Assembly: GCF_013340305.1 (NCBI RefSeq)
Contig: NZ_BLVP01000008.1
Span: 753,719-817,718, forward strand
Reading direction: 5' to 3'
Length of the DNA stretch: 64,000 nt
Origin: Desulfovibrio psychrotolerans
Lineage (GTDB): Bacteria > Desulfobacterota > Desulfovibrionia > Desulfovibrionales > Desulfovibrionaceae
Below the pieces are notes generated by a model. It saw only the letters and a list, made by a program, of their open reading frames with translations, ran no database searches and was not told the origin of the DNA. This document shows, one piece after another, positions 1-64,000 of this stretch; positions within the stretch are counted from its first letter, which is position 1; each line of letters begins with the position of its first letter. Both the position numbers and the translations under genes were made by a program.

Positions 1-426
1 GGGCGTGCGCCCCGTAAAGTTGATGTGGTCGGTTATGACCATTAGGTCGCCTGCGTCCCACTGGGGGTTCAGGCAGCCTGCGGCGTTGGTCACGATAAGC
101 GTCTGCATGCCCAGCTGTGCCATGCAGCGCACGCCCATGCACACATCATCCGGGCCGTATCCTTCATACAGGTGGTTGCGTCCCTGCTGCATGACCACGG
201 GCACTCCGCCCAGCGTGCCGAACAGAAAACGTCCGGCATGTGACTGCACGGTTGAGCGGGGAAATTCCGGGATATCAGCGTAGGGCACTGCGGCGTGCAC
301 CTGCATGGCGTCTGCCAGCCCGCCCAGGCCCGTGCCGAGGATGATGCCCACCTTGGGCTCAGGCAGGCCGGACAGCCTTTCCCGAATGGCCTGCACCGCA
401 TTCTGGACTTTTTTTGGCTTTTGCAT
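1..426 (-). CDS. Purine nucleoside phosphorylase (PunA/PNP-I family), 3' end truncated by the window edge. Start codon is the reverse complement of 424-426.
   Basis: Reverse-strand translation from ATG at 426 gives MQKPKKVQNAVQAIRERLSGLPEPKVGIILGTGLGGLAD...SHAGRFLFGTLGGVPVVMQQGRNHLYEGYG...LIVTNAAGCLN. These are classic PNP-I motifs (GIILGSGLG, SHAGR, GRxHxYEG, VTNAAG). The forward ORFs listed here read as out-of-frame artefacts. Confidence 0.7.
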   Translation of the reverse strand, partial: MQKPKKVQNAVQAIRERLSGLPEPKVGIILGTGLGGLADAMQVHAAVPYADIPEFPRSTVQSHAGRFLFGTLGGVPVVMQQGRNHLYEGYGPDDVCMGVRCMAQLGMQTLIVTNAAGCLNPQWDAGDLMVITDHINFTGRTP

Positions 427-550
427 AACAGTCCCAAATGTATTATTGTTGATGAATCATGCGGGGGGCATGGCAGCAGTAAAGGGACGGCAGCTGCCGT
501 GGAAGTTTCCGCCATCGTCCGCTTTCTGTATGGATGTATAGGCCGAACAT

Positions 551-1306
551 ATGGATATTGCAACACTTTTGGGCATTATCGTCGGTTTTGCTCTCGTCAT
601 CGGCGCTATTTTTATGGGCGGTTCGATAGCGGACTTCATAAACATTCCGGGCGTAATGATTGTTTTCGGGGGCACTGCGGCGGCTATAAGCGTAACCTTT
701 CCGCTGGAAGAGGTGGCGCATGCGTTTGCCGGAGGCATACAGGTGTTCGCCGCCCGCCGCGTAAAGCCGCAGGAAGTTGTGAACACCATGGTGCGCATTG
801 CGGAAATAAGCCGCCGCGAAGGCCTCATGGCCCTTGAAAACATTCAGACTGAAAACGCCCTGCTTAAAAAAGCCTGCCAGTTGATCGCCGACAACGCGGA
901 CCCCGCCCTTATCCGCGATACGGTGATGATCGAGATTGCCACCATGAAACGGCGGCACAACGTGTCCATTGCCGTGTTCAACCGGTTGGGTGCCTTTGCG
1001 CCCGCGTTCGGGATGATAGGTACTCTGATCGGGCTAGTGCAGATGCTGGCACGGCTGGATGACCCGAGTACCATTGGCCCTGCCATGGCTGTGGCACTGC
1101 TGACCACCTTCTACGGAGCCATTCTGGCGAACCTGCTCTTTCTGCCCATTGCGGGCAAGCTCAAGGCGCGAACGTTACAGGAGGAAGTGCACCTGAACAT
1201 CATCTTTGAAGGTGCCAAATCCATTCTGGAGAACAACAACCCGCGGCTGGTGTATGAAAAGCTGAGCTCGTTCATGCCGCCCCAGGAGCGCAAGAGTGCG
1301 AGATGA
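551..1306 (+). CDS. motA: Flagellar motor stator protein MotA/PomA (MotA/TolQ/ExbB proton-channel family)
   Basis: 251 aa with 4 predicted TM segments. Conserved C-terminal channel region (PAFGMIGTLIGLVQML). Immediately followed by, and overlapping, a MotB-like gene. Confidence 0.7.
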   Translation: MDIATLLGIIVGFALVIGAIFMGGSIADFINIPGVMIVFGGTAAAISVTFPLEEVAHAFAGGIQVFAARRVKPQEVVNTMVRIAEISRREGLMALENIQTENALLKKACQLIADNADPALIRDTVMIEIATMKRRHNVSIAVFNRLGAFAPAFGMIGTLIGLVQMLARLDDPSTIGPAMAVALLTTFYGAILANLLFLPIAGKLKARTLQEEVHLNIIFEGAKSILENNNPRLVYEKLSSFMPPQERKSAR

Positions 1307-2030
1307 ACCCCAGAACATGGGTCAGGACTTGGAAGGCGAGGAGCAGACATCCGAATGGCTTATGACCTTTGCCGATCTGGTTACGCTGCTCCTGGTGTTC
1401 TTCATCCTGCTTTTCTCCATGTCCGTCATTGACCAGAAGCGGTTCACGGATTCTTTCCTCACCGTGCGGCAGGTGTTCGGCGGCAAGGACAAGGATCTTC
1501 TGACCACGACGGTCCGGCATGACGATGCCTCCATAATGGACAGCGTGCGGTTGCAGAAGCAGCTCATCGAATCGCAGCGCAAGGTTTTTTCTGATGTGCG
1601 CACCTTCATGAACCAGAAGGGAGTGGAGGGCATCGTGGGTGCCGTGTTCGATGAGGGCATTATCACCCTGCGCGTGCCTTCGGGCGTGATGTTCGGCAAG
1701 GGCGAGGTGGAACTTACCCCGCAGGGGGAGGCCCTGCTCATGAGTCTGCGAGATTTTTTTCTCAAAAATAAGACCCAGACTATCAATATTAAGGGTTACA
1801 CTGACGACACAATGCCGACTACGGGCAGCAGATTTAAAGACAATTGGGAGATTTCTGCCCTGCGCGCAGTGAATACGCTGCGTTTTTTCCTGCGCTCGGG
1901 AATTGAAGCAAACAGGTTGACAGCCACCGGACTTGGTGATTTAGACCCCCTGTTACCCAACACGAGTGAAGAGAACAGAGCCAAGAACCGAAGGGTGGAA
2001 TTTGTTCTGGAACGCAAGGTGGGGAATTAG
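1296..2030 (+). CDS. motB: Flagellar motor protein MotB (OmpA-like C-terminal peptidoglycan-binding domain)
   Basis: N-terminal single TM with MotB plug/TM signature (WLMTFADLVTLLLVFFILLFS). C-terminal OmpA-like domain (NTLRFF...NRAKNRRVEF). Overlaps the motA stop. Confidence 0.7.
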   Translation: MRDEPQNMGQDLEGEEQTSEWLMTFADLVTLLLVFFILLFSMSVIDQKRFTDSFLTVRQVFGGKDKDLLTTTVRHDDASIMDSVRLQKQLIESQRKVFSDVRTFMNQKGVEGIVGAVFDEGIITLRVPSGVMFGKGEVELTPQGEALLMSLRDFFLKNKTQTINIKGYTDDTMPTTGSRFKDNWEISALRAVNTLRFFLRSGIEANRLTATGLGDLDPLLPNTSEENRAKNRRVEFVLERKVGN

Positions 2031-2042
2031 AAAGGGACCAGT

Positions 2043-2423
2043 GTGAACAGTTTCGAGTTTTCCATAGGAGGCGAGGAATCTGCTCGCCGGGCCTTCCGGG
2101 CACAGGTTCCCGGGCTGGAAGTTTGGGTTGCGGAACACGATGCCGCATATTCCGTCAAGGATGTAAGCGCCACGGGACTGGCGGTGCAGACGCAGGGCAA
2201 GCCTTTCAAGGAAGGGCAGAGCGTGCATCTGGACATGATGATCAGCAAGCGCCTGTTTATATCTCAACTGCCTTGCAAGGTGGTGCGCGTGCTGGCCAGC
2301 GGCGTGGTGGCCTTCGACTTTCTGGAGCTGGACCGCAGGCAGGAGGCACGGCTGGACAAGCTGGTGCTGGAAGTGCAGAAGCGGAGCATAGCCAAGAAGC
2401 GTACTGGATTGGAAGAAGACTGA
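2043..2423 (+). CDS. PilZ-domain c-di-GMP-binding protein (possible YcgR-like flagellar brake). Likely GTG start.
   Basis: 126 aa. RxxxR-like motif (RRAFR) followed by D-x-S-x-x-G (DVSATGLAV), typical of PilZ. Located directly after motAB. RBS-like AAAGGGA upstream. Confidence 0.55.
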   Translation: MNSFEFSIGGEESARRAFRAQVPGLEVWVAEHDAAYSVKDVSATGLAVQTQGKPFKEGQSVHLDMMISKRLFISQLPCKVVRVLASGVVAFDFLELDRRQEARLDKLVLEVQKRSIAKKRTGLEED

Positions 2424-2448
2424 AAGCAATAACAATCGAGGGAAATAG

Positions 2449-3867
2449 GTGCATACAAAAGACCATAAGGTGCTGGTGGCGAACAGAGGGGAAATCGCCA
2501 TCCGTATCGTTCAGGCGTGCCTGAAGCTGGGACTGGACTTCGTGTGCGTGCATACGGCGGAGGACGCCGCATCGGGCCATGTTCGCATTGCCCGCGAAAA
2601 AGGCGGCGAAAAAAGCCTGTACCGCGTGTCCTCTTATCAGGACGCCAACGAGCTGCTCGCCGTGGCGGACGATTCCGGCGCAACGGCCATTCATCCCGGC
2701 TACGGGTTTTTTGCGGAAGACTACCGATTCGCGCGGCGCGTGGCGCAGCGCGAAAGGAAACTCATATTCATAGGCCCCTCGTGGCGCGTCATCCGCGAAC
2801 TGGGCGACAAGATAAACACCAAGCGGCTTGCCAGAAGCCTTGGGGTGCCCACGGTGCCCGGTTCGGACAGGCCCATCTATGACGAAATGGAAGCGGAAAA
2901 AGTGGCCCGTCAGCTCTTCGAGTTTCAGGAAGAGCTGGGGGTGGAACGTCCGCTGGTGCTGGTAAAGGCCTCTGCGGGCGGCGGCGGCATGGGCATTGAA
3001 GAGGTGCATGATCCGGATCTCTTTAAATCCGTGTACCGGCGTATCCGCAACTACGCGTTACGCCAGTTCAGCGACGAAGGCGTTCTCATTGAGCAGCGCG
3101 TGATGGATTTCAACCATCTGGAAGTGCAGGTCGTCTCAGACCGTTCCGGGAAAAATCCCGTGCATTTCGGCACCCGAAACTGCTCCATACAGTCCACGGG
3201 ACTCCAGAAACGTCTGGAAATTGCTCCCGGATTCGATCCCTCCTCCATTACCTATACGTTCGACGCACAAAAGGTGCTGGACGACATAACCGAGTACTCG
3301 CTCGCCATGGCGCGCAAGGTGGGCTACGACAACGTGGGCACGTGGGAATGGATTGTCACCCGCGACGGACGCCCCTTCCTCATGGAAGTGAACACGCGCA
3401 TTCAGGTGGAGAACGGTGTTTCTGCCATGATAGCCCGTGTGCACGGGGAAAAGGGTGTGGACCTGATCAAGGAGCAGATCCGCGTGGGGCTTGGGGAACC
3501 GCTGGGGTACGCACAGTCCGACATCACCTTTGAGGGTGTGGGCATAGAGTACCGGCTCATTGCGGAAAACCCGGATAACAAGTTCACCCCGTGGGTGGGG
3601 CGCATAGAAGCGTTCGGCTGGGAGCAGGAAGACTGGTTCCAGATGCACACGCATGTGCCTACGGATATGCCTTACGACATTCCCACCGAGTTCGACCCCA
3701 ACCTCGCGCTTGCTATCATTTGGGGCAAGGATATTGTTCAGGTGAAGGAGCGCGGCGTGGCGTTTCTGGACAGGCTTACCCTGCAGGGGCGCAACAAGGC
3801 TGGCGAGGCGTTGAAGTCCAACGTGAATTTCCTGCGTGACAAGACATCCGTCATCCTGAAATTCTAG
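2449..3867 (+). CDS. accC: Biotin carboxylase (ATP-grasp; AccC-type subunit of an acyl-CoA/pyruvate carboxylase)
   Basis: 472 aa. N-terminal KVLVANRGEIAIRIV. ATP-grasp motifs (HPGYGFFAED, GGGGMGI, EMNTRIQVE-like MEVNTRIQVENGV). Confidence 0.8.
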   Translation: MHTKDHKVLVANRGEIAIRIVQACLKLGLDFVCVHTAEDAASGHVRIAREKGGEKSLYRVSSYQDANELLAVADDSGATAIHPGYGFFAEDYRFARRVAQRERKLIFIGPSWRVIRELGDKINTKRLARSLGVPTVPGSDRPIYDEMEAEKVARQLFEFQEELGVERPLVLVKASAGGGGMGIEEVHDPDLFKSVYRRIRNYALRQFSDEGVLIEQRVMDFNHLEVQVVSDRSGKNPVHFGTRNCSIQSTGLQKRLEIAPGFDPSSITYTFDAQKVLDDITEYSLAMARKVGYDNVGTWEWIVTRDGRPFLMEVNTRIQVENGVSAMIARVHGEKGVDLIKEQIRVGLGEPLGYAQSDITFEGVGIEYRLIAENPDNKFTPWVGRIEAFGWEQEDWFQMHTHVPTDMPYDIPTEFDPNLALAIIWGKDIVQVKERGVAFLDRLTLQGRNKAGEALKSNVNFLRDKTSVILKF

Positions 3868-3956
3868 GACTCGCACGCACCGCGCGGACCGTTGCGTCCG
3901 CCCCGGTGCCATCATGACATCTACCGCCCCGCCATGCGGCGAGGGGGAGTGCCCAT

Positions 3957-6224
3957 ATGGATATTGACAAGAAGATACAGCATCTCACCGAACGTCTTTC
4001 GTACATCAAGGACATTTTCGGTACCAAGCAGGCGGAAAATGTCCGGCTGCTGGAAACCCGCCTTGAGGAGTTTGTCCAGAGGGAGAACGCGCTTCCTGCC
4101 AAGGAAAAGCTGGCTGCCGTAACGACCATAGAGGACCTTTTCGGCTTTGTGGAAAGAAAGCTGGAAACGGAACTCACCCCCATGGACAAGGTGCGCATAG
4201 TGCGCCACTCCCAGCGCATATGCCTGCGCGATATTCTTGAAAACGTGTATGACAACTACACGGAAATAGGCGGCAAGGACGAAAACAGCATTGACCCGAG
4301 CATGCTCATCGCCCGCGCCTACATAACCCGCCGCAGCGGAAAAAAGACCTACCACCAGCCGGTCATGGTCATAGGGCAGGAGAAGGGGCACGGAGAGGAG
4401 TTCCGCAACGGCGGCTCCGTGAAACCGTGGGGCAATGCCAAGGCGCTGCAATACATGAAGGTTGCGGAGACGGAAGACATTCCCGTGCATACCTATGTGT
4501 TCACGCCCGGCTCCTTTCCCGTGGAAGACGCTCCCGGCGCGGCACAGCAGATAGCCAAGAACCTGTATGAAATGGCTGGGCTGCGTGTTCCCATTATCTC
4601 CGTTTTTTCCGAAGGCGGGTCGGGCGGGGCGGAAGCCATAGGGCTTGCGGACATCCGTCTCATGCTCTCGCATGGCTATTACTCCGTGATTTCGCCGGAA
4701 GGTGCTGCAGCCATCGAAGGGCGTTTGCGTTCGGGAGACCGGGCGGGCGGCGAACTCATCGAAAAGTGCGCCATGCAGTTGAAGATGACCTCCGACGACA
4801 ACGTGCGCATGGGCTACATTGACCATGCCATTGATGAGCCGCCGATGGGAGCGCGTCCTTACCATTACGATTTCTTCCGCCGCCTGCGGCAGGAAGTTAT
4901 CCGCGCCACGGACGAAGTGGTGCTGAGCGTAAAGGGGTTCACCCCGTTCCGCGCCATGGCTCTGCGCCGCCGCAGGGGCAAGACCATTGAAGATTTGGAT
5001 ATAGAAAACATTTACGTGCGCTGGAGCCTCAGCCCCGCCGCACGGGCAACCCTGCTTCAGAAGCGGCATAAGAAGTTCCTGCGGCTGTCGCGTCAGGCGT
5101 TTCTGGACCGCAGGCCCTATTTTCGCCGTTTTTCCGCATGGTGGTACGACAAGGGGTGGGATATCTATTCCTACTTCAAGTACGACCTGTGGCGTAAACA
5201 CCAGAAACAGCTCATTTACGCCGTGGAAGAAGTGGACGCGGAAGCCCGCGTTCTTGTGGAAAAGGTGCTGCGTCCCTGGCGCAAGCTGACCAACGCGTTG
5301 CCTACCGCACAGGGCAAGGACGATTCCAAGGAACGCGAGCTGACCATGCTCTCGCAGTGGGATAAGGAAGACGAAGCCCGCAACGGCGAGTGGAGCTATG
5401 TTTCCGGGCGCGCCAAGGAAGACAGGGCCATAACCTGCCCCAATGCCGCCACGCACGGCTGTCTTGACCTGTGGGCACCGGACCTGTTCGGTGAGTTTGC
5501 AGGGGTGTGCAACTACTGCGGACACCATTTCCCCATGGAATACCAGTGGTATCTGCATAACATCTTTGATCCCGGTTCCATATTCGAATTCAACAGCGAG
5601 GTGGAATCCGCAAACCCGCTGGGCTTTGAAGGGCTGGACGTGAAGTTGGAAGAGGCCAAGAAGAAAACCGGTCTCAAGTCCGCCTGCACCACCTTTGAGG
5701 CGCGTATAGACAATGTGAAGGTCGTTGTCGCCATGCTGGTGGCGCCCTTCCGGGGCGGCACAGTTGGGGCGGCAGAAGGCGAAAAGTTCATTCAGGCGGC
5801 GGAGCGGGCCAAGAAAAAGCGGTTTCCCTTCCTCGCCTATGTGCATGGCACTGCGGGCATACGCATTCAGGAAGGCGTGAACGGCGTTATTCAGATGCCG
5901 CGCTGCACCATTGCCGTGCGTCGCTACATAGACGCGGGGGGCCTGTACCTCGTGCTGTACGACACCAACTCCTACGCCGGTCCTTTGGCCAGCTTCCTCG
6001 GCTGCTCGCCGTACCAGTTTGCCATCCGGTCCGCCAACATCGGCTTTGCCGGTCCCGGCGTCATTAAGGAAACCACCGGCATGGACATCCCTCCGGACTA
6101 CCACCGGGCCTACCGCGCGCTTTCCCGTGGGCACATTCAGGGCATATGGGACCGGCGCGATGCGCGGCATAACCTGCGTCAGGCGCTGCTCACCATGGGT
6201 GGGCGCAACCTCTACTACAGGTAA
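3957..6224 (+). CDS. Carboxyltransferase with alpha and beta halves fused in one polypeptide (AccA-like N half, AccD-like C half with Zn ribbon)
   Basis: 755 aa. N half has AccA-like oxyanion region (FSEGGSGGAEAIGLAD). Middle has an AccD-type zinc finger (CPNAATHGCLDLW...CNYCGHHF). C half is AccD-like (GTAGIRIQEG...GFAGPGVI). Confidence 0.75.
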   Translation: MDIDKKIQHLTERLSYIKDIFGTKQAENVRLLETRLEEFVQRENALPAKEKLAAVTTIEDLFGFVERKLETELTPMDKVRIVRHSQRICLRDILENVYDNYTEIGGKDENSIDPSMLIARAYITRRSGKKTYHQPVMVIGQEKGHGEEFRNGGSVKPWGNAKALQYMKVAETEDIPVHTYVFTPGSFPVEDAPGAAQQIAKNLYEMAGLRVPIISVFSEGGSGGAEAIGLADIRLMLSHGYYSVISPEGAAAIEGRLRSGDRAGGELIEKCAMQLKMTSDDNVRMGYIDHAIDEPPMGARPYHYDFFRRLRQEVIRATDEVVLSVKGFTPFRAMALRRRRGKTIEDLDIENIYVRWSLSPAARATLLQKRHKKFLRLSRQAFLDRRPYFRRFSAWWYDKGWDIYSYFKYDLWRKHQKQLIYAVEEVDAEARVLVEKVLRPWRKLTNALPTAQGKDDSKERELTMLSQWDKEDEARNGEWSYVSGRAKEDRAITCPNAATHGCLDLWAPDLFGEFAGVCNYCGHHFPMEYQWYLHNIFDPGSIFEFNSEVESANPLGFEGLDVKLEEAKKKTGLKSACTTFEARIDNVKVVVAMLVAPFRGGTVGAAEGEKFIQAAERAKKKRFPFLAYVHGTAGIRIQEGVNGVIQMPRCTIAVRRYIDAGGLYLVLYDTNSYAGPLASFLGCSPYQFAIRSANIGFAGPGVIKETTGMDIPPDYHRAYRALSRGHIQGIWDRRDARHNLRQALLTMGGRNLYYR

Positions 6225-6235
6225 GGGAGCAAGCC

Positions 6236-6886
6236 ATGCTGGATATTACAAAACTGCTTGAAGAGATAAAGGCCTCTCCCTATGAGGAGGTGGTCATTCA
6301 TGCCCCCCACACCGGTATAGTAAGCTTTGCCGGACTGAAGGAGGGGGACCGCGTTGTCGGCCCCACGGGCATGTGGAAGGAGATTCCCGGAACCCGTCTT
6401 GCCACGCTGGACCGCGAACGGAACAAGAAACCCATCCTCTCTGTGGAAAAAGGCGTAGTCGCCAAGGTGCACTCCGAACTGGAAGGCACCTTTGTGGAGG
6501 CCGGTACGCCGCTGCTGGAACTGCGGCACTATCTTTCCAAGGACGAGGTGCTGGGCATCATCCTGAAGAAGGCCCTGTATTTGTTCAGCGCACCGGAACG
6601 GGCAAAGTACTACTTTGCCCCGGATGCGGACAAAAAGATAAAGGCTTCCGGCCCCAAGGCCGTGACGGTACATGACGGGCAGGAACTGTTCATCATGTCA
6701 CGCATGAAACGCGAGGCCGCTCTCAACTATTCCGGACCGGAAGGCGTGATTTACGCCGTCTACTTTCAGCACAACGAGAACGTGGATGCGGGCGCGCCCC
6801 TCATAGGCGTGTGCCCGCCCGATCAGGTAGGCATGATTGAGGATGTGGTCATCCGCGTGCAGACGGAGTGGGTGGAACAGGATTAA
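6236..6886 (+). CDS. Biotinyl/lipoyl-like hybrid-barrel domain protein (putative carrier-like partner of the carboxylase). The canonical AMKM biotinylation motif is absent.
   Basis: 216 aa. Two segments resemble biotinyl-domain folds (HTGIVSFAGLKEGDRVVG...TPLLEL, and ELFIMSRMKRE...GAPLIGV). Only MSRMKRE is a possible Lys site. Follows the carboxyltransferase with a 12-bp gap. Confidence 0.35.
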   Translation: MLDITKLLEEIKASPYEEVVIHAPHTGIVSFAGLKEGDRVVGPTGMWKEIPGTRLATLDRERNKKPILSVEKGVVAKVHSELEGTFVEAGTPLLELRHYLSKDEVLGIILKKALYLFSAPERAKYYFAPDADKKIKASGPKAVTVHDGQELFIMSRMKREAALNYSGPEGVIYAVYFQHNENVDAGAPLIGVCPPDQVGMIEDVVIRVQTEWVEQD

Positions 6887-6898
6887 CGGAGACAGACC

Positions 6899-7246
6899 AT
6901 GGGCAAGGTGTTGCAGGTCCGGGTATGGGCCACTACCTACAATGACGATGATGTGCTCAGGGAATGGCCCCGGCTGCATAAACTGGCCTGGCCCGTGGAA
7001 AGCCCCGTGTATGTGGCCAAGCAGGGCGTGCTGGAAATGGTGGATACGCTTGTGGATGCCCACCGGTTCGCGGATTGGCCTGAAGATGTCAGGGAACTGA
7101 CCGGAGAAGGCTTGCGCCAGCTTGCGGCAGTGCGTGTGCAACTGGATGCGGCTCTGGCGGACTGGGACCCCAAGGCCGCCAACAGGCTCACAGACCAGAT
7201 TGAAGACCTGCTTACGGGTATTGAAAAAGTTCTCCCCAAGGCGTAA
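6899..7246 (+). CDS. Hypothetical protein
   Basis: 115-aa ORF with a 12-bp gap after the previous gene. Coding-like composition. No recognisable motifs. Confidence 0.4.
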   Translation: MGKVLQVRVWATTYNDDDVLREWPRLHKLAWPVESPVYVAKQGVLEMVDTLVDAHRFADWPEDVRELTGEGLRQLAAVRVQLDAALADWDPKAANRLTDQIEDLLTGIEKVLPKA

Positions 7247-7295
7247 TGATGCATCTCCCCGTGAGGGAGAACCTGTATTCTCAAGGAGCCAAGGC

Positions 7296-7838
7296 ATGCT
7301 GAATAAAGTAATGATCATAGGGCGTCTGGGCGCGGACCCGGAGTTGCGCTATGCGGGAAACGGCACGCCCATTGCCAGCTTTAACGTGGCGACGGACGAA
7401 TCCTATACCGACCGCGAAGGCAACAAGGTGGACCGTGTTGAATGGCACCGCGTGGTTGTTTTTCAGCGGCAGGCAGAGAACTGCGCCAACTATCTGGGCA
7501 AGGGCAGCCTCGTTTACATAGAGGGCAGCCTGCAGACCCGGCAGTGGCAGGACCAGCAGGGGCAGACCCGCTATACCACCGAGATCAAGGCGCAGCGCGT
7601 GCAGTTCCTTGACCGCCGTGGAGAAGGGGCGGGTGCTCAGCAGGCGGCGGGCGGCGGTGAGCGTCGCTCCTTCGCTAATCAGGGTGGCCAATCCGGTGGT
7701 CAATCCGGCGGTCAATCCGGAAAGGGCGGACGTGGCAATCAGCCTGCCTACGCGGATAACGCCGGGCCGGGATATGATGATGACCTCGGTCCCGCCTTTC
7801 CTTCCGAGGCCAGCGGCATGGATGACGTGCCTTTTTAG
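7296..7838 (+). CDS. ssb: Single-stranded DNA-binding protein
   Basis: Start re-assigned to the ATG at 7296 (AAGGAG RBS at 7282-7287), giving 180 aa. OB-fold N-terminus (MLNKVMIIGRLGADPELRYAGNGTPIASFNVAT...WHRVVVF). Gly/Gln-rich linker (GGQSGGQSGGQSGKGG). Acidic C-terminal tip DDVPF. Confidence 0.9.
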   Translation: MLNKVMIIGRLGADPELRYAGNGTPIASFNVATDESYTDREGNKVDRVEWHRVVVFQRQAENCANYLGKGSLVYIEGSLQTRQWQDQQGQTRYTTEIKAQRVQFLDRRGEGAGAQQAAGGGERRSFANQGGQSGGQSGGQSGKGGRGNQPAYADNAGPGYDDDLGPAFPSEASGMDDVPF

Positions 7839-7864
7839 GCACGTTCTGAAAATACTTTCGGTAC

Positions 7865-7900
7865 CCTCCGCAGACGGATACGTTTGCGGAGGTTTTTTTT
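7865..7900 (+). terminator. Rho-independent terminator downstream of ssb
   Basis: CCTCCGCAGACGG-ATACG-TTTGCGGAGG hairpin followed by TTTTTTTT. Confidence 0.75.
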
Positions 7901-8190
7901 AGCGAGCGGGAACACCGCAATACACGGCACAGACTTTTCAGGCTGAGGACGTAAGCCGGTGTTCCCGGCCGTAACCGACCTGCCTGCTTAACCATTGCAG
8001 CAGAATGCAGTGAGGACTTGCTGTATGTAAAAGTGGGCATTGCGGCATGTCTGTGTTGCCGAATTTGCGAAAGTTGTGCACTGTACTCCTGTTGCGACGC
8101 GGAAATGAAACCGAGTGCGGCTACCTTTCCTCAGGCCTTGCCGCCAAGGCCTGATACCGTCATTAACCACACAACGTTATGAGGTTTGCA

Positions 8191-9249
8191 ATGAAAAGAC
8201 TGCTTGTGTTGCTTGCGCTGGCACTGTTTGCCACAACGGGCGTTGCCCATGCCGAGCCTCTGAAGATTCTGACATGGAAGGGATATGCCCCCAAGGAACT
8301 TGTGGATAAGTTCCAGAAGGAAACCGGTATTGCTGTTGAAGTTACCTACTCCAACAACGAAGAGATGATCGCCAAGCTGCGCGCCACGCGCGGTGCGGGG
8401 TTTGACCTTGCCCAGCCCAGTCAGGACCGCATCTCTTCCGTGCAGGCCGAGTTTGGTTTGTATCAGCCCATAGATTTTTCCCGCATCGAAACCGGCCTGT
8501 TCATTCCCTCCATGCTTGAGGCAGTGAAGAAAAACACCCTTGTGGACGGCGCTTCCTATGCTGTTCCCTTCTGCTGGGGCACTTCCGGCCTCATCGTCAA
8601 CAGCGAAAAGGCCCCCGGCGTAGATTCCTGGCAGGCCCTGCTGGACAAGCAATATCTCGGACGCGTGAGCTACCGCCTGAAGCGTCCCATCATCATCGCC
8701 ATGGGTTTTGCCCTTGGCTATGACCCCTTCGCCCTGTACGGCGATACCGCCAAGTATCAGGAAATGCTGGACGTCATTGAAAAGACCCTTATCGAAGCCA
8801 AGCCTATGGTGAAGAACTATTGGGCCAACGGCGATGCCCTGCTGGAATCCATGCGTTCCGGCGAAGTGCATGTGGCCAAGGCGTGGGACAACGGCGGCTG
8901 GAAGCTCCACGCAGAAAATCCCGCCATTGACTTCAAGGCTCCCAAGGAAGGCGCTCTGGGCTGGATAGATACCTTTGCCATTCCTTCCAAGGCAAAGAAT
9001 GTGGACGCAGCTTACAAGTGGATAAACTTCATGCTGCGTCCTGAAAACGCCGGTTACTTCACCACGCAGGAGAATACGCCCACCGCGTCTGCCGGTGGCA
9101 ACGAGTTCGTGGCCGAGTCTGTGCGCGCCAACTTTGAACGCTCCTTCCCGCCTGCGGTTATAGACAACATCAAGTGGTATCCGCCTGTTCCGGTTGAACT
9201 GGAAGCCATGGAAGGCAAGATGCTCGACAAGGTCAAGGCCGCCAAGTAG
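8191..9249 (+). CDS. potD: Spermidine/putrescine ABC transporter periplasmic substrate-binding protein
   Basis: Signal peptide (MKRLLVLLALALFATTGVAHA). PotD/PotF-family length (352 aa) and motifs. First gene of a potD-A-B-C-like operon. Alternative ATG at 8179. Confidence 0.75.
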   Translation: MKRLLVLLALALFATTGVAHAEPLKILTWKGYAPKELVDKFQKETGIAVEVTYSNNEEMIAKLRATRGAGFDLAQPSQDRISSVQAEFGLYQPIDFSRIETGLFIPSMLEAVKKNTLVDGASYAVPFCWGTSGLIVNSEKAPGVDSWQALLDKQYLGRVSYRLKRPIIIAMGFALGYDPFALYGDTAKYQEMLDVIEKTLIEAKPMVKNYWANGDALLESMRSGEVHVAKAWDNGGWKLHAENPAIDFKAPKEGALGWIDTFAIPSKAKNVDAAYKWINFMLRPENAGYFTTQENTPTASAGGNEFVAESVRANFERSFPPAVIDNIKWYPPVPVELEAMEGKMLDKVKAAK

Positions 9250-9324
9250 GCGCGCCATCTCTAACACCCCACGCACGGGGCGGCGCATGCCGCCCCGTGC
9301 TTTTCCTTAACGCCTACGGAAGCC

Positions 9325-10437
9325 ATGACAAACGATCTGTCCTTGCGGTCATTGACCAAACGGTTTGGGGATTTCATCGCGGTAAACGATATTTCACTGG
9401 ATGTGCCCACGGGTTCATTCTTCTCCATTCTCGGCCCTTCCGGCTGCGGCAAGACCACTCTGCTGCGCATGGTGGCCGGGTTTGAGGAGCCGACAAGCGG
9501 AACCATAGCCATACGCGGCAAAGATATGGCCGGCGTTCTGCCTAACAGAAGGCCGGTGAATCTGGTCTTTCAGCATCTGGCCCTTTTCCCCATGATGAGC
9601 GTGGCGGAGAACATTGCCTTTGGGCTTAAACGCCGGGGTGTGGGCAATGACGAGGCCCGCAGGCGTACCGAGGCCATGCTGGAGCGCGTGGGCCTGCCCG
9701 GTTACGCCGATAAGCGCGTGACCCAGCTTTCCGGCGGCCAGAAACAGCGCGTGGCCATTGCCCGGTGTCTGGTGCTGGAACCTTCCGTTCTGCTGCTGGA
9801 TGAGCCGCTGGGGGCACTGGACCTGAAGCTGCGTGAGCAGATGAAGGTGGAGTTGAAGAAGTTGCAGGCCAAGGTGGGCACCACTTTTATCTACATCACC
9901 CACGACCAGTCGGAGGCATTGGTCATGTCTGACCGGGTGGCCGTGATGAATCTTGGTGCGTTTGAACAGGTAGGCACTCCTCAGGAACTGTACGGCCAGC
10001 CCGCCACCCCCTTTGTTGCCCGGTTTGTGGGTGATAATAATACGTGGGCAGGCACGGTGGAAGACGTGAAGGAAGGTCTGGTGGTGCTCCGCACCGATGA
10101 GGGGTATGTGTTCCGTGCCCGCGGCATGGCGGGCTGCCCCGCAGGAACGCGGGTGAACCTGTTCCTGCGGCCGGAGGCCATGCGCATAGAACCGCGTGAA
10201 ACGGCGGGACTGAACCTCTTTACCGTGACCTTGCGGGCCGTTCTTTTTGACGGTGCAAACAGCCGGCTGCTTACCGTGACCGAACAGGGGCATGAGCTGC
10301 TGGTGCGGTTGCCCCAGAACCGGACCTTTGACGGGCTTGAGTCCGGCAGGCAGTTCACCGTGGGCTGGTATCCCGAATCGGGCATATGTTTTGCGGCGGA
10401 TGGTGATGCTTCCTGCACGGACGGAGGCGACGCATGA
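9325..10437 (+). CDS. potA: Spermidine/putrescine ABC transporter ATP-binding protein
   Basis: Walker A (GPSGCGKTT). ABC signature (LSGGQKQRVAIAR). Walker B (LLLDEPL). C-terminal TOBE-like regulatory domain. 370 aa. Confidence 0.85.
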   Translation: MTNDLSLRSLTKRFGDFIAVNDISLDVPTGSFFSILGPSGCGKTTLLRMVAGFEEPTSGTIAIRGKDMAGVLPNRRPVNLVFQHLALFPMMSVAENIAFGLKRRGVGNDEARRRTEAMLERVGLPGYADKRVTQLSGGQKQRVAIARCLVLEPSVLLLDEPLGALDLKLREQMKVELKKLQAKVGTTFIYITHDQSEALVMSDRVAVMNLGAFEQVGTPQELYGQPATPFVARFVGDNNTWAGTVEDVKEGLVVLRTDEGYVFRARGMAGCPAGTRVNLFLRPEAMRIEPRETAGLNLFTVTLRAVLFDGANSRLLTVTEQGHELLVRLPQNRTFDGLESGRQFTVGWYPESGICFAADGDASCTDGGDA

Positions 10438-11300
10438 CGGCAACGGGCATGAAGCAGTCCCGGCTTGCGTTCTGGATATTCCTTGCCCCCGTGCTCGGGT
10501 GGCTGCTGCTGCTTATCGTGCTGCCCCATCTGGACATGCTGTACATGAGTTTTCGCAGCGGCAATTTTTCCGACCCGGGCTGGACGCTGGCCAACTACCG
10601 TACCTTTTTTGAGGAGCCCATCTACTGGCTTACCTTTGTGCGTACAGCCACCTATGCGGTGGTGACCACCCTGTTCACGCTTGTCATCGGGCTGCCTGTG
10701 GCGTTCTACATCGCCAAGGTGGTGCGTCCGCGCCTTTCCGGCGCGCTTATGGTGCTGTTGCTGCTGCCTTTCTGGGTCAGCGAACTGGTGCGCGTGTACG
10801 GATGGATGATTCTGCTGCGCGAATCCGGCGTCATCAACTACTTTCTGCTGAAAGCGGGCATCATAGATACGCCCATTGAAATGCTTTACAACGACGCCAC
10901 CATGATCATGGGGCTTGTCTACACATCCATGCTGTTCATGGTAGTGCCCCTTGTCTCGGTTATGGAGAGTCTGGACGACAGCCTTGTGGAGGCGGCTTAT
11001 GACCTTGGCGCGGGCAAGCTGTGCATATGGCGCACCATTATCATTCCGCACGCCAAACCGGGCATAACCTCCGGCTGCATTGTGGTGTTCATGCTCTCGC
11101 TGGGTAACTACCTCACCCCAAACCTCATGGGTGGCAAGAACTCCCTGTGGTTTACGGAGCAGATATACAATCAGTTCATCGCCAGCTTTAACTGGAATCA
11201 GGGGTCCGCTTTCGGCTTCCTGCTGCTTGCCCTGAGTTCGGGCATTGTCTGGGCGGGGCTTAAGCTGACACGCCAAAAGCTGGGAGAGGTGGCGTCATGA
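10434..11300 (+). CDS. potB: Spermidine/putrescine ABC transporter permease
   Basis: 288 aa, 6 TM. EAA-like loop (EAAYDLGAGKLCIWRTIIIPHAKPG). Start overlaps the potA stop (ATGA). Confidence 0.8.
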   Translation: MTATGMKQSRLAFWIFLAPVLGWLLLLIVLPHLDMLYMSFRSGNFSDPGWTLANYRTFFEEPIYWLTFVRTATYAVVTTLFTLVIGLPVAFYIAKVVRPRLSGALMVLLLLPFWVSELVRVYGWMILLRESGVINYFLLKAGIIDTPIEMLYNDATMIMGLVYTSMLFMVVPLVSVMESLDDSLVEAAYDLGAGKLCIWRTIIIPHAKPGITSGCIVVFMLSLGNYLTPNLMGGKNSLWFTEQIYNQFIASFNWNQGSAFGFLLLALSSGIVWAGLKLTRQKLGEVAS

Positions 11301-12151
11301 TCCGGTCGCTGAATAACGGAAAGGGCTATCTGTGGTCGTTCCACACCTTTGTCATTCTGTATCTCGTGTTTCTGTTCGCGCCGCTGGTGGTCACCTGTGT
11401 TCTGGCATTCAACGATTCCAACTTTCCCTCGCTGCCGTGGTACGGGTTCAGTCTGGACTGGTTCCTTTCTCCCGGACCGGAGCGTATAGGGGTGTTCCAT
11501 GACAGCCAGAACCTGCGGGCCATGGTCACCAGCGTGCAGACAGCCTTCTGGGTTTCTGTGTTCAGCGTGCTGGTGGGCACCTGCGCCAGTTTCCTGTTTG
11601 AGCAGGAGGAGTTCCCGTTCAAGAGCTTGCTGTACATGCTCATGCTGGTGCCGTTGGTTATTCCCGGGGTTATTCTGGGCATTTCACAGCTTCTGGCTGC
11701 CAACACAATGGGCTTTGCGCTGGAAGATATGTTCGGCTGGGATGTGGGCTGGCTGAGGCCCAGCTTCTGGCTGGTGGTGCTCGGGCAGTTTTCCTTCATC
11801 ACTACCTTTGTCACGCTGGTGGTTTCCGCCCGGTTGCGCAAGTTTGACAGAACCTTGGAAGAAGCGGCCCTGAATCTGGGAGCCAACAGGTTTGAGGTGA
11901 TACGGTACATCACCTTGCCGTTCCTGCGTTCCGCCATTATCGGAGCAGGGGCGGTTGCCTTTCTGATGAGCTTTGAGAACTTTAACACCACCTTGTTTCT
12001 GGTGGGGTCGCAACCCACGTTGCCCATAAACCTGTATCTGCAGGTGCGGGACGGCAGCACGCCTGTTATAAACGCCATTTCGTTTTTGCTGATCGTGGGT
12101 ACCTCGGTTCTGGTACTCTTTAATCTCTATGTAAGCCGCAAGGCGGAGTAG
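11297..12151 (+). CDS. potC: Spermidine/putrescine ABC transporter permease
   Basis: 284 aa, 6 TM. EAA loop (EEAALNLGANRFEVIRYITLPFLRSAI). Start overlaps the potB stop. Confidence 0.8.
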   Translation: MIRSLNNGKGYLWSFHTFVILYLVFLFAPLVVTCVLAFNDSNFPSLPWYGFSLDWFLSPGPERIGVFHDSQNLRAMVTSVQTAFWVSVFSVLVGTCASFLFEQEEFPFKSLLYMLMLVPLVIPGVILGISQLLAANTMGFALEDMFGWDVGWLRPSFWLVVLGQFSFITTFVTLVVSARLRKFDRTLEEAALNLGANRFEVIRYITLPFLRSAIIGAGAVAFLMSFENFNTTLFLVGSQPTLPINLYLQVRDGSTPVINAISFLLIVGTSVLVLFNLYVSRKAE

Positions 12152-12355
12152 TTTCCGGCCAGATACGGCAGTCGGGCGTGCGAAATGTTCCGTCCGGCTT
12201 CCGGCGGGGCGAATAAACTGCAGAATAGCTGAACATTTTGTGCCAGATCAGTGAGTTGTCTTTTCAGTAACCCATGAGTGTACTGCGCATTCCGCAAGGG
12301 CGGGGTGCGCAGCATTGTACTTGGGGTCCGGGAACAGCTCTATGCGGTTGGCCGG

Positions 12356-14338
12356 TCAGAGGGCCTGTTCCATGTTCTGGAGCCTGCCCGCCATGGCGGC
12401 TGCATGGTTTACAGGCAGCCGGATGTGGAAGGCCGTGCCCTGTCCGGGGGCAGTTTCTATGAACATTTCCCCGTTATGATTGCGGCTGATGATAAGGAAG
12501 GAAACCGGCAGACCGAGACCGGTGCCTTCTCCGGGAGGCTTGGTGGTGAAAAACGGTTCAAAGGCCCTGCGTCGGGTTTCGTTGTCCATGCCGGGGCCGT
12601 TGTCCTTTACGATAATGATGGCCCATTCGCCTTCCTGCCGCAGGCGAATGGTTATCCTGCCAATGTCGTTGCGGTCCGGCTGCTTGGCAATGGCCTGTGC
12701 GGCGTTGCGGACGAGGTTAAACAATACCTGCACTATCTCTGTTGCGGAACATTCCACAGGAGACAGGTCGGGGGCGTAGTCGCGGATGATTTCTACCTTG
12801 CGGAAATCATAGTTCTGCTTCAGGTCGTAATCTGAGCGGGTAAGGTTTATGGCCCGTTCCGCAAGGGTCGGCAGGGCGTGCGGTGCAAAGGCGGTTTCGC
12901 TTTTGCGGCTGAAGCTGAGCATGCTGGTTACAATGTCCGCCGCCCGTTGTCCGCATTCCTGAATGCCTTCCAGCATTCTGTCTATCTTGCGAAGGCGCAG
13001 GTAAGCATGGATGTTGTCCAGCGCGCACCCCGCGCTTGCGGCGGACTGGTGGTTTGCTTCCATGTCGGGCGAAAGGCGGCGGTAGATGTTCTGCACGCCT
13101 TGCAGAATCCCGCCGAGGGGGTTGTTTATTTCGTGCGCCACACCCGCCACAAGCCCGCCCACGGAGTGCATCTTTTCCGATTGCACAAGCAGTTCGGCCG
13201 TACGCTTCCGCTCCGTCACATCGTTCAGAATAACCAGCATTTCGCTGCCTATGGGTTTGATGCGGAACTCCACATCACGCTTTTTGCCGTCCTTGGTGGC
13301 AAGCAGAAAGTCGCAGGGAGGTGCGCTGGCTGAGTTGCTGTCCATGGCATGCCAGAGGCGGCGTGCAAGGCAGCGGTCTTCTTCCTTGGGATGCGTGTGT
13401 TGCCACAGTGCGTCCGTGTTGGGAATGTCCTCGCGGGTGTACCCCAGCATGCGGGTGCATTCCTCGTTTACAAAGAGCACAGTGCCATCGCGCGAGGCAA
13501 GGACCATTCCGAAAGGCGAGCTGTCCACAAGGCTGCGGAAGCGTTCGTGGCTTTGTGTCAGTTCCGATTCCAGCAGTTTCTGCCGGGTCACATCGCGTGC
13601 TGCGGCGTATATGAGGTTGCCGTTAGGTCGCGAGTGCCAGTCGATAATGCGGTATGAACCGTCATGGCACCGGTAGCGGTTTACGAACTGACATACATCC
13701 TCCTGCCGCTCCAGCCGCGCAAGGATGTCGATGGTTGCTTGCAGGTCTTCAGGATGCACAAAGTCCAGAAAGCTCATCTGCTGAATTTCATGCACCGGGT
13801 AGCCGAGTATGGTTTCCCACGCCTTGTTCACCTTGAGAAAACGGCCGGATGTGTCTGCAATGCACAGCAGGTCCAGGTTAACTGAAAAGAAATTCTCAAG
13901 TTCCGCCGTTTTTTCCACCTCGGTGGTTATATCCACAAAGATGACGGCGAAATGATGCTTTTCTGGAGAAAATACCTGCCCTTTATACCAGCGCTTCAAC
14001 TGCTCGGAATACATTTCGAATTCTTTGACTCCGCCATGCAAAGCCACCTCGCCGTGAAAGGCAATCCAATCCACTGTACCTGTGGCAATGCCGGGAATGA
14101 CCTCTGTAACAGGGCGGCCGATGGTGTTTATGGCGGTCAGTCCTGTAAGGTTTTCGAAGGCGGGGTTTATTTCAAGGAAGATGTAATCGGCAGGCTTTCC
14201 CGCTTCGTCGGTAATAAGCCTGTGGTAGGCATAGCCGAAGGGAGAGTGCTGCAAGAGAAGTCTGTAGTCCGTGTTCTTCATGGTGCGGTGTGCGTCTCCT
14301 GCCTTTTCGGGCTGGCAATGGGCCGTTTTCCACTGCAC
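12356..14338 (-). CDS. Multi-PAS sensor histidine kinase (cytoplasmic; no TM segment evident)
   Basis: 660 aa. Several PAS/PAC segments. HisKA H-box (SVGGLVAGVAHEINNPL). HATPase_c (DNGPGMD...GTGLGL). Alternative start MKNTD at 14281. Confidence 0.8.
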   Translation of the reverse strand: MQWKTAHCQPEKAGDAHRTMKNTDYRLLLQHSPFGYAYHRLITDEAGKPADYIFLEINPAFENLTGLTAINTIGRPVTEVIPGIATGTVDWIAFHGEVALHGGVKEFEMYSEQLKRWYKGQVFSPEKHHFAVIFVDITTEVEKTAELENFFSVNLDLLCIADTSGRFLKVNKAWETILGYPVHEIQQMSFLDFVHPEDLQATIDILARLERQEDVCQFVNRYRCHDGSYRIIDWHSRPNGNLIYAAARDVTRQKLLESELTQSHERFRSLVDSSPFGMVLASRDGTVLFVNEECTRMLGYTREDIPNTDALWQHTHPKEEDRCLARRLWHAMDSNSASAPPCDFLLATKDGKKRDVEFRIKPIGSEMLVILNDVTERKRTAELLVQSEKMHSVGGLVAGVAHEINNPLGGILQGVQNIYRRLSPDMEANHQSAASAGCALDNIHAYLRLRKIDRMLEGIQECGQRAADIVTSMLSFSRKSETAFAPHALPTLAERAINLTRSDYDLKQNYDFRKVEIIRDYAPDLSPVECSATEIVQVLFNLVRNAAQAIAKQPDRNDIGRITIRLRQEGEWAIIIVKDNGPGMDNETRRRAFEPFFTTKPPGEGTGLGLPVSFLIISRNHNGEMFIETAPGQGTAFHIRLPVNHAAAMAGRLQNMEQAL

Positions 14339-14567
14339 TTTGCAGACGGCGAAGAATAACGGCTTATCCGGTTATCCCGGGTTGCTGCAAATATCTTTGG
14401 TGCAGGCCTTCCCGGAAAGGTTGCAAAAGTTATGTGAGCACGTGCTTACAGTGGAGGCAGCCTTTCTGCGGAACGCATTGGAGGGCTGCCTTTCGCGGAA
14501 ACAGAGTGCAAGACTGTGAGCAGATTATACCAATACGCGGAGGTTGGAAACGAATAATTGCATATGC

Positions 14568-14582
14568 TGGCACAGTATGCAG
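14568..14582 (+). promoter_or_regulatory. Candidate sigma-54 (-24/-12) promoter element, TGGCAC-N5-TGC
   Basis: CTGGCACAGTATGCAG has GG and GC separated by exactly 10 nt. Lies about 350 bp upstream of the RND operon start. No cognate enhancer-binding protein is visible nearby. Confidence 0.25.
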
Positions 14583-14934
14583 ATATGGAGCGTGCTGGCA
14601 GGCTGCTCAGATGTACACTATCGGTGGGTCGCGCAAAAACTGAATGGTGCAACGGGCATAAAATATTCATTTTTTGCATGGAGAAAGGTATGGCCCTCAG
14701 TATGAATGTTTGCCAGCGGCGCGCCTGATTGCGTTGTCTCCATGTCAGGCGGTGCCTCTGCAGTTGCACTGGCGGAAATGGACGCGCGGTGCGCATTCTC
14801 TCTTGGTCCGGCACACACCGGCGTGTATTTGGGTCCGTGAATAGAAAAGGTATTTCTGAATCTGAAAAATTACTGTAATGGATAGGATATAAGCGGAACT
14901 GTTACGGCATTTCGTCTTTTCATGAGGGGGAAGC

Positions 14935-16272
14935 ATGAAATCTTCGCGGCCTTTGGTGTATCTGGCGGTGGCGGCGGCTGTTCTCGCCCTTGGCATGCTG
15001 GTGGTCGGGTCGGGTGAGAAAAAGAGTGCGGCTCCGCCTCCCGAGCATCCTCCCCTTGCCGTATCCGCCCTGCCCGTACAGCGCGAAACATTGCGCCACT
15101 GGGTGTATGGAGAAGGCAAGGCCTACGCCATACGCCGCGAGTACCTCTTTTTTGAGAAAGCCGGAAAGGTTGTGTATCTGGGCACGGACAGGGAAGGGCT
15201 CCCCCTGCGGGAGGGCAGCATTGTTTCCGGTCCGGGCGAAGGGGAGATGCTGGGGCAGCTGCTTGCCCGCATAGACACGCGAGATGATCTGGAAACCTAC
15301 ACCTCGCAGGAAGCCTACCAGAGGAAATCTGCCGAAGGCATAAGCTCTGCACAGGCTGATATTGCGCAGGCGCAGACCGACCTGCAACTTGCCCGGCTTG
15401 ATCTGGAACGGTCGCGCGCGCTCCTCAAGCAGGATGCCATTGCCGCGCAGGAACTGGAATCTAAGCAGGCGGTGTTTGAAAACGCCCGCGCCAAACTGCG
15501 CAGCGCAGAGGCGCGCCTGCGTACCGCACAGGCGGAATACGCCGCCACAACAGCCGACCTGCGCAAGGCCAAGCTGGGGTTGGAGCGGACAGGCCTGTTC
15601 GCGCCGTTTACCGGTATGGTGGCCTATCTGAACATCCGGCTGGGCGACTCCGTGGCACCGGAGGCAGTGGACCGCAGCAGTGCAGAGCGCATGAGTAAAA
15701 CCACGCCCGTGGTGCTTATAGACCCCTCGCAGTATGAAGTGGTGGTGGATCTGCCGCCCTTTGCCGCCCACGGTGTGCAGGAAGGGCAGCAGGCGTATTT
15801 CTTCTTCGGGCAGACCATGCTTTCGCCCGAACGCCTGCTGCATATTCCCCCGGAGCAAAGGCCGCCATACGCCACGGGCATAGTGTATTCCATTACCCCT
15901 TCCATTTCTGAAGACAGCCGTACCGTGCAGGTTAAACTGCATACCGTGGAGGGCGCGGAACACCTTAAGGACGGCATGCTGGTGACGGCGTGGATAGCCG
16001 ATGAGCAGCGCGACAATGCGCTGGTCATCTCCATGGAGTCACTGGTGTTTTCCGATGGCCGGCCTTCGGTGTTCGTCTTTGAACCGGAACCCGGTTCCGC
16101 GTCTTCCACCACGGGAAAAGCCGCGCAGCGGCAGATGCGTATGGGCATAAGCGGCATCTCCAATGTGGAAGTGCTGGAAGGAGTGCGGGAAGGTGAGCTT
16201 GTCATTACCGAAGGCAGACACCTGCTGGTGAACGGCACTGCCGTTCAGGTGGTGCCGGTGGAGGGGAGGTAG
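14935..16272 (+). CDS. Efflux RND transporter periplasmic adaptor subunit (membrane fusion protein, HlyD family)
   Basis: 445 aa. N-terminal TM/signal. Long coiled-coil (AQADIAQAQTDLQLARLDLERSRALLKQDAIAAQELE...AEARLRTAQAEY). Beta-barrel C-terminus. GGGGA RBS. Directly upstream of the RND permease. Confidence 0.85.
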   Translation: MKSSRPLVYLAVAAAVLALGMLVVGSGEKKSAAPPPEHPPLAVSALPVQRETLRHWVYGEGKAYAIRREYLFFEKAGKVVYLGTDREGLPLREGSIVSGPGEGEMLGQLLARIDTRDDLETYTSQEAYQRKSAEGISSAQADIAQAQTDLQLARLDLERSRALLKQDAIAAQELESKQAVFENARAKLRSAEARLRTAQAEYAATTADLRKAKLGLERTGLFAPFTGMVAYLNIRLGDSVAPEAVDRSSAERMSKTTPVVLIDPSQYEVVVDLPPFAAHGVQEGQQAYFFFGQTMLSPERLLHIPPEQRPPYATGIVYSITPSISEDSRTVQVKLHTVEGAEHLKDGMLVTAWIADEQRDNALVISMESLVFSDGRPSVFVFEPEPGSASSTTGKAAQRQMRMGISGISNVEVLEGVREGELVITEGRHLLVNGTAVQVVPVEGR

Positions 16273-16274
16273 CC

Positions 16275-19200
16275 ATGCCGCACGAAGATGGTCCGGGCAG
16301 ACAGGATGAAGGCGGGCAGAAGATTGCTCCTGATACGGCAGAAACGGGTGCGCCTGCGCGCGATGCGGCGGACGGTCCTTACGGGGTGGCCTTTTCGTTT
16401 TTCGTGCTGCGGCCCATTTTCAGTATACTGCTGACTATTTCGCTGGTTCTGGGGGGCATTCTCGGCTATTCGGGCATGGTCAAGGAATCCAATCCGGACC
16501 TCGCCATTCCGCAGGCCATGGTTTCCACCCAGTGGGCCGGTGCGCCGCCGGATATCATAGAAAAAGAAATTACCAACAAAATCGAAAAGAAGCTGAAGTC
16601 CCTCAAGGGCGTTAAGCGTATTCTCAGCGGTTCGCGGGAGTCTTTCTCCTCCATTGCCGTGGAGTTTGAGGCGCAAGCGGATCTCGGCGAATCCATGCAG
16701 TTGCTCCGCGCCGCTGTTTCCGAGGCGGCAGGCGACCTGCCTGCGGAAGCGGAACAGCCGCTGGTGACGGAGATGTCCGTGAACGATTCGCCCATTATCA
16801 CCTTCATGCTGTACGGCGATGCATCGCCCGCCGTCATCGGGCGCATGGCCGTCTCTTTGCAGAAAAAGTTCGAGCGGATATCCGGCGTGCGTGAAGTGAC
16901 GCTGGCTGGGGAGCGGGAAGAGATTGTCCGCATCCAGCTCATGCCGGAACGCTTGCAGGCATTGGGCATATCCTCCTCGCAGGTCAAGCGGCAGTTGCAG
17001 ACCTTCGGCACGGACATGCCCCTAGGCCGCGTGGAACAGGAAGGCGTGCTTTCTTATTCCATCAAGTTTACAGGCCGGTATGAACGCCTGCCCGATGTGG
17101 AAAATCTGCCCATTGTGCGTATAGCAGGCGGGCGCGTGGTGCGCCTGTATGAGGTGGCCCGTGTTTCTCGTGACCTTGCGCAGGAAACCACCCGCACCTT
17201 CATGAGCTGGAAGGGGGGTGAATACCGCAACGGGGTGGCCATATCACTTCTGAAGAGTTCGGGCAGAGATACGTTGGAACTCATCGCCGTTGCCAAAACG
17301 GTCATGGAGCAGGCCGTGCACGCCCCCGGATGGCCGCCCACGCTGACCTACGCCATAACCTCGGACCAGTCCGAGAACATCAACGAAAAGCTTTCCACGG
17401 CACTGAACAACGGCTGGCAGTCCATGCTGTGCGTTACCGTTATTCTGCTGTTCATGCTCACATGGCGCGAGGCACTCATCGCGGGATTATCGCTGCCCGT
17501 TACCTTTCTGGGCACCGTCGCTTTGCTGGCAGCCTTCGGCAATACCATGAACCAGTTGGTCATTGTGGGCATGGTGCTTGCGCTGGGCATGATGGTGGAC
17601 GTTTTTATTCTTGTGATGGAGGGCATGCACGAGGGCATATTCACCAAGGGGCGCAGTTTTGCCGCCGCAGCGTGGCAGACGGTGCGCACCTTTGCCATGC
17701 CCGCTTTTGCTGGGCAGCTTACCACCATTCTTTCGCTTGCGCCCCTGTTTGCCATTGGCGGAACAGACGGCAAGTTCATCCGCATTATTCCGCTGACCAC
17801 CATTGTGTGCCTTGGCCTCAGTTTCTGCATCGCGTTCGCGTGCAGTGTCCCGCTTTCCCGCTACTTGCTCAAATCCCGCGGCACGCCCTCCGGCACCGCC
17901 ATAGACGCTCTGACAGACCGCGTGACGGGCAGGCTGCGGGGCTGGATGCACCGCAACGTACTATGCAGCCGCAAGGTGGCTCTGTTCTGGACCGTGAACG
18001 CCGTGCTGCTGTTCATGCTCAGCCTGCGCATGGCCGGAACGCTGCCTTCGGAAATGTATCCCAAGAGTGACGGACGCGATCTGGGCATTCTTATAGAGAT
18101 GGCACCGGGAACGGAACTGGATGAGGCGCAGAGGGTGGCGGACGCTGCGGGCGAGATGCTGCGCGGTTTTCCCCAGTTCGAAAGCGTGACCAAGTACGTG
18201 GGCAAAAAGAGTCCTTTCTCCACCGTTTCGCAGGAAGATTCACTCGGGGTGAGCCAGGCATCGCATCTCATCGGTTTTTCCGCCCGGTTCGTACCGGAGG
18301 AAGAGCGTGACAAGATGGCCTTTGAATACATGGACGAATTGCGCGCGGGGCTGGACACGTCTCTGGCAGCGTGGCCGGGAACCCGCCTGTACCTCACGCC
18401 GCAGACGGGCGGCTCTTCCAACGATGATCCGGTTCAGGTGGTCATAACGGGTGACGATGAAGCGGTGCTGCGCCGCCTTTCCCTAGAGGTGCAGTCCATG
18501 ATCGCCCAGATTCCCGGAACAACGGATATTCGCGATACCATCGGCCCTGCGGACCTTGCTGTGCGCGTGGCTCCCAACAGGGAGGCGCTGGACTTCCACG
18601 GACTCACCGAAAGCGAGGTGGTGTCGCAGATGCGGCTTGCGCTGGAAAACGATGTGGTGGGAAAGCTCAAGATGTCCGGTACGCAGGATGATCTGGACAT
18701 GCGCATGGGCAGCCTGTGGCCCAGCCGGGAAGGAGGCATGGGCGGCCCGAGGCGCATTGAGGAACTGTATTTTCTGCGTGTGAACGATGCCAGAGGAAAC
18801 TCCGTGCCGCTGGCATCGCTGGCGCAGATTACGCTGGCTCCCTCGCAGCAGGTCATTCCGCATCGCAACGGGTTCAGAACCGTAACGGTGAAGGCAAAAA
18901 CGGAAGGAGTGACCGCAGGGGACGTGCTGGGGCCTCTTTCCGCCAAGCTTGCGCAGGCCAGAGGCACGTGGCCGGAAGGGTACACCGTGTCCTTTGGCGG
19001 AGAGGCGGAGAGCAGCGGCGAGGTATACAGCGCCGTGCCTGCCGTGCTGTGCATGGCCCTGTTCATGGTGTTTGCGGTTATGGCACTGCTTTTCGGGTCG
19101 TTCCGCCAGCCGTTCATTATCATGTTCACAGTGCCCATGGCGCTTTCCGGCACGTTTACGGGCTTTTATTTCCTCGGTATCCCGCTGTCGTTTCCGGCGC

Positions 19201-19559
19201 TGATAGGCATCATCTCCCTTGCCGGTATTGTGGTAAATAACGCTATCGTCATGGTGGAAACCATGAACGAATATCGCAGAAACGGGTGCAGTGCGGTCGA
19301 TGCCGCAGCGCACGGTGCGGCTGACAGGCTGCGGCCCATTATAAGCACCAGCCTGACCACGGTGGTGGGCCTGCTGCCGCTTGCCATCGCAGACCCCACA
19401 TGGAAGCCGCTGTGCCTTGCCATCGTGTTCGGGCTTACGGCATCCACAGCCATGGCGTTGGTCATTATTCCGGCCCTGTATATACTGGTTTCCGGGGCAG
19501 GGGAGTCCGGGTACGAAGGCGCGGGCGTATGCACAAGGGAAGCGCCGCAGGAAGTGTAG
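16275..19559 (+). CDS. Efflux RND transporter permease subunit (AcrB/HAE family)
   Basis: 1094 aa. 12-TM topology with two large periplasmic loops. Conserved AcrB motifs (FAMPAFAGQLTT, GIVVNNAIVMVET). 3-bp gap after the adaptor gene. Confidence 0.9.
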   Translation: MPHEDGPGRQDEGGQKIAPDTAETGAPARDAADGPYGVAFSFFVLRPIFSILLTISLVLGGILGYSGMVKESNPDLAIPQAMVSTQWAGAPPDIIEKEITNKIEKKLKSLKGVKRILSGSRESFSSIAVEFEAQADLGESMQLLRAAVSEAAGDLPAEAEQPLVTEMSVNDSPIITFMLYGDASPAVIGRMAVSLQKKFERISGVREVTLAGEREEIVRIQLMPERLQALGISSSQVKRQLQTFGTDMPLGRVEQEGVLSYSIKFTGRYERLPDVENLPIVRIAGGRVVRLYEVARVSRDLAQETTRTFMSWKGGEYRNGVAISLLKSSGRDTLELIAVAKTVMEQAVHAPGWPPTLTYAITSDQSENINEKLSTALNNGWQSMLCVTVILLFMLTWREALIAGLSLPVTFLGTVALLAAFGNTMNQLVIVGMVLALGMMVDVFILVMEGMHEGIFTKGRSFAAAAWQTVRTFAMPAFAGQLTTILSLAPLFAIGGTDGKFIRIIPLTTIVCLGLSFCIAFACSVPLSRYLLKSRGTPSGTAIDALTDRVTGRLRGWMHRNVLCSRKVALFWTVNAVLLFMLSLRMAGTLPSEMYPKSDGRDLGILIEMAPGTELDEAQRVADAAGEMLRGFPQFESVTKYVGKKSPFSTVSQEDSLGVSQASHLIGFSARFVPEEERDKMAFEYMDELRAGLDTSLAAWPGTRLYLTPQTGGSSNDDPVQVVITGDDEAVLRRLSLEVQSMIAQIPGTTDIRDTIGPADLAVRVAPNREALDFHGLTESEVVSQMRLALENDVVGKLKMSGTQDDLDMRMGSLWPSREGGMGGPRRIEELYFLRVNDARGNSVPLASLAQITLAPSQQVIPHRNGFRTVTVKAKTEGVTAGDVLGPLSAKLAQARGTWPEGYTVSFGGEAESSGEVYSAVPAVLCMALFMVFAVMALLFGSFRQPFIIMFTVPMALSGTFTGFYFLGIPLSFPALIGIISLAGIVVNNAIVMVETMNEYRRNGCSAVDAAAHGAADRLRPIISTSLTTVVGLLPLAIADPTWKPLCLAIVFGLTASTAMALVIIPALYILVSGAGESGYEGAGVCTREAPQEV

Positions 19560-20121
19560 CCGCGGGCGCGGTACGGGGCGTTTTCAGGCGTGGGGCATTG
19601 CGGGGGTGTGGACGCAGAAACGGCATGATACAGGCACAGGCCCGGAAAGGCCGGGGAATAATAACGGAGTAGGGGCAGGAACTGTGCTACCTGTGGGCAA
19701 GAAGGGGATTGCAGTCCCTGCGGGTCCCACGGCGAAAACCAAAGATGGAGCGTGAATTTGCTGCACTGCCGCGGCGGTAACGGACGGGGCGGAGGTTGGT
19801 CCCGGCATGCGGCAAAAAGCCATTTCCACAGGTTCTGCAAGGGAATACTGGACGGTGGCAAGTATCTTCTGATAGAAAGTATCACTCTGTGAGATAGTGA
19901 GTGTCCACTTGATTAACTGAGGCTTAACCGAACCTGAACAGAGTTTTAACTGGCCTAAGCTGGTCAGAACAGAGCCTGAAATACGGACCGTGATGATAAT
20001 GCGCTCATTGTGTATGGTTGTTCGTGATAGGATTCTCAGTCGGATATCGGGCAGTAGTCCGGTCCGCAGATGCAGTGGTATCTGTTCGGGCCTGCCTGCC
20101 CGAGCAACAACCATACACCAT

Positions 20122-21195
20122 ATGGCTGTATTGTTGGTTGCCTGCTGTCTCTTGGCTGTTTCCGGTTTGCACAGCGCCCGTGCGGCAGAGGATGATGCAC
20201 AGGCTGCAGTTGCTTCAGCAGGGACCATCGCGTATTTTGAGGCGGGGCCTTACTGGGAGTTTGAACTTCTGTATACGGAAGTGCTCGCCGCGCTGGAGCG
20301 CATGGGCGTGCGGGACAAGGTGCATCTGCCCCCGCATCTGCATAGCAGCCCCGGCTGGGGAGCAGACCCCGACGTGTATCTTGCGGAGGCTGAACGGCTC
20401 ATGGCAGACCCTTCGGTGGACGCCATCATAAGCATGGGAACGGAAGCCACCAAGGCTCTGCTGGCCAAGAATAACGGAAGAACCTCCATTGTGGCCATAG
20501 ACGTGGCGGACCCTGTGCGCGCAGGATTCATTGACCGGGATACAGGACTTGGTGCGCCCAACCTGATCATTCAGCATACGCCGGACAAATGGCACAGGGT
20601 TTTCGTATTGTTCCACGAGGCACTGCCCTTTTCCCGTCTGGGTATCATGTACAGCGATACGCCGGAAGGGCTCTGGTACTCTAACGTGCCAGAGGCGCGC
20701 GAAGTGGCACGCGAGCGAGGGTTCGAGCTTGTGGAATATGACCGTCTGGACAGGGAGGAAAGCCCGGAATCCTGTGCGGAAGGGGTGCGGAGCCTGATCA
20801 GTCAGGGAGTGGATGCTCTCTATATTTCTGCCCTCAACTGCTTTGACTGGACGCAGGCAAACCCGCAGCCCATGCTGGACAGCCTGCATGGCAAGGGCAT
20901 CCGCACCTTTGCGCGGGACGGAACCGTGCATGTGCGGCGCGGAGTGCTCATGGGGCTTTCCACGCTGGATTATGTGCCGCTGGCAGAATTTTACGCAGCC
21001 GGCATTGCCGAACTGCTGGGGCTGATGCCGGAAGGCTTTATGCCATCGGAATATCGGTACCGGCCCAAAATTACGTTGAATCTGGATACCGCAAGTGCGT
21101 TGAAGATTAATGTTCCTCTGGTGCTGCTTATTTCTGCTGACGAAATTTTCGATTCCAGCCTTGCGGCTGTCCGGAATGCAACGGTGTCACAGTAA
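20122..21195 (+). CDS. ABC-transporter-type periplasmic binding protein, uncharacterised COG2984/PF04392 family (paralog 1). Start uncertain (19990 or 20122).
   Basis: Signal-peptide-like MAVLLVACCLLAVSGLHSARA. Conserved blocks shared with the 33039-34136 paralog (IGYFEAGPYW..., GMGTEATKALLA, LGI(M/L)Y(S/N)D(T/S)PEGR, ALNCFDW, PTFARDG, ITLNLDTA). No adjacent permease or ATPase. Confidence 0.6.
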   Translation: MAVLLVACCLLAVSGLHSARAAEDDAQAAVASAGTIAYFEAGPYWEFELLYTEVLAALERMGVRDKVHLPPHLHSSPGWGADPDVYLAEAERLMADPSVDAIISMGTEATKALLAKNNGRTSIVAIDVADPVRAGFIDRDTGLGAPNLIIQHTPDKWHRVFVLFHEALPFSRLGIMYSDTPEGLWYSNVPEAREVARERGFELVEYDRLDREESPESCAEGVRSLISQGVDALYISALNCFDWTQANPQPMLDSLHGKGIRTFARDGTVHVRRGVLMGLSTLDYVPLAEFYAAGIAELLGLMPEGFMPSEYRYRPKITLNLDTASALKINVPLVLLISADEIFDSSLAAVRNATVSQ

Positions 21196-21242
21196 GCGGG
21201 TCGCAAGACCGAAACGTGCAACTAAACTAAAGGGGCTTTGAA

Positions 21243-21854
21243 ATGGCGAAGAAGAATCCCGATGTGGCAAACGAAGCGGCGGAACAGACCGTAGCTGGTG
21301 AACCGATGGAGAACGCCGCCGAGGAAACGGCCAGGGTTCTGCCCTGCGAGCACGAAGTGGATGGCATTATCCGCAAGCGTGTTTATGCGGCTGTGGGACT
21401 GGGTTTTGTTCCCGTGCCGCTGGTTGATCTGGCCGGTCTTACCGCCATTCAGCTGGAAATGGTCTATGCCCTTTCCAAGGCGTATGGCGTGGAGTTCAAG
21501 AAAGAACGCGTCAAATCCATCATTTCTTCCCTGTGCGGCAGCGTTGCCACCGTGGCGGCAGTGCCCATGCTCGCTTCCCTGTTCAAGTGCATTCCGGTTA
21601 TCGGCACCACGGCCGGTGCGGCTACCCTGAGCATTACGGGCGGTGCCACCACCTATGCACTGGGTTGGGTGTTCGACCGGCATTTCAAGAAGGGCGGCAA
21701 TCTGGTCAATTTTGATACCGCGGAAGCCAAGTCCTATTTCAAGACCAAAATGGAAGAAGGCAAGGCTCTGGTATCCAAGATGAATCCCAAGAAGAAGGAT
21801 GAATCAGCCGAGGCGGCCGCACCGGCAGCGGACGAAGCGCAGTCTCCGGCATAA
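21243..21854 (+). CDS. Hypothetical protein, DUF697-like (membrane-associated, Lys-rich acidic tail)
   Basis: 203 aa. Central hydrophobic block (VGLGFVPVPLVDLAGLTAIQLEMVYALSKAYG...IGTTAGAATLSITGGATTYALGWVF) resembles the DUF697/YcjF-type family. Family assignment is from memory only. Confidence 0.3.
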   Translation: MAKKNPDVANEAAEQTVAGEPMENAAEETARVLPCEHEVDGIIRKRVYAAVGLGFVPVPLVDLAGLTAIQLEMVYALSKAYGVEFKKERVKSIISSLCGSVATVAAVPMLASLFKCIPVIGTTAGAATLSITGGATTYALGWVFDRHFKKGGNLVNFDTAEAKSYFKTKMEEGKALVSKMNPKKKDESAEAAAPAADEAQSPA

Positions 21855-21855
21855 G

Positions 21856-21915
21856 CATGTTCCTGTAGGGCGTGTTCCTGTGGGATGCGTTCCTGTAGGG
21901 TGTGCCACTGTAGAG
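21856..21915 (+). repeat. Four tandem ~15-bp direct repeats (nnnGTTCCTGTAGGG) immediately after the DUF697-like gene stop, upstream of the NRPS
   Basis: GTTCCTGTAGGG at 21859. GTTCCTGTGGG at 21874. GTTCCTGTAGGG at 21889. Degenerate CCACTGTAGAG at ~21904. 15-bp period. Confidence 0.7.
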
Positions 21916-22055
21916 CGCGGTCGTGTTCAATGTCAGCACGTGTTCGCTCAGCGAGTGCGCGGTCGGGGCTTCGGGACCTGGGCGACCGACCATGCTTTGT
22001 GCACAGTGTGGGGCTTGGGCTGTCCATGAAATCAGCGTGGTATACACGTAAGGTA

Positions 22056-22093
22056 GCATGGACTGAGCATGGCCCGGGCATGGACGAGCATGG
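22056..22093 (+). promoter_or_regulatory. Four helically phased GCATGG direct repeats (spacing 11, 11, 10 bp), candidate transcription-factor operator about 360-390 bp upstream of the NRPS start
   Basis: GCATGG at 22056, 22067, 22078, 22088. Inverse CCATG at 22024. Non-coding region. Confidence 0.5.
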
Positions 22094-22449
22094 AGTGAAA
22101 GGAAGCGCCTTGCCGTGCGGCTGTTAGCCGTTGCGGTACCTGCCGTCCTCTGACGCTTTGCCGTGGCAGAAGGGGCATAGTGCCTCCCTGCGTCAAGGCT
22201 GTGCGCCAGTACAGGTGCCTGCTTATCTGAGCCGAACAGGGCTTTATGTACCGCAGGGGTACCGGCGGGCAGCCGTTTGTTATTGCCTGTTCGTCCGGTG
22301 CTGCGGGGGCTGTGGTTGTCCCGTATCGAACCCTGCGTATGCCGGAGAGATATTGCATCACTCTCCGGTTCATACCGATGGGTGTGGCATGCGGGATTGC
22401 CATCTCCAATGGTATTCACGTGGAATTCAGGGCAGGAATCGGAATCCGA

Positions 22450-25400
22450 ATGACGCAGAACCGATCGTTGCCGCTCCCCCCTGAACAGAAGGCGGAGCCT
22501 GCCGCCGTGCTGGCGGATGATACCGGTGCTGACTGCAGAGATGCGGACAGCGCGCCCCTTACGCCGGAAGAACGGGCGCAACTCAACGTATGGGAGTACG
22601 GTCCTGTAAGGCCCGTGCCTCATGGCGGCATTCCTGCGCTCTTTGCCCGTCAGGTGCGCATGGCTCCCCACGCTCCCGCTCTGCTGGTTGACGGGGCGTT
22701 GCTCTCCTATGCGGAACTGGATGCAGCGTCCAATCGTGTTGCGCACGCGCTGCTGCATATTCTGGGCGGTGTGAACGGAAACGGCATTCAACCAGCGCCA
22801 GCCGTGCACGCCCTGCACGTGTCATCTCACTCCGCAAACGACAATGGCAACGGCAACGGCAACGGCACGGGGAGCACAATCTCTTCCGGACCGATGAACA
22901 CGCCGGAAAGTGCCGACATGGCGGAACTGGCAGTGCCAGACCGTGTTGTGGGGGTGCTTACGGGCAGGAATCCCCATCTGGCGGTGGTGGCTCTGGGGAT
23001 ATGGAAGGCCGGTGCCGTGTATCTGCCGCTGGATGCCTCGCTGCCTGCCCCGCGATTGCGCAGAATGATGGAAGATGCACGCGTGCGCGTGCTGTTTGAT
23101 GCGCGCACCGATGCAGACCTTCGCGCCCGCCCTGTGCCCGATTGCCTGTTGCCGGACCCGGAAAAGTCAACCCCGGAGTTCAGCTGTGCCCATCTGAATA
23201 TGGACGCAGCGTTACTCTGCCCGGACCATGCGGTGCATCGCGCGGCAGATTCCGCCGCATGCGCCTACATCATCTTCACTTCCGGTTCTACGGGCATCCC
23301 CAAGGGGGTTGCCGTCTCCCACGGGGCGTTTGTCAACATGATCTGCGGGCAGATTGCCGTGCTGGGCATAACCCCCGCAGACCGCCTGCTGGCCTTCGCA
23401 CTGCCTTCGTTCGATGCCTCGCTTTCCGAAATGTTCATGGCGCTGGGGGCGGGAGCCAGCCTGTACCCTGTCTCGCGCGATATTATTGGGGATACCGAAT
23501 CTTTTTCAGCCTTTGTAGACTCCCACGGCCTTACCGGAGCCACATTGCCCCCGGCCTACCTGCGTTTGTTCCAGCGGCGTGATTTTCCCACCCTGCGGTT
23601 CCTGCTTACGGCAGGAGAAGCGCCTGTCCGGGAAGATGCGCTGCATTACGCCGCCCGTCTTGCGTATTACAATGCCTACGGCCCCACGGAGAACGCCGTG
23701 TGCGCGACAATGACGCGTATCATTCCGCACGGTTCTGGCATGGAGAATGAGAACAGCGGGAGCATTGGGAGCAACGGGAGCGGTCGAAACGGCGGGAGCG
23801 GGGGCGCAGAAGGAGAAACCTGCGCCGGACGGGTGCCCCTGCCCATGGGAAAGCCGTTGCCTAACATGGGAACGCACGTACTGGGGCCGGACCTTGCGCC
23901 TGTGCCGCCCGGACAGCCGGGAGAGCTTTGCCTCAGCGGGCGCAGTCTCGCCATGGGCTATGTGAACAGGCCGGACCTGAACGCAGCCAGTTTTATTCTG
24001 TGCCCGGCCTTGCAGAACCGGCGTATATACAGGACGGGCGATCTGGTCCGCTGGAATGCCGCAGGTGAACTGGAATATCTGGGGCGTATAGGCAGGGAAG
24101 TGAAGGTGCGCGGTTTCCGCATCGACCCCGGCGAGGTGGAATGCGCGCTGGATGAATTGCCCGATGTGCTGCAATGCGCCGTGGCAGCCCATCGCCTGCC
24201 GGATGATATGGGCGGGAGCACTGCCCTGCACGGCTTTTTGGTTATGCGGGGAGAAAAGGCGCTGCCTTCGCCTGTGATGCTGCGGGAGTGGCTGCTGCGC
24301 ACGCTGCCTGACTATATGGTTCCTTCAGGGTGGACGCAGTTGCACAGGCTGCCGCTCAACCGTTCCGGCAAGATTGATTATGCCGCACTGGCTGCACAGG
24401 CGGCTGCCACAGGTGTTGATTGTTCAGTCCCGAGCGACTTCTCCAGCCAGGCTGCCCCGGCGCAGAAACCGGAAGCTGCGGCTCACAAGAGCGAAATCCC
24501 CGGGCAGCCCGCAGCGGAGAGGACCACGCCTGAAATGCCAACGGGGCGTGTGCTGCCCATGTCCTTCTCGCAGCGGCAGTACTGGATACTGCATCAGTCG
24601 GAAGCTTCCGCAGCCAGCAGCAACATGTCCTTTGTTGTCGAATTTTCCTGTACACCCGGAGCGGAACAGGCTCTTGAAGAGCGTCTGCGCGCCGCCTTCG
24701 GTGCGATTATGGACCGGCATGAGAGCCTGCGCACCTCGTTCAGCATGGTGGACGGCGCTCCCATGCAGATTATTCATCCGCACATTCCCTTTACGCCCGA
24801 CCTGCGCGATCTGAGCGACAGCCTGACACCGGATGAGGATGCGCAGGACCTGTGCGTGGAGTTGCTGCAAACCCCGCTGGACATAACCCAGCCACCGCCG
24901 TTGCGCGGGCTGCTCATCCGGCTTTCCGGCCGGGTGTGGCTTGCGGTGAGCCTGCATCATATTGTGGGTGACGGGCAGTCCGTGGGCATAGTCGGGCATG
25001 AATTGCTGGCCTGCATGGAAGGGCGCGCATTGCCTGCCGTAGAGGGGCAGTATCAGGATTTTGTCCATGCGGAGCAGCAGTATCTGGCTTCTCCGGTCAT
25101 GCAGACAGACCGCAGGTACTGGCTGGACGTATTGTCGCAGGGGCAGCCGCGGGCCGATATAGCCACCGAGTATGAACGCCCGGCTTTTCGCAGGGGGCGG
25201 GGCGAGATTTGTCGGGTGGCTCTTTCCGGAACGCAGGTGGCGGATTTCTGCAGGCGCGATTCCCTGCCCGGTTCGCTGTTCATGCGCATTGTCGCCTGTG
25301 TGGCCATGCTGCTGCGCAGCCGTGCGGACGGGGACACCATAACCATGGGCATTCCTGTTTCGGTGCGGCATAAAGGGTCTTTCGGGCAGGTTGTGGGCAA

Positions 25401-28400
25401 CTTCATTGTGCCGCAGCCTTTGGTGGTGCCTGTCAGGGCGCAGGAGGGGTTTGCCACCGTGCTCAATTCGTCCATACAGGCTGTGGCTGGAGCCATGGAA
25501 CACTGCATGTATCCGCCCGTGCGGCTGTACGGCGATTTGGACGTTGTGCGCGACCCGGCGCGGGGGGCGTTGTTCGATGTCATGATTACCACGCCCCAGC
25601 TTTCCCTGACTGTGCCCGTACAGGGCAATGTGCATGGCTATGAAGATGATGAAGGAATGGCTTCGCCGGACAGTCGCCCTGACAGCCAGTCGGACAGTCG
25701 CCCTGACAGCCAGCCGGACAGTCAACCGGACAGCCAGCCGGACAGCCAGCCGGACAGCCAGCCGGATACTCTGCCGCAGGATATGCCGGAAAAATTGGCG
25801 GACGATCCGCGGGGCGAAATGTCCTTGTCCTTGGGCAAGGGCAGGTTTATTTCACTCTATTCCGGCCTTGCCAGATTCGACCTGACATTCGTGACCGCCA
25901 TCTTGCCGGATGGCGGCCTGATGCTGGTGCTTGAGTACGACTCCGACCTCTACAGCCGCTCGACGGCAAAAGCCATGCTGGAATCGTTGCGGGCCATGAT
26001 TGTTGAGGGTGCATACGGGCAGCCTGTGCTGAACGGAGAAAACGCTTCCGATGCACTTTCTGCCGGAGCAGGGGAGGCGGATGCTTGCAATGCCTCCGGT
26101 CAGGCATCAGCCGCCGCATCCTCGGCTGGCACGGAAGAGCTGCGCCGCACTATGCTGGCTGTGTGGCGCACGGCTTTGGGTAGGCCGGAACTGCACGAAC
26201 GGGATAACTTTTTTACCGCCGGCGGCGACTCCATAAAAGCCATCAGCCTGTGCGGGGAGCTGCGCAAGCACGGCATTCCCCTTTCTCCCGCCCAGCTCTT
26301 CCGCTTCCCGACAGTGGCAGAGGCGGCAGAAGCATGTCGCGCAGCAGAGGCAACGCCGGAAGCCCTGCCAGACGCATGGCCGGTTCCGGTGAGCCCCGTG
26401 GCCCATATCTTCATCCCCGAACAGACGGATTTTCTGCGCAAGTTTGTGCAATCTCTCATGGTGGAAGTACGGCGCGATGAGGACCCCGCGGACGAGGACA
26501 GGCTGGAAACGGCCTTCCGGGCCGTGGTGCGGCATCATCCGGCGTTCCGGTACAGGCTGCGGCTGCATGACGGGGCGGCGTTTGAACTGCTGGGCAGTCC
26601 CCGCGTTTACTGGAAGCGGATAGCCTGCGCCGATGCGGACGTGGCGGAAACAGCCCTGCGGGAGGGCAGATCCATCCGTGAGTGGATAGACCCATGCAAG
26701 GGCTACAACGTGGGCGCCTGCCTGTTCAGTACCCCGCAGGCGGTTCTGCTGCTCGTGGTAAGCGCGCATACCAGTGTGGATATGGTGTCGTGGCGTGTAC
26801 TCAGCGATGATCTGGAAACGGCGTACCGGCGCGGCCCCGGGGCGCTTGTGTCCGGTGCTGCCGGATTTGACCAGTGGCTGCGCGCTCTGTACAGGCATGC
26901 GGAATCCGGTGCAACGGAGGGGGAACTGGAATTCTGGCGGAACATGGTGTCCGGCAGGATTGCACGGCTTCCCCTTGTCGTGGCGCAGGACGAGCAGTGG
27001 ACTATGCAGGAGGCACAAGTGTCCCCGGATGTGGTGGACCGGCTGGAAGCCCTTGCGGTGGGTAACGGTCTGGACATGCGGTCCATCCTGCTGGCCACCC
27101 TTGCGCGCAGCCTTGTCCCTGTGCTGGAAGGCGACGCGGTGCTGCTCACCTTTGAAGGCCACGGGCGGCAGGTTTCTTACTCCACGCTGGATGTGATCCG
27201 CACGGTGGGCTGGTTTACGGCGGCGTATCCCTTCCGGCTGCCGCTGGATGCGCATTCTCCGCTATCGGCTCTTGCCGGGAACCTGCTGCAACACATGCGG
27301 CAGGTGCCGGATGGCGGCACAGGCTTCTGCGTGTTGTGCCATGCCCTGAAGCGTCTTGAAAAACCGGCGGCAAGTTTCAGTTTCAACTATCACGGAAGAC
27401 AAACCGTCGAGCGCCGAGACGGGTTCGGGCTGTCCGGACACAATCCGGACCTGCTCACAGACATGGTATCCACCCGGCATTCCGATCCGGTGAACCTGTC
27501 GCTGGTTATTCTGGAAGGAACGCTGCACATCGTGGCGCAGTTCCCCGGCGGACTGCTGGATGCGGACTGGGTGCGCGCGATGCTGGACCGCTGGAGAGCG
27601 AATCTTGGCGAGATGGCCCGCTCTGCGCCTGCATCCGGTGCCTTTCCGGTTCATGCGGCAGGGCAGAACGTATTTCCCGTGCTTCCCTTGCAGGCGGCAT
27701 TGGTGGAAAGCCTGAACGAGTCGGGTCAAGCGACTGCAAGAGAGACGGCTGCCGGAACCGTTCAGATCTCCTTCCGCCTGCGCGGCAACCGGTGCGCGGC
27801 AATGCTGCCCGATGTCTGGCGGCAGGTGGTGCAGCGGCATGAATTTTTGAGAGCAGTCTTTGTGCAGAAGGGGGAAGGCAGCGTTAAGCAGCGCCTGATG
27901 CCCGAAGCTGCGCACGCGGTGACCGTGTCCGATGGTCTGGGTCTGGAGCCGGAGGTGCAGGATGCGGAATTGCAGGCGCTGCTCGGGTTTGAGCGGAAGC
28001 GCCCCTTCCTTCCGTCCGGCCCGCTCATGCGTGTTCTGTTCATGCGGCATGGCGATGATTGCTGCACCATGGCATGGACATTCCCCCGTCTGCTTCTGGA
28101 CGACCGGAGCGTGGGTATTCTGCTGCACGACCTGTGCGCACTTTACCATGCCCGTTTGCACAACGAGTCAGCAGTGCTGCCGTGTACGGTGAGTCTTGCC
28201 GGGGCGTTGTCGGGTCTGCCGTTGCAGAACGAGGATGATACGCAGGCATTCTGGCGCCGATATCTTGCCGGGACGCAGGGCTATGTGCCGCTGCTGCCTC
28301 GCAATGGCGAAATGGCCGACGCTGTTGCCGTTGCCGGGGAGACAAAAGAGTTCACGGCGGAACTGTTGCAAGTGGAAATCACCGCCCTGCGTGCGCTGGC

Positions 28401-29040
28401 CGCCCGATGCGGAGTTTCGGCAGAAGCACTGCTTTGCGCCGCATGGGGCCTGTTCCTTTCTGCCGGCTCCGGTCGCGCGGATGTACTTTTCGCCTCCATG
28501 ACCACGGCGTTGCCGCAGACGCAGCAGGCAGCGACGCAGACCGTGGGCATGTTCGGGCAGCCACTGCCCCTGCGGCTGCGGGTGCTGCCGCATTCCACCA
28601 TCTCTGCCTTGGCGGAATCTGTGGCGCAGGATATGGAGGACCGTTCGCCCGTTGCCCACATGCCGCTGCCCGCCGATGCGTGGGGAGACCTTGCTGTCAG
28701 CTCCGGGCCGGATCATCTGGTGCACTTTGGTGCGCCCCCGTTTCTTGGCGTTTCCGGCGGGTTGCGGCTGGAATCCGTGCGGATGCACGCCGGGGTGCCG
28801 CACGGCCTGTGCCTTTGGGCAGAGACGGACGGTATCGTGCGGTTCCGGTTCCGGTATGATTCGTCCGCCCATGCCCGGAAACAAGTGGAACGGATTGCGG
28901 AACATTGGCTCGGGCTGTTGCGCAGCGTCATAGAATTGCCGGAGTGCCCCGTAGCGGAAATGGGGCTTTTGGTGCCGGATGCTGCCCTGTGGGCGGCAAC
29001 GGCAGCAGGACGGCAGGCCTGCGTTCCGCAGGAACCGTGA
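22450..29040 (+). CDS. Non-ribosomal peptide synthetase, single adenylation domain, non-canonical architecture A - C - T(PCP) - E-like - terminal degenerate C
   Basis: A-domain core motifs: A3 IIFTSGSTGIPKGV, A5 YNAYGPTENAVC, A6 GELCLSGRSLAMGY, A7 YRTGDLVRW, A8 GRIGREVKVRGFRIDPGEVE, A10 NRSGKID. C domain with intact HHIVGDGQS. PCP (FFTAGGDSIKAISL). Domain with E-type signature (AHTSVDMVSWRVL). Terminal C-like domain whose HHxxxDG is replaced by PRLLLDD. Start chosen at the ATG at 22450 (MTQNRS); the ORF is open from 22246. Confidence 0.85.
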   Translation: MTQNRSLPLPPEQKAEPAAVLADDTGADCRDADSAPLTPEERAQLNVWEYGPVRPVPHGGIPALFARQVRMAPHAPALLVDGALLSYAELDAASNRVAHALLHILGGVNGNGIQPAPAVHALHVSSHSANDNGNGNGNGTGSTISSGPMNTPESADMAELAVPDRVVGVLTGRNPHLAVVALGIWKAGAVYLPLDASLPAPRLRRMMEDARVRVLFDARTDADLRARPVPDCLLPDPEKSTPEFSCAHLNMDAALLCPDHAVHRAADSAACAYIIFTSGSTGIPKGVAVSHGAFVNMICGQIAVLGITPADRLLAFALPSFDASLSEMFMALGAGASLYPVSRDIIGDTESFSAFVDSHGLTGATLPPAYLRLFQRRDFPTLRFLLTAGEAPVREDALHYAARLAYYNAYGPTENAVCATMTRIIPHGSGMENENSGSIGSNGSGRNGGSGGAEGETCAGRVPLPMGKPLPNMGTHVLGPDLAPVPPGQPGELCLSGRSLAMGYVNRPDLNAASFILCPALQNRRIYRTGDLVRWNAAGELEYLGRIGREVKVRGFRIDPGEVECALDELPDVLQCAVAAHRLPDDMGGSTALHGFLVMRGEKALPSPVMLREWLLRTLPDYMVPSGWTQLHRLPLNRSGKIDYAALAAQAAATGVDCSVPSDFSSQAAPAQKPEAAAHKSEIPGQPAAERTTPEMPTGRVLPMSFSQRQYWILHQSEASAASSNMSFVVEFSCTPGAEQALEERLRAAFGAIMDRHESLRTSFSMVDGAPMQIIHPHIPFTPDLRDLSDSLTPDEDAQDLCVELLQTPLDITQPPPLRGLLIRLSGRVWLAVSLHHIVGDGQSVGIVGHELLACMEGRALPAVEGQYQDFVHAEQQYLASPVMQTDRRYWLDVLSQGQPRADIATEYERPAFRRGRGEICRVALSGTQVADFCRRDSLPGSLFMRIVACVAMLLRSRADGDTITMGIPVSVRHKGSFGQVVGNFIVPQPLVVPVRAQEGFATVLNSSIQAVAGAMEHCMYPPVRLYGDLDVVRDPARGALFDVMITTPQLSLTVPVQGNVHGYEDDEGMASPDSRPDSQSDSRPDSQPDSQPDSQPDSQPDSQPDTLPQDMPEKLADDPRGEMSLSLGKGRFISLYSGLARFDLTFVTAILPDGGLMLVLEYDSDLYSRSTAKAMLESLRAMIVEGAYGQPVLNGENASDALSAGAGEADACNASGQASAAASSAGTEELRRTMLAVWRTALGRPELHERDNFFTAGGDSIKAISLCGELRKHGIPLSPAQLFRFPTVAEAAEACRAAEATPEALPDAWPVPVSPVAHIFIPEQTDFLRKFVQSLMVEVRRDEDPADEDRLETAFRAVVRHHPAFRYRLRLHDGAAFELLGSPRVYWKRIACADADVAETALREGRSIREWIDPCKGYNVGACLFSTPQAVLLLVVSAHTSVDMVSWRVLSDDLETAYRRGPGALVSGAAGFDQWLRALYRHAESGATEGELEFWRNMVSGRIARLPLVVAQDEQWTMQEAQVSPDVVDRLEALAVGNGLDMRSILLATLARSLVPVLEGDAVLLTFEGHGRQVSYSTLDVIRTVGWFTAAYPFRLPLDAHSPLSALAGNLLQHMRQVPDGGTGFCVLCHALKRLEKPAASFSFNYHGRQTVERRDGFGLSGHNPDLLTDMVSTRHSDPVNLSLVILEGTLHIVAQFPGGLLDADWVRAMLDRWRANLGEMARSAPASGAFPVHAAGQNVFPVLPLQAALVESLNESGQATARETAAGTVQISFRLRGNRCAAMLPDVWRQVVQRHEFLRAVFVQKGEGSVKQRLMPEAAHAVTVSDGLGLEPEVQDAELQALLGFERKRPFLPSGPLMRVLFMRHGDDCCTMAWTFPRLLLDDRSVGILLHDLCALYHARLHNESAVLPCTVSLAGALSGLPLQNEDDTQAFWRRYLAGTQGYVPLLPRNGEMADAVAVAGETKEFTAELLQVEITALRALAARCGVSAEALLCAAWGLFLSAGSGRADVLFASMTTALPQTQQAATQTVGMFGQPLPLRLRVLPHSTISALAESVAQDMEDRSPVAHMPLPADAWGDLAVSSGPDHLVHFGAPPFLGVSGGLRLESVRMHAGVPHGLCLWAETDGIVRFRFRYDSSAHARKQVERIAEHWLGLLRSVIELPECPVAEMGLLVPDAALWAATAAGRQACVPQEP
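25667..25775 (+). repeat. In-frame 12-bp tandem repeat (CCGGACAGCCAG x ~9) encoding (PDSQ/PDSR)n inside the NRPS C domain
   Basis: Protein segment PDSRPDSQSDSRPDSQPDSQPDSQPDSQPDSQPDT. Near-perfect nucleotide repeats visible directly. Confidence 0.85.
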
Positions 29041-29206
29041 TTTTGGTAACATGGCGGACTTTTGTGCAAATCGGCACTCCGCCAGTTGTATTTTACAGCA
29101 AGGAAGGGCACTATCACTCCTTCGTGGAGCGTGCCGGTCTTTCTGCCCGGGTGCCGGGGTTTCCGGCCATGAACATTGCAATCGCGACTTCCGGTAACGG
29201 GGGCTG

Positions 29207-30898
29207 TTGGGACTCATGCTGCAACTGAAACAATCGTATTTTCTCACGCTGCTCCGCGATAACGCCGGTGCGGAAGGGCGGCGGCTCGTGGGTGCCTGCC
29301 TTGGCGCGGGTATCATGCAGGGGCTTTGCGTCTTTACCGTGCTGCAGGGGCTGGAGCAGCTTTCTTCCGATGAGGGCATAAAGTTCCACACCTTTGCGGC
29401 ATTTCTTCTGTGCCTCGGGCTGTTCTATTATCTTTTCCGCTACATAACCGGGCAATCGGCCCTCATAGCCCTGCGCGGCGTTATGGAATGGCGCATGCGC
29501 ATTGCCACCAAGCTGCGCGGCATATCGCTGCTGGAATATGCGCGGCTGGACAGGGGGCAGGTGCAGTCCGTGCTGCTGGACGGGCGCGAGATGGTGGTGG
29601 AAGCGGCGCGTATGCTCATGGCCTCCGCAGCCAACTCCGTGATGATCCTGGTGGCTATTTGCAAGATGTTCACGGTTTCGTTTGTGGGCACTGTGGGCGT
29701 GCTGCTGCTTATGGGGCTGGGGCTTGGCATCTTTCTGCGGCTGGTGGGCAGCGTGCAGGCACTTATGGAGCCTGCGCGCAGGGCAGATCTGGAGTTTTCA
29801 TCCGGTCTGCGCGACCTGCATGACGGCCTGTTGCAACTGAAGCTGCACAAGCCCAAGACCACAGACCTGTTCAGCGGGCAGATTCTGCAGGGACTCAATA
29901 AAGCCTCCGTGGCCCGTGAGGCCATGGAACGCAGGCATGCCCTAGGCATTTCCTTCTTTGCCATGTTCAACCTGCTCATTCTGGGGCTTATCCTGTTCCT
30001 CATGCCGGGGTTTCTGGGGCTGGATGCCGAATCCACCTCCACTCTGCTGGTGCTCACCATGTTCTGTCTCAGTCCTCTGCTCAGTCTGGTGGGTTTTGTG
30101 CCGCTGATGGGCAAGGTGGAAATGAGCCTGCACGAACTCACGGACATGGAGCGCCATCTGGATGCGGTGACCGAACCCTTTGAACGGGAAGGCGTGGCTG
30201 CTAGCTGGCAGCACCCGGACCCCAAGGTACCCGCTTTTGAATCGCTTCTCCTGCGCGATGTGCGGTTTGAGTATGTGGACAGGCACGGGGCGCGCCAGTT
30301 CGGGGTGCATGTGCCCGAGTTTTCCCTGCAGCGTGGTGAGATGGTCTTCATCCGCGGGGGCAACGGTTCGGGAAAATCCACCTTCATGAACGTGCTGGCA
30401 GGGCTGTATCAGCCCCAGTCCGGCGAGTTCATCTTGAACGGCATGCCTGTGGAAGACGTGGGCATGGAGTCTTACCGCAACCTTTTTGCCGTGCTGCCTG
30501 CGGACTTCCATCTTTTCAGCCGTCCGCTGGGAGTGGATGCCTCCGCCCGCCGTACGCAAAAAATGCTGGAAAAGATGCGCTTGGATACCAAGGTGCGCAT
30601 CACCGAGGATGGTACTTTTTCCACGCTGGATTTGTCCGCCGGGCAGCGCAAACGGCTTGCCCTTGTATGCGCCATGCTTGAGGACAGGGATGTATACCTG
30701 CTGGACGAGGTTGCGGCGGACTTTGATCCGGAATTCAGGCGTTTCTTCTATGAGGAATTTTTGCCGGAACTGCGCGGGCAGGGCGCGACCATTCTCGCCA
30801 TCTCCCATGATGACCGCTTCTTCCATGTGGCGGACAGGGTGCTGTGCATGCGCGATGGAACCTTTGCGGAGAACGGGCAGCAGGAGGGATCGGCATGA
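29207..30898 (+). CDS. Cyclic-peptide-type ABC exporter, fused permease plus ATPase (SyrD/cyclic peptide transporter family)
   Basis: 563 aa. N-terminal 6-TM domain. C-terminal NBD (Walker A GGNGSGKST, signature LSAGQRKRLAL, Walker B VYLLDEVAADFD). Positioned directly after the NRPS. Confidence 0.8.
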   Translation: MGLMLQLKQSYFLTLLRDNAGAEGRRLVGACLGAGIMQGLCVFTVLQGLEQLSSDEGIKFHTFAAFLLCLGLFYYLFRYITGQSALIALRGVMEWRMRIATKLRGISLLEYARLDRGQVQSVLLDGREMVVEAARMLMASAANSVMILVAICKMFTVSFVGTVGVLLLMGLGLGIFLRLVGSVQALMEPARRADLEFSSGLRDLHDGLLQLKLHKPKTTDLFSGQILQGLNKASVAREAMERRHALGISFFAMFNLLILGLILFLMPGFLGLDAESTSTLLVLTMFCLSPLLSLVGFVPLMGKVEMSLHELTDMERHLDAVTEPFEREGVAASWQHPDPKVPAFESLLLRDVRFEYVDRHGARQFGVHVPEFSLQRGEMVFIRGGNGSGKSTFMNVLAGLYQPQSGEFILNGMPVEDVGMESYRNLFAVLPADFHLFSRPLGVDASARRTQKMLEKMRLDTKVRITEDGTFSTLDLSAGQRKRLALVCAMLEDRDVYLLDEVAADFDPEFRRFFYEEFLPELRGQGATILAISHDDRFFHVADRVLCMRDGTFAENGQQEGSA

Positions 30899-31395
30899 GA
30901 GGGGTAATTCTCTGCTACGCCGTGCTGGCCAGCTTTCTGACCATCTGTCTGGTCTGCTTTCTGGCGGTTGCGCCTGCTCAGGCGCGCAAGCTGGAACAGC
31001 GTACCAGTATTCAGGAAGTGCGCGAACTGTATGAAAATGTGAACAAAACGCGTGCCTCGGAAGTCAACGCACGGGAAAACGATGCCATTATCCGCCAGCG
31101 GCTGGAATGCTATGCGGAGTATGCCGACTACACCCCCCGTCTGCGTGTCTGCAATAATGCCTATGTAAAAGAACTGGTCAGCCAGGCACGGGATAAGGTG
31201 CGCTCGCGCCCCGATCTCGGGTGGTTTGTGGTAAATATCAACCTGTGCCCCGTCATGTACAACCTGTGCACGGGGCAGACGCAGAATGACAGGGAGCGTT
31301 GCATCCTCTTTGAGCGTCAGTGCGTGGATTATACGCTGGACAGATTCTGGCGCGGCGCGGCTCAGTACACCCATCAACAATATCGGTCCGAGTGA
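30895..31395 (+). CDS. Small secreted cysteine-rich hypothetical protein (signal peptide, 6 Cys)
   Basis: Start ATG overlaps the ABC exporter stop (ATGA). Signal peptide MRGVILCYAVLASFLTICLVCFLAVAPAQA. Mature ~136 aa with 6 Cys (ECYAEY, RVCNN, NLCPV, NLCTG, ERCIL, RQCVD). Confidence 0.5.
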   Translation: MRGVILCYAVLASFLTICLVCFLAVAPAQARKLEQRTSIQEVRELYENVNKTRASEVNARENDAIIRQRLECYAEYADYTPRLRVCNNAYVKELVSQARDKVRSRPDLGWFVVNINLCPVMYNLCTGQTQNDRERCILFERQCVDYTLDRFWRGAAQYTHQQYRSE

Positions 31396-32603
31396 TGATG
31401 AAAACGCTGTATATCAAGATACGCAATCTGCTGAGGCGGTACCGGATGTTCCTCGTATCCACGGGACTGCTCTTCGTGCTGTTTTTTGTCTTCTTCTGGC
31501 CGGATATCATCATAAGCATCCGGCCGGGTGAACTGGGTGTGTACTACTCCCGCCTGTTCGGCGGAACCAGAATGGACAGGACGTACGAGGAAGGGGTGCA
31601 CTTCATTCCTCCGTGGGACATCCTTTATGTGTATGACGTGCGCATTCAGGAAGAAACGCAGGAAGTGGAAGTGCTCACGCTGGACGGTCTGACGGTCAAG
31701 GTCCATGTTTCGCTGCGTTATCAGATCATCCGCGACAGACTGCCCGTTCTGCATCAGCAGATCGGACCGGAGTATAAGCGCAAGGTCATTCTTCCCATCA
31801 TGACATCGGCGGTACGCCAGACCATAGGCAGCTACAGGCCCGATGCGCTGTATTCCACGGCGCGGCAGGAACTGCAGGATAAAATGCTCGTGGATGCGGT
31901 GGAAGAACTGGGCCGCCTGCCCCTCATCGTGCATGGGTTTGTGGTGAAGAAAATCAGCCTGCCGGAAGTGCTCAGAGACGCCATTGTGGACAAGCTGGTG
32001 GCCGAACAGAAGTATCTGCGCTATTACTATATCCTGCTCGAAGAACGGGAAGAGGCAAAGCGCAAGGCCATAGAAGGGCAGGGTATCCGTTTCTACCAAT
32101 CGCTGGTCAACGAAAACATGACCGAGAACTACCTGCGCTATGAAGGCATTAAGGCAACGCATAAGCTTGCCGCGTCAGAGAACGCCAAGGTGGTGGTCGT
32201 GGGAAGCGGCAAGGATGGTTTGCCCATTATCCTGAATACGCAGGATACGCCGCGGATTCCGGATATGACGAACGCAACCCGCGAGGCGAGGGAGCGGCAG
32301 GATAAATTCGGGCGCAGACAGGCAACCCCGGCGGCATCGGAAAGCAACTCCACCGCAGCTGACTCGGCAGCGGGCAATGCATCCGCAAGAGGTGTTGTAG
32401 GAGGCGGTTCCGCACCCAACATGCGCGAAGAAGGCGGATGGAAGCAGTGGCAACTGCGCGAGCCGGAATTGCTTGAGTTTATGAAAAAACTGGATGCCAC
32501 ACTGCTGAACCCGAACAGGCAGGCGCCCGGTGCGTCCGGTTCGCCCGGTGCGTACGGTTCACAGGGTGACGAGAATGGCAATAAGGGGCAAGGCAGGCGA
32601 TAG
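31395..32603 (+). CDS. SPFH/band-7 (prohibitin/stomatin/HflC-like) membrane protein
   Basis: Start overlaps the previous stop (TGATG). N-terminal TM (FLVSTGLLFVLFFVFFW). SPFH core (VYYSRLFGG...EGVHFIPPWDILYVYDVRIQE...LTLDGLTVKVHVSLRYQI). Coiled-coil. Gly/Ala-rich tail. Confidence 0.75.
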   Translation: MMKTLYIKIRNLLRRYRMFLVSTGLLFVLFFVFFWPDIIISIRPGELGVYYSRLFGGTRMDRTYEEGVHFIPPWDILYVYDVRIQEETQEVEVLTLDGLTVKVHVSLRYQIIRDRLPVLHQQIGPEYKRKVILPIMTSAVRQTIGSYRPDALYSTARQELQDKMLVDAVEELGRLPLIVHGFVVKKISLPEVLRDAIVDKLVAEQKYLRYYYILLEEREEAKRKAIEGQGIRFYQSLVNENMTENYLRYEGIKATHKLAASENAKVVVVGSGKDGLPIILNTQDTPRIPDMTNATREARERQDKFGRRQATPAASESNSTAADSAAGNASARGVVGGGSAPNMREEGGWKQWQLREPELLEFMKKLDATLLNPNRQAPGASGSPGAYGSQGDENGNKGQGRR

Positions 32604-32717
32604 CCGCCTGTGCAGGGGGGCCTTTTCCGCAGACTGATCAGGCGTGACAGTGCGGAGCGGGCACAGGTGTTCGCCGAGTTTATGCCGTGGCCGGACCAAA
32701 CGCAACGGAGTGAGATC

Positions 32718-32999
32718 ATGGTTGTATTACTCTTTTTCCTTGTTGGAAGCATCATTGTCGGGTTTCTGGGAAGGTACTGCCGGTTCGGTTTCTGGGGGCA
32801 TTTCTTTGCCAGCGTGTTGCTTACGCCCGTGGTAGGTCTGCTGCTGGTGCTTGCGGCTGGACCGGGGTGCCGTGATCGGCGCGATGCCCATGCCACTTCT
32901 TCCCGGACCGGCTCGACAGACGGAACCCGGGCCGGAACCCGGGCCGGAACCGGAGCCGAAACTGAAGCCGGAGCGGGCACCGCAGGCGGCAATGTCTGA
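32718..32999 (+). CDS. Small 2-TM membrane protein with low-complexity Thr/Gly/Ala-rich tail (possible NfeD-like partner of the SPFH protein)
   Basis: GGAGTGAG RBS 6 nt upstream of the ATG at 32718. Sequence MVVLLFFLVGSIIVGFLGRY...VLLTPVVGLLLVLAAG. Tail encoded by a 12-bp tandem DNA repeat at ~32915-32955. Confidence 0.45.
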   Translation: MVVLLFFLVGSIIVGFLGRYCRFGFWGHFFASVLLTPVVGLLLVLAAGPGCRDRRDAHATSSRTGSTDGTRAGTRAGTGAETEAGAGTAGGNV

Positions 33000-33038
33000 G
33001 CGTGAAATACCGTTTTTCATTTGTCATCCGGGGTACGC

Positions 33039-34136
33039 ATGCCGCCTCATCTGAACATTGCCCTCTCCAGCGTTGTGTTACGGCTATTGGGCTGCCTCCT
33101 CATGCTGGGTGCACTGGCAGCCGCGTCCCCCGTCAAGGCGTCAGAAGCCGGGACGGGCGGAGAAAAAATCAGGCGCATCGGCTATCTGGAAGCCGGACAT
33201 TTCTGGCTGTTTGAACGCACCTTTCAGGCTTTCCGCGATGCCTTGCAGGAGCGCGGAATCCGTGCGGATTTTCCCGCAGACGCCCGGTTCAGCCCCGGAT
33301 GGGAGCCTGAAAACATGGCCCGCCTGCCGCAGGCTGCTGCGGCACTGATGCAACGGGATGACCTTGATCTTGTTGTAGGCATGGGAACGGCAGCCATGAA
33401 GGCCCTGCTGGCGGCCAATACCGGACAGACCCCGATCATGGGTATGGGCATGGCAGACCCCGTTGCGGCGGGCGTGGTGGCGGGGCCGGAAGATTCCGGT
33501 GCGGAGAATGTTACCTGCCATATCGTTGCAGACCGCTGGTCCACCATGTTCAGGGTATTCCACGACGTGGTGGGCTTCCGTACTCTGGGTATTCTGTATA
33601 ACGACAGCCCGGAAGGCCGGGTTTATGCCGCTCTGGATGACGCCCGCGCCGTGGCTTCGGAGCTGGGATTCGGCATTGCCGAATATGGCGGGCTTTCCTC
33701 TGCGGAAACAGAAGCGGAATGCCGTGCGGGGCTGGATGCCCTGCGGGCGCAGGGCATGGATGCCTTTTTCATTGGCCCGCTGAACTGTTTCGACTGGCAG
33801 ACCAGCAACGTGGCATCGCTGCTGGAACTGCTGAACGGCTGGAACATTCCTACCTTTGCCCGCGATGGATCAGATTTTGTGCGGGCAGGGGCACTTATGG
33901 GCTTTTCCACATGGAATTTCGGTCCGTCAGGCACTTTTCTGGCGCGGCAGGCGGCGGCAGTCTTCAATGGCACCTCCCCCCGCGCCATTCCCATGCTGGA
34001 CAGGGTGGAGCCGACCATTGCCATTAATCTGGAAACCGCCGGACGCATCGGGTTTATCTTCCCTCTGGACGTGCTGGTGGTTTCCGATGAAATCCACGAG
34101 CGGATAACACTGCCTGCCGCAGGAAAGGAGCAGTAG
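33039..34136 (+). CDS. ABC-transporter-type periplasmic binding protein, COG2984/PF04392 family (paralog 2)
   Basis: Signal peptide (MPPHLNIALSSVVLRLLGCLLMLGALAAASPVKA). Shares the same conserved blocks as the 20122-21195 paralog. 3-bp gap before the sensor-MFS fusion gene. Confidence 0.65.
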   Translation: MPPHLNIALSSVVLRLLGCLLMLGALAAASPVKASEAGTGGEKIRRIGYLEAGHFWLFERTFQAFRDALQERGIRADFPADARFSPGWEPENMARLPQAAAALMQRDDLDLVVGMGTAAMKALLAANTGQTPIMGMGMADPVAAGVVAGPEDSGAENVTCHIVADRWSTMFRVFHDVVGFRTLGILYNDSPEGRVYAALDDARAVASELGFGIAEYGGLSSAETEAECRAGLDALRAQGMDAFFIGPLNCFDWQTSNVASLLELLNGWNIPTFARDGSDFVRAGALMGFSTWNFGPSGTFLARQAAAVFNGTSPRAIPMLDRVEPTIAINLETAGRIGFIFPLDVLVVSDEIHERITLPAAGKEQ

Positions 34137-34138
34137 CC

Positions 34139-36859
34139 GTGGAGATGGAAACCCCAACTTCTGCTGCTGTGTCGGGCTCCGTATCTAGCTCCGGACCTGA
34201 ACATCCCGCAGGACTTTTCCAGCTGCGTATGGGCATCGGGGTGCTGTGCCTCGGCGTGCTGGTTCTCACGCTCGGATTCAATGTGCTGCTTTCCGTGTCC
34301 ACGCTGGACAGGCTGGCAACGGCCTCGCTGCTTTCGGGCTATCGCGCTGCAGGCGAGCATGTGGCGCTGAGTATTGAACGCGGACTGCGATTCGGCAAAC
34401 CCCTTGCACAGTACGCGGGCATGGTGGAGATGCTGGATGACCTGCGTGACGGCGCAGGCAATATCCGCTCCGTTCAGGTGCTGGATGTCTCCGGGACACC
34501 GCTGTATTCCGTCGCGACAATTGAGGGCGGCAGGGACAGCATGCCCCCCGCAGACTCCGGCAGCGGGTATGCCGCAAAGGATGATGGCTCTCCCGGTGAC
34601 GGTACACGGACGTTTGATCGCGCAATGCTTGAAGCAGCCCGGAAGGGGGCGGCGGTAGATAACGGGGAAGACTTTCTTGCAAAGGCAGATGTCTACCGCA
34701 TTGTCATTCCGCTGCAATATCAGGGTATCGCGGGCGGGTTGGCGCTGGATATAGACAGGTCGCATGTGGATTCCGTCACCGATGGATTTTCCCGTTGGGC
34801 CGCCTTGCTGCTGGTGGTGGCGTGCGCGGCTGTGTGTGTGACGCTGGCGGGGTGGATATGGCTGCTCACCGCCACGCCCGAAGCCCGGGCCCGGCTCCAG
34901 AAATCCCTGTCCCTGCTGCTGCTTGTCCTCATCGGCGGCACGCAGCTTGCGTATTCCCTCGCTATGGTCACGCTGTTCGACTCGTTCATGGAACATGCCG
35001 TGCGTGAAAAGGTGGACATGGCGGCCCGGTTCATCAAGCGCGACTTTGAGTACATTATCCACAAGGGGGTGGATGTGCGCTCCATCCGCGGGGGAGAGGC
35101 CCTGCTTGCCCGCATTGTGGAGGCGCACGCCGAAGTGGCAGGTGCCGAGATGGTGCTGCCGGACGGGACAATGCTTGCCTCTGCCGGAGACATCACGCAG
35201 GGGGGCCATATTGTGGAGCGTTCTGTGGATGGTTACTGGCCAAGCCGTTTCCGGCAGCGCGAAGAGGCCATGCGCATACGCCTGCATGTGGACAATGCCC
35301 ATGTGGCGGCCGGGGTGCGCAGCCTGAGCGTGGACCTCGTCACCTCCTTCGTCATCAGCCTGCTGTTTCTCATGGAGCTTGCGCGGCTGCTGAGCATGGT
35401 GTCTGTGCGTTTTACCAGATCCATGCTTGCCGCAGAAGGGGATGCGGGGCAGACGACACGAAAGGTGACTGGCCGGGCGAAGGGGCGGACAATCGGCCGG
35501 ACAGCGGGAGTAACCGTTTGCACATCGCAGGCTCTGCGGGCCGCCGGTTTTTTGTTTTTTCTCGGTTACGACATGGGAATCTCGTTCATTCCGTTGCTGG
35601 CGCGTAATTTCAAGGCCCCGCTGTGGGGTTTTTCCGAACAGGTACAGGCCGGGCTGCCCATATCCGCAGAGATGATTTGCGCCGGTGTGGCTCTGCTGCT
35701 GGCTGGCATCCTCTCCGAGCGTTTCGGCTGGCGCATGGCGTTTGCGCTGGGAGCCGTGGCCGCCTCCGCAGGGCTGATAATGGGGTGGGCCGCCACCTCG
35801 TTGCCGGCCCTTATCGTGGCGCGCGGTGCTTCCGGCTTCGGCTTCGGGTTGGTGCTCATGGCCGTGCAGCTGGGAACGCTGGGAGATGAAAAGGCCGGTG
35901 CGGGCTTAGCGGGCGTTTTCGCGGGAATTTTTTCCGGCAGCATCTGTGGTTCCGCTGCCGGGGCCATGCTGGCGGAGCGGCTGGGGTTTGAAACGGTGTT
36001 TCTGGTGGCCGCCGTGCTGGTTCCCGTGTCCATTCTGGCGTTGTATGTAGGCGGTGGCTGGGCTTCCGGTTCTGTTCCGGAAAACTGCCCCGTGGGTAAG
36101 ACTGCTAAGGCAGAGAAGGCCGATAACGCCGGGCAGGATGACCTTTCCGTCCCTGCGGTACCACATGTCACCCCTGCGCCGGGAGCGGCCGGAGCCGCGC
36201 TCGCCTTTCTGCTCGACCCGCGCATGCTGTTCCTGCTCGCCATGGTGGGCATTCCCGCTTCTGTGTGTCTGACGGGATTCCTCTACTACCTGCTGCCGCT
36301 CGTGCTGAACGGTGCGCACGTGAGCCAGTCGGACATCGGCCGTATCTTCATGGTTTACGGGCTGTGCTTCATCACGGTGGGGCCCATGCTGGGCAGGCTG
36401 CTGGACAGGGCCCGGGACAAGGGGGCCTTTGCCATGCTCACGGGGGTGTTTTCCGGGGTTTCCCTGCTTGCCGCCGCTCTTTCTCTGGCGTTTCTTGATG
36501 TCATGCCCGCAGGGCATGAGGCAGAAGGTGCCGGAGCGGTGCAGGGGATGATGACACCTCAAGGCATCGCCATCATTGTGTTATCCGTCCTGCTCATCGG
36601 AGTGGCCCAGTGCCTTGCAGCTCCCGCAACCATTCTTTGCGTTACCTCGCTGGGGTCCGCGCGTCGGCTGGGGCGGGAAAAGGCGGCCAGTTTTTACCGG
36701 ACGCTGGAACGGATGGGGCAGGTGCTGGGGCCTATTCTTTTCGGCGTTGCGCTGGTGCGCATGGGGGCCGCACATACCCTGCTGGCCGTGGGGGCGGGCG
36801 TGTGCCTGCTCGCCATACTGTTCATGGTGGTATGGCGCATCAGCAGCCGGAAGGATTGA
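34139..36859 (+). CDS. Fusion protein: N-terminal membrane-anchored sensor-like module (~450 aa: TM, periplasmic domain, TM, cytoplasmic linker) joined to a C-terminal 12-TM MFS transporter
   Basis: Single 906-aa ORF with no internal stops. N-terminal part has TM1 (GIGVLCLGVLVLTLGFNVLL), a ~190-aa periplasmic segment, TM2 (WAALLLVVACAAVCVTLAGWIWLL) and a ~200-aa cytoplasmic region. C-terminal part has MFS features (GYDMGISFIPLLARNF, ...GFGFGLVLMAVQLG..., twelve hydrophobic spans). Confidence 0.6.
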   Translation: MEMETPTSAAVSGSVSSSGPEHPAGLFQLRMGIGVLCLGVLVLTLGFNVLLSVSTLDRLATASLLSGYRAAGEHVALSIERGLRFGKPLAQYAGMVEMLDDLRDGAGNIRSVQVLDVSGTPLYSVATIEGGRDSMPPADSGSGYAAKDDGSPGDGTRTFDRAMLEAARKGAAVDNGEDFLAKADVYRIVIPLQYQGIAGGLALDIDRSHVDSVTDGFSRWAALLLVVACAAVCVTLAGWIWLLTATPEARARLQKSLSLLLLVLIGGTQLAYSLAMVTLFDSFMEHAVREKVDMAARFIKRDFEYIIHKGVDVRSIRGGEALLARIVEAHAEVAGAEMVLPDGTMLASAGDITQGGHIVERSVDGYWPSRFRQREEAMRIRLHVDNAHVAAGVRSLSVDLVTSFVISLLFLMELARLLSMVSVRFTRSMLAAEGDAGQTTRKVTGRAKGRTIGRTAGVTVCTSQALRAAGFLFFLGYDMGISFIPLLARNFKAPLWGFSEQVQAGLPISAEMICAGVALLLAGILSERFGWRMAFALGAVAASAGLIMGWAATSLPALIVARGASGFGFGLVLMAVQLGTLGDEKAGAGLAGVFAGIFSGSICGSAAGAMLAERLGFETVFLVAAVLVPVSILALYVGGGWASGSVPENCPVGKTAKAEKADNAGQDDLSVPAVPHVTPAPGAAGAALAFLLDPRMLFLLAMVGIPASVCLTGFLYYLLPLVLNGAHVSQSDIGRIFMVYGLCFITVGPMLGRLLDRARDKGAFAMLTGVFSGVSLLAAALSLAFLDVMPAGHEAEGAGAVQGMMTPQGIAIIVLSVLLIGVAQCLAAPATILCVTSLGSARRLGREKAASFYRTLERMGQVLGPILFGVALVRMGAAHTLLAVGAGVCLLAILFMVVWRISSRKD

Positions 36860-37793
36860 GCAGGTCTTCCATCTCCGGCAGACAGGGGTCGTCCAGCCCC
36901 TGTGGCAGGTAGAGTGAGAGCAGTTGGCGGTAGTCGTCCATGTCTATGAGCCTGCCGCCGTTTTCAGCAAACTGCCTGAATTCTTCTTCTGTGGGGTAGC
37001 TGAAATACTGCTCCTGTGTCTTGTCCTGCGATGTGCCGGGCAGCCGTTCTTCCCGTTCCAGCACGGGCAGGTGGCGCAAAAACGCTTCTATGCCTGCAAA
37101 ATATGTCTGCACAAAATTCCAGAGCAGCGAACGGTCATACCGTATATCTGCCCAGCCCACGTCCACCACGTCGCCACTGTCTATGCCGGGGTCAATGTGG
37201 AAGACCGTGCAGCCTGAGCGGGCATGACGCATCTGCATGGCGCGAAAAGGGCCGCATAATCCCTGAATCTGAGGCAATACACCGGGGTGCATGCCATATA
37301 TGCCAAGGCGGGGAATGGAGATGATGTCTTCTCTGAAGATGAAGTCGTACCGGCAGGAGAGTATGACATCCGGGGCAAGGGCGCGCATGGCGGCGGCCGC
37401 TTCGGGCCTGCTGGCCCGGCCCCATAGTTCGACCGGAATGCCGAATTTTTTGGAAATTCCGGAAAATGTTTGGTATTCTGCAGTACTGCCTTCCGGGAAC
37501 CTGTCATCCAGATAGGGGTAAAACAGTTTCAGGGGCATATCCCGTTCATGATTGAGCAGGCATGCTGCCAGCAGGTTTGCCCGCTCCGCCTTGAGCACAT
37601 AGTCGGAGAGAACCACATGGACATTGTGGCGGGGAGCAAGCGCGCTCACAAGCCTGTTCAGAGCCAGATTTCCCGCAAGATCACGTTTGGTGCAGATGAC
37701 GATTTTCAAAGGGCCGCCATGGGGAGTCGTTGAAGCCTGAAAGGGGAACGCCGCGTCGGGGAGGGAAGATAGCACGGGCTGCGGCGGGAGCAC
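36840..37793 (-). CDS. Formyltransferase-family protein (PF00551-like; divergent, not canonical Fmt)
   Basis: 317 aa. Formyl-transferase catalytic region GIYGMHPGVLPQIQGLCGPFRAM (N-x-H-x-SLLP-type motif), aligned from memory to Fmt GCINVHGSLLPRWRGAAPI. Convergent with the MFS fusion gene and overlaps its 3' end by 20 bp. Confidence 0.5.
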   Translation of the reverse strand: MLPPQPVLSSLPDAAFPFQASTTPHGGPLKIVICTKRDLAGNLALNRLVSALAPRHNVHVVLSDYVLKAERANLLAACLLNHERDMPLKLFYPYLDDRFPEGSTAEYQTFSGISKKFGIPVELWGRASRPEAAAAMRALAPDVILSCRYDFIFREDIISIPRLGIYGMHPGVLPQIQGLCGPFRAMQMRHARSGCTVFHIDPGIDSGDVVDVGWADIRYDRSLLWNFVQTYFAGIEAFLRHLPVLEREERLPGTSQDKTQEQYFSYPTEEEFRQFAENGGRLIDMDDYRQLLSLYLPQGLDDPCLPEMEDLLNPSGC

Positions 37794-38088
37794 AAGATGG
37801 TCATTGCATGTCTAAGGCGTTATCTATGCGGGGCAGGCTTGGTTCATGTCAGGCCGATGCCGCTTTTCGGGTGAGCGTGCTGCGCGGCACACGGCGCTGC
37901 GAATCTATAATGCCCTGCATGGTGGGGATTGGGCAATATAGCGTTACATGGTATAGTGTTGTGCAGAACAGGCGCATGCGGGACACGCCCGGCAGGGCAC
38001 TGCCTGTTGCATAGCTGGTGTGATAGCGTAAAGAGTTGCATGGTGCTGCTCAGAACAGGGCGGGGCACTACCATTCTGCGGGAGACAT

Positions 38089-41000
38089 ATGGAGCAGTAT
38101 TCCGGGATACTTGTCGGGTTGGTGCAGAATGTGGCGCTTCTTCTGGCGGCGGCCCTGTTCTTTGATCTTTTTGCCTCGCGTTGGCGCAGGGGGGTGGGAC
38201 ACCTGCCCGCCAAGCTGTTCACGGGCTTCCTGCTCGGTGTTATCGGCATGGTGGTCATGCTTACGCCGTGGACCTTCACACCTGGCGTTATGTTCGATAC
38301 CCGTTCGGTGCTGATAGGTATAACCGGGCTGTTCTTCGGTACTATTCCTGTCCTTGTGACCATGGGCATGACGGCAGCACTGCGTCTGTATCAGGGCGGG
38401 GCTGGGGCAGTCATGGGTGTCAGCGTCATACTTACTTCCGGTATCATCGGCCTGCTGTGGAGATACCGCACCCGGCGGCTGGAAGGACTTTCATGGCCGC
38501 AGCTGTATATCTTCGGCCTGGCCATCCATATCGTCATGCTCATGCTCACGCTGACTCTTCCCGGCGACATCGCCTTGCGTGTGTTCTCCGGTATCTGGCT
38601 GCCTGTCCTGTTGATCTATCCCGTTGCCACAGCCCTGCTCGGCAGCCTTATGTCGCGCCGTCTCACCAGCGATGCCATGGAAGATTCGCTTTGTGCCAGC
38701 GAACTGCGCCACAGAATCATTTTTGAGAACAGCCCGCTGGGTATGATTCTGTTCGATTCCTCGGGCACCGTGGTGGATTGCAACGATAAGTTCGTGGAGC
38801 TTATGGGTTCATCCCGCGACAAGGTCATAGGCTTCAATACCGTGCGGCAAAGCTCGCCTGCCATGAGTGCCGCCCTGCAACGTGCCCTGAACGGTCAGCC
38901 GTCCACGTTTGAGGATGCCTACACCTCCGTTACGGGTGGCAGGCACCTGATTCTTCGCGTCATTTTCAATCCCGTGCGCCCGGGGGGTTCGCCCACAGAG
39001 GTCATCGCCACGCTGGAAGACATTACCGAACGCAGGCAGGCAGAGGAATCGCTGCGCGCCCGCGAGGCAGCCCTGAACAGCATATTCCGGGCCGCTCCCG
39101 TAGGCATAGGCGTGGTTGTGGACCGGGTTTTTGTTCGGGTCAATGACCGGCTGTGCGAGATGACAGGATACTCGCAGGAGGACTTGGTAGGCAGCAACGC
39201 CCGGATGCTCTATCCCGATGACGAAAGCTACCGTTACGTGGGGGATGAAAAGTACCGGCAGATACGGGAACGCGGAACGGGAACGGTGGAAACGCATTGG
39301 CGGCGCAAGGACGGTGGCATCATGGATGTGCTGCTCAGTTCCACCCCCATGAATCTTGCAGACTATTCGGTGGGGGTAACCTTTACGGCGCTGGATATCA
39401 CCGAACGCAAGCGGGGCGAAGAGATGTTGCGGGAGAGCGAGGCCCGTTTCCGCACGCTGCACAATGCCTCGTTCGGGGGCATAACTATCCATGATCATGG
39501 ACTTATTCTCGACTGTAATCAGGGGCTTGCGGATATTACCGGGTATACGGTGGATGAACTGGTGGGCATGGACGGCTTGCTGCTTATTGAAGAGTCCTGT
39601 CGGGGCGACGTGATGGAGAGGATTCGAGCCGGCTATGAAAAACCCTATGAATCACTTGGAGTGCGTAAGAACGGCGAGGTCTACCACATTCGCCTTGAAG
39701 CGCGGCAGATACCCTATAAAGGGCGGCAGGTCCGCGTGGTGGAATTCCGGGATATAACAGAACAGAAGCGGGCGGAAGAGGCCATCCGGCAGAGCGAGGA
39801 ACGCTTCCGCCTGATTATTGAAGATGTGGAGGTGGCTGTGCAGGGCTACGACAGCAACCTGCGGGTGATATACTGGAACAGGGCCAGCGAACGGCTTTAC
39901 GGCTATACCGATGAAGAGGCCATGGGGCGGTCTCTGTTGGAGTTGATCATACCGGAACCTATGAGGGATGGTGTGAAGGAGGCGGTAGAAAACTGGGTGC
40001 GCAACGGGGTGCCCATTCCGGCTGCGGAATTGGTGCTGCAGCATAAAGATGGGTCCGAGGTGCCCGTGTATTCTTCGCACGCCATCCAGCGCAGACCGGG
40101 CGGCGATATGGAACTGTTCTGCGTGGATGTGGACCTCTCCGACTTCCGCAAGATGCACACGGCACTGCTTGCAGCCAAGGAGCAGGCAGAGGCGGCAAGC
40201 CGCAGCAAGTCTGAATTTCTGGCCAACATGAGCCATGAACTGCGCACCCCGCTCAATGGCATTATGGGTATGCTGCAACTTATGGAGGCAACCCACCTTG
40301 ACGAGGAGCAGAGGGATTATGCCCGTGCGGCACTTGAATCATCCCGGCGTCTTACCCGCCTGCTCAGCGATATTCTGGACTTGTCGCGCATTGAGGCAGG
40401 CAAGATGGAACTCTACATGGAGCCGTTCGACCTGAGGGAGACGCTGCATTCCATGGAACTGCTGTTCCGCCCCAGTGCCAGCCAGTCCGGCAACCTTCTG
40501 GAATTCAGGATTTCAGAGGATTTTCCGCCCAGACTCATGGGAGATGTGGTCCGGCTGCAGCAGGTGATAAGCAATCTGGTGGGTAACGCCCTCAAGTTTA
40601 CAAAGGGCGGGTCCGTAACTGTGGAAGCATATCCCCTGCAGGCCATAAAGCCCCATGAGTACAGGGTGCTTTTTGCCATTGCGGATACGGGAGTGGGTAT
40701 TCCGGACGATAAACAGAACGAGTTGTTTCATCCCTTTACGCAGGTGGATGGAAGCATGGCCCGCCAGCATCAGGGCGCGGGGCTGGGGCTTTCCATCTGC
40801 AAGCGTCTGGTGGCCCTCATGGGAGGGAGTATCTCCATAGCCAGTGAAGAAGGGGTGGGAACCACCGTGCACTTCTGTGTCACGCTGGGGCGGAGCGATG
40901 ACGCCGTCCTGGTGCCGGAGGAACTGGAATCTGCCGAAAGCGCATTGCCTGAGCGGCCGTTGCGTATTCTGCTGGCAGAGGATGAACGGGTGAACCGCTC

Positions 41001-41328
41001 GCTCGTTATTAAGCTCATGGAAAAGCACGGGCACGCTGTTACTGCCGTGGAGGATGGGCAGCAAGCCGTGCGTGCGCTGGCGGCAGAGGAGTTTGATGTG
41101 GTGCTTATGGACGTGCAGATGCCTGTAATGGACGGCGTGCAGGCCACGCGGGCCATACGCGAAGGGACCGCCGGAAAGGACAGAAAGAACGTGCCCATCA
41201 TCGCGCTTACCGCGCATGCCATGTCAGGTGACCGTGAACGCCTGCTGGAAGCAGGCGTGGACGAGTATCTGGCCAAACCTTTCGATGTGGGCACGCTGCT
41301 CCGTATTCTACGCCGCTCCATGCGTTAA
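38089..41328 (+). CDS. Hybrid sensor histidine kinase/response regulator with N-terminal 5TM LytS-type receptor domain and multiple PAS domains
   Basis: 1079 aa. 5TMR-LYT-like N-terminus. At least 4 PAS/PAC modules. HisKA ([11 protein letters not shown]). HATPase_c (DTGVGI...GAGLGLSI). C-terminal REC (LLAEDERVN...[14 protein letters not shown]...KPF). Confidence 0.85.
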
Positions 41329-41385
41329 GGCGGTGGCGCATATCTTGTGAACGGTTGGGGCTAAGCCCTGCTGAAGGGCGGCAGG

Positions 41386-43911
41386 CTACTGCACCGGAGG
41401 CACAAGCGAGCACTCCACCCTGTTTCGTCCGTTTTGCTTGGCCCGGTAAAGTGCCATATCCGACTGCTTGAGCAGTGTTTCCAGACTGGAGCAGGCTTCA
41501 GAATATTCGGCAACCCCCAGACTTACCGTAAATCGCACGGTGGTGCCGTCTTCCAACTCCACGCCGCTGTCCTGCATGGCAAGGCGTATGCGTTCCGCCA
41601 CCAGCCGGCCGCCCTCAATATCTGTTTCCGGAAGCCCGACGGCGAACTCCTCGCCCCCCAAACGTCCAAGGATATCCACCTCGCGCAGCACCGACCGGGC
41701 TGCTTCGGCAATGGCTTTAAGCACAATATCCCCTGCATCGTGTCCGTAGGTGTCGTTAACAGATTTAAATTTATCCGCATCAAACATGATGAGCGAGAAG
41801 GGCGAGTCATACCGGCTGCAACGCTCCAGTTCCCGCTCTGTCTGCTCCATGAACCACCGGCGGTTGGCAAGGCCCGTCAGCGCGTCCGTGGTTGCCAGAT
41901 TGTGCAGTTGTTCCTGTAGCATGCGCGATTCAGTAACATCCCAGTTCACGCCTATCATGTGTTCCGGCTGGCCTTGCGCGTCTCGGCGGGTCAGTGCGGC
42001 TGCCCGCACATGGCGTACGGAACCATCCGGCCAGATGATGCGGAACTCCCACTCCCACGGGCTGGCACTTCTGCCCGCCTCCTGTATGGCATTGTGGGCG
42101 GCTGTTATGTCCGCCGGGTGCACACGGCCTTTCCACGCTTCGTACAGGCCGGAGAATTCTCCGCCACGAATTTTGTAAATGGCAAGCATCTGCTCATCCC
42201 ATATCAGGGAGTCGTCTTTCAGGTTCCATTCCCATACGCCTATGCCACCCGCGCGTGATGCAAGTTCCAGCCTGTCTGAAAAGGCATGCAGTTCCTGTTC
42301 CGCCTTCTTGCGCTGGGTTATGTCGCGCAGGCTGCCCACAGCATAATAGGAATTGCCCAGCCTGAAAGCCGCAACGGAACGTTCCACGGGGAAGAGCTCC
42401 CCGTCTTTTTTAACGGCCATGAACTCCATCACCGAGCCGACTACAGGCCCCTGGCCGGTGGCGGCAAAGTGCTTAAGCCCCTTCCACGCCTTTTCCCTGT
42501 CGCTTTCCTGCGTGACAAGCAGATGCAGGCTTCTGCCCAATGCCTCTTTGCGGGTCCAGCCGAACATTCTTTCTGCAGCGGGACTCCAGAACATGATGTG
42601 ATCATCGGAGTCGATCATGATCAGGGCATCGTGCGATGCCTCCGCCATGGCCCGCATCTGTGCCTCATTGGCCTTCAGCGCATCTTCTATGAGTTTGCGG
42701 TCGGTTATGTCCTGAATGGTTCCCGTGGAGCGTATGGGGGTACCGGTGGCGTCGCATTCGGTTATTCCGCGTTCCTGCACGTGGCGTACCGTACCGTCGG
42801 CAAGGATTATACGGTGGTCCACGGAATAGCTGCCGCACGAACGCAGACTTTCCGCAAACTGGTTTTCCACCAGTTCCCGGTCGTCGGGATGGACCATGCC
42901 CAGAAAGCCTCTGAGTGATGGGGTGTGCTCTTCCCTGTCTGTGCCGAATATCCGGAACGTTTCATCCGACCACCACAGGTCGCCGGTGCGCATGTCAGCG
43001 TCCCAGCTGCCTAGATGGGACAGAGCCTGCGCGTGGTTCAGGCTTTCGCGTGTCTGCTCGATAAGGTGGTTTCTGCGGGCGGCCCTGTATGCTGCAAAAC
43101 CGGACACAAGAAAGAGCAGCAGCACCAGACCGTGTATCATAAAGGCAAGGGGCGGGGTGTGCGACCAGCCATGTTCCGGCGTGCCTGCCAGCACCCAGTT
43201 TCCGGAAGGAAACGTAACCGGCATGCGGACGGCATTCATTTTGGGGTCGAACAGATCCTGCTGTCCCCAGAAGACCGGTCCTTCCTGCCCGTATTCATCC
43301 ACTGCGCGTAGAGCCAGTTTCAGGGTGGTATCACGCATGCCCGCCATATCGTACAGGCGGTCCGCGTCAATGACGGAAGAGACAACTCCCCAGAAATGTC
43401 TCTGCCCTTTCTGGTACACAAAAACCGGAGCCCGTCCGATTATGCCGGTGCCGCCCTGCACCAGTTGCAAGGGGCCGTCCACGATCAGTTCCCCTGTACG
43501 CTCCGTACGGCTGGCCGTTTCCCACTGCTCCGGTAGGTCGCGGTAGCTCACGCCAAGAACTGCCTCGTTGCCTTCCAGCGGGTAGACATAGCGCATTACA
43601 TAATCGGGAGCCGCCCCCAGATTGCGGATAACGGGGGAATCCTGCAGCGTTTCCCGCGCGTATTGCGTAAATATCTGCGGAGTAAGCCCGGGAGTTACAG
43701 AGATAAAGTTCGCCATGCCCTGCACCAGCAGCAGGTTTGCGGTAATTTCCTTTTCGAGGCGGGCCCGCAGGGTGGCCAGCCTCAGAGAAGCATCCACTCT
43801 CTGGTTATTCAGGTGCTGGTTGAGCATCTGGTAATACAATAATCCGTCCAGCCCCGCGCACAGGATTGCGATAAGGAGGAGGGGGCGAAGATAGTGTTTT
43901 TTCATGGCCAT
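41386..43911 (-). CDS. CHASE-PAS-PAS-GGDEF diguanylate cyclase (active-site GGEEF)
   Basis: Start placed at MAMKK (43911); the ORF is open from 44028. N-terminal TM plus CHASE domain. Two or three PAS/PAC modules. C-terminal GGDEF domain with RLGGEEFAV. Confidence 0.8.
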   Translation of the reverse strand: MAMKKHYLRPLLLIAILCAGLDGLLYYQMLNQHLNNQRVDASLRLATLRARLEKEITANLLLVQGMANFISVTPGLTPQIFTQYARETLQDSPVIRNLGAAPDYVMRYVYPLEGNEAVLGVSYRDLPEQWETASRTERTGELIVDGPLQLVQGGTGIIGRAPVFVYQKGQRHFWGVVSSVIDADRLYDMAGMRDTTLKLALRAVDEYGQEGPVFWGQQDLFDPKMNAVRMPVTFPSGNWVLAGTPEHGWSHTPPLAFMIHGLVLLLFLVSGFAAYRAARRNHLIEQTRESLNHAQALSHLGSWDADMRTGDLWWSDETFRIFGTDREEHTPSLRGFLGMVHPDDRELVENQFAESLRSCGSYSVDHRIILADGTVRHVQERGITECDATGTPIRSTGTIQDITDRKLIEDALKANEAQMRAMAEASHDALIMIDSDDHIMFWSPAAERMFGWTRKEALGRSLHLLVTQESDREKAWKGLKHFAATGQGPVVGSVMEFMAVKKDGELFPVERSVAAFRLGNSYYAVGSLRDITQRKKAEQELHAFSDRLELASRAGGIGVWEWNLKDDSLIWDEQMLAIYKIRGGEFSGLYEAWKGRVHPADITAAHNAIQEAGRSASPWEWEFRIIWPDGSVRHVRAAALTRRDAQGQPEHMIGVNWDVTESRMLQEQLHNLATTDALTGLANRRWFMEQTERELERCSRYDSPFSLIMFDADKFKSVNDTYGHDAGDIVLKAIAEAARSVLREVDILGRLGGEEFAVGLPETDIEGGRLVAERIRLAMQDSGVELEDGTTVRFTVSLGVAEYSEACSSLETLLKQSDMALYRAKQNGRNRVECSLVPPVQ

Positions 43912-44411
43912 GCCGGGCTGCGGGTTAAAGCGGATCTGCCTGAATCGTATGAATCCTTTATGGAGGAAAAACACCCTTTCGGGCTGTGTCTTACCATGGA
44001 AAGAACAGGGCAGGCGGGAGTCCGGCAACAGGGAACGTGTTACTCGTTCTGCTGCAGCTCATTGGATTCCTTATACTCCATCCCTTTGCATTGTATATCA
44101 TTCGGCGTTCAACCGTCTAGCTGTAAGGTTATTGATCGTGTCCGTGCGGGGGAGCAGCATGTCCGCCGGAATATCCGTTTCGTGCGCATAGCGGATATTC
44201 TCCCGCAAGGCTTGCGGAAGATGCGGGCAGCGGGTAGATTACATTCTTGTCCGGGACTACGCACGGCATCCAAGCCTGCCCCGAGGCATGTCTGTCCGTC
44301 GCAGAGCATTACCCGTTTGCGGCAACTTCCCTTGTCACCAACGTCTACCCTCCGGTCGCGGCATCCGCTGTTTGCCGTACTTGCGAACGGAGAATATGGA
44401 GATAGCGTACC

Positions 44412-46748
44412 GTGCTTTCGCTGATTATTCTTATTGCCATCATCGTGGCAGCCCTTGTGCTGTTCATCGGCGGCTGGATAGCCGTAGACCTTGTGGGGCT
44501 GCTCGTGCTCTCCGCCCTTGCTCTCACCGGGCTTGTCACCACCAACGAGGCTCTGGCGGGGTTCAGCAGTTCTGCGGTTATAACGGTGCTGGCCCTGTTT
44601 ATTATCTCTGCCGGGCTTTCCCGCACGGGCATAGCCTACCGGCTGGGGCAGCCCCTGCAACGTTTTGCCCAAAGCCCGGAATGGCTGCTGGTGACCGTGC
44701 TCATGGCTACGGCGAGCATTCTTTCCGCGCTCATAAATACCACCACTGTTGCCATCATTCTGCTGCCTACGGTTATGGATCTTGCCCGCCGCAGCGGCAG
44801 GTCTCCTTCCCGCCTTCTGCTGCCCATGGCGTTGGGCTGCCTTTTGGGCGGGCCGTTTACAGGAATTTCCACCCCGCCCAACATGATGATCATTGATGCA
44901 CTGAAGAGTGCCGGGTTCGCCCCCTTTGGGATATTCGACTTTACGCCCATAACCGGTGTCATAGTCCTGTGCGGCATCGCCTTTGTGGTGCTGGGCGGTT
45001 CACGTCTGCTGCCCAGCCGGGACGCGCTTGCCAAGAACCGCAAAGCCAATGCCGTGGAATCGTCCTACCAGTTGGATACGCACATTTTTTCCCTTTCCAT
45101 CCGTCCGGATTCACCCCTTGCCGGGCGAACGCTGGGTGAGACGCGCCTTGGCTCCGCCCTCAACCTTACAGTGCTGGCCCTGCGGAGAGAAGGCGAAATG
45201 CGTCTTGCCCCCGGCCCTTCCGATGCCGTACGGGGCGGCGACACCCTTATCGTGCATGGCTCGGTGGAACACTACCGGCGTCTGTACGGCAGCCAGCATC
45301 TGCGCACGGAAAACGGCAACGGGGCGACTGTGCATGTGCTGAAAAAGTTTTGCACGGCGCGCGGTGTGGTTACGGAAAAATCTCCGCTGCTGGGCGTCTC
45401 GCTTGCGCAGAGCTCCCTGCGCCGTGAACAGCGTGTGCACGTCTTGTCACTGCATGCGGGAGACAGGAAAGAGCAGGGCGATCTGCTGCATCATCCCATG
45501 GAGCAGGGAGATGTCCTGTTTCTCATGGGCGAGAGGGAGTCGCTGGAAAAGTTGGAGCAACTGGGCATGCTGGGTGGGTTGGAGATTGTGGAATGCGCCC
45601 CGGAAAAGGTGTGCCCCGATGCCTCGTTCATGTCCGTGCGCGTGCCGGAAGGCTCCGTGCTGGTGGGTCGTACCCTGGCGGAAACCCGCCTTGGCAATGC
45701 ATTTGCCCTTACCGTGGTGGGCATTGAACGCAGCGGAGAGGCGCGCATGATGCCCGCTCCCGATGAGGTGGTGCAGGCAGAGGATATCCTTCTCCTGCAC
45801 GGACTGGACCGTGACCTTGCGGTGTTGCAGGGGTTGCAGGAACTTGTTTTCTCCGAAACGCCTCCCGGCATCGTGGCCGAACTGGAATCGCAGCAGGTGT
45901 GCGCTACCGAGGTGCTGCTTTCGCCCCGCACCAACTTGAGCGGTAAAACGCTGGCCGACCTGCGCTTCCGTGAGCATTACGGATTGAACGTGCTGGCCAT
46001 ATGGAGCGGCGGACGTGCCCGCAGAACCGGTTTGCAGGAACAGCCGTTGCAGTTCGGAGACGGAATGCTTGTATACGGCCCGCGTAAAAACCTTGCCGCT
46101 GTTGCGCGCGACAGAGACTTCCTTGTGCTGGACCAGTCCGCCGCGCAGGCTCCCCTGCTGGAAAAGGCTCCCGTGGCGGCGGTCATAATGCTGGGGGTCA
46201 TCCTCAGCGCCATTCTGGGGCTGGTGCCCATTTCCATTGCTGCGCTCACCGGAGCCGCCCTCATGGTGCTGGTGGGGTGCCTGAGCATGGAAGAGGCGTA
46301 CCGCTCCGTGGAGTGGAAGGTCATTTTCCTCATCGCCACACTGCTTCCGCTCGGGGTGGCTTTTGAGCGCACGGGCGCGGCGCAGATGGGGGCAGAGGCG
46401 CTCATCGTCCTTGTGGGTGATATGGGGCCGCGGTGGGTTGTGGCAGCGCTTTTTCTGGTCACCGTGCTGGGCACGCAGGTCATTCCCACCGCCGCTCTGG
46501 TGGTGCTCATGTCGCCTGTTGCGCTCAGCACGTCGGCCAACCTGAACATTTCGCCCCACCTGCTTATGATGACGGTGGCCATGGCGGCGTCTGCAAGCTT
46601 TGCCAGCCCCCTGTCGCATCCGGCCCATCTGCTGGTCATGGGGCCGGGGGGCTACCGCTTTATGGATTACGTGAAGATAGGCGTGCCCATAACCATCATC
46701 ACCATGCTGGTGTGCGTGTTTCTGCTCCCTCTGTTTTGGCCTGCGTAA
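44412..46748 (+). CDS. SLC13/DASS-family anion permease with two internal TrkA-C (RCK_C) domains
   Basis: 778 aa. N-terminal and C-terminal multi-TM halves. Two cytoplasmic TrkA-C-like inserts (GRTLGETRLGSALNLTVLALRREGE and GRTLAETRLGNAFALTVVGIERSGE). Probable GTG start. Confidence 0.7.
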   Translation: MLSLIILIAIIVAALVLFIGGWIAVDLVGLLVLSALALTGLVTTNEALAGFSSSAVITVLALFIISAGLSRTGIAYRLGQPLQRFAQSPEWLLVTVLMATASILSALINTTTVAIILLPTVMDLARRSGRSPSRLLLPMALGCLLGGPFTGISTPPNMMIIDALKSAGFAPFGIFDFTPITGVIVLCGIAFVVLGGSRLLPSRDALAKNRKANAVESSYQLDTHIFSLSIRPDSPLAGRTLGETRLGSALNLTVLALRREGEMRLAPGPSDAVRGGDTLIVHGSVEHYRRLYGSQHLRTENGNGATVHVLKKFCTARGVVTEKSPLLGVSLAQSSLRREQRVHVLSLHAGDRKEQGDLLHHPMEQGDVLFLMGERESLEKLEQLGMLGGLEIVECAPEKVCPDASFMSVRVPEGSVLVGRTLAETRLGNAFALTVVGIERSGEARMMPAPDEVVQAEDILLLHGLDRDLAVLQGLQELVFSETPPGIVAELESQQVCATEVLLSPRTNLSGKTLADLRFREHYGLNVLAIWSGGRARRTGLQEQPLQFGDGMLVYGPRKNLAAVARDRDFLVLDQSAAQAPLLEKAPVAAVIMLGVILSAILGLVPISIAALTGAALMVLVGCLSMEEAYRSVEWKVIFLIATLLPLGVAFERTGAAQMGAEALIVLVGDMGPRWVVAALFLVTVLGTQVIPTAALVVLMSPVALSTSANLNISPHLLMMTVAMAASASFASPLSHPAHLLVMGPGGYRFMDYVKIGVPITIITMLVCVFLLPLFWPA

Positions 46749-47026
46749 GCATGGCCCCTGCCGGCTGACATGCTGAGTACATCTTTCCGGGGCAGGCGGC
46801 GGTATGGTTCACCCATTCAGCCGTATCCGTCAGCATGTTATGGACAAGATGTTCAAGCCCGTCCTCACCACAAAGAGCGCGGGCGAGGGATCCGGTCCGG
46901 GGCTGACCATTTCTTTAGGCATTGCAGGGAATATGGGCGGACACCTGCCGGTGAACAGCAAGGCAGGCAAGGGCATAACCTTCTCGGTTCTGCTTACTCT
47001 GTGGCGGGTGGCCTACTGTGCGCGGG

Positions 47027-48325
47027 CTACTGATACTTGCTGCGTATGGCAAGGATGACGTCGTGTATCTGCAGGAACGCTTCCGTCACTTCCGGGTCAA
47101 AATGCGTGCCGGTGTCCTTTTTGATAATGTCCAGCACCTTATCTTCCGGGAATGGCTCTTTGTATGAGCGGGGGGAAGCCAGCGCGTCATACACGTCCGC
47201 CAGTGCGCATATGCGGGCGGCGAGGGGGATTTCTTCCCCGTTTTTGGAGGCGGTGCCAAGATGCGGATCACCCTCGAACAGGGCGTCCACAAATCCGGGG
47301 TAGCCGCCACCACTCCATTTTTCGTGATGGTTCAGGGCTATGTCGCGGCACATGGCGTCCAGATCCGAGGTGGAGTTTTCGAACAGGCGGGCACCGTATA
47401 CGGTGTGCAGCTTTATGATATCAAACTCCTCCCCGGTGAGCTTGCCGGGTTTTTTAAGAATGGAGTCCGATATGCCTACCTTGCCCACATCATGCAGCAT
47501 GGCGGCAAGGCGCAACAGGTCTTTGGTGCGCTTCAGTTCCTTCACCGGAACCCCCTTGTTCAGGGCGTAGCGGTGGTAAATTTCCGCGCAGTAGGCTCCC
47601 ACACGCTGAACATGTGCGCCTGTCTCCGTAGGGTCACGCAGTTCCGCCATTTTCATCATGCGCAGGATGAGTTCGCGGGTCATTATGCCTCGTTCTATGG
47701 CAATGGCGGTGTTGTTGGCGAAAAGGGGAATATATGTCTGCGCGGTGCGGTCAAAGGGCACGGAACGTCCTGCGGTGTCCTTGGCATTAATTATCTGCAT
47801 CACGCCCACAAGTTTACCCTGCGCTATCTTCAGCGGAATGGTGAGTATGGATGTGGTCTTGTAGCCCGTTGCCTTGTCGTAGGAGGGGTTGAACTTGAAC
47901 GGAAGCGAAGGGTCCAGCGTATAGGCATCATCAATAATGAGCGTTTCGCCGGAAAGGGCGGAATAGCCTACAATGGAGGCTTCCGTAATGGGAACGGCAA
48001 AGTTGGAATAGACCGCCGCGTTGGTGGCGTCTTTGGCAAATAGGGTGTCGTTGTGCACATAGCTGAAGCGCAGCCTGCCATCCTCCACCAGAAAAATGGA
48101 GCCTGCATCCGCGTTGGCAAGGGCGCGCACCTCTGTGAGGGTGCGGTCCAGAATCGTGTCCACGTCCTTCAGCTGGTTCAACTCGTCGCTGACCCGCAAA
48201 AAGCTGCATATCATGGCTTCCGCATCGGAAGGCGCGTGCCGCCCGGCAGAATCCAGCCCGGTACATCCAGCCCCGGACGATACAGGGAATGTGTTATTGC
48301 GGATGTCGTTGTTCTTGTCTGACAT
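47027..48325 (-). CDS. GAF-domain HD-GYP phosphodiesterase (c-di-GMP hydrolysis family)
   Basis: 432 aa. Central GAF. HD motif (LAAMLHDVGKVGI). GYP-type motif (HHEKWSGGGYPGF). Confidence 0.75.
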   Translation of the reverse strand: MSDKNNDIRNNTFPVSSGAGCTGLDSAGRHAPSDAEAMICSFLRVSDELNQLKDVDTILDRTLTEVRALANADAGSIFLVEDGRLRFSYVHNDTLFAKDATNAAVYSNFAVPITEASIVGYSALSGETLIIDDAYTLDPSLPFKFNPSYDKATGYKTTSILTIPLKIAQGKLVGVMQIINAKDTAGRSVPFDRTAQTYIPLFANNTAIAIERGIMTRELILRMMKMAELRDPTETGAHVQRVGAYCAEIYHRYALNKGVPVKELKRTKDLLRLAAMLHDVGKVGISDSILKKPGKLTGEEFDIIKLHTVYGARLFENSTSDLDAMCRDIALNHHEKWSGGGYPGFVDALFEGDPHLGTASKNGEEIPLAARICALADVYDALASPRSYKEPFPEDKVLDIIKKDTGTHFDPEVTEAFLQIHDVILAIRSKYQ

Positions 48326-48539
48326 GGAGTCAGCCTCCGGAGTTAAAAACCGAGCGGGCTTGCGTGCCTGTGCCGCATCTATATCCCTTTCTGCCTGTTC
48401 ATGGCGGCTTACGGCGCGGCTTTCCGTCCATGCTAGCCCGGACGCGGCACTGCATTACACGAGAGTACACGGTAGCCCATATGCCGCTCCCATGGCAACA
48501 GGACGGAAGGAAAAAAGGCGTGATATCGTTTGTATTCCT

Positions 48540-49376
48540 CTACGCTTCTCCCACAAAAAGCGGCCTGCGCGGCATGGGCCTTCCGGCGGTGTGAAACGCC
48601 TTTTCCAGCAGAATGCGTATGGCCTGCTGCCCCGCCTCGCCCAGCTCCATGCTGAAGTCGTTCACAAAGGTGGCTATGTGGCGGTCAATAACCGCGTCGT
48701 CCATTTCCTGCGCATGGCTTTTTATATATCCCCGTGCTTCCTCAGGGTGCTGCCGCACAAAGGCCAGACTGCGGCGGATGGCATGTTCCAGCGCAAAGGC
48801 TGCCTCCTCTCCTGCGTCTCTGCGCACGGCAATGGCCCCCAGCGGAATGGGCAGGCCGGTTGTGTCTTCCCACCAGCGCCCCAGATCGAAAAGCTGTTCC
48901 AGCCCGTACCGCCCGTAGGTGAATCGTCCCTCGTGGATGACCAGCCCCGCCGCCACATCGCCCCGCGCCACGGCGGGCATAATCTCGTCAAACACCATCT
49001 CCACCCGCTCTCCCTTGTGCACGCCATGCAGCGAGAGCAGCAGGTTGGCGGTGGTCATGCTGCCGGGAATGGCAATGCGCTCGTTGACAATGGAAGAAAC
49101 GCAGCGGTTTTCCCGCGCCACCAGCAGCGGTCCGCAGCCGAACCCCAGCGCGCCGCCTGCCCGCAGAAGGATGTATTCGTCCATCGCGTCCACCATGGCG
49201 GCAACAGAAAGCTTGGTGGCTGCAATATCGCCCCGGCGTGCCCGTGCGTTCAGCTGTTCCACGTCCGCCATGAACATGCTCACGGGAAAGGGCAGGTCCA
49301 CGCGCCCGTTGGCAAGGGCGTAAAAAATGAATGTATCGTTGGGGCAGGGGGATATGCCCAGTTCAAAGCGTTGCAT
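48540..49376 (-). CDS. mqnD: 1,4-dihydroxy-6-naphthoate synthase (futalosine pathway)
   Basis: 278 aa. N-terminus LGISPCPNDTFIFYAL characteristic of MqnD (PF02621 family). Divergently arranged from the mqn radical-SAM genes. Confidence 0.7.
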   Translation of the reverse strand: MQRFELGISPCPNDTFIFYALANGRVDLPFPVSMFMADVEQLNARARRGDIAATKLSVAAMVDAMDEYILLRAGGALGFGCGPLLVARENRCVSSIVNERIAIPGSMTTANLLLSLHGVHKGERVEMVFDEIMPAVARGDVAAGLVIHEGRFTYGRYGLEQLFDLGRWWEDTTGLPIPLGAIAVRRDAGEEAAFALEHAIRRSLAFVRQHPEEARGYIKSHAQEMDDAVIDRHIATFVNDFSMELGEAGQQAIRILLEKAFHTAGRPMPRRPLFVGEA

Positions 49377-49536
49377 CGTATGTGTCCTGCATGCCGCCGG
49401 AAAAGGCGGACGGCGTGCCTAAAGGTTGACATGACGGGGCACTGAGCCGATACTCACCAGCCGGACGGCGCAGCCCCCACCCGCATCTTTCGCGGGTTTC
49501 AGCCGGGCGGTGCCGTCAAACAGCGGAGGATAAACC

Positions 49537-50712
49537 ATGCTTACAGCCGACCACTATTCCCGGCTGGGATTGGCAGGCATATACGACAAGGTTCTGGCGG
49601 GCGAACGGCTCACGCTGGAAGATGGGGCGCGGCTGTTCGCCTGTCCGGACGTGAACGCCGTGGGCGCACTGGCGCACCATGTGCGAACCCGCCTGACCGG
49701 GGACAAAGCCTATTACGTTCTGAACAGGCACGTCAATTACACAAACATCTGCGTGAACGGCTGCCTTTTCTGCGCCTTCCAGAAGGAGCGTGCGGAACAG
49801 GCAGGGGCCTTTGCCCTCAGCGCGGATGAGATTGTGCAGAAAATATCCGACCACGGCGGCATGCCCTTCAATGAAATGCACATTGTGGGCGGCTGCCATC
49901 CCGCCTTGCCGCTTTCTTTTTTTGAAGGTGTCATCCGGCGTGTGAAGGGGGCATTTCCCGCCATAACGGTCAAAGCCTTCACCGCCGTGGAAATTGCGCA
50001 TTTCGCAAAGCTGGAAGGCTGCACCACTCTGGAGGTGCTCACCCGCCTGAAAGAAGCGGGACTGCGTATGATGCCCGGCGGCGGTGCGGAAATCTTCGCC
50101 CCGCAGGTACGCGAGCGCATATGCCCCCGCAAATCCGATGCGCAGGAGTGGCTGCGGGTGCACGGAGAGGCGCACTCCCTCGGGTTGCAGACAAACTGCA
50201 CCATGCTTTTCGGCCATATAGAATCCGTGGAAGACAGGCTGGACCATCTGGACAGGCTCCGGCGGCAGCAGGATATCTCCGGCGGCTTCACCTGCTGCAT
50301 TCCCCTGCCGTTCCTTACCGAAAACAGCCTGCTCAAGCTTCCGGTAGAACGCCTCGGCGAGCACACGGGACTGGACAGGCTTAAGACCATTGCCCTGTGC
50401 CGCCTCATGCTGGACAACATTCCGCACATAAAGGCCTACTGGGTCATGCTGGGTATGAAGATGGCGCAGGCGGCGCTGTATTTCGGCGCGGACGATCTGG
50501 ACGGCACCATCGTGGAAGAAAAGATCGGTCACGATGCCGGTGCGCAGTCGGAGCAGTCCATGACCATTCCGGGGCTGCATGAAATGATCACCCGTTCCGG
50601 GTTTACCCCTGTCCGCCGCGATGCGTTCTACAATCCCGTGAACGTCAATCTCACGGGTGCCGACCCCGCAGCCGTCAACTGCGGGGCAGACCGCAAGGGA
50701 GGTGCCGCATAA
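49537..50712 (+). CDS. Radical SAM enzyme of the MqnC/MqnE family (futalosine pathway). Assignment between aminofutalosine synthase and cyclic dehypoxanthinyl-futalosine synthase not resolved.
   Basis: 391 aa. CxxxCxxC (CVNGCLFCAF) preceded by NRHVNYTNIC. CofH/MqnC-like C-terminal region. Confidence 0.7.
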   Translation: MLTADHYSRLGLAGIYDKVLAGERLTLEDGARLFACPDVNAVGALAHHVRTRLTGDKAYYVLNRHVNYTNICVNGCLFCAFQKERAEQAGAFALSADEIVQKISDHGGMPFNEMHIVGGCHPALPLSFFEGVIRRVKGAFPAITVKAFTAVEIAHFAKLEGCTTLEVLTRLKEAGLRMMPGGGAEIFAPQVRERICPRKSDAQEWLRVHGEAHSLGLQTNCTMLFGHIESVEDRLDHLDRLRRQQDISGGFTCCIPLPFLTENSLLKLPVERLGEHTGLDRLKTIALCRLMLDNIPHIKAYWVMLGMKMAQAALYFGADDLDGTIVEEKIGHDAGAQSEQSMTIPGLHEMITRSGFTPVRRDAFYNPVNVNLTGADPAAVNCGADRKGGAA

Positions 50713-51839
50713 TGTCCATGCTTTCCGGCAGTCCGTTTACCGAGCATCCCGCCGTGTCCGCCGTGGCGGAAAAGGTGCTGCGGCAGCAGCGTATCGATTT
50801 TGGCGAAGCCCGCGTGCTGTATGAGCAGGCAAGCCTGTTCACGCTGGCTTCACTGGCGCATAGCATCCGCATGCGCAGGCATCCCGGCAGCATCGTCACC
50901 TACGTTGCGGACAGGAACATAAACTATTCCAACATCTGTGTCTGCGCATGCCGTTTCTGCGCCTTCTACTGCCCGCCGGAAAAATCGGCGGAGCAGGGCG
51001 GCTACGTCATCACCCGCGAGGAGCTTGCGCGCAAGATAGAAGAAACCATCGCGCTGGGCGGCACCCAGATTCTCATGCAGGGTGGGCACCACCCGGACCT
51101 GCGGCTAGAATGGTACGAGGATATGATCCGCTGGATAAAGGAAACCTACCCCTCTATTCATGTGCACGCCTTTTCCCCGCCGGAGATCGTGTTCTTTGCG
51201 GAGCTGGAAGGCCTCATGGTCAAAGAGGTCATTGCCCGGCTGCGCGCGGCAGGGCTCGATTCCATCCCCGGCGGCGGGGCAGAGATCCTTGTGGACGAGG
51301 TGCGGGCCAAGGTTTCACCCAACAAGTGCAGCGCCTCACGTTGGCTGGATGTAATGGAAGAGGCGCACTATCAGGACCTGCGCACCACCGCCACCATGAT
51401 GTTCGGGCATGAGGAAACCCACCTGCACCGGCTGGAGCACCTGTTTGCCGTGCGCGAGGTGCAGGACCGCACGGGCGGGTTCACCGCCTTCATCCCGTGG
51501 ACCTTCCAGCCTGCCAACACCAACATCCGCGTATTGCCGGAACCAAGCCCCGGCTATCTGCGTGTTCTGGCCATGTCGCGCATCGTGCTGGATAATGTGG
51601 ATAACATTCAGGCCTCGTGGGTCACCATGGGGCCGCATATTGCGCAGCTTGCCCTGTTCTACGGTGCCAACGACTTCGGCTCGCTGATGATAGAAGAAAA
51701 CGTGGTGGCGGCAGCCGGAGTCTCTTTCCGGCTTTCGCGGCAAGAAATCCACAAGATCATCCGCGCCGCAGGATTCGAACCCCGGCAGCGCACTATGACC
51801 TATGAACTCGTAGACCCGCAGCCAGAGGTGCAGGCGTGA
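50712..51839 (+). CDS. Radical SAM enzyme of the MqnC/MqnE family (futalosine pathway), paralog of the previous gene
   Basis: 375 aa. CVCACRFCAF preceded by DRNINYSNIC. Start overlaps the previous stop. Confidence 0.7.
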   Translation: MSMLSGSPFTEHPAVSAVAEKVLRQQRIDFGEARVLYEQASLFTLASLAHSIRMRRHPGSIVTYVADRNINYSNICVCACRFCAFYCPPEKSAEQGGYVITREELARKIEETIALGGTQILMQGGHHPDLRLEWYEDMIRWIKETYPSIHVHAFSPPEIVFFAELEGLMVKEVIARLRAAGLDSIPGGGAEILVDEVRAKVSPNKCSASRWLDVMEEAHYQDLRTTATMMFGHEETHLHRLEHLFAVREVQDRTGGFTAFIPWTFQPANTNIRVLPEPSPGYLRVLAMSRIVLDNVDNIQASWVTMGPHIAQLALFYGANDFGSLMIEENVVAAAGVSFRLSRQEIHKIIRAAGFEPRQRTMTYELVDPQPEVQA

Positions 51840-52714
51840 GTCAGCGGCAACTGCGCATAGGGCGCATTCGGTATCTGAACGTGCTGCCCATCTATTACCC
51901 CATGGAAAGCGGGGTAATGGGTCGTGATTTCGAGATTGTCTACGGCACCCCCGCCGAGCTGAACGATATGATGGCGCGTGGCGAGCTGCACGCGTCTTCG
52001 GCCTCATCCATAGAATACGCCCGCAATGCCGATCAGTATTACCTGCTGCCGGATATCGCCATAGGCAGCTGCGGCCCGGTCATGAGTGTGCTGCTCATCA
52101 GCCGCAAGCCCATATGGGAGCTGGAGGGAGAAACCATCCTCTCCACGGCGCAGTCGCACACCTCCGCCGCGCTGCTGCGTATGCTCTTCCGTGACTACCT
52201 GAAGGTGGATGTCCGGTACGAGACAGGCTCGGTGACGGAGCGGTTGCAGGCGGGCGACCTGCCCACCGCCGCCCTGTGCATAGGGGACGAGGCACTGCAA
52301 TTGCGTTCGGACGGGCGTTTTCCCTACCGGCTGGACCTTGGCGAAGCGTGGCGGGAATGGACAGGCCTGCCCTTCATCTTCGGGGTATGGGTCATTTCCC
52401 GCAAGGCGGTGGCAGAGGGATGCTTCACGCGCGACCCCGCCACCCTGTTTGTCCGCGCCAAGGATTGGGGAACCGCCAATATGGAGCAGATGGTCTCCAT
52501 GGCGGCAGATACGGGCTACCTGAGCAAAGAAGACATGCGCACCTACTTCCGCGGGCTTGTCTACAACCTGCGCCGAAAGGAACAGGAAGGGCTTGTGTTG
52601 TTCATGCAGCGTCTGGCCGGAGCGGGAGAAATACCCGCTGTGCCGGACCTGGTGTTTTACGACCATGCCGCCATGGTGCCGCCCGAATGCCTGACGGAAC
52701 GGGATGACGATTAA
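51836..52714 (+). CDS. mqnA: Chorismate dehydratase (futalosine-pathway MqnA)
   Basis: 292 aa. N-terminal LRIGRIRYLNVLPIYY (MqnA signature; PF02621). Overlaps the upstream stop by 4 bp. Confidence 0.7.
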   Translation: MSQRQLRIGRIRYLNVLPIYYPMESGVMGRDFEIVYGTPAELNDMMARGELHASSASSIEYARNADQYYLLPDIAIGSCGPVMSVLLISRKPIWELEGETILSTAQSHTSAALLRMLFRDYLKVDVRYETGSVTERLQAGDLPTAALCIGDEALQLRSDGRFPYRLDLGEAWREWTGLPFIFGVWVISRKAVAEGCFTRDPATLFVRAKDWGTANMEQMVSMAADTGYLSKEDMRTYFRGLVYNLRRKEQEGLVLFMQRLAGAGEIPAVPDLVFYDHAAMVPPECLTERDDD

Positions 52715-52904
52715 CAGACAAGCGGCGTGCCATCACGTCGATTCAGATAGCTGGCAAACCGTGTCTTTTTGAAAAAACGGATTTCCGTAAAGCCGGGTCT
52801 GAAGTCAAGAAACGGATTTGCCTCGCTAATGCGGGGTGCAGGGGCCGCTTGGTCCCTGCCCGCCGGAGGCGAAAAAACTCAAAAAATTCTTTGTCATCAT
52901 GCTG

Positions 52905-52935
52905 AAGCGGCGTGTCATCACGCCGCTTTTTTTGC
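52905..52935 (+). terminator. Strong rho-independent terminator (10-bp perfect stem AAGCGGCGTG / CACGCCGCTT, loop TCAT, then TTTTTTT)
   Basis: Read directly in sequence. Lies ~190 bp downstream of mqnA and only ~1 nt before the AAGGAGG RBS of the next ORF. Confidence 0.7.
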
Positions 52936-52950
52936 AAAGGAGGCAGGGGC

Positions 52951-54027
52951 GTGCACATCTGCGGTTTCGACATGACCTCCGCCCCGGCGCGGCGCAAGCC
53001 CATTGTCTGTGCGCAATGCCGGTTCGATGGCACCGTGCTGCACCTGCAGGAACTCACCCGGCTGGAATCGGTTCAGGCCTTCGCAGAGCACCTTGCAGAG
53101 GCGTCGCGGCGTTGCCGGGACGGGGAGCCATGGGCGGCAGGGCTGGATTTCCCCTTCGGGCAACCGCTGGAATTTCTGCATGAAGCGGGCTGGCCCACGG
53201 AATGGAGCCACTATGTGCGCCACGCCGCAGGACTGAATGCCCAAGACTTCGCGCAGGTCATATACGCTGTAATGGCCAACCGTCCGGCAGGCAAAAAGCT
53301 TATCCGCAGGCTTACGGACCGTGCAGCCCACGCCGCCAGCCCCATGAGCCTTGCCTATGTGCCTGTGGCGCGCATGTTCCACGTGCTCGCGCCTGTTCTG
53401 GAAGCCGGCGGAGCAGATGTGGTACCCTTCCGCATGGGCAGCGGGGCGGCGTATCTGCCGCAGGCGGCAGGCGGCGGTCAGGGCATTCAGGCGCAGAGGG
53501 ATGATGCGGCGGCTCCGCAGGCCGTTCCTGTTCCGCAGCGTCCGGTACTGCTGGAAGCGTATCCGGCCCTTCTTGCACGGGCTGTTCTGGCTATGCACAA
53601 TGGTGAAGGGCAGCCCGCAGGGGGCGGCAGGCGCAAGGCTACAGCCGCAGCACCCTATAAAGATGGCCTGCCTGCACAGCGGGTACTGCGCCGCGCCAAC
53701 CGGGAAAGGCTGCTTCGTGATTTGCCGGAGTACACGCAACGGTGCTTAGGGATTACGTTGCGCATGCCGCAGGCGTTGTGTGAGGCAATGGTGCAGGATG
53801 CGCAGGCAGACGCTCTGGATGCCGTTCTCTGCGCCGTGCAGACGGCCCGCGCCTCCCGGCTGCCGGACTGGGGCTTTCCCGCTGCACACGATTGCGGCGA
53901 TACTTCTGTCTGCCGTGAGCATCTGGAACGCATGTGCCGTACTGAAGGCTGGATTGCGGGAACCGGCCTGTCTGGCCTGCCCGCCTTGTCCGGCTTGCCC
54001 GGCCTGCCCGAAAAATTCAGGGCATAA
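52951..54027 (+). CDS. Hypothetical protein (possibly DUF429-like), Ala/Gly/Arg-rich. GTG start with AAGGAGG RBS.
   Basis: AAGGAGG at 52936-52942, 8 nt before the GTG at 52951. 358 aa. No confident motif. C-terminal GLSGLPALSGLPGLP repeat. Confidence 0.4.
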   Translation: MHICGFDMTSAPARRKPIVCAQCRFDGTVLHLQELTRLESVQAFAEHLAEASRRCRDGEPWAAGLDFPFGQPLEFLHEAGWPTEWSHYVRHAAGLNAQDFAQVIYAVMANRPAGKKLIRRLTDRAAHAASPMSLAYVPVARMFHVLAPVLEAGGADVVPFRMGSGAAYLPQAAGGGQGIQAQRDDAAAPQAVPVPQRPVLLEAYPALLARAVLAMHNGEGQPAGGGRRKATAAAPYKDGLPAQRVLRRANRERLLRDLPEYTQRCLGITLRMPQALCEAMVQDAQADALDAVLCAVQTARASRLPDWGFPAAHDCGDTSVCREHLERMCRTEGWIAGTGLSGLPALSGLPGLPEKFRA

Positions 54028-54136
54028 CGTTCTGGTATAGTGCGAGGTATGCGTTTCTGTTGTGGAGATAGAAAGTCGGTCTGCCGAAGAAAAGCGTTGA
54101 CATATCGGGTCTGAATATGAAAGTCATTATCAAACA

Positions 54137-54778
54137 ATGAATACGTATTGTGAGGGCGCGTTGGATACGATTGCAAATGCAAAGCTCGTTCGTGCCGTGT
54201 TGTATGGATGTGCTTTTCTTATTTGGGGAGTGGCCAGCAATGCTTTGGCGCAAGGTGTTGAAGAGGACCATACAGGTTTAACCAATGCAGAAATATGCAT
54301 AAAGATTTACAATATAAATAGGCCCTTCGAAAATTGCGAGCAGCTTTATTCGAGTTGCCTTTCTGCAATTGCTGAAGGCGAGAAGCATATTAACCACATA
54401 ATGGGAGTTGTGTTGTTTTCAGGGCGCTGTAACGAAATGGATCTGGAAAAATCAAAAAGCCATTTTGTGTCGGGTGCCGAGGCAGGGGATGCAAAGTCTG
54501 ATGCATATCTCGCCTATATGTATCTTTTCGGAATTGCAGGGGAAGCGGATATGAAAAAAGCCTATCAGCATGGCATTCGTGCTGCCGAAGCAGGGGTTCC
54601 CCGTGGACAATTCGTTGTTGGAATGATGTATCTTAACGGGCTTGGTGTGCAAAAGGATGTTGAAAAAGCAAAAAGTCTATTGGAGGTTTCCGCAAAAAAA
54701 GGATTTGTACAATCTATTAAAGTCATGAGTATTATTAATAAAAATGGAACGATGAGCTTTGGTGGCAGTTATGAGTAA
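54137..54778 (+). CDS. Sel1-repeat (TPR-like) protein with signal peptide, in a low-GC islet
   Basis: 213 aa. Sel1-type repeats (AYLAYMYLFGIAGEADMKKAYQHGIRAAEAG, QFVVGMMYLNGLGVQKDVEKAKSLLEVSAKKG). Local GC is clearly lower than the flanks. Confidence 0.6.
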   Translation: MNTYCEGALDTIANAKLVRAVLYGCAFLIWGVASNALAQGVEEDHTGLTNAEICIKIYNINRPFENCEQLYSSCLSAIAEGEKHINHIMGVVLFSGRCNEMDLEKSKSHFVSGAEAGDAKSDAYLAYMYLFGIAGEADMKKAYQHGIRAAEAGVPRGQFVVGMMYLNGLGVQKDVEKAKSLLEVSAKKGFVQSIKVMSIINKNGTMSFGGSYE

Positions 54779-54953
54779 CGATTGGATGATACAATTTTCT
54801 TTGGAAGATCAAGCGTATATAAAAGCTTGTGAAAATATAATTAAAGACACATCTCTTAGTCTTCAATATAGAGCCTATGCTTGGAATAATTTGTGCATAA
54901 TGATGACAGAGTATGGTGAAATGCCGTTTTCTTGGATTGAATCTTACAAATAA
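54771..54953 (+). CDS. Small hypothetical protein (60 aa) in the low-GC islet
   Basis: ORF MSNDWMIQFSLEDQAYIKACENIIKDTSLSLQYRAYAWNNLCIMMTEYGEMPFSWIESYK. Overlaps the previous stop by 8 bp. No motif. Confidence 0.3.
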   Translation: MSNDWMIQFSLEDQAYIKACENIIKDTSLSLQYRAYAWNNLCIMMTEYGEMPFSWIESYK

Positions 54954-55007
54954 AATCTTATTGACCATCAAGGAGTCAATGGTTCAAGTCCTAGGGTAGA
55001 TTCGAGC

Positions 55008-55151
55008 ATGTGTATCGGATGTGGAGTATGCAGTGTGGTTTGTCCTGAGCAGATTATAGTAAAGGTTGGCAATACGTATATTGTTGGTGATGGCTGTACA
55101 AATTGTGGAGTTTGTGTCTCATCATGCCCAACAGAAGCTGTTAAGAGATGA
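55008..55151 (+). CDS. Small 2x[4Fe-4S] ferredoxin (47 aa), not in the supplied ORF track (below its size cutoff)
   Basis: Manual translation: MCIGCGVCSVVCPEQIIVKVGNTYIVGDGCTNCGVCVSSCPTEAVKR. Two CxxCxxCxxxCP motifs. Confidence 0.55.
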   Translation: MCIGCGVCSVVCPEQIIVKVGNTYIVGDGCTNCGVCVSSCPTEAVKR

Positions 55152-55186
55152 ATTATATATAGAAAAGATATCCTCTTATCCCCTGC

Positions 55187-57292
55187 CTACCTCAGGTAGA
55201 ACGGCTCCTCTTCCAGTGTGCTGGTGTCTCCGGTGTCTTCGCCCAGTTCTTCGGCGCGGAGAATGCGCCGCATAATCTTGCCGCTGCGGTTCTTGGGCAA
55301 CTGCGTACGGAACTCCACTCCGCGCAGCACCGCCACAGGGCCAAGTTCACGCCGCACATGTTCCATGAGTTCCGACTCCAGATCCTCCGCCTGCACAAAT
55401 CCGCCTATGGGCGGCACATCGTCATGCAGCACCACAAATGCCTTTGCCACCTCGCCGCGAATGTCGTCCGGCACGCCTATAACGCCGCATTCCGCAACGG
55501 CGGGGTGCGAGGCAAGGGCGGCTTCCAGTTCGGCCGTGCCCACGCGGTGCCCGGCTATCATGATAACATCATCGGCGCGTCCCTGAATCCAGATATAGCC
55601 GTCATCATCCTTGCGTGCCACATCGCCGGGGAAGTACCAGCCCGGAAACTGTGACCAGTACATGGATTCATACGCCTGCCGGTCATTGAACACCGTGTTC
55701 ATCATGGCGGGCCACGGTCTTTTTATGACCAGATACCCGCCCGTGCGGGGCGGCAGCGAATTGCCCTTTGCATCCACCACGTCTGCCTCTATGCCCGGCA
55801 TGGGCCGGGTGACGGAACCGGGCTTGAGCAGCGAGACAGGCAGCGGCGCAATCATGATCATGCCTGTCTCCGTCTGCCACCACGTATCCAGCAACGGGCA
55901 TTGGCCGCGTCCTATGTTTTTGTGGAACCATACCCACGCCTCGGGCGATATGGGTTCACCCACGGTTCCCAGCAGCCGCAGCGTGGTCAGGTCGTGGCGC
56001 GCAGGATACTGCGTGCCAAACCGCATGAGCATGCGGATAAGCGTGGGCACGGTGTAGAGTATGGTCACTCCCCAGCGTTCCACCATGGACCATAGCCTCC
56101 CCGCCTCCGGGTAGAGGGGATGCCCTTCGTACAGCAGCGTTGTGGTTCCCGCCATAAGCGGGCCGTAAATGGCGTAGGAATGCCCGGTAATCCAGCCGGG
56201 GTCTGCCGTGCACCAGAAAATATCCGTGGGCTTGAGGTCAAACACCCAGTTCAGCGTCCGGTGTACGCCCACCATATACCCGCCGTGGGAATGGACAATG
56301 CCCTTGGGCTTGCCCGTGGTGCCCGATGTATAGAGCACAAACAGCGGGTCCGTGGCGTCCATGACCTCTGTCAGCGCCTCCGAGGGCTGGTGCAGCATAA
56401 CATCGTGCCACCAGTGGTCGCGCCCGTCCTTCATGGCAACGTCCAGATGCGCCCGGTGCACTACCACTACCTGCTCGATTCCTGCATCAGCAGAGGCTTC
56501 ACCCCTGTCCTGCGCGGCGCGGCGGCAGTGGCTTATGGCATCGTCTACCAACGGCTTCAGGGCAATGACCCTGCCGTTGCGGTAAAAGCCGTCCACCGTT
56601 ACGATGATGCGTGGCCGTGCATCCACGATACGGTCCGCCAGCCCGCCGGAAGAGAACCCCGCAAACACCACACTGTGAATGGCGCCGATTTTGACTGTAG
56701 CCAGCATGGCAATGGCGGTTTCCGGCAGCGAGGGCATGTAGATGAGTACCATGTCGCCCTTGCGCACTCCCATGCCGCGCAGCACGTTGGCAAACCGGTT
56801 AACCTCCCGGTATAGCTCAAAGTAGGTAAGCTTGCGCGTGTCACCGGGTTCGCCCTCCCAGATCAGGGCAAGGCGGTTCTTGTTCACGGTCTCTATATGG
56901 CGGTCCAGCGCATTATGCACAATGTTGCAGCGTGCTCCGGCAAACCAGCGGTAAAAAGGCGGCTCGGCATCGTCCAGCACGGTTTCCCATTTGCGGAACC
57001 ATTGCAGTTCGTCCGCTGCCTCTTCCCAGAATCCCAGCCAGTCCTGTTCCGCGCGGCGGCGGGCATGCGCCGCGTCCTGCGGGTTTACGGTGGCTTCTGC
57101 CATCACGCGGGGCAGGGGGCGGAAAACGCGTTCCTCCACCAGCAGGGTGTCCAGCGTGCCGCAAACGCCCCCGGCTGCATTGGGGGTGGCATTTCGGGTG
57201 GCATCCTTGGCAGCAGGCTGTTGCGCCGTGCGCTGTCCGGCAGTGCCGCTTCTATGGGCAGGGGCATTTTTCTTGGGTTTGTTCATGGTCAT
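55187..57292 (-). CDS. acs: Acetyl-CoA synthetase (acetate--CoA ligase, AMP-forming)
   Basis: 701 aa. AMP-binding motifs ([54 protein letters not shown]). N-terminal ~45-aa low-complexity extension before the conserved EERVFRP region. Confidence 0.9.
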
Positions 57293-58185
57293 AGCCCCAG
57301 TACCTGTTTGAGTTCTGCAAGCCTGCGGCGGCTGATGGGCAGCTCGATGCGGGTGCGCCCGGCGGTGCGCAGCATGAAATTGGAACCGGGCAGTGACGCT
57401 ATTTCCGTAACCATATCCAGATTCACCAGATATTTCCTGTGCACGCGGAAGAAGCGGTGGGCGCGCAGGCGGCTTTCCAGCACCTTCAGGCGGTAAGAGG
57501 TAAGGTATTTCTGCGTGGCGGTATGGACGTAAGAATAATCTTCATACGCCTCCACAAAGATTATCTCGTGGTAGGGCAGGAGCATGGTCTTGCCTTCCAG
57601 CGTTATGGCAAGGCGCTCAATCTCCACCGGGCGGAATCGGCTGCTGTGGTCCCACGCCTGTTTGAGGGCAGAAAGAAAATCCTCCTGCTCATCATCGGCA
57701 AGCGGCAGTTGTACGGTTTCTTCCAGCTCATCGTAATCGCCGTCATGCTCCACCTGCACGGGAGCATGCGGTTCACGCCAGCGGGAAGAAGGCTCCGGCG
57801 CAAGGTTGTGGTGGGTTTTAAACTGCCGCAGGCGGTCCACGGTTCGGGCAAACCGGTCTTCCTGACAGGGGAAGATAAGATAATCCGTCGCCTCCAGTTC
57901 AAAGGCGGCAAACGCGTGCTGCTCATCCGTGGCAAGGAATACCAGCGCAGGGCGCTGCCTGCGCCCCAGCAGCAGGCGGGCAAGGTCCAGCCCGTCTGTG
58001 GGGCTGCTAAGCGATACACCCAGAAAGAACACTCCGTAGGGAATGGCGTCCAGCAGGAGTTGGGCTTCCTGCCCCGTTGCCGCCTCACCGAGCACGCGGA
58101 CAAAGGAAACAGGCTCCAGCATGGCGCGCAGGCGGGCGCGTATGGCGGCGTCCGGGTGGACAAGCAGGGTGGTGAGATGGCTCAT
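57289..58185 (-). CDS. LytTR-family two-component response regulator (REC + LytTR DNA-binding domain)
   Basis: Start set at MSHLTT (58185; GAGGT RBS); the ORF is open to 58404. REC domain (LLVHPD...FLATDEQHA). C-terminal LytTR domain ([20 protein letters not shown]...[13 protein letters not shown]). Stop overlaps the acs start. Confidence 0.75.
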
Positions 58186-58489
58186 GTAACCTCGTTGCGT
58201 TGCGGGGGCTGCGCATGGCAGCCCGTACCTCGCCGAATCCTTCCGGGTGGCGTGCGGTTTTTTGTACTCTACAACTATGCGTGAATCATGAAAAGGGGTT
58301 ACGGAGAGAAGATGTTGATTGGTTGCGCAGTCTGCACAAGGGCAGTCCCGTGCCGTGGCGGTTTTCAGCCCTGATTTCAGTCTTTCTTTCACCCTATATT
58401 TCACCCTTGCCGCCGTGCCGGTGTCTTCAATTCGTCATCATGGAGCATGTAGTTTTCATGTCGAACACTCATCCCCAAGAGGAACGATT

Positions 58490-58972
58490 ATGTCAGCACC
58501 CATACGGATATTGGCCATTTGCGTGCATAACAGCGCGCGCAGCCAGATGGCGGAATGGTATCTGAACCAGTTCGGAGAAGGACGCCTCGCCGTGGAAAGC
58601 GCCGGTCTGGAGCCGGGCGTCATCAACCCCCTTGTCATTGAGGTGATGCGGGAAGAAGGTGTAGACCTTTCCGGCAAGCCGACCAACGGTGTATTTGATT
58701 TTTACCGGCAGGGCAGGTTATATGACTATGTGCTGACCGTGTGCACGGCGGAGCAGGAGGCTCGTTGCCCCTTGTTTCCCGGCGTGGTCAGGCGGCTGCA
58801 CTGGGATCTGGAAGATCCTTCCCGTGTTACCGGCAGCCACGAAGAAAAATTGGAAAAAGTGCGCCGCATCCGTGATGATATACGCGAACGGGCGCAGACG
58901 CTCGCCGCTTCGCTGCTTGCCGGAAAGGCGGCGGGGCGTGTGCAGGCGGATGCTGAAAAGGCTCCCCTCTGA
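58490..58972 (+). CDS. LMW-PTP/ArsC-family protein (thioredoxin-coupled arsenate reductase-like, paralog 1)
   Basis: Start at the ATG at 58490 (AAGAGGAA RBS). CX5R P-loop ([13 protein letters not shown]). Downstream Cys pair ([11 protein letters not shown]). Confidence 0.65.
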
Positions 58973-59083
58973 TTTTGCGGCGACCCGTTGCGCACCGCAG
59001 GTCGGAGACCGGCCGGAGGTATCCTTTGCCGGAGCAGCCTGCCGCGTGCGGCACGTCCGTAAACACGTTGGAGGAGTGAACTG

Positions 59084-59512
59084 TTGAGCAAGAAAAAAAT
59101 GCTTATCCTGTGCACCGGAAATTCCTGCCGCAGCCAGATGGCAGAGGGATGGGTGCGCGCGCTGAAAGGCGATACGTTTGATGTCTGGTCAGCAGGCATA
59201 GAGAAGCATGGCCTCAATCCCCATGCGGTAAAGGTCATGGCGGAAGCCGGGGTGGATATCTCTTCCCACGTTTCCAAGCTGGTGGGCGATCTGCCGCAGC
59301 AGGAGTATGACTACATTATCACCGTGTGCGGTCACGCCAGCGAAAATTGCCCCTTCTTCCCGGGAGCGGCGCGGCGTGTGCATGCGGGCTTTGACGACCC
59401 GCCCAAACTGGCCGAACATGCCACCTCGGAAGAGGAGGCCCTTGTGCATTACCGCCGGGTAAGGGACGAAATCCGGGCGTGGGCCGCATCGTTGCCTGCC
59501 TCTCTGGAATAG
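59084..59512 (+). CDS. arsC: Arsenate reductase, thioredoxin-coupled LMW-PTP type
   Basis: 142 aa. CTGNSCRSQMAEGW P-loop. Cys82/Cys89 equivalents (VCGHASENCP). Strong similarity (from memory) to Bacillus-type ArsC. Confidence 0.75.
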   Translation: MSKKKMLILCTGNSCRSQMAEGWVRALKGDTFDVWSAGIEKHGLNPHAVKVMAEAGVDISSHVSKLVGDLPQQEYDYIITVCGHASENCPFFPGAARRVHAGFDDPPKLAEHATSEEEALVHYRRVRDEIRAWAASLPASLE

Positions 59513-59561
59513 CCCGCCGCACGGCGGGAGCGCACTCCGTTAGAGAGTAAAGCCAAAGAAA

Positions 59562-59596
59562 AGGCAGGCCGGATACGCTTCCGGGCCTGCCTTTTT
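59562..59596. terminator. Bidirectional intrinsic terminator between convergent arsC and the REC-TPR gene
   Basis: AAAGGCAGGCCGG-ATACGCTT-CCGGGCCTGCCTTTTT hairpin with T-runs on both strands. Confidence 0.65.
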
Positions 59597-59628
59597 ATGT
59601 ATGTGTGTGCGGTTTGCTCAGTTCTGCG

Positions 59629-60903
59629 TCAGATAATGCGTAGTCTGCGGTCCTGCGCCAGTTGTTCCGGCGGGGCGGTGTGCGCTTCCCTGTATGCGCG
59701 CATGGTGTAGCGGGCCACGGCCAGCAGTTCGTTGAGCATGGGAAACTGCGCCAGAAGGGGCTTGCGTGCGGGAGCAGGCCGCCGTTCCGGTATGGCGATG
59801 ATGCGGCGGTAAAGCCGTTGCGCCATATCCCGTTCACCGCCTTTTTCCATGGCCCGGCACAGCGCCACCGCAGCCTCTTCCGGCTTGTCGGTGAAGTGGC
59901 AGGCGCGGGCAACCTGCGTGCTTATGTCCGCATCCGGGGTGAGCTTGTACCCTTCCACATAGGCCATGGCCGCCGCCTGAAAATTGCCCTGCCGCACCAG
60001 TGCGCCCGCAGTGCCCAGCAGCAGGTTGGGCATATCCGGCCATTCCTGCGAAAGCTGGCTGAAAACCGACCGCGCATCGGCAAAGGCCTCCAGCCGGGCG
60101 TATGCTTCGCCTGCCATCATCATGTATTTGCGGGCCTTGCGTTGGTCTCCTTTACCGCGCCATGCGTGAGAAAGCCCCATATATGCCTCGGCATAGAGCA
60201 CGTTCAGCCGCACTGCGCGGTTAAAGGCGGCAATGGCGGCGGCGTAGTCGCGGGCCTCAAGGTGCGCCATGCCCTGCTCGTAGCATTCCTGCGCCTTGGG
60301 TTTGGCAACAGTCACCACCTTGCCCAGCGTGGCGAGGGCGTTGTCAAATTCTTCCGCACCCAGTGCCGTGTCCGCAGAGTGCATGAGCCTTGCCATGTCC
60401 GGCATGGCCGCACTGCGGGCCGCCAGCTCCAGTTGCTCGGCAAAGGCGGCTGTCGTGTAGGGCCGCACAAGAAAGCCCGTGCATCCGGCCCCTATGGCCT
60501 TCAGCACATCTTCCCGCGTGGCCGAGGGAGCAGTGAGAATGACAGGCAGCGATGCCAGCGCAGGGTGCTTGCGGATAAGCCGCAGAAAGGCGGTCCCTTC
60601 CATATCGTCCAGCGTGGCGTTGCAAAGCACCAGGTCGCAGGTCGGGGAGGTTGGTCGTGCTTCTCCGGTTTCTCTGGTATCTCTGGCCTCTTCCTGCCCC
60701 CTGCCTTGGTGCAGGGCTGCCCGGTGTTTTTCCCTGCGGGCGGCCTCGCGGGCAAGCAGGCGCGCAGCTTCCTCGCCGGATGAGAGCACCCGTACATGGC
60801 GTATGCCGTGGGTGCGCAGGGTGGTGCGGTCCACGGCGGCAACGCCTTCCGCATCCGCCAGTACAAGGGCGGACAAAAAGGGCGACTGATTCTTCTTGGT
60901 CAT
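59629..60903 (-). CDS. Response-regulator receiver domain protein with TPR repeats (no DNA-binding output domain)
   Basis: 424 aa. N-terminal REC with an unusually long insert (VLADAE...DLVLCNATLDDMEGTAFLRLI...LTAPSA). C-terminal TPR-like repeats (AIAAFNRAVRLNVLYAEAYMGLSHAW...). Confidence 0.65.
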   Translation of the reverse strand: MTKKNQSPFLSALVLADAEGVAAVDRTTLRTHGIRHVRVLSSGEEAARLLAREAARREKHRAALHQGRGQEEARDTRETGEARPTSPTCDLVLCNATLDDMEGTAFLRLIRKHPALASLPVILTAPSATREDVLKAIGAGCTGFLVRPYTTAAFAEQLELAARSAAMPDMARLMHSADTALGAEEFDNALATLGKVVTVAKPKAQECYEQGMAHLEARDYAAAIAAFNRAVRLNVLYAEAYMGLSHAWRGKGDQRKARKYMMMAGEAYARLEAFADARSVFSQLSQEWPDMPNLLLGTAGALVRQGNFQAAAMAYVEGYKLTPDADISTQVARACHFTDKPEEAAVALCRAMEKGGERDMAQRLYRRIIAIPERRPAPARKPLLAQFPMLNELLAVARYTMRAYREAHTAPPEQLAQDRRLRII

Positions 60904-60974
60904 GGTCAGGGCCTCGCTGTTGTGCCGCCCGGACGGGGGAGAACGGCGGCGTGAGCTTGCATACCCTATCGGCA

Positions 60975-61016
60975 GATACCGCTATCTCTTTAGCAGAAGT
61001 CGCTATCTCTTTAGCG
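60975..61016. promoter_or_regulatory. Direct repeat CGCTATCTCTTTAGC x2 (21-bp period) in the REC-TPR gene promoter region
   Basis: CCGCTATCTCTTTAGCAGAAGTCGCTATCTCTTTAGCGGAAC lies 70-110 bp upstream of the 60903 start on the minus strand. Confidence 0.45.
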
Positions 61017-61184
61017 GAACAAGGCAACGCCTATGTTCCGTAGTGATTTATGCCGATACGCGTAGCCATACGCGGACATGTGCACGATGAAATGCACACG
61101 GTACGGCGCTCACGGAGAGGGAAAAAACAAGGCCCGCCGGGGGGCGGGCCGGGTGTGTGCCGGAAGGTCTGCAAATGCAGACGG

Positions 61185-61301
61185 CTACATGGTCTTGAAG
61201 GTGAGAAAGCAGAGGGCAAAAACGGAAATCAGACCGGTTGCGATATAGACTCGTTGCAGAAACAAACCGTACTCCATTGTTGCGGCGCGAGACTGGCGCA
61301 T
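61185..61301 (-). CDS. Candidate 38-aa single-TM small membrane protein
   Basis: MRQSRAATMEYGLFLQRVYIATGLISVFALCFLTFKTM. Perfect AAGGAG RBS 7 nt upstream of the ATG. Lies 11 bp downstream of the zinc-ribbon gene on the same strand. Confidence 0.4.
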   Translation of the reverse strand: MRQSRAATMEYGLFLQRVYIATGLISVFALCFLTFKTM

Positions 61302-61311
61302 ACTCGGCTCC

Positions 61312-61728
61312 TTATTTGTACAGGGGTATGACCTTGGCCAGCCGTTGCGGTGCTGCGGATTTCTCCACTCCCTGCGCAGCCGCGACGGCATTATCCCGTT
61401 CGTACTGCGTCCCGCAATTGTAGCATTTGCGGGCTTCTCCGTCATCGTGCAGGCGGATGAGAATACCGTCCCTGTTGTAGCACGCGGAGCAGAACGGACC
61501 TTGCTTTATGTTGCCGGTAATGAGCCAGTAATAGCTCCCGTCATACACAAGGTTTTTGGAAAGATAGAGTATGTCTTCAAATTCCTGAACCTGCGATTTG
61601 AGAACATTGTTTTCATCGCAGACTTCTATGTATCGGGATTGCAAATCCATGAGCAGGTGTTTGGCTTCATCCGGTTTTCCTTTGAGGAAAAGCTCGTACA
61701 CTTCTTTGTAGCGGTAATAGTTGAGCAT
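61312..61728 (-). CDS. Hypothetical protein with coiled-coil N-terminus and C-terminal CxxC...CxxC zinc-ribbon
   Basis: Start set at MLNYYRY (GAGAGGTG RBS); the ORF is open to 61989. 138 aa with CSAC...CYNC. Confidence 0.5.
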   Translation of the reverse strand: MLNYYRYKEVYELFLKGKPDEAKHLLMDLQSRYIEVCDENNVLKSQVQEFEDILYLSKNLVYDGSYYWLITGNIKQGPFCSACYNRDGILIRLHDDGEARKCYNCGTQYERDNAVAAAQGVEKSAAPQRLAKVIPLYK

Positions 61729-61924
61729 GCGGAACACCTCTCGCGCACGCGGAGCGCGCCTTTTTTTCGAATACATGAGTCCTATCGGCAGAAGTGCCGG
61801 CAACTTTAGAATGCTTTGCAAAAAAGCGTGTGAAAAAGTGCAGTGCGGCCCCAAAAGAAAACGGCATCCCGGAAATGCCTCCGGGATGCCGTTGCGCGGA
61901 ACGTAAGAAGGAAGTGATGCGGCG

Positions 61925-64000
61925 CTATTCTTCGCCTGTGCCCGGTTTTTCCATGCCGATGACAAAGAGCAGCAGGGCGGGAATGACAAATACCGTGAAC
62001 ACCGTGGAGATGGCTATGCCACCCAGCACCACGGAACCGAGACCCCTGTACAGTTCCGAACCGGGGCCGGGAGCAATGGCCAGCGGCAGCATGCCGAATA
62101 TGGACGTGGTTGCGCTCATATAGATGGGGCGCAGGCGCGACCGCACCGATTCCAGCACCGCCTCGCGGTGCGCCATGCCCCCTTCCCGTATGTTGTTCAG
62201 GGATTGGTGCACAATGAGAATGGCGTTGTTCACCACCACGCCGATAAGGATGATGAACCCCAGCATGGTAAGAATATCCATGGGTTGCCGTGTTACGAGC
62301 AGGTTTTCCAGCCTGAGGCCCAGAATGCCTCCCGCAGCCGCCAGCGGCACGGTGAACAGGATAATGAGCGGGTAGATGAAGTTGCCGAACAGTGCAGACA
62401 TGAGCAGGTAGGTGATGATCACTGCCAGCAGGAAGTTCCATTGCAGCGCCTCCCGCGTCTGCGTAAGTTTGTCCGCAGCGCCGGAAAGTCGGTAGTTTAT
62501 CCCGTGCAGCGGTCCTTCCTGCAGCTTGGGAATAAGCTCGCCGGAAATGATGTCCATGGCCTGTTCCAGCGGCATTTCCTGCGGCGGTGTGACTTGCAGG
62601 GTTATGGTGCGGTCACGCTCCAGATGGCGTATCTGCGAAATGCCGTAGGTGCGCTCAATATCCGCAAGAGAGGATATGGGCACCGGCACCCCGCCGGAAG
62701 TAGCCACCAGCGAGTGATACAGCGCCTCCGGGGAAGATACGTCGGCATCAGACGCCATGATGGTGAGGTCTATCTTTTTTTCGCCTTCCTCGTTGAAGTC
62801 GCCCACCTTTCTGCCGTCCATGAGCACATCCACGGCAATGCCCAGCTCGCGAGAAGACATGCCCGCAGCCCGCAGCCTGTCGCGGTCCGGGTTCAGGCGT
62901 ATTTCGGGAAAAAGCAGTTCCAGCGAGGGAATGGGGCGTATCTGCGAACCGGGAATAGACTGCATGATGGAGCCGAACAGGGCACCCGCGCCGCTTACCA
63001 GCTTGTTTATGTCTCCGGCGGAAAGGTCCACCTCAATGGTTCTGCCCTTGCCTATGCTGTCCTGAAAAATCCCGGCCTGCATGGAAACGCCGAACATGCC
63101 CGGAATGGAGTTGATGGTGGCGGTGAAGGAGGGAATGTATTCCGCAGCCCTGTCTTCAATTTTGGAGGTGGACCCAAAGAGCATAAAGTCCGCCGCGCCT
63201 ACGTAGAACAGAGCCTTCATGGGCGGCAGTCCGTCCACGTCTTCCGTTTCAGAGGCCAGTTGCCCGCTGTAGGTCTGCTGGATGTAGGAGCCTATGGCGT
63301 AGCGTTCCTCATACGAAAGACCGGGCGGGGGAATAAGAATGTTCAGGATGAGGTTGCGGTTGCCCTGCGGCAGGTATTCCATTTTGGGAAAGGCCATGTA
63401 GGTGGAAACCACGGCAAAGGCCGTCAGTGCGCCCACCGTGACCAGCCGGGTGAAGGCGTTGCGCAGCGTCACGCCAAGCACACCCATTATGGCCGCGCTT
63501 ATGCCGCGCCCCACGCTGTCTATGAACGGGAGGAACCTGCTCCGTTCCTTGCTCTTCCGGGAAAGCGAGAAGAACTGATTGGCCAGCATGGGAATGACGG
63601 ACAGCGAAACGAACAGGCTGAGCGTTATGGCGCAGGTAATGGCAATGGAGATGTCCTTGAAAAGCTGCCCCGCCTCCTGCTCCACAAAGGCCACAGGCAG
63701 AAACACCGCCACCGTGGTCAGGGTGGAGGCAAGCACCGCTCCCCACACTTCCGTTGTGCCGTCGTAGCAGGCGCGGAAGGGCGATTTGCCCATGCTCCGG
63801 TGCCTGTCTATGTTCTCCAGCACCACAATGGCGTTGTCCACCAGCATGCCCACCGCAAACGATATCCCGGCAAGGCTCACCACGTTCAGGTTCCTGCCCA
63901 GTCCGTTCATGAAGATAAAGGTGCCCAGCACACTTATGGGAATGGCCACGGCCACTACCACGGTGGAGGTCAGGGAGCGCAGAAACACCAGCAGCACGCA
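61925..64000 (-). CDS. Efflux RND transporter permease subunit (AcrB/HAE family), N-terminal part lies beyond the window end
   Basis: 690+ aa. C-terminal half of an RND pump (GIVVNNAILIVHQSLN, LFGSTSKIEDRAAE, 12-TM-type hydrophobicity). ORF runs off the window at 64000. Confidence 0.85.
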   Translation of the reverse strand, partial: CVLLVFLRSLTSTVVVAVAIPISVLGTFIFMNGLGRNLNVVSLAGISFAVGMLVDNAIVVLENIDRHRSMGKSPFRACYDGTTEVWGAVLASTLTTVAVFLPVAFVEQEAGQLFKDISIAITCAITLSLFVSLSVIPMLANQFFSLSRKSKERSRFLPFIDSVGRGISAAIMGVLGVTLRNAFTRLVTVGALTAFAVVSTYMAFPKMEYLPQGNRNLILNILIPPPGLSYEERYAIGSYIQQTYSGQLASETEDVDGLPPMKALFYVGAADFMLFGSTSKIEDRAAEYIPSFTATINSIPGMFGVSMQAGIFQDSIGKGRTIEVDLSAGDINKLVSGAGALFGSIMQSIPGSQIRPIPSLELLFPEIRLNPDRDRLRAAGMSSRELGIAVDVLMDGRKVGDFNEEGEKKIDLTIMASDADVSSPEALYHSLVATSGGVPVPISSLADIERTYGISQIRHLERDRTITLQVTPPQEMPLEQAMDIISGELIPKLQEGPLHGINYRLSGAADKLTQTREALQWNFLLAVIITYLLMSALFGNFIYPLIILFTVPLAAAGGILGLRLENLLVTRQPMDILTMLGFIILIGVVVNNAILIVHQSLNNIREGGMAHREAVLESVRSRLRPIYMSATTSIFGMLPLAIAPGPGSELYRGLGSVVLGGIAISTVFTVFVIPALLLFVIGMEKPGTGEE

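Follow-up and report, generated by a model that had tools for sequence, protein, structure and literature searches.

Gene content of the locus

The window, a stretch of 64,000 nucleotides from Desulfovibrio psychrotolerans, contains a gene for an NRPS (22450..29040); all features described here lie on the + strand. The longest open frame around this gene is a single ORF extending from 22246 to 29040, and M69 of that longer ORF corresponds to nt 22450, exactly where conservation among orthologs starts. Farther upstream, the ortholog alignment shows indels with lengths that are not multiples of 3. Because conservation sets in at M69 and the indels upstream are non-triplet, the start at 22450 and the length of 2196 aa given in a preliminary description of this DNA are right. 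The non-coding leader on the 5' side (21855..22449) matched no Rfam family and no convincing + strand promoter was found in it, and its last 35 nt, directly preceding the ATG, were invariant in three lineages. The host had been described as a Desulfovibrio, which proved correct, the species being given by exact matches of neighbouring proteins to those of D. psychrotolerans (GFM37578, GFM37582, and others).

A cassette of genes surrounds the NRPS gene. It includes a DUF697/YcjF-family membrane protein identified by Pfam (21243..21854; 50% identity to the copy in L008), the gene for which adjoins the ABC exporter gene in L012, L013, and L008. The fused TMD-NBD ABC exporter (29207..30898; 33% identity to the L007 copy) matched TIGR01194, "cyclic peptide export", with 286.9 bits at a cut-off of 286.2. 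Further members are a secreted Cys-rich protein of 166 aa belonging to no known family (30895..31395; 34% identity to the ORF of relatives), a Band_7/SPFH membrane protein (31395..32603; 45% identity to the L007 copy), a small protein with two predicted TM segments (32610..32999; 45% identity to a 60-aa ORF of L007), and an ABC_sub_bind-family substrate-binding protein (SBP) (33021..34136; 46% identity to the L008 copy). The NRPS gene is flanked by an RND pair and the ABC exporter.

No Sfp-type PPTase, thioesterase, MbtH-like protein, second carrier, or other NRPS gene was identified in the 64-kb window, nothing NRPS-related was found within ±10 kb around the orthologs, and the NRPS protein itself contained no release catalyst or domain. 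PPTase and thioesterase genes adjoin the cassette in larger relatives and in a Desulfomicrobium-like locus. For barnesin, a PPTase dedicated to the pathway was indispensable (PMC13096860). The cassette is also present in Desulfoplanes without any adjacent NRPS, and the exporter may therefore not be specific to the NRPS.

Domain organization of the NRPS

Pfam was run on the entire protein and on pieces of it, with positions given in the 2196-aa numbering. AMP-binding (aa 163-504), AMP-binding_C (aa 562-641), Condensation (from aa ~701), and PP-binding (~1235-1296) were detected, together with further Condensation matches at ~1333-1724 and ~1770-2073 and beyond. E-values of 1e-120 (Condensation) and 8e-59 (AMP-binding) exclude chance matches. 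The core motifs FTSGSTG (aa 276), NAYGPTE (aa 408), YRTGD (aa 527), GRIGREVK (aa 545), NRSGK (aa 637), HHIVGDG (aa 836; nt 24955), GGDS (aa 1258; nt 26221), AHTSVD (aa 1439; nt 26764), and PRLLLDD (aa 1879; nt 28084) were located where they had been placed before. Pfam, motifs, and subtype profiles thus agree with the earlier assignment of an NRPS that has one carrier and is ordered A-C-T-E-C*, here A-LCL-T-E-DCL*; there is neither a cryptic PCP, nor a frameshift, nor a canonical C-A-T order.

The adenylation domain (aa 60-645; 22627..24384) matched Pfam and TIGR01733 models. Its pocket aligned gap-free to residues 224-334 of GrsA PheA (1AMU), and the code extracted programmatically was DASTLAAVCK (D322, A323, S326, T365, L386, A388, A409, V417, C418, K641), which points to an aromatic substrate, most plausibly tyrosine. 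At the A8 hinge, the sequence is GRIGRE and lacks the Asp found in the consensus GRxDxQ. The low-complexity insertions noted previously are real and correspond to tandem repeats at the DNA level, including (AACGGC)x5.2 at 22837-22867.

The linker between the A domain and the first condensation domain (aa 646-700; 24385..24549) is of low complexity and holds no carrier domain, as had been proposed. The junction piece 24340-24660 gave no Pfam match even at E<=1, and the first T domain of the relative P0002 matched only the real T domain of the NRPS, not the linker. Moreover, the distance from A10 to HH was 199 aa, compared with a median of 246 aa where a T domain intervenes. The carrier itself (aa 1233-1300; 26146..26349; PP-binding 7e-14) carries the motif GGDSI with the attachment residue Ser1261 at nt 26230-26232. 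The GGDSI form is typical of carriers feeding E domains.

The three condensation-superfamily domains were assigned with context-trained profiles and PDB matches. C1 (aa 701-1190; 24550..26019) is of the LCL type (LCL 279, DCL 70, E 57 bits), with the TycC PCP-C structure 2jgp as its best PDB match (9e-39; CDA starter C, 1e-12), and its HHIVGDG motif is intact (H836-H837; nt 24955-24975). It contains a hypervariable, strain-variable loop insertion of ~70 aa, in which a tandem repeat (25665..25766; 12-nt unit x8.5) encodes (PDSQ)n; orthologs have unrelated sequence at the repeat site. The middle domain (aa 1310-1735; 26377..27654), for which an epimerase-type signature had been noted, is a true E domain: its best PDB matches were the E domains of TycB, BacC, GrsA, and TycA, it scored 212 bits on the E profile against 59 on LCL, and it matched TIGR01720 in part. 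It carries A-H1440-TSVDMVSW, in which the second His of HH is kept, and FEGHGRQ (aa 1568-1574).

The terminal domain C* (aa 1745-2170; 27682..28959) is DCL-derived, and its loss of the catalytic His motif was confirmed: PRLLLDD (nt 28084-28104) stands in place of HHxxxDG, orthologs have PRLLLDD or PRLFLEE, and xHHxxxDG is kept in all 26 of the 26 context-defined DCL references. Its PDB sequence matches were C domains that follow E domains, and it scored 181 bits on the DCL profile, whereas the intact C3 domains of the relatives P0002 and P0047 reached 333 and 353 bits, respectively. The AF2 model (pLDDT 71) superposed on SrfA-C with a TM of 0.85. From profiles and model, C* is most likely a stranded DCL domain with a decayed motif, kept as a folded domain.

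Selection and conservation

Intact syntenic orthologs (~84% identity) were found only in a few close relatives, on at least four further contigs (L001/L003, L004, L005, and L006). dN/dS was lowest in the carrier (0.10), the most constrained domain, followed by E (0.16), A (0.17), C1 (0.27), and C* (0.36); linkers ranged from 0.5 to 0.8 (A-C linker, 0.55), and the C-terminal tail reached ~0.95. Every domain is therefore under purifying selection. Neutral drift at the observed dS would have introduced ~27-45 stop codons, and the ORF stayed open in none of 500 neutral simulations. The possibility that the ORF is a pseudogene was thereby refuted; the gene is real, intact, and evolutionarily maintained, and encodes five domains, A-C-T-E-dead C. 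Motif conservation among orthologs of 84% identity is, taken alone, weak evidence, and the non-synonymous rate of the gene, 3-6 times that of its neighbours, counts against a functional reading.

Nine-domain relatives and known systems

The best-scoring relatives in every domain were P0002 and P0047, uncharacterised metagenomic proteins with the order C-A-T-C-T-E-C-A-T that are encoded in larger NRPS(-PKS) clusters. Like the window protein, both contain an A-less C-T-E-C block, and the end of C followed by T-E-C was collinear as one 1094-aa segment. The code of the first A domain was identical in P0002 (DASTLAAVCK) and differed by one residue in P0047 (DASTIAAVCK). Their loci share the cassette of DUF697, ABC exporter, ~160-aa ORF, Band_7, small ORF, and SBP; the suggested synteny comparison thus yielded intact orthologs in close relatives and a cassette common to distant loci. 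Unlike the window protein, both begin with an N-terminal C, place a carrier behind the first A, keep the third C intact (FHHILMDGW), and end in A-T, and PPTase, thioesterase, and further megasynthases are present at their loci.

The window gene most likely encodes, judging from these alignments, an enzyme of the nine-domain type minus the starter C, the first T, and the last A-T, although we infer the direction of domain loss from two distant relatives (29-46% identity). Since the relatives already contain an A-less C-T-E-C block, an A domain serving a carrier beyond a C domain would be ancestral in this family. The A-C-T-E-C* order therefore looks like one of ordinary origin, and the view of it as a new or unexplained assembly logic was not supported, given these relatives and the precedents below. 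The statement that NRPS machinery is uncommon in this group was weakened, as the conserved locus carries NRPS/PKS genes in other Desulfovibrionales.

In domain order, the window protein resembles VibF (Cy-Cy-A-C1-PCP-C2), where A is followed by C and only then by the carrier, and domains act in trans between the protomers of a dimer (PMC5577590). Both have a catalytically silent, structural C-type domain (predicted for C* of the window protein), but with positions exchanged, as VibF has its silent domain behind A and an active C2 at the terminus; VibF also has Cy domains, lacks an E domain, and works with VibB, VibE, and VibH. A-less modules loaded by A domains elsewhere are known (PMC7539972, PMC11586506); yersiniabactin HMWP2/HMWP1, viomycin, syringomycin, and WS9326A Cal19 (C-PCP) likewise contain C-T(-E) units without their own A, but these systems keep a donor carrier and downstream modules, whereas the window protein retains only the A-less unit and its A. 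GrsA and TycA (A-T-E) are nearest in the A-pocket region (PheA, gap-free) and, with TycB, in the E domain. They differ in lacking the LCL C between A and T and the dead DCL fused after E, and position 239 is Ser in the window protein rather than Trp, a Tyr-type and not a Phe-type code.

[quoted passage not shown] As an anaerobe NRPS(-PKS) system with a first A activating Tyr and a multi-gene cyclic-peptide-type transporter, it resembles the larger relatives' clusters, a lead drawn from gene content only. BrnE has neither an E domain nor an A-less module, and the window locus lacks PKS, TE, and PPTase. The X domain of glycopeptide NRPSs has a degenerate His motif, HRxxxDD, and a non-catalytic role (PMC11546977), and is like C* in superfamily, position near the C-terminus, and xRxxxDD. 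However, C* is nearest to DCL in sequence and modelled structure (the X domain ranked 45th), and the window locus, in a strict anaerobe, has no P450 partner genes.

Proposed function and alternatives

With moderate confidence, we propose a functional but reduced NRPS with one A and one carrier, descended from a three-module enzyme. The A domain would activate an aromatic amino acid, probably Tyr, and load the only carrier, beyond C1; loading across C1 has precedent because the second module of the relatives lacks its own A domain. The carrier-bound residue would be epimerised by the E domain. HHxxxDG persists in C1 despite ~70% divergence from P0002 but is gone from C*, and C1 is thus predicted to be still catalytic. 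It would catalyse formation of one amide bond in which the aminoacyl group on the carrier is the acceptor. The donor would have to be provided in trans, and we favour, by analogy with dimeric VibF, the loaded carrier of another copy of the NRPS protein. Such self-donation would give an L/D-Tyr-Tyr-type dipeptidyl thioester, from which hydrolysis or diketopiperazine formation might free the product for export through the adjacent cyclic-peptide-type ABC exporter cassette, with C* serving as a scaffold only.

Alternatively, C1 could have been re-purposed for an acyl-CoA or acyl-ACP donor and N-acylate carrier-bound (D-)Tyr, yielding an N-acyl-D-Tyr to be exported through the ABC/RND systems. The RND pair and ABC exporter beside the gene fit this, no second carrier would be needed, the relatives begin with a starter-position C as in lipopeptide-type families, and the enzyme behind barnesin A, an N-acyl-Tyr lipodipeptide, is of the form Cs-A(Tyr)-T... 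and has a cyclic-peptide transporter in its cluster. It is unlikely, however: C1 is LCL-type rather than starter (TycC against CDA starter C, as above) and positionally orthologous to the second, not the N-terminal, C of the relatives, and the locus lacks an acyl ligase and ACP. If instead only A-T-E mattered catalytically, as in GrsA/TycA, D-Tyr-S-T would be hydrolysed or passed on and C1 and C* would be structural. This would match the stronger constraint on A, T, and E (0.10-0.17) than on C1 and C* (0.27-0.36), the TycA/GrsA/TycB-like A pocket and E domain, and the hypervariable loop in C1. A perfect HHxxxDG in C1, lost in C* over the same history, the absence of a hydrolase, and racemases as a far cheaper normal route to free D-amino acids make it quite unlikely.

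A donor carrier module, PPTase, and thioesterase encoded elsewhere in the genome might act in trans, as in known dissociated NRPS systems. C1 requires a donor that is encoded neither in cis nor nearby, and the strongly conserved carrier implies a PPTase somewhere; but the lack of NRPS-related genes in the window and around the orthologs, the dead downstream-facing C*, and termini without docking-domain-like conservation render such a split assembly line decidedly improbable. The absence of PPTase, TE, and partner modules present in relatives, the degenerate C*, the elevated non-synonymous rate, and slippage-type repeat expansions would also suit a collapsed cluster in which the carrier is never activated and the ORF is slowly decaying or kept for a non-biosynthetic reason. 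We regard this as very unlikely, given an ORF intact in all sampled lineages against the stops expected neutrally, dN/dS values that stay well under 1 throughout the five domains, with the minimum in the carrier, and catalytic residues all kept in A, T, C1, and E.

The NRPS gene and its domain order

The open reading frame of the nonribosomal peptide synthetase (NRPS) was uninterrupted on the plus strand from 22246 to 29040. A start at 22246 was rejected, because the alignment of orthologs began only at Met69 of this long frame, corresponding to ATG 22450, and the DNA alignment farther upstream contained indels whose lengths were not multiples of three and which broke the frame. The 35 nt preceding ATG 22450 were invariant in three lineages. 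On the basis of the ortholog conservation and the upstream indels, the gene was assigned to 22450..29040, encoding 2196 aa, as in the preliminary description of this DNA. It was preceded by a non-coding leader of about 600 bp (21855-22449), several blocks of which were conserved in three lineages. A scan of the window found no Rfam family, promoter and terminator predictions did not rise above background, and the plus strand of the leader lacked a clear sigma-70 promoter.

Pfam analysis of the whole protein and of six pieces identified, in this order, AMP-binding and AMP-binding_C, Condensation, PP-binding, Condensation, and Condensation domains, which bore out the layout proposed in the preliminary description: adenylation (A), condensation (C1), carrier (T), epimerization (E), and a terminal condensation-like domain (C*). 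All motifs quoted in that description were found where it had placed them. The protein contained the components of a modular type I NRPS, namely an A domain with core motifs, a carrier with GGxS, and a C domain with HHxxxDG, and its A-C-T-E-C order, checked domain by domain, departed from C-A-T as in nonlinear (type C) NRPSs.

A cryptic carrier (PCP) between A and C1 was ruled out, in line with the earlier claim that none intervenes. The piece covering the A-C junction gave no Pfam match even at E ≤ 1, the linker lacked a GGxS motif, and the first carrier (T1) of P0002, a related metagenomic synthetase, matched only the real T domain of the window protein and not the linker. Further, the distance from motif A10 to the C-domain His was 199 aa, compared with a median of 246 aa where a T domain intervenes; the linker was thus shorter by about 50 aa than junctions that hold a T domain.

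The A domain matched Pfam AMP-binding (2e-60) and AMP-binding_C, and scored 331 bits against TIGR01733 (cut-off 317). The ten core motifs reported earlier (A1-A10) were all readable, though with Gly in place of the hinge Asp of A8, and the catalytic K641 was present. The A8 motif was GRIGREVKVRG (24082-24114; aa 545-555) against the consensus GRxDxQVKIRG; P0002 has GRRDNQIKVRG at this site, and the Asp-to-Gly change was kept in all orthologs of the window gene. The pocket region aligned without gaps to GrsA PheA (1AMU, residues 224-334), giving the specificity code DASTLAAVCK (D322, A323, S326, T365, L386, A388, A409, V417, C418, and K641). This code is one substitution from DASTVAAVCK, which we take to be a tyrosine code of the Stachelhaus table and which was also present in several retrieved NRPSs. 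The closeness of the two codes points to tyrosine or a similar aromatic amino acid as the predicted substrate.

Subtypes of the C1, carrier, E, and C* domains

Profiles for LCL, DCL, and E domains were built from domains of about 115 retrieved NRPSs that were labelled purely by context; the set contained no starter profile. C1 matched Pfam Condensation (8e-54), carried HHIVGDG at aa 836-842, and scored 279 bits with the LCL profile, 70 with DCL, and 57 with E. Its nearest solved structure by sequence was the TycC PCP-C didomain, an LCL type (9e-39). A role of C1 as a starter (lipo-initiation) domain was not supported, given its internal position, its LCL type, and the much weaker match to the CDA starter C domain (1e-12). 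The carrier (PP-binding, 7e-14) contained GGDS with Ser1261. The middle Condensation domain, earlier described as epimerase-type, was indeed of this type: it scored 212 bits with the E profile, 59 with LCL, and 0 with DCL, and its PDB matches were all E domains (TycB, BacC, GrsA, PvdL, and TycA). As expected of an E domain, it followed the carrier, retained the second His (A-H1440-TSVD), and contained FEGHGRQ.

C* scored 181 bits with the DCL profile and 126 with LCL (the E profile was not used), and its sequence matches in the PDB were C domains that follow an E domain or accept a D-configured donor (BacC 498-793, McyB, TycB1, and SrfA-C). It thus resembled DCL domains in its position after E and in its best profile and structure matches; it lacked their HHxxxDG motif, and no acceptor module followed it, the protein ending after C*. 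With the DCL profile, the intact third C domains of P0002 and of P0047, another related metagenomic synthetase, scored about twice as high (333 and 353 bits). The reported loss of the catalytic HHxxxDG was confirmed, as C* reads PRLLLDD, with PRLFLEE in sister lineages; xHHxxxDG was kept in 26/26 context-defined DCL reference domains. C* was modelled with AlphaFold from an alignment (pLDDT 71, pTM 0.70), since prediction from the sequence alone gave a confidence too low for use (pLDDT 37). This model superimposed on the SrfA-C condensation domain with a TM-score of 0.85 and an rmsd of 2.7-2.8 Å, which indicates that C* is a fully folded domain without the catalytic motif. Taken together, structure matches, profiles, motifs, and the C* model characterize the enzyme as A-LCL-T-E-DCL*.

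C* was also considered as a glycopeptide X domain. This was ruled out: PRxxxDD is only partly like HRxxxDD, and the X domain 4tx2 was a weak sequence match (1e-4) that ranked 45th structurally. P450 genes, which would encode Oxy-type partners, were absent from the window.

Orthologs and selection

Proteins encoded near the NRPS gene were identical to Desulfovibrio psychrotolerans entries. Only one relative was found in 185,579 species-representative genomes, in an uncultured Desulfovibrio MAG (82% identity). Additional intact, syntenic orthologs with about 84% identity came from one JGI and three Logan contigs. In an exhaustive search with C* against 1.84 billion representatives, only the ortholog cluster was close, all remaining matches being ≤31% identical. 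Whole-protein searches with the window protein or P0002 were dominated by giant multi-modular NRPSs, because the ranking follows the summed score, and the one with P0002 was uninformative.

Between the window gene and its ortholog on contig L001, dN/dS was 0.17 in A, 0.27 in C1, 0.10 in T, 0.16 in E, and 0.36 in C*, compared with 0.5-0.8 in the linkers of the protein and 0.04-0.08 in neighbouring genes. Neutral divergence was simulated at the observed dS of 0.36 or at half this value (500 replicates). The simulation predicted 27-45 stop codons in the gene, 5-10 of them in C* alone, and the frame was still open in 0/500 replicates. Selection maintains the gene, C1 and C* included. A pseudogene, which the preliminary description had named among the refuting outcomes, was ruled out, and the marks of a decaying relic were absent as well: every ortholog was free of disruption, dN/dS was purifying in each domain (0.10-0.36), and no neutral frame stayed open.

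The low-complexity inserts in the gene, among them the (NG)n insertion noted earlier, were real and proved to be tandem repeats at the DNA level. (AACGGC)x5 at 22837-22867 encodes, in frame, (NG)n in the A domain, and a 12-nt unit repeated 8.5 times at 25665-25766 encodes, also in frame, (PDSQ)n in a loop of C1. The latter was specific to the window strain, sister lineages having unrelated sequence of similar length in the same place. The repeats lie in loops, are of the slippage type, and vary from lineage to lineage.

Origin of the domain order

The metagenomic synthetases P0002 and P0047 were the top scorers against the window protein in every domain. Probing with the window domains and reading by eye gave the order C-A-T-C-T-E-C-A-T for both. 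Their first A domains, 44-46% identical to that of the window protein, carry the codes DASTLAAVCK (P0002) and DASTIAAVCK (P0047). No A domain stands between their second C domain and the T that directly follows it; next come E and a third C domain with an intact FHHILMDGW. From the end of this second C domain through T, E, and C, the relatives aligned with the window protein as one collinear segment of 1094 aa. Remnants of lost domains were searched for by tblastn (starter C upstream, T1 in the linker, A-T downstream), and none was found.

The most economical reading of this alignment is that the window enzyme derives from the nine-domain type by loss of the N-terminal C, of T1, and of the terminal A-T, and that the DCL domain, left without an acceptor, decayed at its active site. 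Domain change in the reverse direction, by accretion, is a formal alternative; it would leave unexplained why a DCL-type domain without the His motif stands at the C-terminus. Because the second module of the relatives has no A domain of its own, an A domain serving a carrier beyond a C domain is already required in them, and precedents for this are published, for example the A-C-PCP order of VibF (PMC5577590). The same A-C-PCP order occurs in the window NRPS. In VibF, however, the C domain after A is inactive, Cy domains lie upstream, and the terminal C is active, whereas in the window NRPS the C1 motif is intact, Cy domains are lacking, and it is the terminal C whose motif has degenerated. 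The comparison with the larger synthetases indicates that the architecture arose by reduction of an identifiable larger enzyme and is not a new assembly principle; the preliminary description, which had regarded the order as unexplained assembly logic, did not hold in this respect. The A-C-T-E-C* architecture is rare and, to our knowledge, has not been described as such.

The locus L014 (JGI 3300048576) and the otherwise syntenic L008 differed by the presence or absence of a 3101-aa P0047-type NRPS and an ABC exporter, which indicates that the P0047-type gene was gained or lost as a unit. Genes for a sulfate transporter, DUF697, Band_7, a PPTase, an SBP, a hydrolase, a KR, and C-A-T-TE, together with PKS genes, were common to both. 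In gene content, the relatives' clusters appear similar to the barnesin (brn) cluster as described in PMC13096860.

Accessory cassette and genomic context

The NRPS gene lies in a cassette of membrane and export genes (19990-37793). In order, it contained an SBP-like gene, DUF697, the NRPS gene, an ABC exporter, a 166-aa secreted Cys-rich protein, Band_7, a small two-TM protein, an SBP, a 906-aa MFS fusion, and, on the opposite strand, a formyltransferase-like gene. The ABC exporter reached the cut-off of TIGR01194 ("cyclic peptide export"), and the cassette proteins were homologous to those beside the P0002 and P0047 genes (33-50% identity). The cassette was also found at L007, L008, L012, L013, and L014 and is Desulfovibrionales-wide, with a secreted Cys-rich protein of about 160 aa and an MFS fusion of 800-906 aa across the loci. 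In the 906-aa protein (34139-36859), the C-terminal half is an MFS transporter, and the N-terminal ~470 aa had several TM-like segments but no Pfam or NCBIfam match. Other Desulfovibrionales have homologs of 800-890 aa at the equivalent cassette position.

The biosynthetic genes beside the cassette varied. There were none in Desulfoplanes formicivorans (L012), a PKS-NRPS hybrid with PPTase and TE on a Desulfomicrobium-like contig (L013), and NRPS/PKS genes without the P0047-type gene at the L008-like locus L014. The L013 megasynthase was unrelated and was ruled out as a relative. DUF697 was likewise rejected as an NRPS-specific marker, since it is widespread in Desulfovibrionales and occurs in the Desulfoplanes cassette without an NRPS; a metagenome scan with DUF697 returned three loci, none of them informative. 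Judged from these loci, the cassette appears to be a conserved membrane/export platform that is commonly, though not invariably, accompanied by NRPS/PKS genes. Its biosynthetic partners differ between lineages or are lacking, and the cassette itself is a putative export or handling system. The window NRPS was the smallest biosynthetic partner among the compared loci.

The G+C content of the NRPS gene was 0.615-0.632, compared with 0.57-0.58 in the flanking cassette genes (window 22001-30000), i.e., 4-5 percentage points higher. At L007 (10001-25000), the related synthetase had 0.636-0.65 and the cassette 0.55-0.57. This contrast may mean that the biosynthetic genes do not share an origin with the cassette.

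Proposed function and competing readings

Catalytic residues were retained and constrained in A, T, C1, and E, and only a single carrier was present. In the proposed scheme, A would load tyrosine or a similar residue onto Ser1261 across C1, E would epimerize the carrier-bound residue, and C1 would form a single amide bond, using a donor that is not part of the same polypeptide. Ancestrally, C1 took its donor from a carrier that this A domain had charged with Tyr, so the simplest substitute would be the charged carrier of another protomer; action in trans between protomers occurs in VibF (PMC5577590). The resulting Tyr-Tyr-type dipeptidyl thioester would be released by hydrolysis or cyclization and then exported.

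That the enzyme still works, as a reduced NRPS whose small product contains a D-aromatic amino acid, is, in our estimate, an evenly balanced proposition, and only a minor share of that likelihood, about a quarter, falls to the specific self-donor model. The fullest version is improbable. It would be a minimized, self-sufficient homodimeric NRPS in which one A and one carrier feed the LCL domain from both sides across two protomers, giving an L,D-aromatic dipeptide or diketopiperazine without a thioesterase or second module, with the dead DCL domain as a dimerization or release scaffold and the DUF697/ABC/Band_7 cassette as exporter. We know of no description of such a homodimeric single-carrier assembly mode without a thioesterase in bacterial NRPSs.

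There are four rival readings. C1 might instead join an acyl group to the residue, yielding N-acyl-D-Tyr; against this, C1 is of LCL and not of starter type. The enzyme might supply D-Tyr, its C domains being purely structural, which would agree less readily with the intact motif of C1. It might also be one piece of an assembly line whose other parts are encoded at a distance and provide the donor; within the 64-kb window, no second NRPS/PKS gene, PPTase, thioesterase, or MbtH-like gene was found. The main weakness of every productive model, the lack of a PPTase and a release catalyst in the locus, is the point in favour of a non-productive relic, against which stands the selection on all domains.

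If active, the reduced NRPS would show how far such an enzyme can be trimmed and still work, as A loads the carrier across a C domain with neither a donor in cis nor a release domain, and it would bear on NRPS engineering and on the service of A-less modules. Tools for mining biosynthetic gene clusters would call the gene a "single-module NRPS with strange order"; comparison with the relatives shows that an oddity of this sort can be understood as the outcome of reduction from a larger synthetase that is still identifiable. Unless a metabolite is found, the practical importance is modest; interest would rise if the enzyme were truly a self-sufficient homodimeric dipeptide synthetase.

Other features of the window

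The G+C content dropped to 0.49, compared with about 0.60, at 54001-56000, around a 213-aa Sel1-repeat ORF (54137-54778), which may represent a small acquired island. In addition, three adjacent genes of the futalosine-type menaquinone pathway were identified at 49537-52714, comprising two radical-SAM CofH/MqnC-like genes and one MqnA/MqnD-family gene.

Follow-up and report, generated by a model that had tools for sequence, protein, structure and literature searches.

In a 64,000-nucleotide window of the Desulfovibrio psychrotolerans genome, a nonribosomal peptide synthetase (NRPS) gene is followed on the same strand by six tightly packed genes encoding a peptide exporter of the ABC type, a Cys-rich protein, an SPFH protein, a two-TM peptide (2-TM), a periplasmic solute-binding protein (SBP) and a protein in which predicted sensor domains are fused to a transporter of the major facilitator superfamily (MFS). 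The original prediction had read this string as a single unit that serves the adjoining NRPS in a loop of production, export and sensing or re-import. The locus thus raises the question of whether the string is a true unit, to what extent it belongs to the NRPS, and what the SBP and the fusion protein may do next to each other.

Gene packing and extent of the block

All six open reading frames of the plus strand were borne out; an independent gene caller recovered the same six on a public contig of identical sequence, and every domain assignment held in Pfam and NCBIfam profile searches. The predicted junctions were likewise read in the sequence, including the ATGA overlap between the exporter and Cys-rich genes (30895-30898), the TGATG shared by the Cys-rich and SPFH genes (31393-31397), the gap of 114 nt between the SPFH gene and the 2-TM start codon ATG 32718, which has its own ribosome-binding site (GGAG at 32707-32710), and the 39-nt gap between the 2-TM gene and the SBP start codon ATG 33039. 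The 2-TM start is backed by homologues, and the 129-aa product that the gene caller proposed from GTG 32610 is an over-call. Two boundaries were revised: the exporter gene stands, but it starts most likely at ATG 29216 (560 aa) rather than at TTG 29207; and the SBP and fusion genes do nearly abut, the gap being 2 nt to GTG 34139 instead of the proposed 3 bp, or 8 nt if translation starts at ATG 34145, which matches the 904-aa NCBI protein.

The packing is conserved and is consistent with an operon. A consensus scan for promoters and terminators at 19.4-38.2 kb gave counts at the level of shuffled sequence, no Rfam family was matched at 14-42 kb, and a repeat search returned only coding low-complexity repeats, the paralogy of the two binding proteins and one intergenic 15-nt repeat. 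The proposed six-gene unit therefore holds in its packing and conservation but not in its size, since a second binding protein (SBP2) and a DUF697 membrane protein belong to the block upstream and a convergent formyltransferase-like gene, which overlaps the 3' end of the fusion gene by 20 nt, belongs to it downstream (Table 1). The full block thus runs SBP2, DUF697, ABC exporter, Cys-rich, SPFH, 2-TM, SBP and fusion, closed by the formyltransferase-like gene. The start of SBP2 is probably ATG 20122, just 5' of its signal peptide, to judge from the sequence. An HlyD/AcrB pump encoded further upstream (14935-19559) was considered as another member of the cassette and rejected, because related loci either have no such pump or encode at another site an RND pump that is not orthologous (23% identity). 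Unrelated housekeeping and signalling genes make up the flanks of the window, namely MotAB, acetyl-CoA carboxylase, SSB, a PotD-type importer, a GGDEF protein and genes of the futalosine pathway.

Table 1. Coordinates of the block and its neighbours within the window
Feature	Position	Strand	Basis and remarks
SBP2, second PF04392-type periplasmic binding protein	19990..21195	+	tblastn cross-match, PF04392 in orthologues
DUF697 (PF05128) membrane protein	21243..21854	+	Pfam, synteny; always paired with SBP2
NRPS, 2264 aa, A-C-T-C-C	22246..29040	+	Pfam
ABC half-transporter, SyrD/PvdE/YojI type ("cyclic peptide export")	29216..30898	+	PF00005, TIGR01194
Cys-rich protein, 166 aa	30895..31395	+	start overlaps exporter stop
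SPFH/Band 7 protein, prohibitin-like	31395..32603	+	PF01145
2-TM peptide	32718..32999	+	ORFs of homologues in 10 loci, each between SPFH and SBP
SBP, PF04392 periplasmic solute-binding protein, Sec signal peptide	33039..34136	+	PF04392
Fusion protein	34139..36859	+	TM, PDC-like, TM, TM, PDC-like, TM, 12-TM MFS
Formyltransferase-fold protein, convergent	36840..37709	-	PF00551; longest ORF to 37793
5TMR-LYT/PAS hybrid histidine kinase	38089..41328	+	Pfam, tblastn; conserved here only in L002

Two modules and their linkage to NRPS genes

The order of the block is conserved in 12 species-representative genomes retrieved via the fusion protein, and the same order was found, as far as the contigs reach, in 17 close metagenome loci retrieved independently via the Cys-rich protein. 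In an 18th, more distant locus (L073), the Cys-rich, SPFH, 2-TM and SBP2-like genes are kept, while the exporter and the fusion are absent. The gene order, including the 4-nt overlaps between exporter and Cys-rich gene and between Cys-rich and SPFH gene, recurs at 45-70% protein identity, which is beyond chance. An explanation of the string as neighbours brought together by accident or by an assembly artefact is for this reason very improbable; the order and overlaps kept across genera contradict it, as does the identical, independent contig.

Homologues of the string are indeed co-localized with NRPS genes in related genomes, as the original prediction would have it, and they are found in four layouts: (i) a divergent NRPS of 5.5-5.8 thousand residues accompanied by a KamA-family radical SAM protein, a type II thioesterase and a phosphopantetheinyl transferase (PPTase); (ii) a co-directional NRPS ending in A-T-TE (L063 and L057); (iii) an NRPS inserted between the DUF697 and exporter genes (the window and L002); and (iv) an NRPS, thioesterase and PPTase directly before the Cys-rich, SPFH, 2-TM and SBP2-like genes (L073). 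The full cluster is present in D. desulfuricans, and Humidesulfovibrio has the large NRPS with KamA, thioesterase and PPTase, with the cassette not adjoining. The NRPS next to the string in the window was not upheld as the conserved partner of the cassette, because its position is lineage-specific and is shared only with the close relative L002; elsewhere the DUF697 and exporter genes are spaced by roughly 180-420 bp. This 2264-aa synthetase lacks a T domain after its A domain and lacks a TE domain, and it is collinear with part of a 5809-aa NRPS of Nitratidesulfovibrio at 25-29% identity.

The link to NRPS genes stood for one part of the string and failed for the other. Among the loci compared, the ABC, Cys-rich, SPFH and 2-TM genes (module 1, with SBP2 and DUF697 on its upstream side) travel together and are NRPS-linked, L073 being the one without the exporter. 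Module 2, which comprises the SBP, the fusion and the formyltransferase-like enzyme, is independently distributed. The SBP and fusion genes occur without any NRPS in Geobacter, Desulfuromonas, Negativicutes and Mailhella, where they neighbour N-acyltransferase-like enzymes and, in three of these four clades, PP2C phosphatases; 5TMR-LYT-SpoIIE proteins precede them in Geobacter and Negativicutes. They also occur without an NRPS, with or without the formyltransferase-like gene, in L003, L007 and L011, the enzyme gene staying beside the fusion in the absence of the exporter module in L003 and L011; it is co-directional in L020 and L046. In other clades the partner enzymes are GNAT-like, Antibiotic_NAT-like or formyltransferase-like proteins or alanine racemase. 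The SBP and fusion limb is thus not dedicated to an NRPS product. Taken together, the chances are about even that, in a type of NRPS gene cluster typical of the Desulfovibrionaceae, this two-module string makes up the half concerned with transport and the envelope.

Within module 1, the exporter has six hydrophobic segments in residues 24-295 and an ABC_tran nucleotide-binding domain at 368-499. It matches the cyclic peptide exporter model TIGR01194 over residues 22-551 of 560 by a small margin (287.0 bits, cut-off 286.2) and falls below the threshold of the YojI equivalog PRK10522 (263 vs 604); in the PDB it is related to type-IV exporters, CydC and ABCB1 among them. By its linkage to NRPS genes it is a candidate exporter of a nonribosomal or cyclic peptide. 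The Cys-rich gene always lies between the exporter and SPFH genes, except in L073, where the exporter is absent. Its product consists of an N-terminal hydrophobic signal or anchor and a helical domain of ~130 aa with six Cys residues that are invariant in the alignment; only 10 homologues were found by word-index search, all of ~158-190 aa and none with a Pfam domain, and the protein itself matches no Pfam family. The AF2 model is all-helical and of low confidence (pLDDT 67.6, with one passable model of five), and it had no Foldseek match in the PDB below E = 1.

The SPFH protein matches Band_7 (PF01145; 99.2 bits, threshold 23.6) and prohibitin-2 (8rrh; E 4e-14). It has one N-terminal TM helix, a K/R-rich N-terminus and a low-complexity C-terminal tail, and the single helix together with the K/R-rich N-terminus predicts that the SPFH domain faces the periplasm. 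In these features, namely the single N-terminal anchor, an SPFH domain predicted to lie on the trans side, and prohibitin sequence similarity, it resembles HflK/HflC and the prohibitins; it differs from them in that neither an FtsH-type protease nor an NfeD partner is found here, and in that an ABC exporter is translationally coupled to it and to its partners at this locus, the 2-TM peptide and the Cys-rich protein. Nor is this an SPFH-NfeD operon, as the OB-fold NfeD partner is absent and the gene after SPFH encodes the 2-TM peptide. The latter has a conserved core of ~50 aa (RFGFWGxFFASxLLTPxVGLLLV) and a window-specific, low-complexity tail; it has no Pfam or NCBIfam match, and its homologues were called as 55-aa genes in L052 and L054.

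The binding protein and the PDC-MFS fusion

The SBP is a PF04392 member (46.2 bits, cut-off 25.9) with an N-terminal hydrophobic segment at residues 7-25, and it shares 39% identity with SBP2 in a tblastn comparison; SBP2 lies upstream of the DUF697 and exporter genes in every full locus. The nearest PDB entries to the SBP are 6hni, 3lkv and 3lft, of which 6hni is the tyrosine-binding CD0873 (PMC6816091), the one structurally characterized relative whose ligand was checked. The closest NCBIfam model is the tryptophan-binding protein TrpX. The TrpXYZ and Clostridium difficile CD0873 systems thus share the SBP family with the locus, but here the neighbour is the fusion (for SBP) or DUF697 (for SBP2), and neither the 14.9-41.3 kb region of the window nor the homologous blocks yielded cognate ABC permease or ATPase genes in Pfam scans. 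The only ABC importer of the window (8179-12151) has its own binding protein of the SBP_bac_8 type. The gene found instead beside the SBP is that of the fusion: in 30 of the 31 loci with sufficient flank, a fusion homologue and an SBP are encoded no more than 6 kb apart.

The 906-aa fusion protein matches MFS_1 at residues 469-782 (79.5 bits vs 33.4) and has about 12 hydrophobic segments after residue 469. Motif A is conserved in both halves of the MFS part in the alignment (GxxSERFGWR and GRLLDR), the intramembrane residues E511 and R562 are invariant, and both features are kept down to 25% identity, as is expected of an active transporter. This part of the protein has no sequence relative in the PDB. 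Residues 1-468 match nothing in Pfam, and distant relatives give only sub-threshold matches to sCache_3_2 and dCache_1. The structure nonetheless backs the original "sensor" label, as the region forms two periplasmic domains of the PDC/Cache fold, each built of a long helix at the N-terminus and a helix-flanked sheet of five strands, and each situated between TM helices. Conserved loops at about residues 80-89 (ERGLRFGKPL), 301-312 (RDFEYxxHKGVD) and 366-373 (YWPSRFRQ) are the sites at which docking of the SBP would be expected. By BLASTP the two PDC units show no similarity in sequence, and they are thus repeats in structure alone. The output part is the MFS, with no kinase, MCP, cyclase or phosphatase in the same protein.

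At 50% identity the family of the fusion falls into 296 clusters. Its members occur in Geobacter, Desulfuromonas and Negativicutes as well as in sulfate reducers of the gut and the environment, and their annotation does not go beyond "MFS transporter". Nearly all members among the best 150 of the 296 representatives have 750-860 aa, every long relative scanned carries the MFS part, and the N-terminal domain is found almost only joined to MFS. A "Rosetta stone" fusion of SBP and transporter was sought among the long relatives and is absent there, their extra length being due to additional N-terminal units or a LysM domain. A literature search returned no description of either the cluster or the fusion family, which agrees with the original view that this is not a described system.

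Three further kinds of known systems resemble parts of the locus. LuxP docks on LuxQ and, as also in TorT-TorS, a binding protein thereby docks on the PDC/PAS-like domains of a sensor. The likeness lies in a binding-protein gene adjoining that of a membrane protein whose two periplasmic domains have the PDC fold, and Foldseek gives the periplasmic domain of LuxQ as one of its weak matches (E 0.05); the differences are that the output here is a 12-TM MFS rather than a histidine kinase, that each PDC domain has its own TM pair instead of forming one tandem unit, and that the SBP is of the PF04392 and not the LuxP/TorT type, its interaction with the fusion being a predicted one. With the TRAP (DctPQM) and TTT (TctABC) systems, the locus has in common an orphan SBP beside a secondary transporter, with no ABC permease or ATPase near. 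This resemblance is functional only, as PF04392 and PF07690 are unrelated to DctP/TctC and DctQM/TctAB, respectively; moreover, the MFS here has dedicated periplasmic domains, and its dependence on the SBP is putative. The NRPS clusters for pyoverdine and syringomycin (PvdE/SyrD/YojI exporters) are similar in having an NRPS beside a half-transporter of six TM segments and a nucleotide-binding domain, followed by genes for periplasmic or envelope proteins, and, in related clusters, in the accessory type II thioesterase and PPTase. These clusters as described do not include a Cys-rich orphan, SPFH protein, 2-TM peptide, DUF697 or two PF04392 binding proteins, and the present host differs in being a strict anaerobe and in lacking known-family periplasmic maturation enzymes at this locus. 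Of the hallmarks of a siderophore-type cluster for production, export and re-import, the NRPS and exporter are present, whereas scans of genes in the 12-58 kb region of the window and in flanks of related loci found neither a TonB-dependent outer-membrane receptor nor an iron-release enzyme.

Proposed function and its alternatives

The reading that fits best, and to which we assign even chances, is peptide export combined with binding-protein-coupled recognition or uptake by the MFS. The SyrD/PvdE-type half-transporter would carry the peptide or its precursor across the inner membrane, and the periplasm-facing SPFH protein may, with its 2-TM partner and the disulfide-rich periplasmic Cys-rich protein, form an envelope assembly associated with the exporter. 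In the periplasm the SBP would bind a ligand that is a small amine or resembles an amino acid; in this cluster it could be a building block, the peptide itself or part of it. By docking on the PDC domains of the fusion, in the manner of LuxP on LuxQ, it would drive or gate transport by the MFS, after which the cytoplasmic formyltransferase-like enzyme, akin to Met-tRNA formyltransferase and the N-terminal domain of ArnA, might modify the compound. A produce-export-sense/re-import loop would fit this scheme, with reservations: the NRPS varies (25-40% identity) while the cassette is steady (55-70%), which is odd if the cassette recognizes a specific product, and without a conserved TonB-dependent receptor it is hard to explain how a large peptide would be taken back through the outer membrane. 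Humidesulfovibrio, with its large NRPS but no adjoining cassette, and L003, L007 and L011, with the SBP and fusion but no NRPS, also speak against the reading, as does the narrow margin of the exporter over the TIGR01194 cut-off.

The constancy of the cassette beside a changing NRPS would also suit a role in self-protection, which we regard as unlikely. Here the NRPS product would be a toxic, amine-bearing peptide, the exporter and the SPFH, Cys-rich and 2-TM proteins would guard the envelope, the SBP and fusion would sense or pump the compound, the formyltransferase-like enzyme would N-acylate it, and copies without an NRPS would confer resistance to compounds of neighbours. A KamA-family aminomutase in most clusters suggests a beta-amino acid in the product, and the fusion recurs beside enzymes resembling N-acyl or formyl transferases, one of them an Antibiotic_NAT (AAC(3)-like) homologue and another a GNAT-like protein; the former, however, scores under the Pfam cut-off (21.7 vs 25), the latter was labelled by motif inspection only, and we know of no binding protein that feeds an efflux pump. 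The presence of module 2 without an NRPS in many lineages agrees with uptake of a nutrient or precursor, a reading less probable again. By this reading the SBP, fusion and formyltransferase-like enzyme would import an amino acid or similar small amine, the binding protein assisting the MFS, and in the Desulfovibrionaceae they would merely lie beside the NRPS export module and possibly supply a building block. The tyrosine ligand of CD0873, the match to TrpX, and the alanine racemase and D-Ala-D-Ala dipeptidase genes adjoining in L041 and L017 point the same way, but the module lies tens of bases from the NRPS export module in 12 genomes and about 17 metagenome contigs, and the PP2C phosphatase with which it is paired in other clades points to signalling more than to plain nutrition.

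Those phosphatases also speak for a fusion that signals without transporting, its MFS body acting as a scaffold or transducer that relays SBP occupancy to the PP2C phosphatase in other clades or to the 5TMR-LYT hybrid kinase here. UhpC is such a sensor with an MFS body, PDC/Cache folds are typical sensor inputs, SpoIIE-type phosphatases lie directly 5' of the module in three clades, and in the window the kinase gene, possibly associated with the block, lies 300 bp past the formyltransferase-like gene. This we consider distinctly improbable, as motif A and the invariant intramembrane charges are conserved as in an active transporter, the kinase is a neighbour only in the window and L002, and no regulator is conserved in the Desulfovibrionaceae block.

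Beyond this preferred reading of export coupled to recognition or uptake, we tentatively advance a wider and more doubtful proposal, namely that the PF04392 SBP and the (PDC)2-MFS fusion may constitute an unrecognized class of binding-protein-coupled secondary transporter or transporter-receptor, widespread in anaerobes, in which the SBP docks on the two PDC domains, and that the Desulfovibrionaceae may have recruited it, together with the orphan exporter/Cys-rich/SPFH/2-TM module, into NRPS clusters, where it would recapture or monitor the secreted peptide. To our knowledge, only the TRAP and TTT families are recognized as binding-protein-dependent secondary transporters; an MFS that uses a binding protein via built-in PDC domains would, if true, add a third principle and a new coupling of sensing and transport. 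Likewise, the nonribosomal peptides of strict anaerobes such as Desulfovibrio are, as far as we know, almost unexplored, and the compact, conserved accessory cassette marks such clusters and would offer, through the exporter and the SBP, a handle for finding the product and its role. The SPFH protein translationally coupled to an ABC exporter would provide a testable case of what bacterial SPFH scaffolds organize.

Organization of the conserved block

The calls for the six genes running from the ABC exporter to the fusion protein, in which two PDC/Cache-like periplasmic domains precede a 12-TM MFS transporter, were reproduced on a public contig of identical sequence, and reading of the sequence bore out the junctions described in the original prediction. 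The fusion shows 100% identity to an NCBI protein from Desulfovibrio psychrotolerans, the species of the window. The exporter and Cys-rich genes share an ATGA overlap and the Cys-rich and SPFH genes a TGATG overlap, the 2-TM gene follows after a 114-nt gap with GGAG seven bases 5' of its ATG, and gaps of 39 nt and 2 nt (8 nt with the ATG start of NCBI) precede the binding protein SBP and the fusion, respectively. Gene calls on three further contigs show the same 4-nt overlaps at the first two junctions and place the fusion ~10 nt after SBP. The domain assignments agree with Pfam and NCBIfam; the exporter barely reaches the NCBIfam model TIGR01194 "cyclic peptide export ABC transporter" (287.0 bits, cut-off 286.2), and no curated family from either database matched the Cys-rich protein, the 2-TM peptide, or the first ~460 residues of the fusion.

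Features of the conserved block and the NRPS gene in the window
Feature	Position	Strand	Remark
SBP2, PF04392 binding protein	19990-21195		39% identical to SBP
DUF697 protein	21243-21854		second gene of the block
NRPS, 2264 aa	22246-29040		between DUF697 and exporter
ABC half-transporter (exporter)	29216-30898	+	
Cys-rich protein, 166 aa	30895-31395	+	
SPFH protein	31395-32603	+	
Small 2-TM protein	32718-32999	+	
SBP, PF04392 binding protein	33039-34136	+	
Fusion, 906 aa	34139-36859	+	MFS is the C-terminal half
Formyltransferase-fold gene	36840-37709		convergent; overlaps the fusion 3' end by ~20 nt

All window proteins were mapped onto 49 genome loci fetched via alignment of fusion homologues. 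Among these loci, one common block occurs in 12 species-representative Desulfovibrionaceae genomes, including D. desulfuricans, two Nitratidesulfovibrio and Halodesulfovibrio MAGs, in the order SBP2, DUF697, exporter, Cys-rich, SPFH, 2-TM, SBP, fusion, and the convergent formyltransferase-fold gene. The conserved block is larger than the six genes originally predicted to form a unit. As a guard against ascertainment through the fusion, a second set of loci was fetched from metagenome contigs by way of the Cys-rich protein. Seventeen of these loci are close; in them, the exporter lies directly upstream and the SPFH gene directly downstream of the Cys-rich gene wherever the contig reaches, and the whole block is present in every one having enough flank, whereas the 18th, most distant locus (L073) is without the exporter.

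In the window, a HlyD-like/AcrB RND pump (14935-19559) lies directly upstream of SBP2, and in the related contig L063 an OEP-HlyD-RND set that is not orthologous to it lies on the downstream side of the cassette; this association may be loose or coincidental. Elsewhere, positions 54001-56000 have a G+C content of 0.49, compared with 0.57-0.63 in the rest of the window, and are flanked by an ORF of 213 aa without annotation and by a gene resembling those for acetyl-CoA synthetase.

Linkage to NRPS genes

The block is NRPS-linked almost everywhere, in four layouts. In most genomes, the genes immediately before SBP2 encode a radical-SAM aminomutase of the KamA family, a type II thioesterase, and a PPTase of the Sfp type, and a 5.5-5.8k-aa NRPS is divergent from KamA. 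In L063, which has the most similar fusion outside the lineage of the window (58% identity), and in L057, the NRPS found upstream of SBP2 runs in the same direction and has A-T-TE as its last domains. The third layout, with the NRPS between DUF697 and the exporter, is found only in the window and its close relative L002; in the other loci these two genes are roughly 180-420 bp apart, without an NRPS homolog between them. In the more distant L073, genes for an NRPS, a beta-lactamase-fold protein, a thioesterase, and a PPTase lead directly into Cys-rich, SPFH, 2-TM, and an SBP2-like gene; this locus has no exporter, and no fusion occurs in the ~4 kb left on the contig. Homologs therefore do co-localize with NRPS genes in related genomes, and the original prediction is not refuted on this point.

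There are, however, counter-examples. Humidesulfovibrio encodes the big NRPS with KamA, thioesterase, and PPTase, yet the cassette does not adjoin them; in H. idahonensis (L055, 1-12845) the NRPS has 5503 aa and the next gene encodes a chemoreceptor. In L053 (LT599022.1, 10001-21173), KamA, thioesterase, and PPTase have no NRPS upstream, and in place of the cassette there come after them an unknown protein of 547 aa and a P2-like prophage; the fusion homolog P0063 may sit elsewhere in that genome. Conversely, three loci (L003, L007, and L011) have SBP and the fusion, with or without the formyltransferase gene, and no NRPS.

The domain order of the window NRPS, A-C-T-C-C, is unusual in that the A domain is not followed by a T (carrier) domain and a TE domain is absent. 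Its identity to the big NRPS is only 25-29%, yet the two are collinear over part of the latter. The large NRPSs of related clusters also have C-T units that lack an A domain. In the window NRPS, the linker between the first C domain and the T domain contains ~ten copies of a 12-nt tandem repeat (25665-25784), a low-complexity coding repeat. A 15-nt direct repeat, GTTCCTGTAGGGYGT, occurs in three to four copies at 21859-21918, immediately 3' of the DUF697 stop codon in the 392-bp gap preceding the NRPS start, and could serve as the binding site of a regulator for the inserted NRPS.

Two modules with different distributions

The string is composed of two modules. Module 1 (exporter, Cys-rich, SPFH, and 2-TM, with SBP2 and DUF697 upstream) was confined, among the loci examined, to Desulfovibrionaceae and related contigs, where it adjoins NRPS genes; its co-inheritance, tight packing, and NRPS linkage are shown by these loci. 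Module 2 (SBP and fusion) is far more widely spread. An exhaustive HMMER search with the first 464 residues of the fusion gave 296 representative clusters at 50% identity. Among the best 150 of these, nearly all proteins are 750-860 aa long, as expected for the N-terminal region plus MFS, and the few that are longer have, ahead of the MFS, additional N-terminal units or a LysM domain. Counting only loci with at least 1.5 kb upstream and at least 4.5 kb downstream, a PF04392 gene lies within 6 kb of the fusion in 30 of 31, usually within 3 kb, which shows that SBP and fusion are co-inherited across phyla.

The distant clades each keep their own set of neighbors around the fusion. In Geobacter, Negativicutes, and Victivallales the order is 5TMR-LYT-SpoIIE (PP2C) phosphatase, SBP, fusion, and a ~240-aa protein with a GNAT-like motif; in Mailhella and gut Desulfovibrio, SpoIIE phosphatase, fusion, and a 493-aa protein of unknown family, with SBP further downstream; and in Desulfuromonas and other "delta" MAGs, fusion, a convergent protein of 253 aa with a sub-threshold likeness to Antibiotic_NAT, and SBP. 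Locus L020 combines SpoIIE, SBP, fusion, and formyltransferase, and locus L041 has SPFH, 2-TM, SBP, fusion, and alanine racemase. Two neighbors therefore recur, an N-acyl/formyl transferase-like enzyme and a PP2C phosphatase. The alanine racemase gene of L041 (4710-5786) overlaps the end of the fusion and is D-alanine-related, like the VanX-like D-Ala-D-Ala dipeptidase gene after the formyltransferase gene in D. desulfuricans (L017, 13271-14074). Just past the cassette, the window encodes a hybrid histidine kinase (38089-41328) with a 5TMR-LYT membrane input, the domain that is SpoIIE-fused directly before SBP and fusion in Geobacter, Negativicutes, and Victivallales.

Protein features and possible function

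All functional statements on the cassette rest on sequence, structure prediction, and gene context. For fusion residues 1-470, AlphaFold2 with 49 sequences as input gave a confident model (mean pLDDT 84.5) in which four TM helices accompany two distinct alpha/beta domains in the periplasm (~54-222 and ~283-400); these have PDC folds, with no sequence similarity detectable between them. Conservation in the periplasmic part peaks at two loops at helix ends, ERGLRFGKPL and RDFEYxxHKGVD, and at a third loop, YWPSRFRQ, a putative partner or ligand surface. Down to 25% identity, both halves of the MFS part retain motif A, and E511 and R562, which lie in predicted TM helices, are invariant; this fits an active transporter. 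SBP has a Sec signal peptide and relatives with solved structures (6hni, 3lkv, and 3lft). The first of these is the C. difficile protein CD0873, for which a role in tyrosine import has been assigned (PMC6816091). Among NCBIfam models, SBP comes nearest to that of the tryptophan SBP TrpX, far under cut-off. Gene scans of the window and related contigs revealed no ABC permease or ATPase genes near SBP or SBP2. The prohibitin-like SPFH protein has a single N-terminal TM helix after a K/R-rich N-terminus, from which its SPFH domain is predicted to face the periplasm, as in HflK/C. The 2-TM peptide has a ~50-residue conserved core. The Cys-rich protein combines an N-terminal hydrophobic segment with a helical domain containing six invariant cysteines; a word-index search found only ten homologs (~158-190 aa, all without Pfam domains), and a fold search gave no match. 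The formyltransferase-like protein matches the N-terminal catalytic domain of Fmt, ArnA, and PurN enzymes.

The original observation is confirmed, and its interpretation is supported only in part. We give about even chances to a reading that joins export of the NRPS peptide with an SBP-coupled MFS limb and a formyltransferase-like step. The exporter would move the peptide or a precursor into the periplasm, with the SPFH, 2-TM, and Cys-rich proteins as a putative exporter-associated envelope assembly; SBP would bind a small amine or amino-acid-like ligand and dock on the PDC domains in the way LuxP docks on LuxQ, thereby driving or gating the MFS; and the formyltransferase-like enzyme would then act on the compound in the cytoplasm. 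Against this reading, the cassette is conserved although the NRPS varies, the NRPS is present but the cassette missing in some genomes, and a conserved outer-membrane receptor is absent. A self-protection cassette is a minor possibility. Uptake of a precursor or nutrient merely adjoining an export module, for which the NRPS-free SBP-fusion loci may be considered, is unlikely, the NRPS linkage of the whole block standing beside them. A non-transporting signaling device, with PDC folds on one side and conserved MFS motifs on the other, appears quite improbable, and a chance neighborhood, set against the conserved order in 12 genomes, highly improbable.

Pairing of an NRPS with a PvdE/SyrD-family exporter is the likeness to pyoverdine/syringomycin-type clusters, but all other hallmarks of siderophore recycling are missing from the block. 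The geometry of module 2 is similar to that of LuxPQ-type sensing, and its logic to that of TRAP/TTT transport; the module belongs to neither family, since the defining components of each, when tested for, were lacking. No description of the cluster or the fusion family was found in the literature searched, and public annotation of the fusion reads only "MFS transporter". The cassette is an NRPS-cluster accessory of unusual composition, and the SBP and PDC-MFS family is undescribed; an SBP-coupled MFS, if shown, would be a real surprise to transport biologists.

Follow-up and report, generated by a model that had tools for sequence, protein, structure and literature searches.

Histidine kinase sensors with PDC/sCache domains (WalK, CitA, DcuS, PhoR, KinD) are the closest known systems for the N-terminal module of the protein studied here. 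The usual targets of kinase-type PDC sensor modules are kinases, cyclases or chemoreceptors, and in WalK, CitA and PhoR the TM-PDC-TM unit occurs as a homodimer. Binding-protein-dependent sensors are represented by LuxP-LuxQ, TorT-TorS and ChvE-VirA, in which the receiver is a kinase and both PAS-like domains share a single periplasmic stretch flanked by two TM helices. Sensing and transport are coupled in one membrane complex in UhpC-UhpB, DctA-DcuS, BceAB-BceS and yeast Snf3/Rgt2, where a separate kinase or signalling tail takes its cue from a transporter-like protein. Among transporters, TRAP (DctPQM) and TTT (TctABC) systems have a binding-protein (SBP) gene tightly linked to a secondary transporter gene, ABC components being absent. 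In Bacillus subtilis, Blt-BltD is a pump/acetyltransferase operon. MFS transporters are not known to depend on periplasmic binding proteins.

The locus compared with these systems lies in a 64,000-nucleotide stretch of Desulfovibrio psychrotolerans DNA, hereafter the window (Table 1). Its central gene is a fusion of a sensor-like module to an MFS domain; its GTG start codon lies 8 nt downstream of an AGGAG ribosome-binding site. This fusion is genuine and conserved. At the junction the frame is open throughout, and stops are present in both alternative frames. One ORF (753-885 aa) crosses the junction in 14/14 related loci from different species, the loci counted being those that retain the gene's N-terminal part. 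The same 906-aa protein is called in an independent Logan assembly (DRR218224), which is identical over 6721/6721 nt. Both parts are also found together in 131 of the 150 best representatives of the module family. The claim of a sequence-only reading that the fusion is not an annotation artefact is thus borne out, by its recurrence in other genomes as well as by the absence of a frameshift or stop at the junction in both assemblies. The possibility that adjacent genes for a membrane sensor and an MFS permease were merged by a sequencing frameshift or misassembly found no support; its sole weak point of entry is the linker at aa ~439-467, which is of low complexity and poorly conserved. Relatives' ORFs, family architecture and the second assembly rule such an error out for practical purposes.

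Table 1. Coordinates of the fusion gene, its parts and the surrounding cassette in the window
Feature	Positions	Strand	Residues, evidence
SBP1, second PF04392-type binding protein, first gene of cassette	19990..21195	+	
DUF697 membrane protein, cassette member	21243..21854	+	PF05128, E 1.2e-11; position conserved
NRPS, 2264 aa: adenylation, condensation and carrier domains	22246..29040	+	Pfam, NCBIfam
Fused TMD-NBD ABC exporter, cyclic-peptide-export family	29207..30898	+	TIGR01194, 286.9 bits vs cutoff 286.2; ABC_tran
~159-183-aa protein, cassette gene	30844..31395	+	order conserved in related loci
SPFH/Band_7 protein, cassette gene	31320..32603	+	Band_7 E 4e-28; order conserved
Small membrane protein, cassette gene	32610..32999	+	order conserved in related loci
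SBP2, PF04392 (ABC_sub_bind) periplasmic binding protein	33021..34136	+	Pfam E 5e-12, 46.1 bits vs cutoff 25.9
Fusion ORF, 906 aa: tandem sensor-like module then MFS transporter domain	34139..36859	+	
Unit 1: TM1, long helix, periplasmic PDC/sCache-like alpha/beta domain, TM2	34205..34876	+	aa 23-246
Unit 2: TM3, long helix, second PDC/sCache-like domain, TM4	34877..35452	+	aa 247-438; hhalign, structure model
K/R-rich cytoplasmic linker	35453..35539	+	about aa 439-467; low confidence
12-TM MFS domain, 6+6, disordered central loop aa 640-685	35540..36856	+	aa 468-906; Pfam MFS_1
Formyltransferase-fold gene (PF00551)	36840..37793	-	Pfam, NCBIfam

The family defined by the module is large and unannotated: it comprises at least 576 clusters at 50% identity (representatives at E<=1e-3), ranges from Desulfovibrionaceae to Clostridia, and its members carry only the database label "MFS transporter". 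Searches by a single sequence or a close alignment recovered close orthologues only, and a diverse alignment added just one distant clade; the metagenome loci were collected with a seven-sequence alignment. The 19 of the 150 best representatives that have no MFS domain are almost all short (<=457 aa). Pfam scans revealed no signalling output (kinase, GGDEF) in six of these 19 relatives, no kinase or GGDEF domain in nine long module-plus-MFS members, and no HisKA/HATPase_c, MCP, GGDEF/EAL or HAMP domain in the 906-aa protein itself. The sequence-only reading was therefore right that kinase or GGDEF output is missing, in the 906-aa protein and in the relatives scanned. In the literature searched we found no description of the module-MFS architecture or of the product of the Desulfovibrio cassette.

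Hydropathy analysis places four TM segments in the N-terminal module (about aa 32-54, 220-243, 257-280 and 398-420), with large loops at aa 58-214 and 281-390; both AlphaFold models agree on this four-TM layout, one of them being confident (pLDDT 85.2, pTM 0.78). The short loop at aa 248-255 and the linker at aa 425-467 are rich in K and R (8 K/R in the linker) and hence, by the positive-inside rule, cytoplasmic. The two halves of the module are homologous (unit 1 against unit 2: hhalign probability 98.3%, E 1.9e-14), which together with the four TM segments indicates a (TM - domain - TM) x 2 arrangement. The N-terminal ~440 aa are an internal tandem duplication of a TM-domain-TM unit with two predicted periplasmic domains, and the whole fusion is one inner-membrane protein of 16 TM helices (4 + 12). 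The topology proposed earlier (TM - periplasmic loop - TM - cytoplasmic linker) is consequently wrong. The two large periplasmic loops also speak against the idea that residues 1-450 are an extended MFS domain without a soluble periplasmic part.

In the structure model, both units show the long N-terminal helix, central antiparallel sheet and flanking helices expected of a PDC fold. Each PDC-like domain is extracytoplasmic and bracketed by a TM pair, according to hydropathy, positive-inside charge and the model helices. WalK, which is governed by accessory proteins, is the sensor that comes nearest in fold. Unit 1 has a conserved motif (IERGLRFGKPL..YAGM) and a lineage-specific disordered insert at about aa 129-177; unit 2 has the conserved motif RDFEYxxHKGVD, an invariant D302 and a clade motif YWPSRFRQ. 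Fold and apex motifs are kept at ~20% overall identity. The linker at aa ~439-467 has a pLDDT below 50 and differs in length and sequence among homologues, leaving the alignment gapped. Residues 1-460 have no Pfam or NCBIfam match, the curated Cache/PAS/CHASE families included, and no HAMP-like linker was detected by Pfam. Below threshold, matches to DcuS/PhoR were obtained (E 0.35-0.9), and single relatives matched dCache_1 (E 7e-4) and ArlS_N (E 2e-5), both under the gathering thresholds. Of the Cache/CHASE/HAMP-like identity suspected for residues 1-450, the PDC-like fold thus holds; a significant match to a Cache/PAS/CHASE family or to HAMP does not. A relation between the module and the DUF697 protein of the cassette, an idea taken from a JGI name with YcjF, was rejected (hhalign probability 0.1%). 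Compared with WalK, CitA, DcuS, PhoR and KinD, the module is not followed by HAMP, DHp, catalytic, GGDEF or MCP parts, its output being a transporter; its sequence lies outside every Pfam Cache/PAS model; and two units that form a homodimer in WalK, CitA and PhoR are here covalently linked by internal duplication. Unlike in UhpC-UhpB, DctA-DcuS, BceAB-BceS and Snf3/Rgt2, to which the protein may be likened for its possible coupling of sensing and transport, the transporter follows a kinase-type sensor module in the same chain, and there is no kinase.

The sole Pfam match of the fusion protein is MFS_1 (PF07690), which begins at aa 469 and scores 79.5 bits against a gathering threshold of 33.4, covering aa 469-782 and a second stretch. 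An AlphaFold model places 12 helices in the region aa 450-903 and a central loop at 640-685, in agreement with the 12-TM MFS permease recognised from the sequence. Among 130 family members, motif A is conserved between TM2 and TM3 (G523..[D/E]527 [R/K]528 x G530 W531; the fusion protein itself has E527 and R528), as is an 'LPISAEM' stretch in TM2, with P507 in 130/130 and E511 in 105/130. A motif-C-like G600xxxG604xxxG608[A/G] in TM5 is likewise conserved, the motif-C proline being the exception. The nearest PDB sequences to the family profile are NorA (1.9e-11), YajR, VMAT and EmrB, with E values from 1e-11 to 1e-7. In sequence, the MFS part thus appears to most resemble drug/amine:H+ antiporters, this similarity being remote. 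It shares 12 TM and motif A, and seemingly a motif-C-like TM5, with the DHA1 antiporters NorA, YajR and VMAT, which have neither a ~440-aa four-TM sensor module nor a partner binding protein and which the profile reaches at E of only about 1e-11. An aspartate in TM1 was considered as a family-wide cation-binding signature and discarded: it is clade-specific at most, since only 43/130 members carry it.

The PF04392-type gene reported directly upstream was confirmed, SBP2 ending in a TAG stop 2 nt ahead of the GTG start of the fusion gene. Its N-terminus is a hydrophobic signal-like stretch ending in ...AAASPVKA, and its PDB relatives are 6hni (5e-12), 3lkv and 3lft. Orthologues of SBP2 occupy the same position in every Desulfovibrionaceae locus that has the upstream flank. 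In the metagenome loci with both flanks, a PF04392 gene was present at <=3.2 kb in 30/30 cases (55/77 overall); some loci with one short flank, e.g. L035 and L047, have no SBP gene within reach. SBP gene density near the fusion gene is 35-fold above that of regions further out, and 53/53 neighbouring SBP ORFs checked match PF04392. The SBP gene may be adjacent, one gene away or convergent, and in a Clostridia relative whose module is only ~15-24% identical the SBP and fusion genes overlap by 8 nt. Because this linkage survives across phyla and several gene arrangements, chance or an unrelated function of the SBP is unlikely, and the partnership of the fusion family with a PF04392 binding protein is well supported across phyla. 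No ABC-importer permease or ATPase was found among the recurrent neighbours of family members (80 loci), and the only ABC protein of the cassette is the exporter-type TIGR01194 half transporter, not a cognate importer for SBP2. The PF04392 SBPs near family members are orphans in this sense. As in LuxP-LuxQ, TorT-TorS and ChvE-VirA, a type-I periplasmic binding protein gene is found beside the gene of a membrane protein with two PAS/PDC-like periplasmic domains; unlike in these systems, the two domains are each bracketed by a separate TM pair, and an MFS domain would take the place of the kinase as receiver. The tight SBP-transporter linkage without ABC components recalls TRAP and TTT systems, from which the unit differs in its membrane part (MFS_1, not DctQM/TctAB), its SBP (PF04392, not DctP/TctC), its sensor-like docking module and its antiporter-like MFS domain.

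The sequence-only reading had overlooked that the fusion gene is part of a conserved cassette, together with genes for an NRPS, an ABC exporter of the cyclic-peptide type, an SPFH protein and, in convergent orientation, a formyltransferase. The formyltransferase gene shares 20 nt with the 3' end of the fusion gene and is found in the same position in every Desulfovibrionaceae-type locus, making it a conserved third partner in the clade; in the family at large, the third partner is often a gene for an N-acyl or N-formyl transferase, reminiscent of blt-bltD. Orthologues of the ABC exporter are 63-71% identical. The NRPS gene lies here between the DUF697 and ABC exporter genes, and beyond the formyltransferase in related loci. 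SBP1 shares ~37-43% identity with SBP2 orthologues; the orthologues of SBP1 in related loci are assigned to PF04392, SBP1 itself having a weak Peripla_BP_6 match only. An RND pump is found just upstream of the cassette, and genes for sensor kinases and GGDEF proteins abound directly downstream in the window. Among the conserved genes of the Desulfovibrionaceae cassette there is no dedicated regulator. Elsewhere in the family, recurrent neighbours include cytoplasmic amino-acid-modifying enzymes (GNAT-like in 18-21 loci, DAP-epimerase-like in 15, alanine-racemase-like in 13), SPFH/Band_7 genes in two distant clades, and, in 25 metagenome loci, an adjoining dCache_2-HAMP-SpoIIE phosphatase gene, a neighbour absent from the clade of the window's gene. 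Most family members are located outside NRPS clusters.

The reading that we favour, at slightly under an even chance, is an SBP-gated 16-TM sensor-MFS transporter acting in the regulated efflux of an amine-bearing NRPS-related metabolite or precursor. Ligand-loaded SBP2 would dock onto the two periplasmic PDC-like domains, as LuxP does on LuxQ or YycH/YycI on WalK, a mode that the analogy with LuxP-LuxQ, TorT-TorS and ChvE-VirA makes likely. Docking would displace a helix in TM4, and the movement would pass through the short cytoplasmic linker to TM1 of the MFS domain, so that the periplasmic level of the SBP ligand would control transport. Regulated efflux would be the most likely job in D. 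psychrotolerans because the NRPS cassette that houses the unit also encodes a peptide-type ABC exporter and a formyltransferase. Both the gating by the SBP and even the direction of transport are what we infer, direction being the weakest step. The leaning towards efflux comes from the profile neighbours NorA/YajR/VMAT/EmrB, motif A, the motif-C-like TM5 and the TIGR01194 exporter and NRPS nearby; against it, the likeness to DHA-type antiporters is distant, motif C lacks a conserved proline and only a minority of members have the TM1 aspartate. The poorly conserved, low-confidence linker between TM4 and the MFS domain is unlike the rigid transmitting element expected of a signal relay, and the lack of a significant Pfam Cache/PAS match for either PDC-like domain also weighs against the favoured reading. 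Gating by a periplasmic ligand or SBP, as first suggested for this locus, is a reasonable mechanism; gene linkage would fit an SBP that gates a pump and one that hands over a substrate alike, so that substrate delivery for uptake agrees with it equally well.

Such SBP-dependent MFS uptake is possible, though on balance doubtful. SBP2 would take an amino-acid-like substrate in the periplasm, dock on the tandem PDC-like platform and release it into the outward-open MFS domain, after which cytoplasmic enzymes would N-formylate or N-acylate (or racemise) the substrate, here possibly as a supply for the NRPS. Those PF04392 proteins that have been characterised serve as import receptors for L-Trp, L-Tyr and L-Phe (PMC10443332), and the obligate link to a family whose solved members import aromatic amino acids favours uptake, as do the orphan state of the SBPs, the recurrent amino-acid-modifying neighbours (with the formyltransferase in the clade) and an apparent translational coupling of SBP and transporter genes like that of importer operons. 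The nearest solved MFS relatives are, however, antiporters and exporters rather than symporters, the cassette is otherwise export-flavoured (TIGR01194 ABC exporter, RND pump), and an SBP-dependent MFS transporter was not found in the literature searched. The protein might also be a co-sensor and not a pump, the PDC module and SBP sensing a ligand and the MFS domain serving as scaffold or relay to a separate partner in the cytoplasm or membrane, for instance the dCache-HAMP-SpoIIE phosphatase, in an arrangement akin to UhpC/UhpB or DctA/DcuS. The adjoining phosphatase genes, the kinases and GGDEF proteins downstream and the fold match to WalK speak for it; nevertheless we regard it as improbable, the SpoIIE neighbour and a dedicated regulator being missing from the window's clade, and the good conservation of transport-tied motifs (motif A, P507, E511) in 130 members arguing for an active transporter. 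We would be about as surprised by an ordinary efflux pump of a biosynthetic cluster, with N-terminal domains that are structural only (oligomerisation, contact with an SPFH microdomain or periplasmic adaptor) and an unrelated SBP. MFS exporters are frequent in NRPS clusters, SPFH/Band_7 genes recur near members and the database label is simply that of a transporter. Yet the SBP linkage persists across phyla and arrangements, the majority of members are not within NRPS clusters, and the sensor fold and apex motifs are retained despite the low overall identity.

The family unites a PDC-type sensor module and an MFS domain in one chain, tied to an orphan binding protein. Were the SBP to gate or feed the transporter, extracellular sensing would be coupled to transport directly and in a new way, through neither phosphorelay nor transcription, and some of the PF04392 binding proteins without an ABC partner would gain a role. 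A broader interpretation, which we put forward speculatively and consider somewhat unlikely, is that secondary transporters dependent on a binding protein include, beside TRAP and TTT, a third and hitherto unrecognised class represented by this family, namely an MFS permease fed or switched by an orphan PF04392 SBP through a built-in, pseudo-dimeric platform of kinase-sensor type; if true, this would be a bacterial 'transceptor', receptor and transporter in one polypeptide. Since its readout would be transport, the family is a compact, testable model for piston or scissor movement of TM helices. In gut and sediment Desulfovibrionaceae, the NRPS cassette flags an uncharacterised secreted or scavenged metabolite. 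Two long homologues, P0016 and P0019 (1176 and 1240 aa), were suspected of containing a fused SBP. BLASTP against SBP2 gave nothing, and what they contain instead is a second copy of the N-terminal module.

The fusion ORF encodes a tandem sensor-like N-terminal module of ~440 aa followed by an MFS domain, and the junction (~35450-35540) is open in the frame of this ORF only. Each of 14 related loci, drawn from various Desulfovibrionaceae genomes and metagenomes, has a single ORF of 753-885 aa that covers both parts, and the fusion homologues align end to end. The exact 906-aa protein was also called on a 59-kb contig from an independent assembly of run DRR218224, identical to the window at 6721/6721 positions. 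An artefact is thus excluded in practice, and the sequence-only reading, which had described a genuine fusion uninterrupted across the junction, is borne out; the same fusion exists in other genomes. The only Pfam match of the protein is MFS_1, from aa 469 onward (79.5 bits vs a cutoff of 33.4), to which an NCBIfam scan added nothing specific. The full-length model, which is less confident (pLDDT 65.8), places twelve further helices there in a 6+6 arrangement, in line with the 12-TM permease initially described. Coordinates of the features are collected in the table.

Features of the window and of related loci (L-numbers)
Feature	Locus	Coordinates	Strand	Remark
Signalling genes	window	12356..14338		
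RND efflux pair (HlyD-type adaptor, AcrB-type pump)	window	14935..19559		directly upstream of cassette
Nine-gene cassette	window	19990..37793		
SBP1, PF04392-type binding protein	window	19990..21195	+	
NRPS, 2264 aa	window	22246..29040	+	inserted between DUF697 and ABC genes of cassette
ABC exporter	window	29207..30898	+	
Small membrane-protein and SPFH/Band_7 genes	window	30844..32603		ORFs overlap ~75 nt as listed
SBP2, PF04392 binding protein	window	33021..34136	+	directly upstream of fusion ORF; Pfam E 5e-12
Fusion ORF	window	34139..36859	+	906 aa; GTG start; AGGAG 8 nt upstream
Formyltransferase-fold gene	window	36840..37793	-	convergent; follows fusion gene in window's clade
Signalling genes	window	38089..44028		
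Two CofH/MqnC-type radical-SAM genes, VitK2_biosynth gene	window	49537..52714		
~237-aa family member	L016	12318..13022		adjoins sensor-MFS gene
NfeD_TM and Band_7/flotillin pair	L016	13219..15323		
Phage-type integrase gene	L018	1264..2457		~0.7 kb upstream of first cassette gene
dCache_2-HAMP-SpoIIE gene	L026	1070..3091		
DAP-epimerase-like/alanine-racemase-like gene	L053	4766..5896		
DAP-epimerase-like/alanine-racemase-like gene	L086	8431..9498		
DAP-epimerase-like/alanine-racemase-like gene	L088	8468..9850		

The N-terminal part had been taken for a two-TM sensor, which the topology contradicts: the hydropathy profile has four TM segments, at ~aa 32-54, 220-243, 257-280 and 398-420, and large loops at aa 58-214 and 281-390. 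Since the short loop 248-255 and the linker 425-467 are K/R-rich, both large loops are placed in the periplasm, which fits the N-in start needed by an MFS domain. Homology between the two halves was detected by hhalign (probability 98.3%, E 1.9e-14), so the module is a TM-domain-TM unit duplicated in tandem within the chain. Low-confidence inserts (aa 1-22, 129-177, 640-685 and 787-805) account for the greater length of the protein compared to its ~800-aa relatives.

An AlphaFold model of aa 1-463, based on a 28-sequence alignment, was confident (pLDDT 85.2, pTM 0.78). In each modelled unit the TM helix runs on into a long helix, followed by a short helix, a four- to five-stranded sheet and a return helix which is the next TM. 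The figures listed for known sensors beside the unit model are 12.9 for Tlp3, 12.1 for KinD, 11.9 for TlpC, 11.3 and 11.1 for CitA, 10.2 for DctB and 9.2 for PhoR, and Foldseek agrees (WalK, KinD, PhoR). In the model the units fold like kinase PDC domains, and they would work like them. By sequence they belong to no curated family: they lie outside every curated Cache/PAS model, with only sub-threshold matches to DcuS, PhoR and 3lif, and the window protein has no transmitter domain.

A profile of the module, searched against 1.84 billion representative proteins, retrieved 576 representatives at E<=1e-3, of which 315 reached E<=1e-10. The module is joined to an MFS domain in 131 of the 150 best matches; nearly all of the remaining 19 have no more than 457 aa, so they are likely fragments. 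Pfam detected no kinase, GGDEF or other signalling output in six of these 19, nor in nine longer module-plus-MFS relatives, in line with the lack of a kinase or GGDEF output first noted for the window protein. In two proteins, P0016 (1176 aa) and P0019 (1240 aa), the whole four-TM module occurs twice before the MFS domain, adding eight TM helices and giving four PDC-like domains. The ORFs of three loci (L035, L038 and L039; 1389-1428 aa) are extended N-terminally by roughly 560 aa, as is P0075 (1394 aa), whose extension has no significant Pfam match. Databases name family proteins merely "MFS transporter", and no account of this architecture turned up in the literature that could be searched.

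The placement of the gene just after a PF04392-type binding protein was also confirmed, the TAG stop of SBP2 lying 2 nt ahead of the GTG. Wherever a Desulfovibrionaceae locus includes upstream flank, the SBP2 orthologue ends within ~10 nt of the fusion start or overlaps the gene; in the Marinisporobacter (Clostridia) relative, whose module is only ~15-24% identical, a PF04392 gene overlaps the fusion gene by 8 nt. A metagenome scan seeded from a different clade gave 80 loci. In 55/77 of the metagenome loci the fusion gene has a PF04392-like gene no more than 3.2 kb away, as it does in 30/30 of those whose flanks both reach 3.2 kb or more. Such genes number 1.86 per 10 kb close to the fusion gene vs 0.05 further out; all 53 neighbour ORFs submitted to Pfam matched PF04392. 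The binding-protein gene may precede the fusion gene immediately or with one gene in between, or lie downstream in convergent orientation, so its linkage to the fusion gene has been retained through rearrangements. Permeases and ATPases of ABC importers are not among the genes that recur in the metagenome neighbourhoods. The ligands of PF04392 proteins with solved structures are L-Trp, L-Tyr or L-Phe (PMC10443332).

The architecture, the fold, the duplication, the family and a gene linkage involving three partners are established; the mechanism is inferred from them. We consider that control of transport by the binding protein has somewhat less than an even chance of being correct. A loaded binding protein would dock onto both PDC-like domains, and the TM4-linker-TM1 connection would then modulate the MFS cycle, the chain being akin to a covalently linked sensor-kinase dimer. 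LuxPQ and TorTS show a similar pairing of binding protein and sensor, but with a kinase; TRAP and TTT similarly pair a binding protein with a secondary transporter, but their components are unrelated to these. The architecture could be a new class, if dependence on the binding protein is proven. The main rival, uptake fed by the binding protein, is less likely. The nearest solved sequences to the family MFS profile are NorA (E 1.9e-11), YajR, VMAT1/2 and EmrB. Over 130 full-length members, motif A is conserved, the TM5 motif-C-like glycine pattern is kept with its proline missing, the TM2 "LPISxEM" is kept (P507 in 130/130, E511 in 105/130) and the TM1 aspartate occurs in only 43/130. These features lean, weakly, towards an H+ antiporter (efflux). 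Improbable by comparison are a co-sensor that does not transport and, to the same degree, a plain pump whose N-terminus is structural. For the window protein, the favoured form of controlled transport is the regulated export of an NRPS-related metabolite that bears an amine.

In ~15 Desulfovibrionaceae loci the gene belongs to a nine-gene cassette of constant order, beside NRPS genes: SBP1, DUF697, ABC exporter, ~159-aa protein, SPFH/Band_7, small membrane protein, SBP2, fusion and, on the reverse strand, formyltransferase. The exporter matches TIGR01194, a cyclic-peptide-export family (286.9 bits vs a cutoff of 286.2), and NRPS, thioesterase, PPTase and radical-SAM genes flank the cassette. 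In L018, the closest well-flanked relative (61% identity), OEP-MFP-RND genes lie directly downstream instead of the upstream RND pair of the window, and the nearby integrase gene implies that the cassette may be mobile.

Outside the window's clade, a ~237-aa protein is second only to the binding protein as a neighbour and adjoins the sensor-MFS gene in 18-21 loci (L020-L085). It has no Pfam match; its profile hits in the PDB almost exclusively GNAT N-acetyltransferases (best E 6.7e-4), which makes it a predicted divergent GNAT-like N-acyltransferase. It takes the position held by the formyltransferase in the window's clade. DAP-epimerase-like and alanine-racemase-like genes recur in 15 and 13 loci, some also with an MltC-like lytic transglycosylase, which hints at D-amino-acid or cell-wall-peptide substrates. 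The membrane sensor with a SpoIIE (PP2C phosphatase) domain, beside members of one clade in L026 and 24 more metagenome loci, suggests a signalling connection absent from the window's clade. The SPFH/flotillin-type neighbours in the window, where a small membrane-protein gene precedes the SPFH/Band_7 gene, and in the distant Marinisporobacter locus hint at a membrane-microdomain link. Signalling genes are dense on both sides in the window, including a 5TMR-LYT hybrid kinase that carries multiple PAS domains, an opposite-strand CHASE-PAS-GGDEF protein and an upstream PAS kinase; none is conserved beside the cassette in related loci. The radical-SAM and VitK2_biosynth genes (futalosine-pathway menaquinone) further downstream represent ordinary metabolism unrelated to the fusion.
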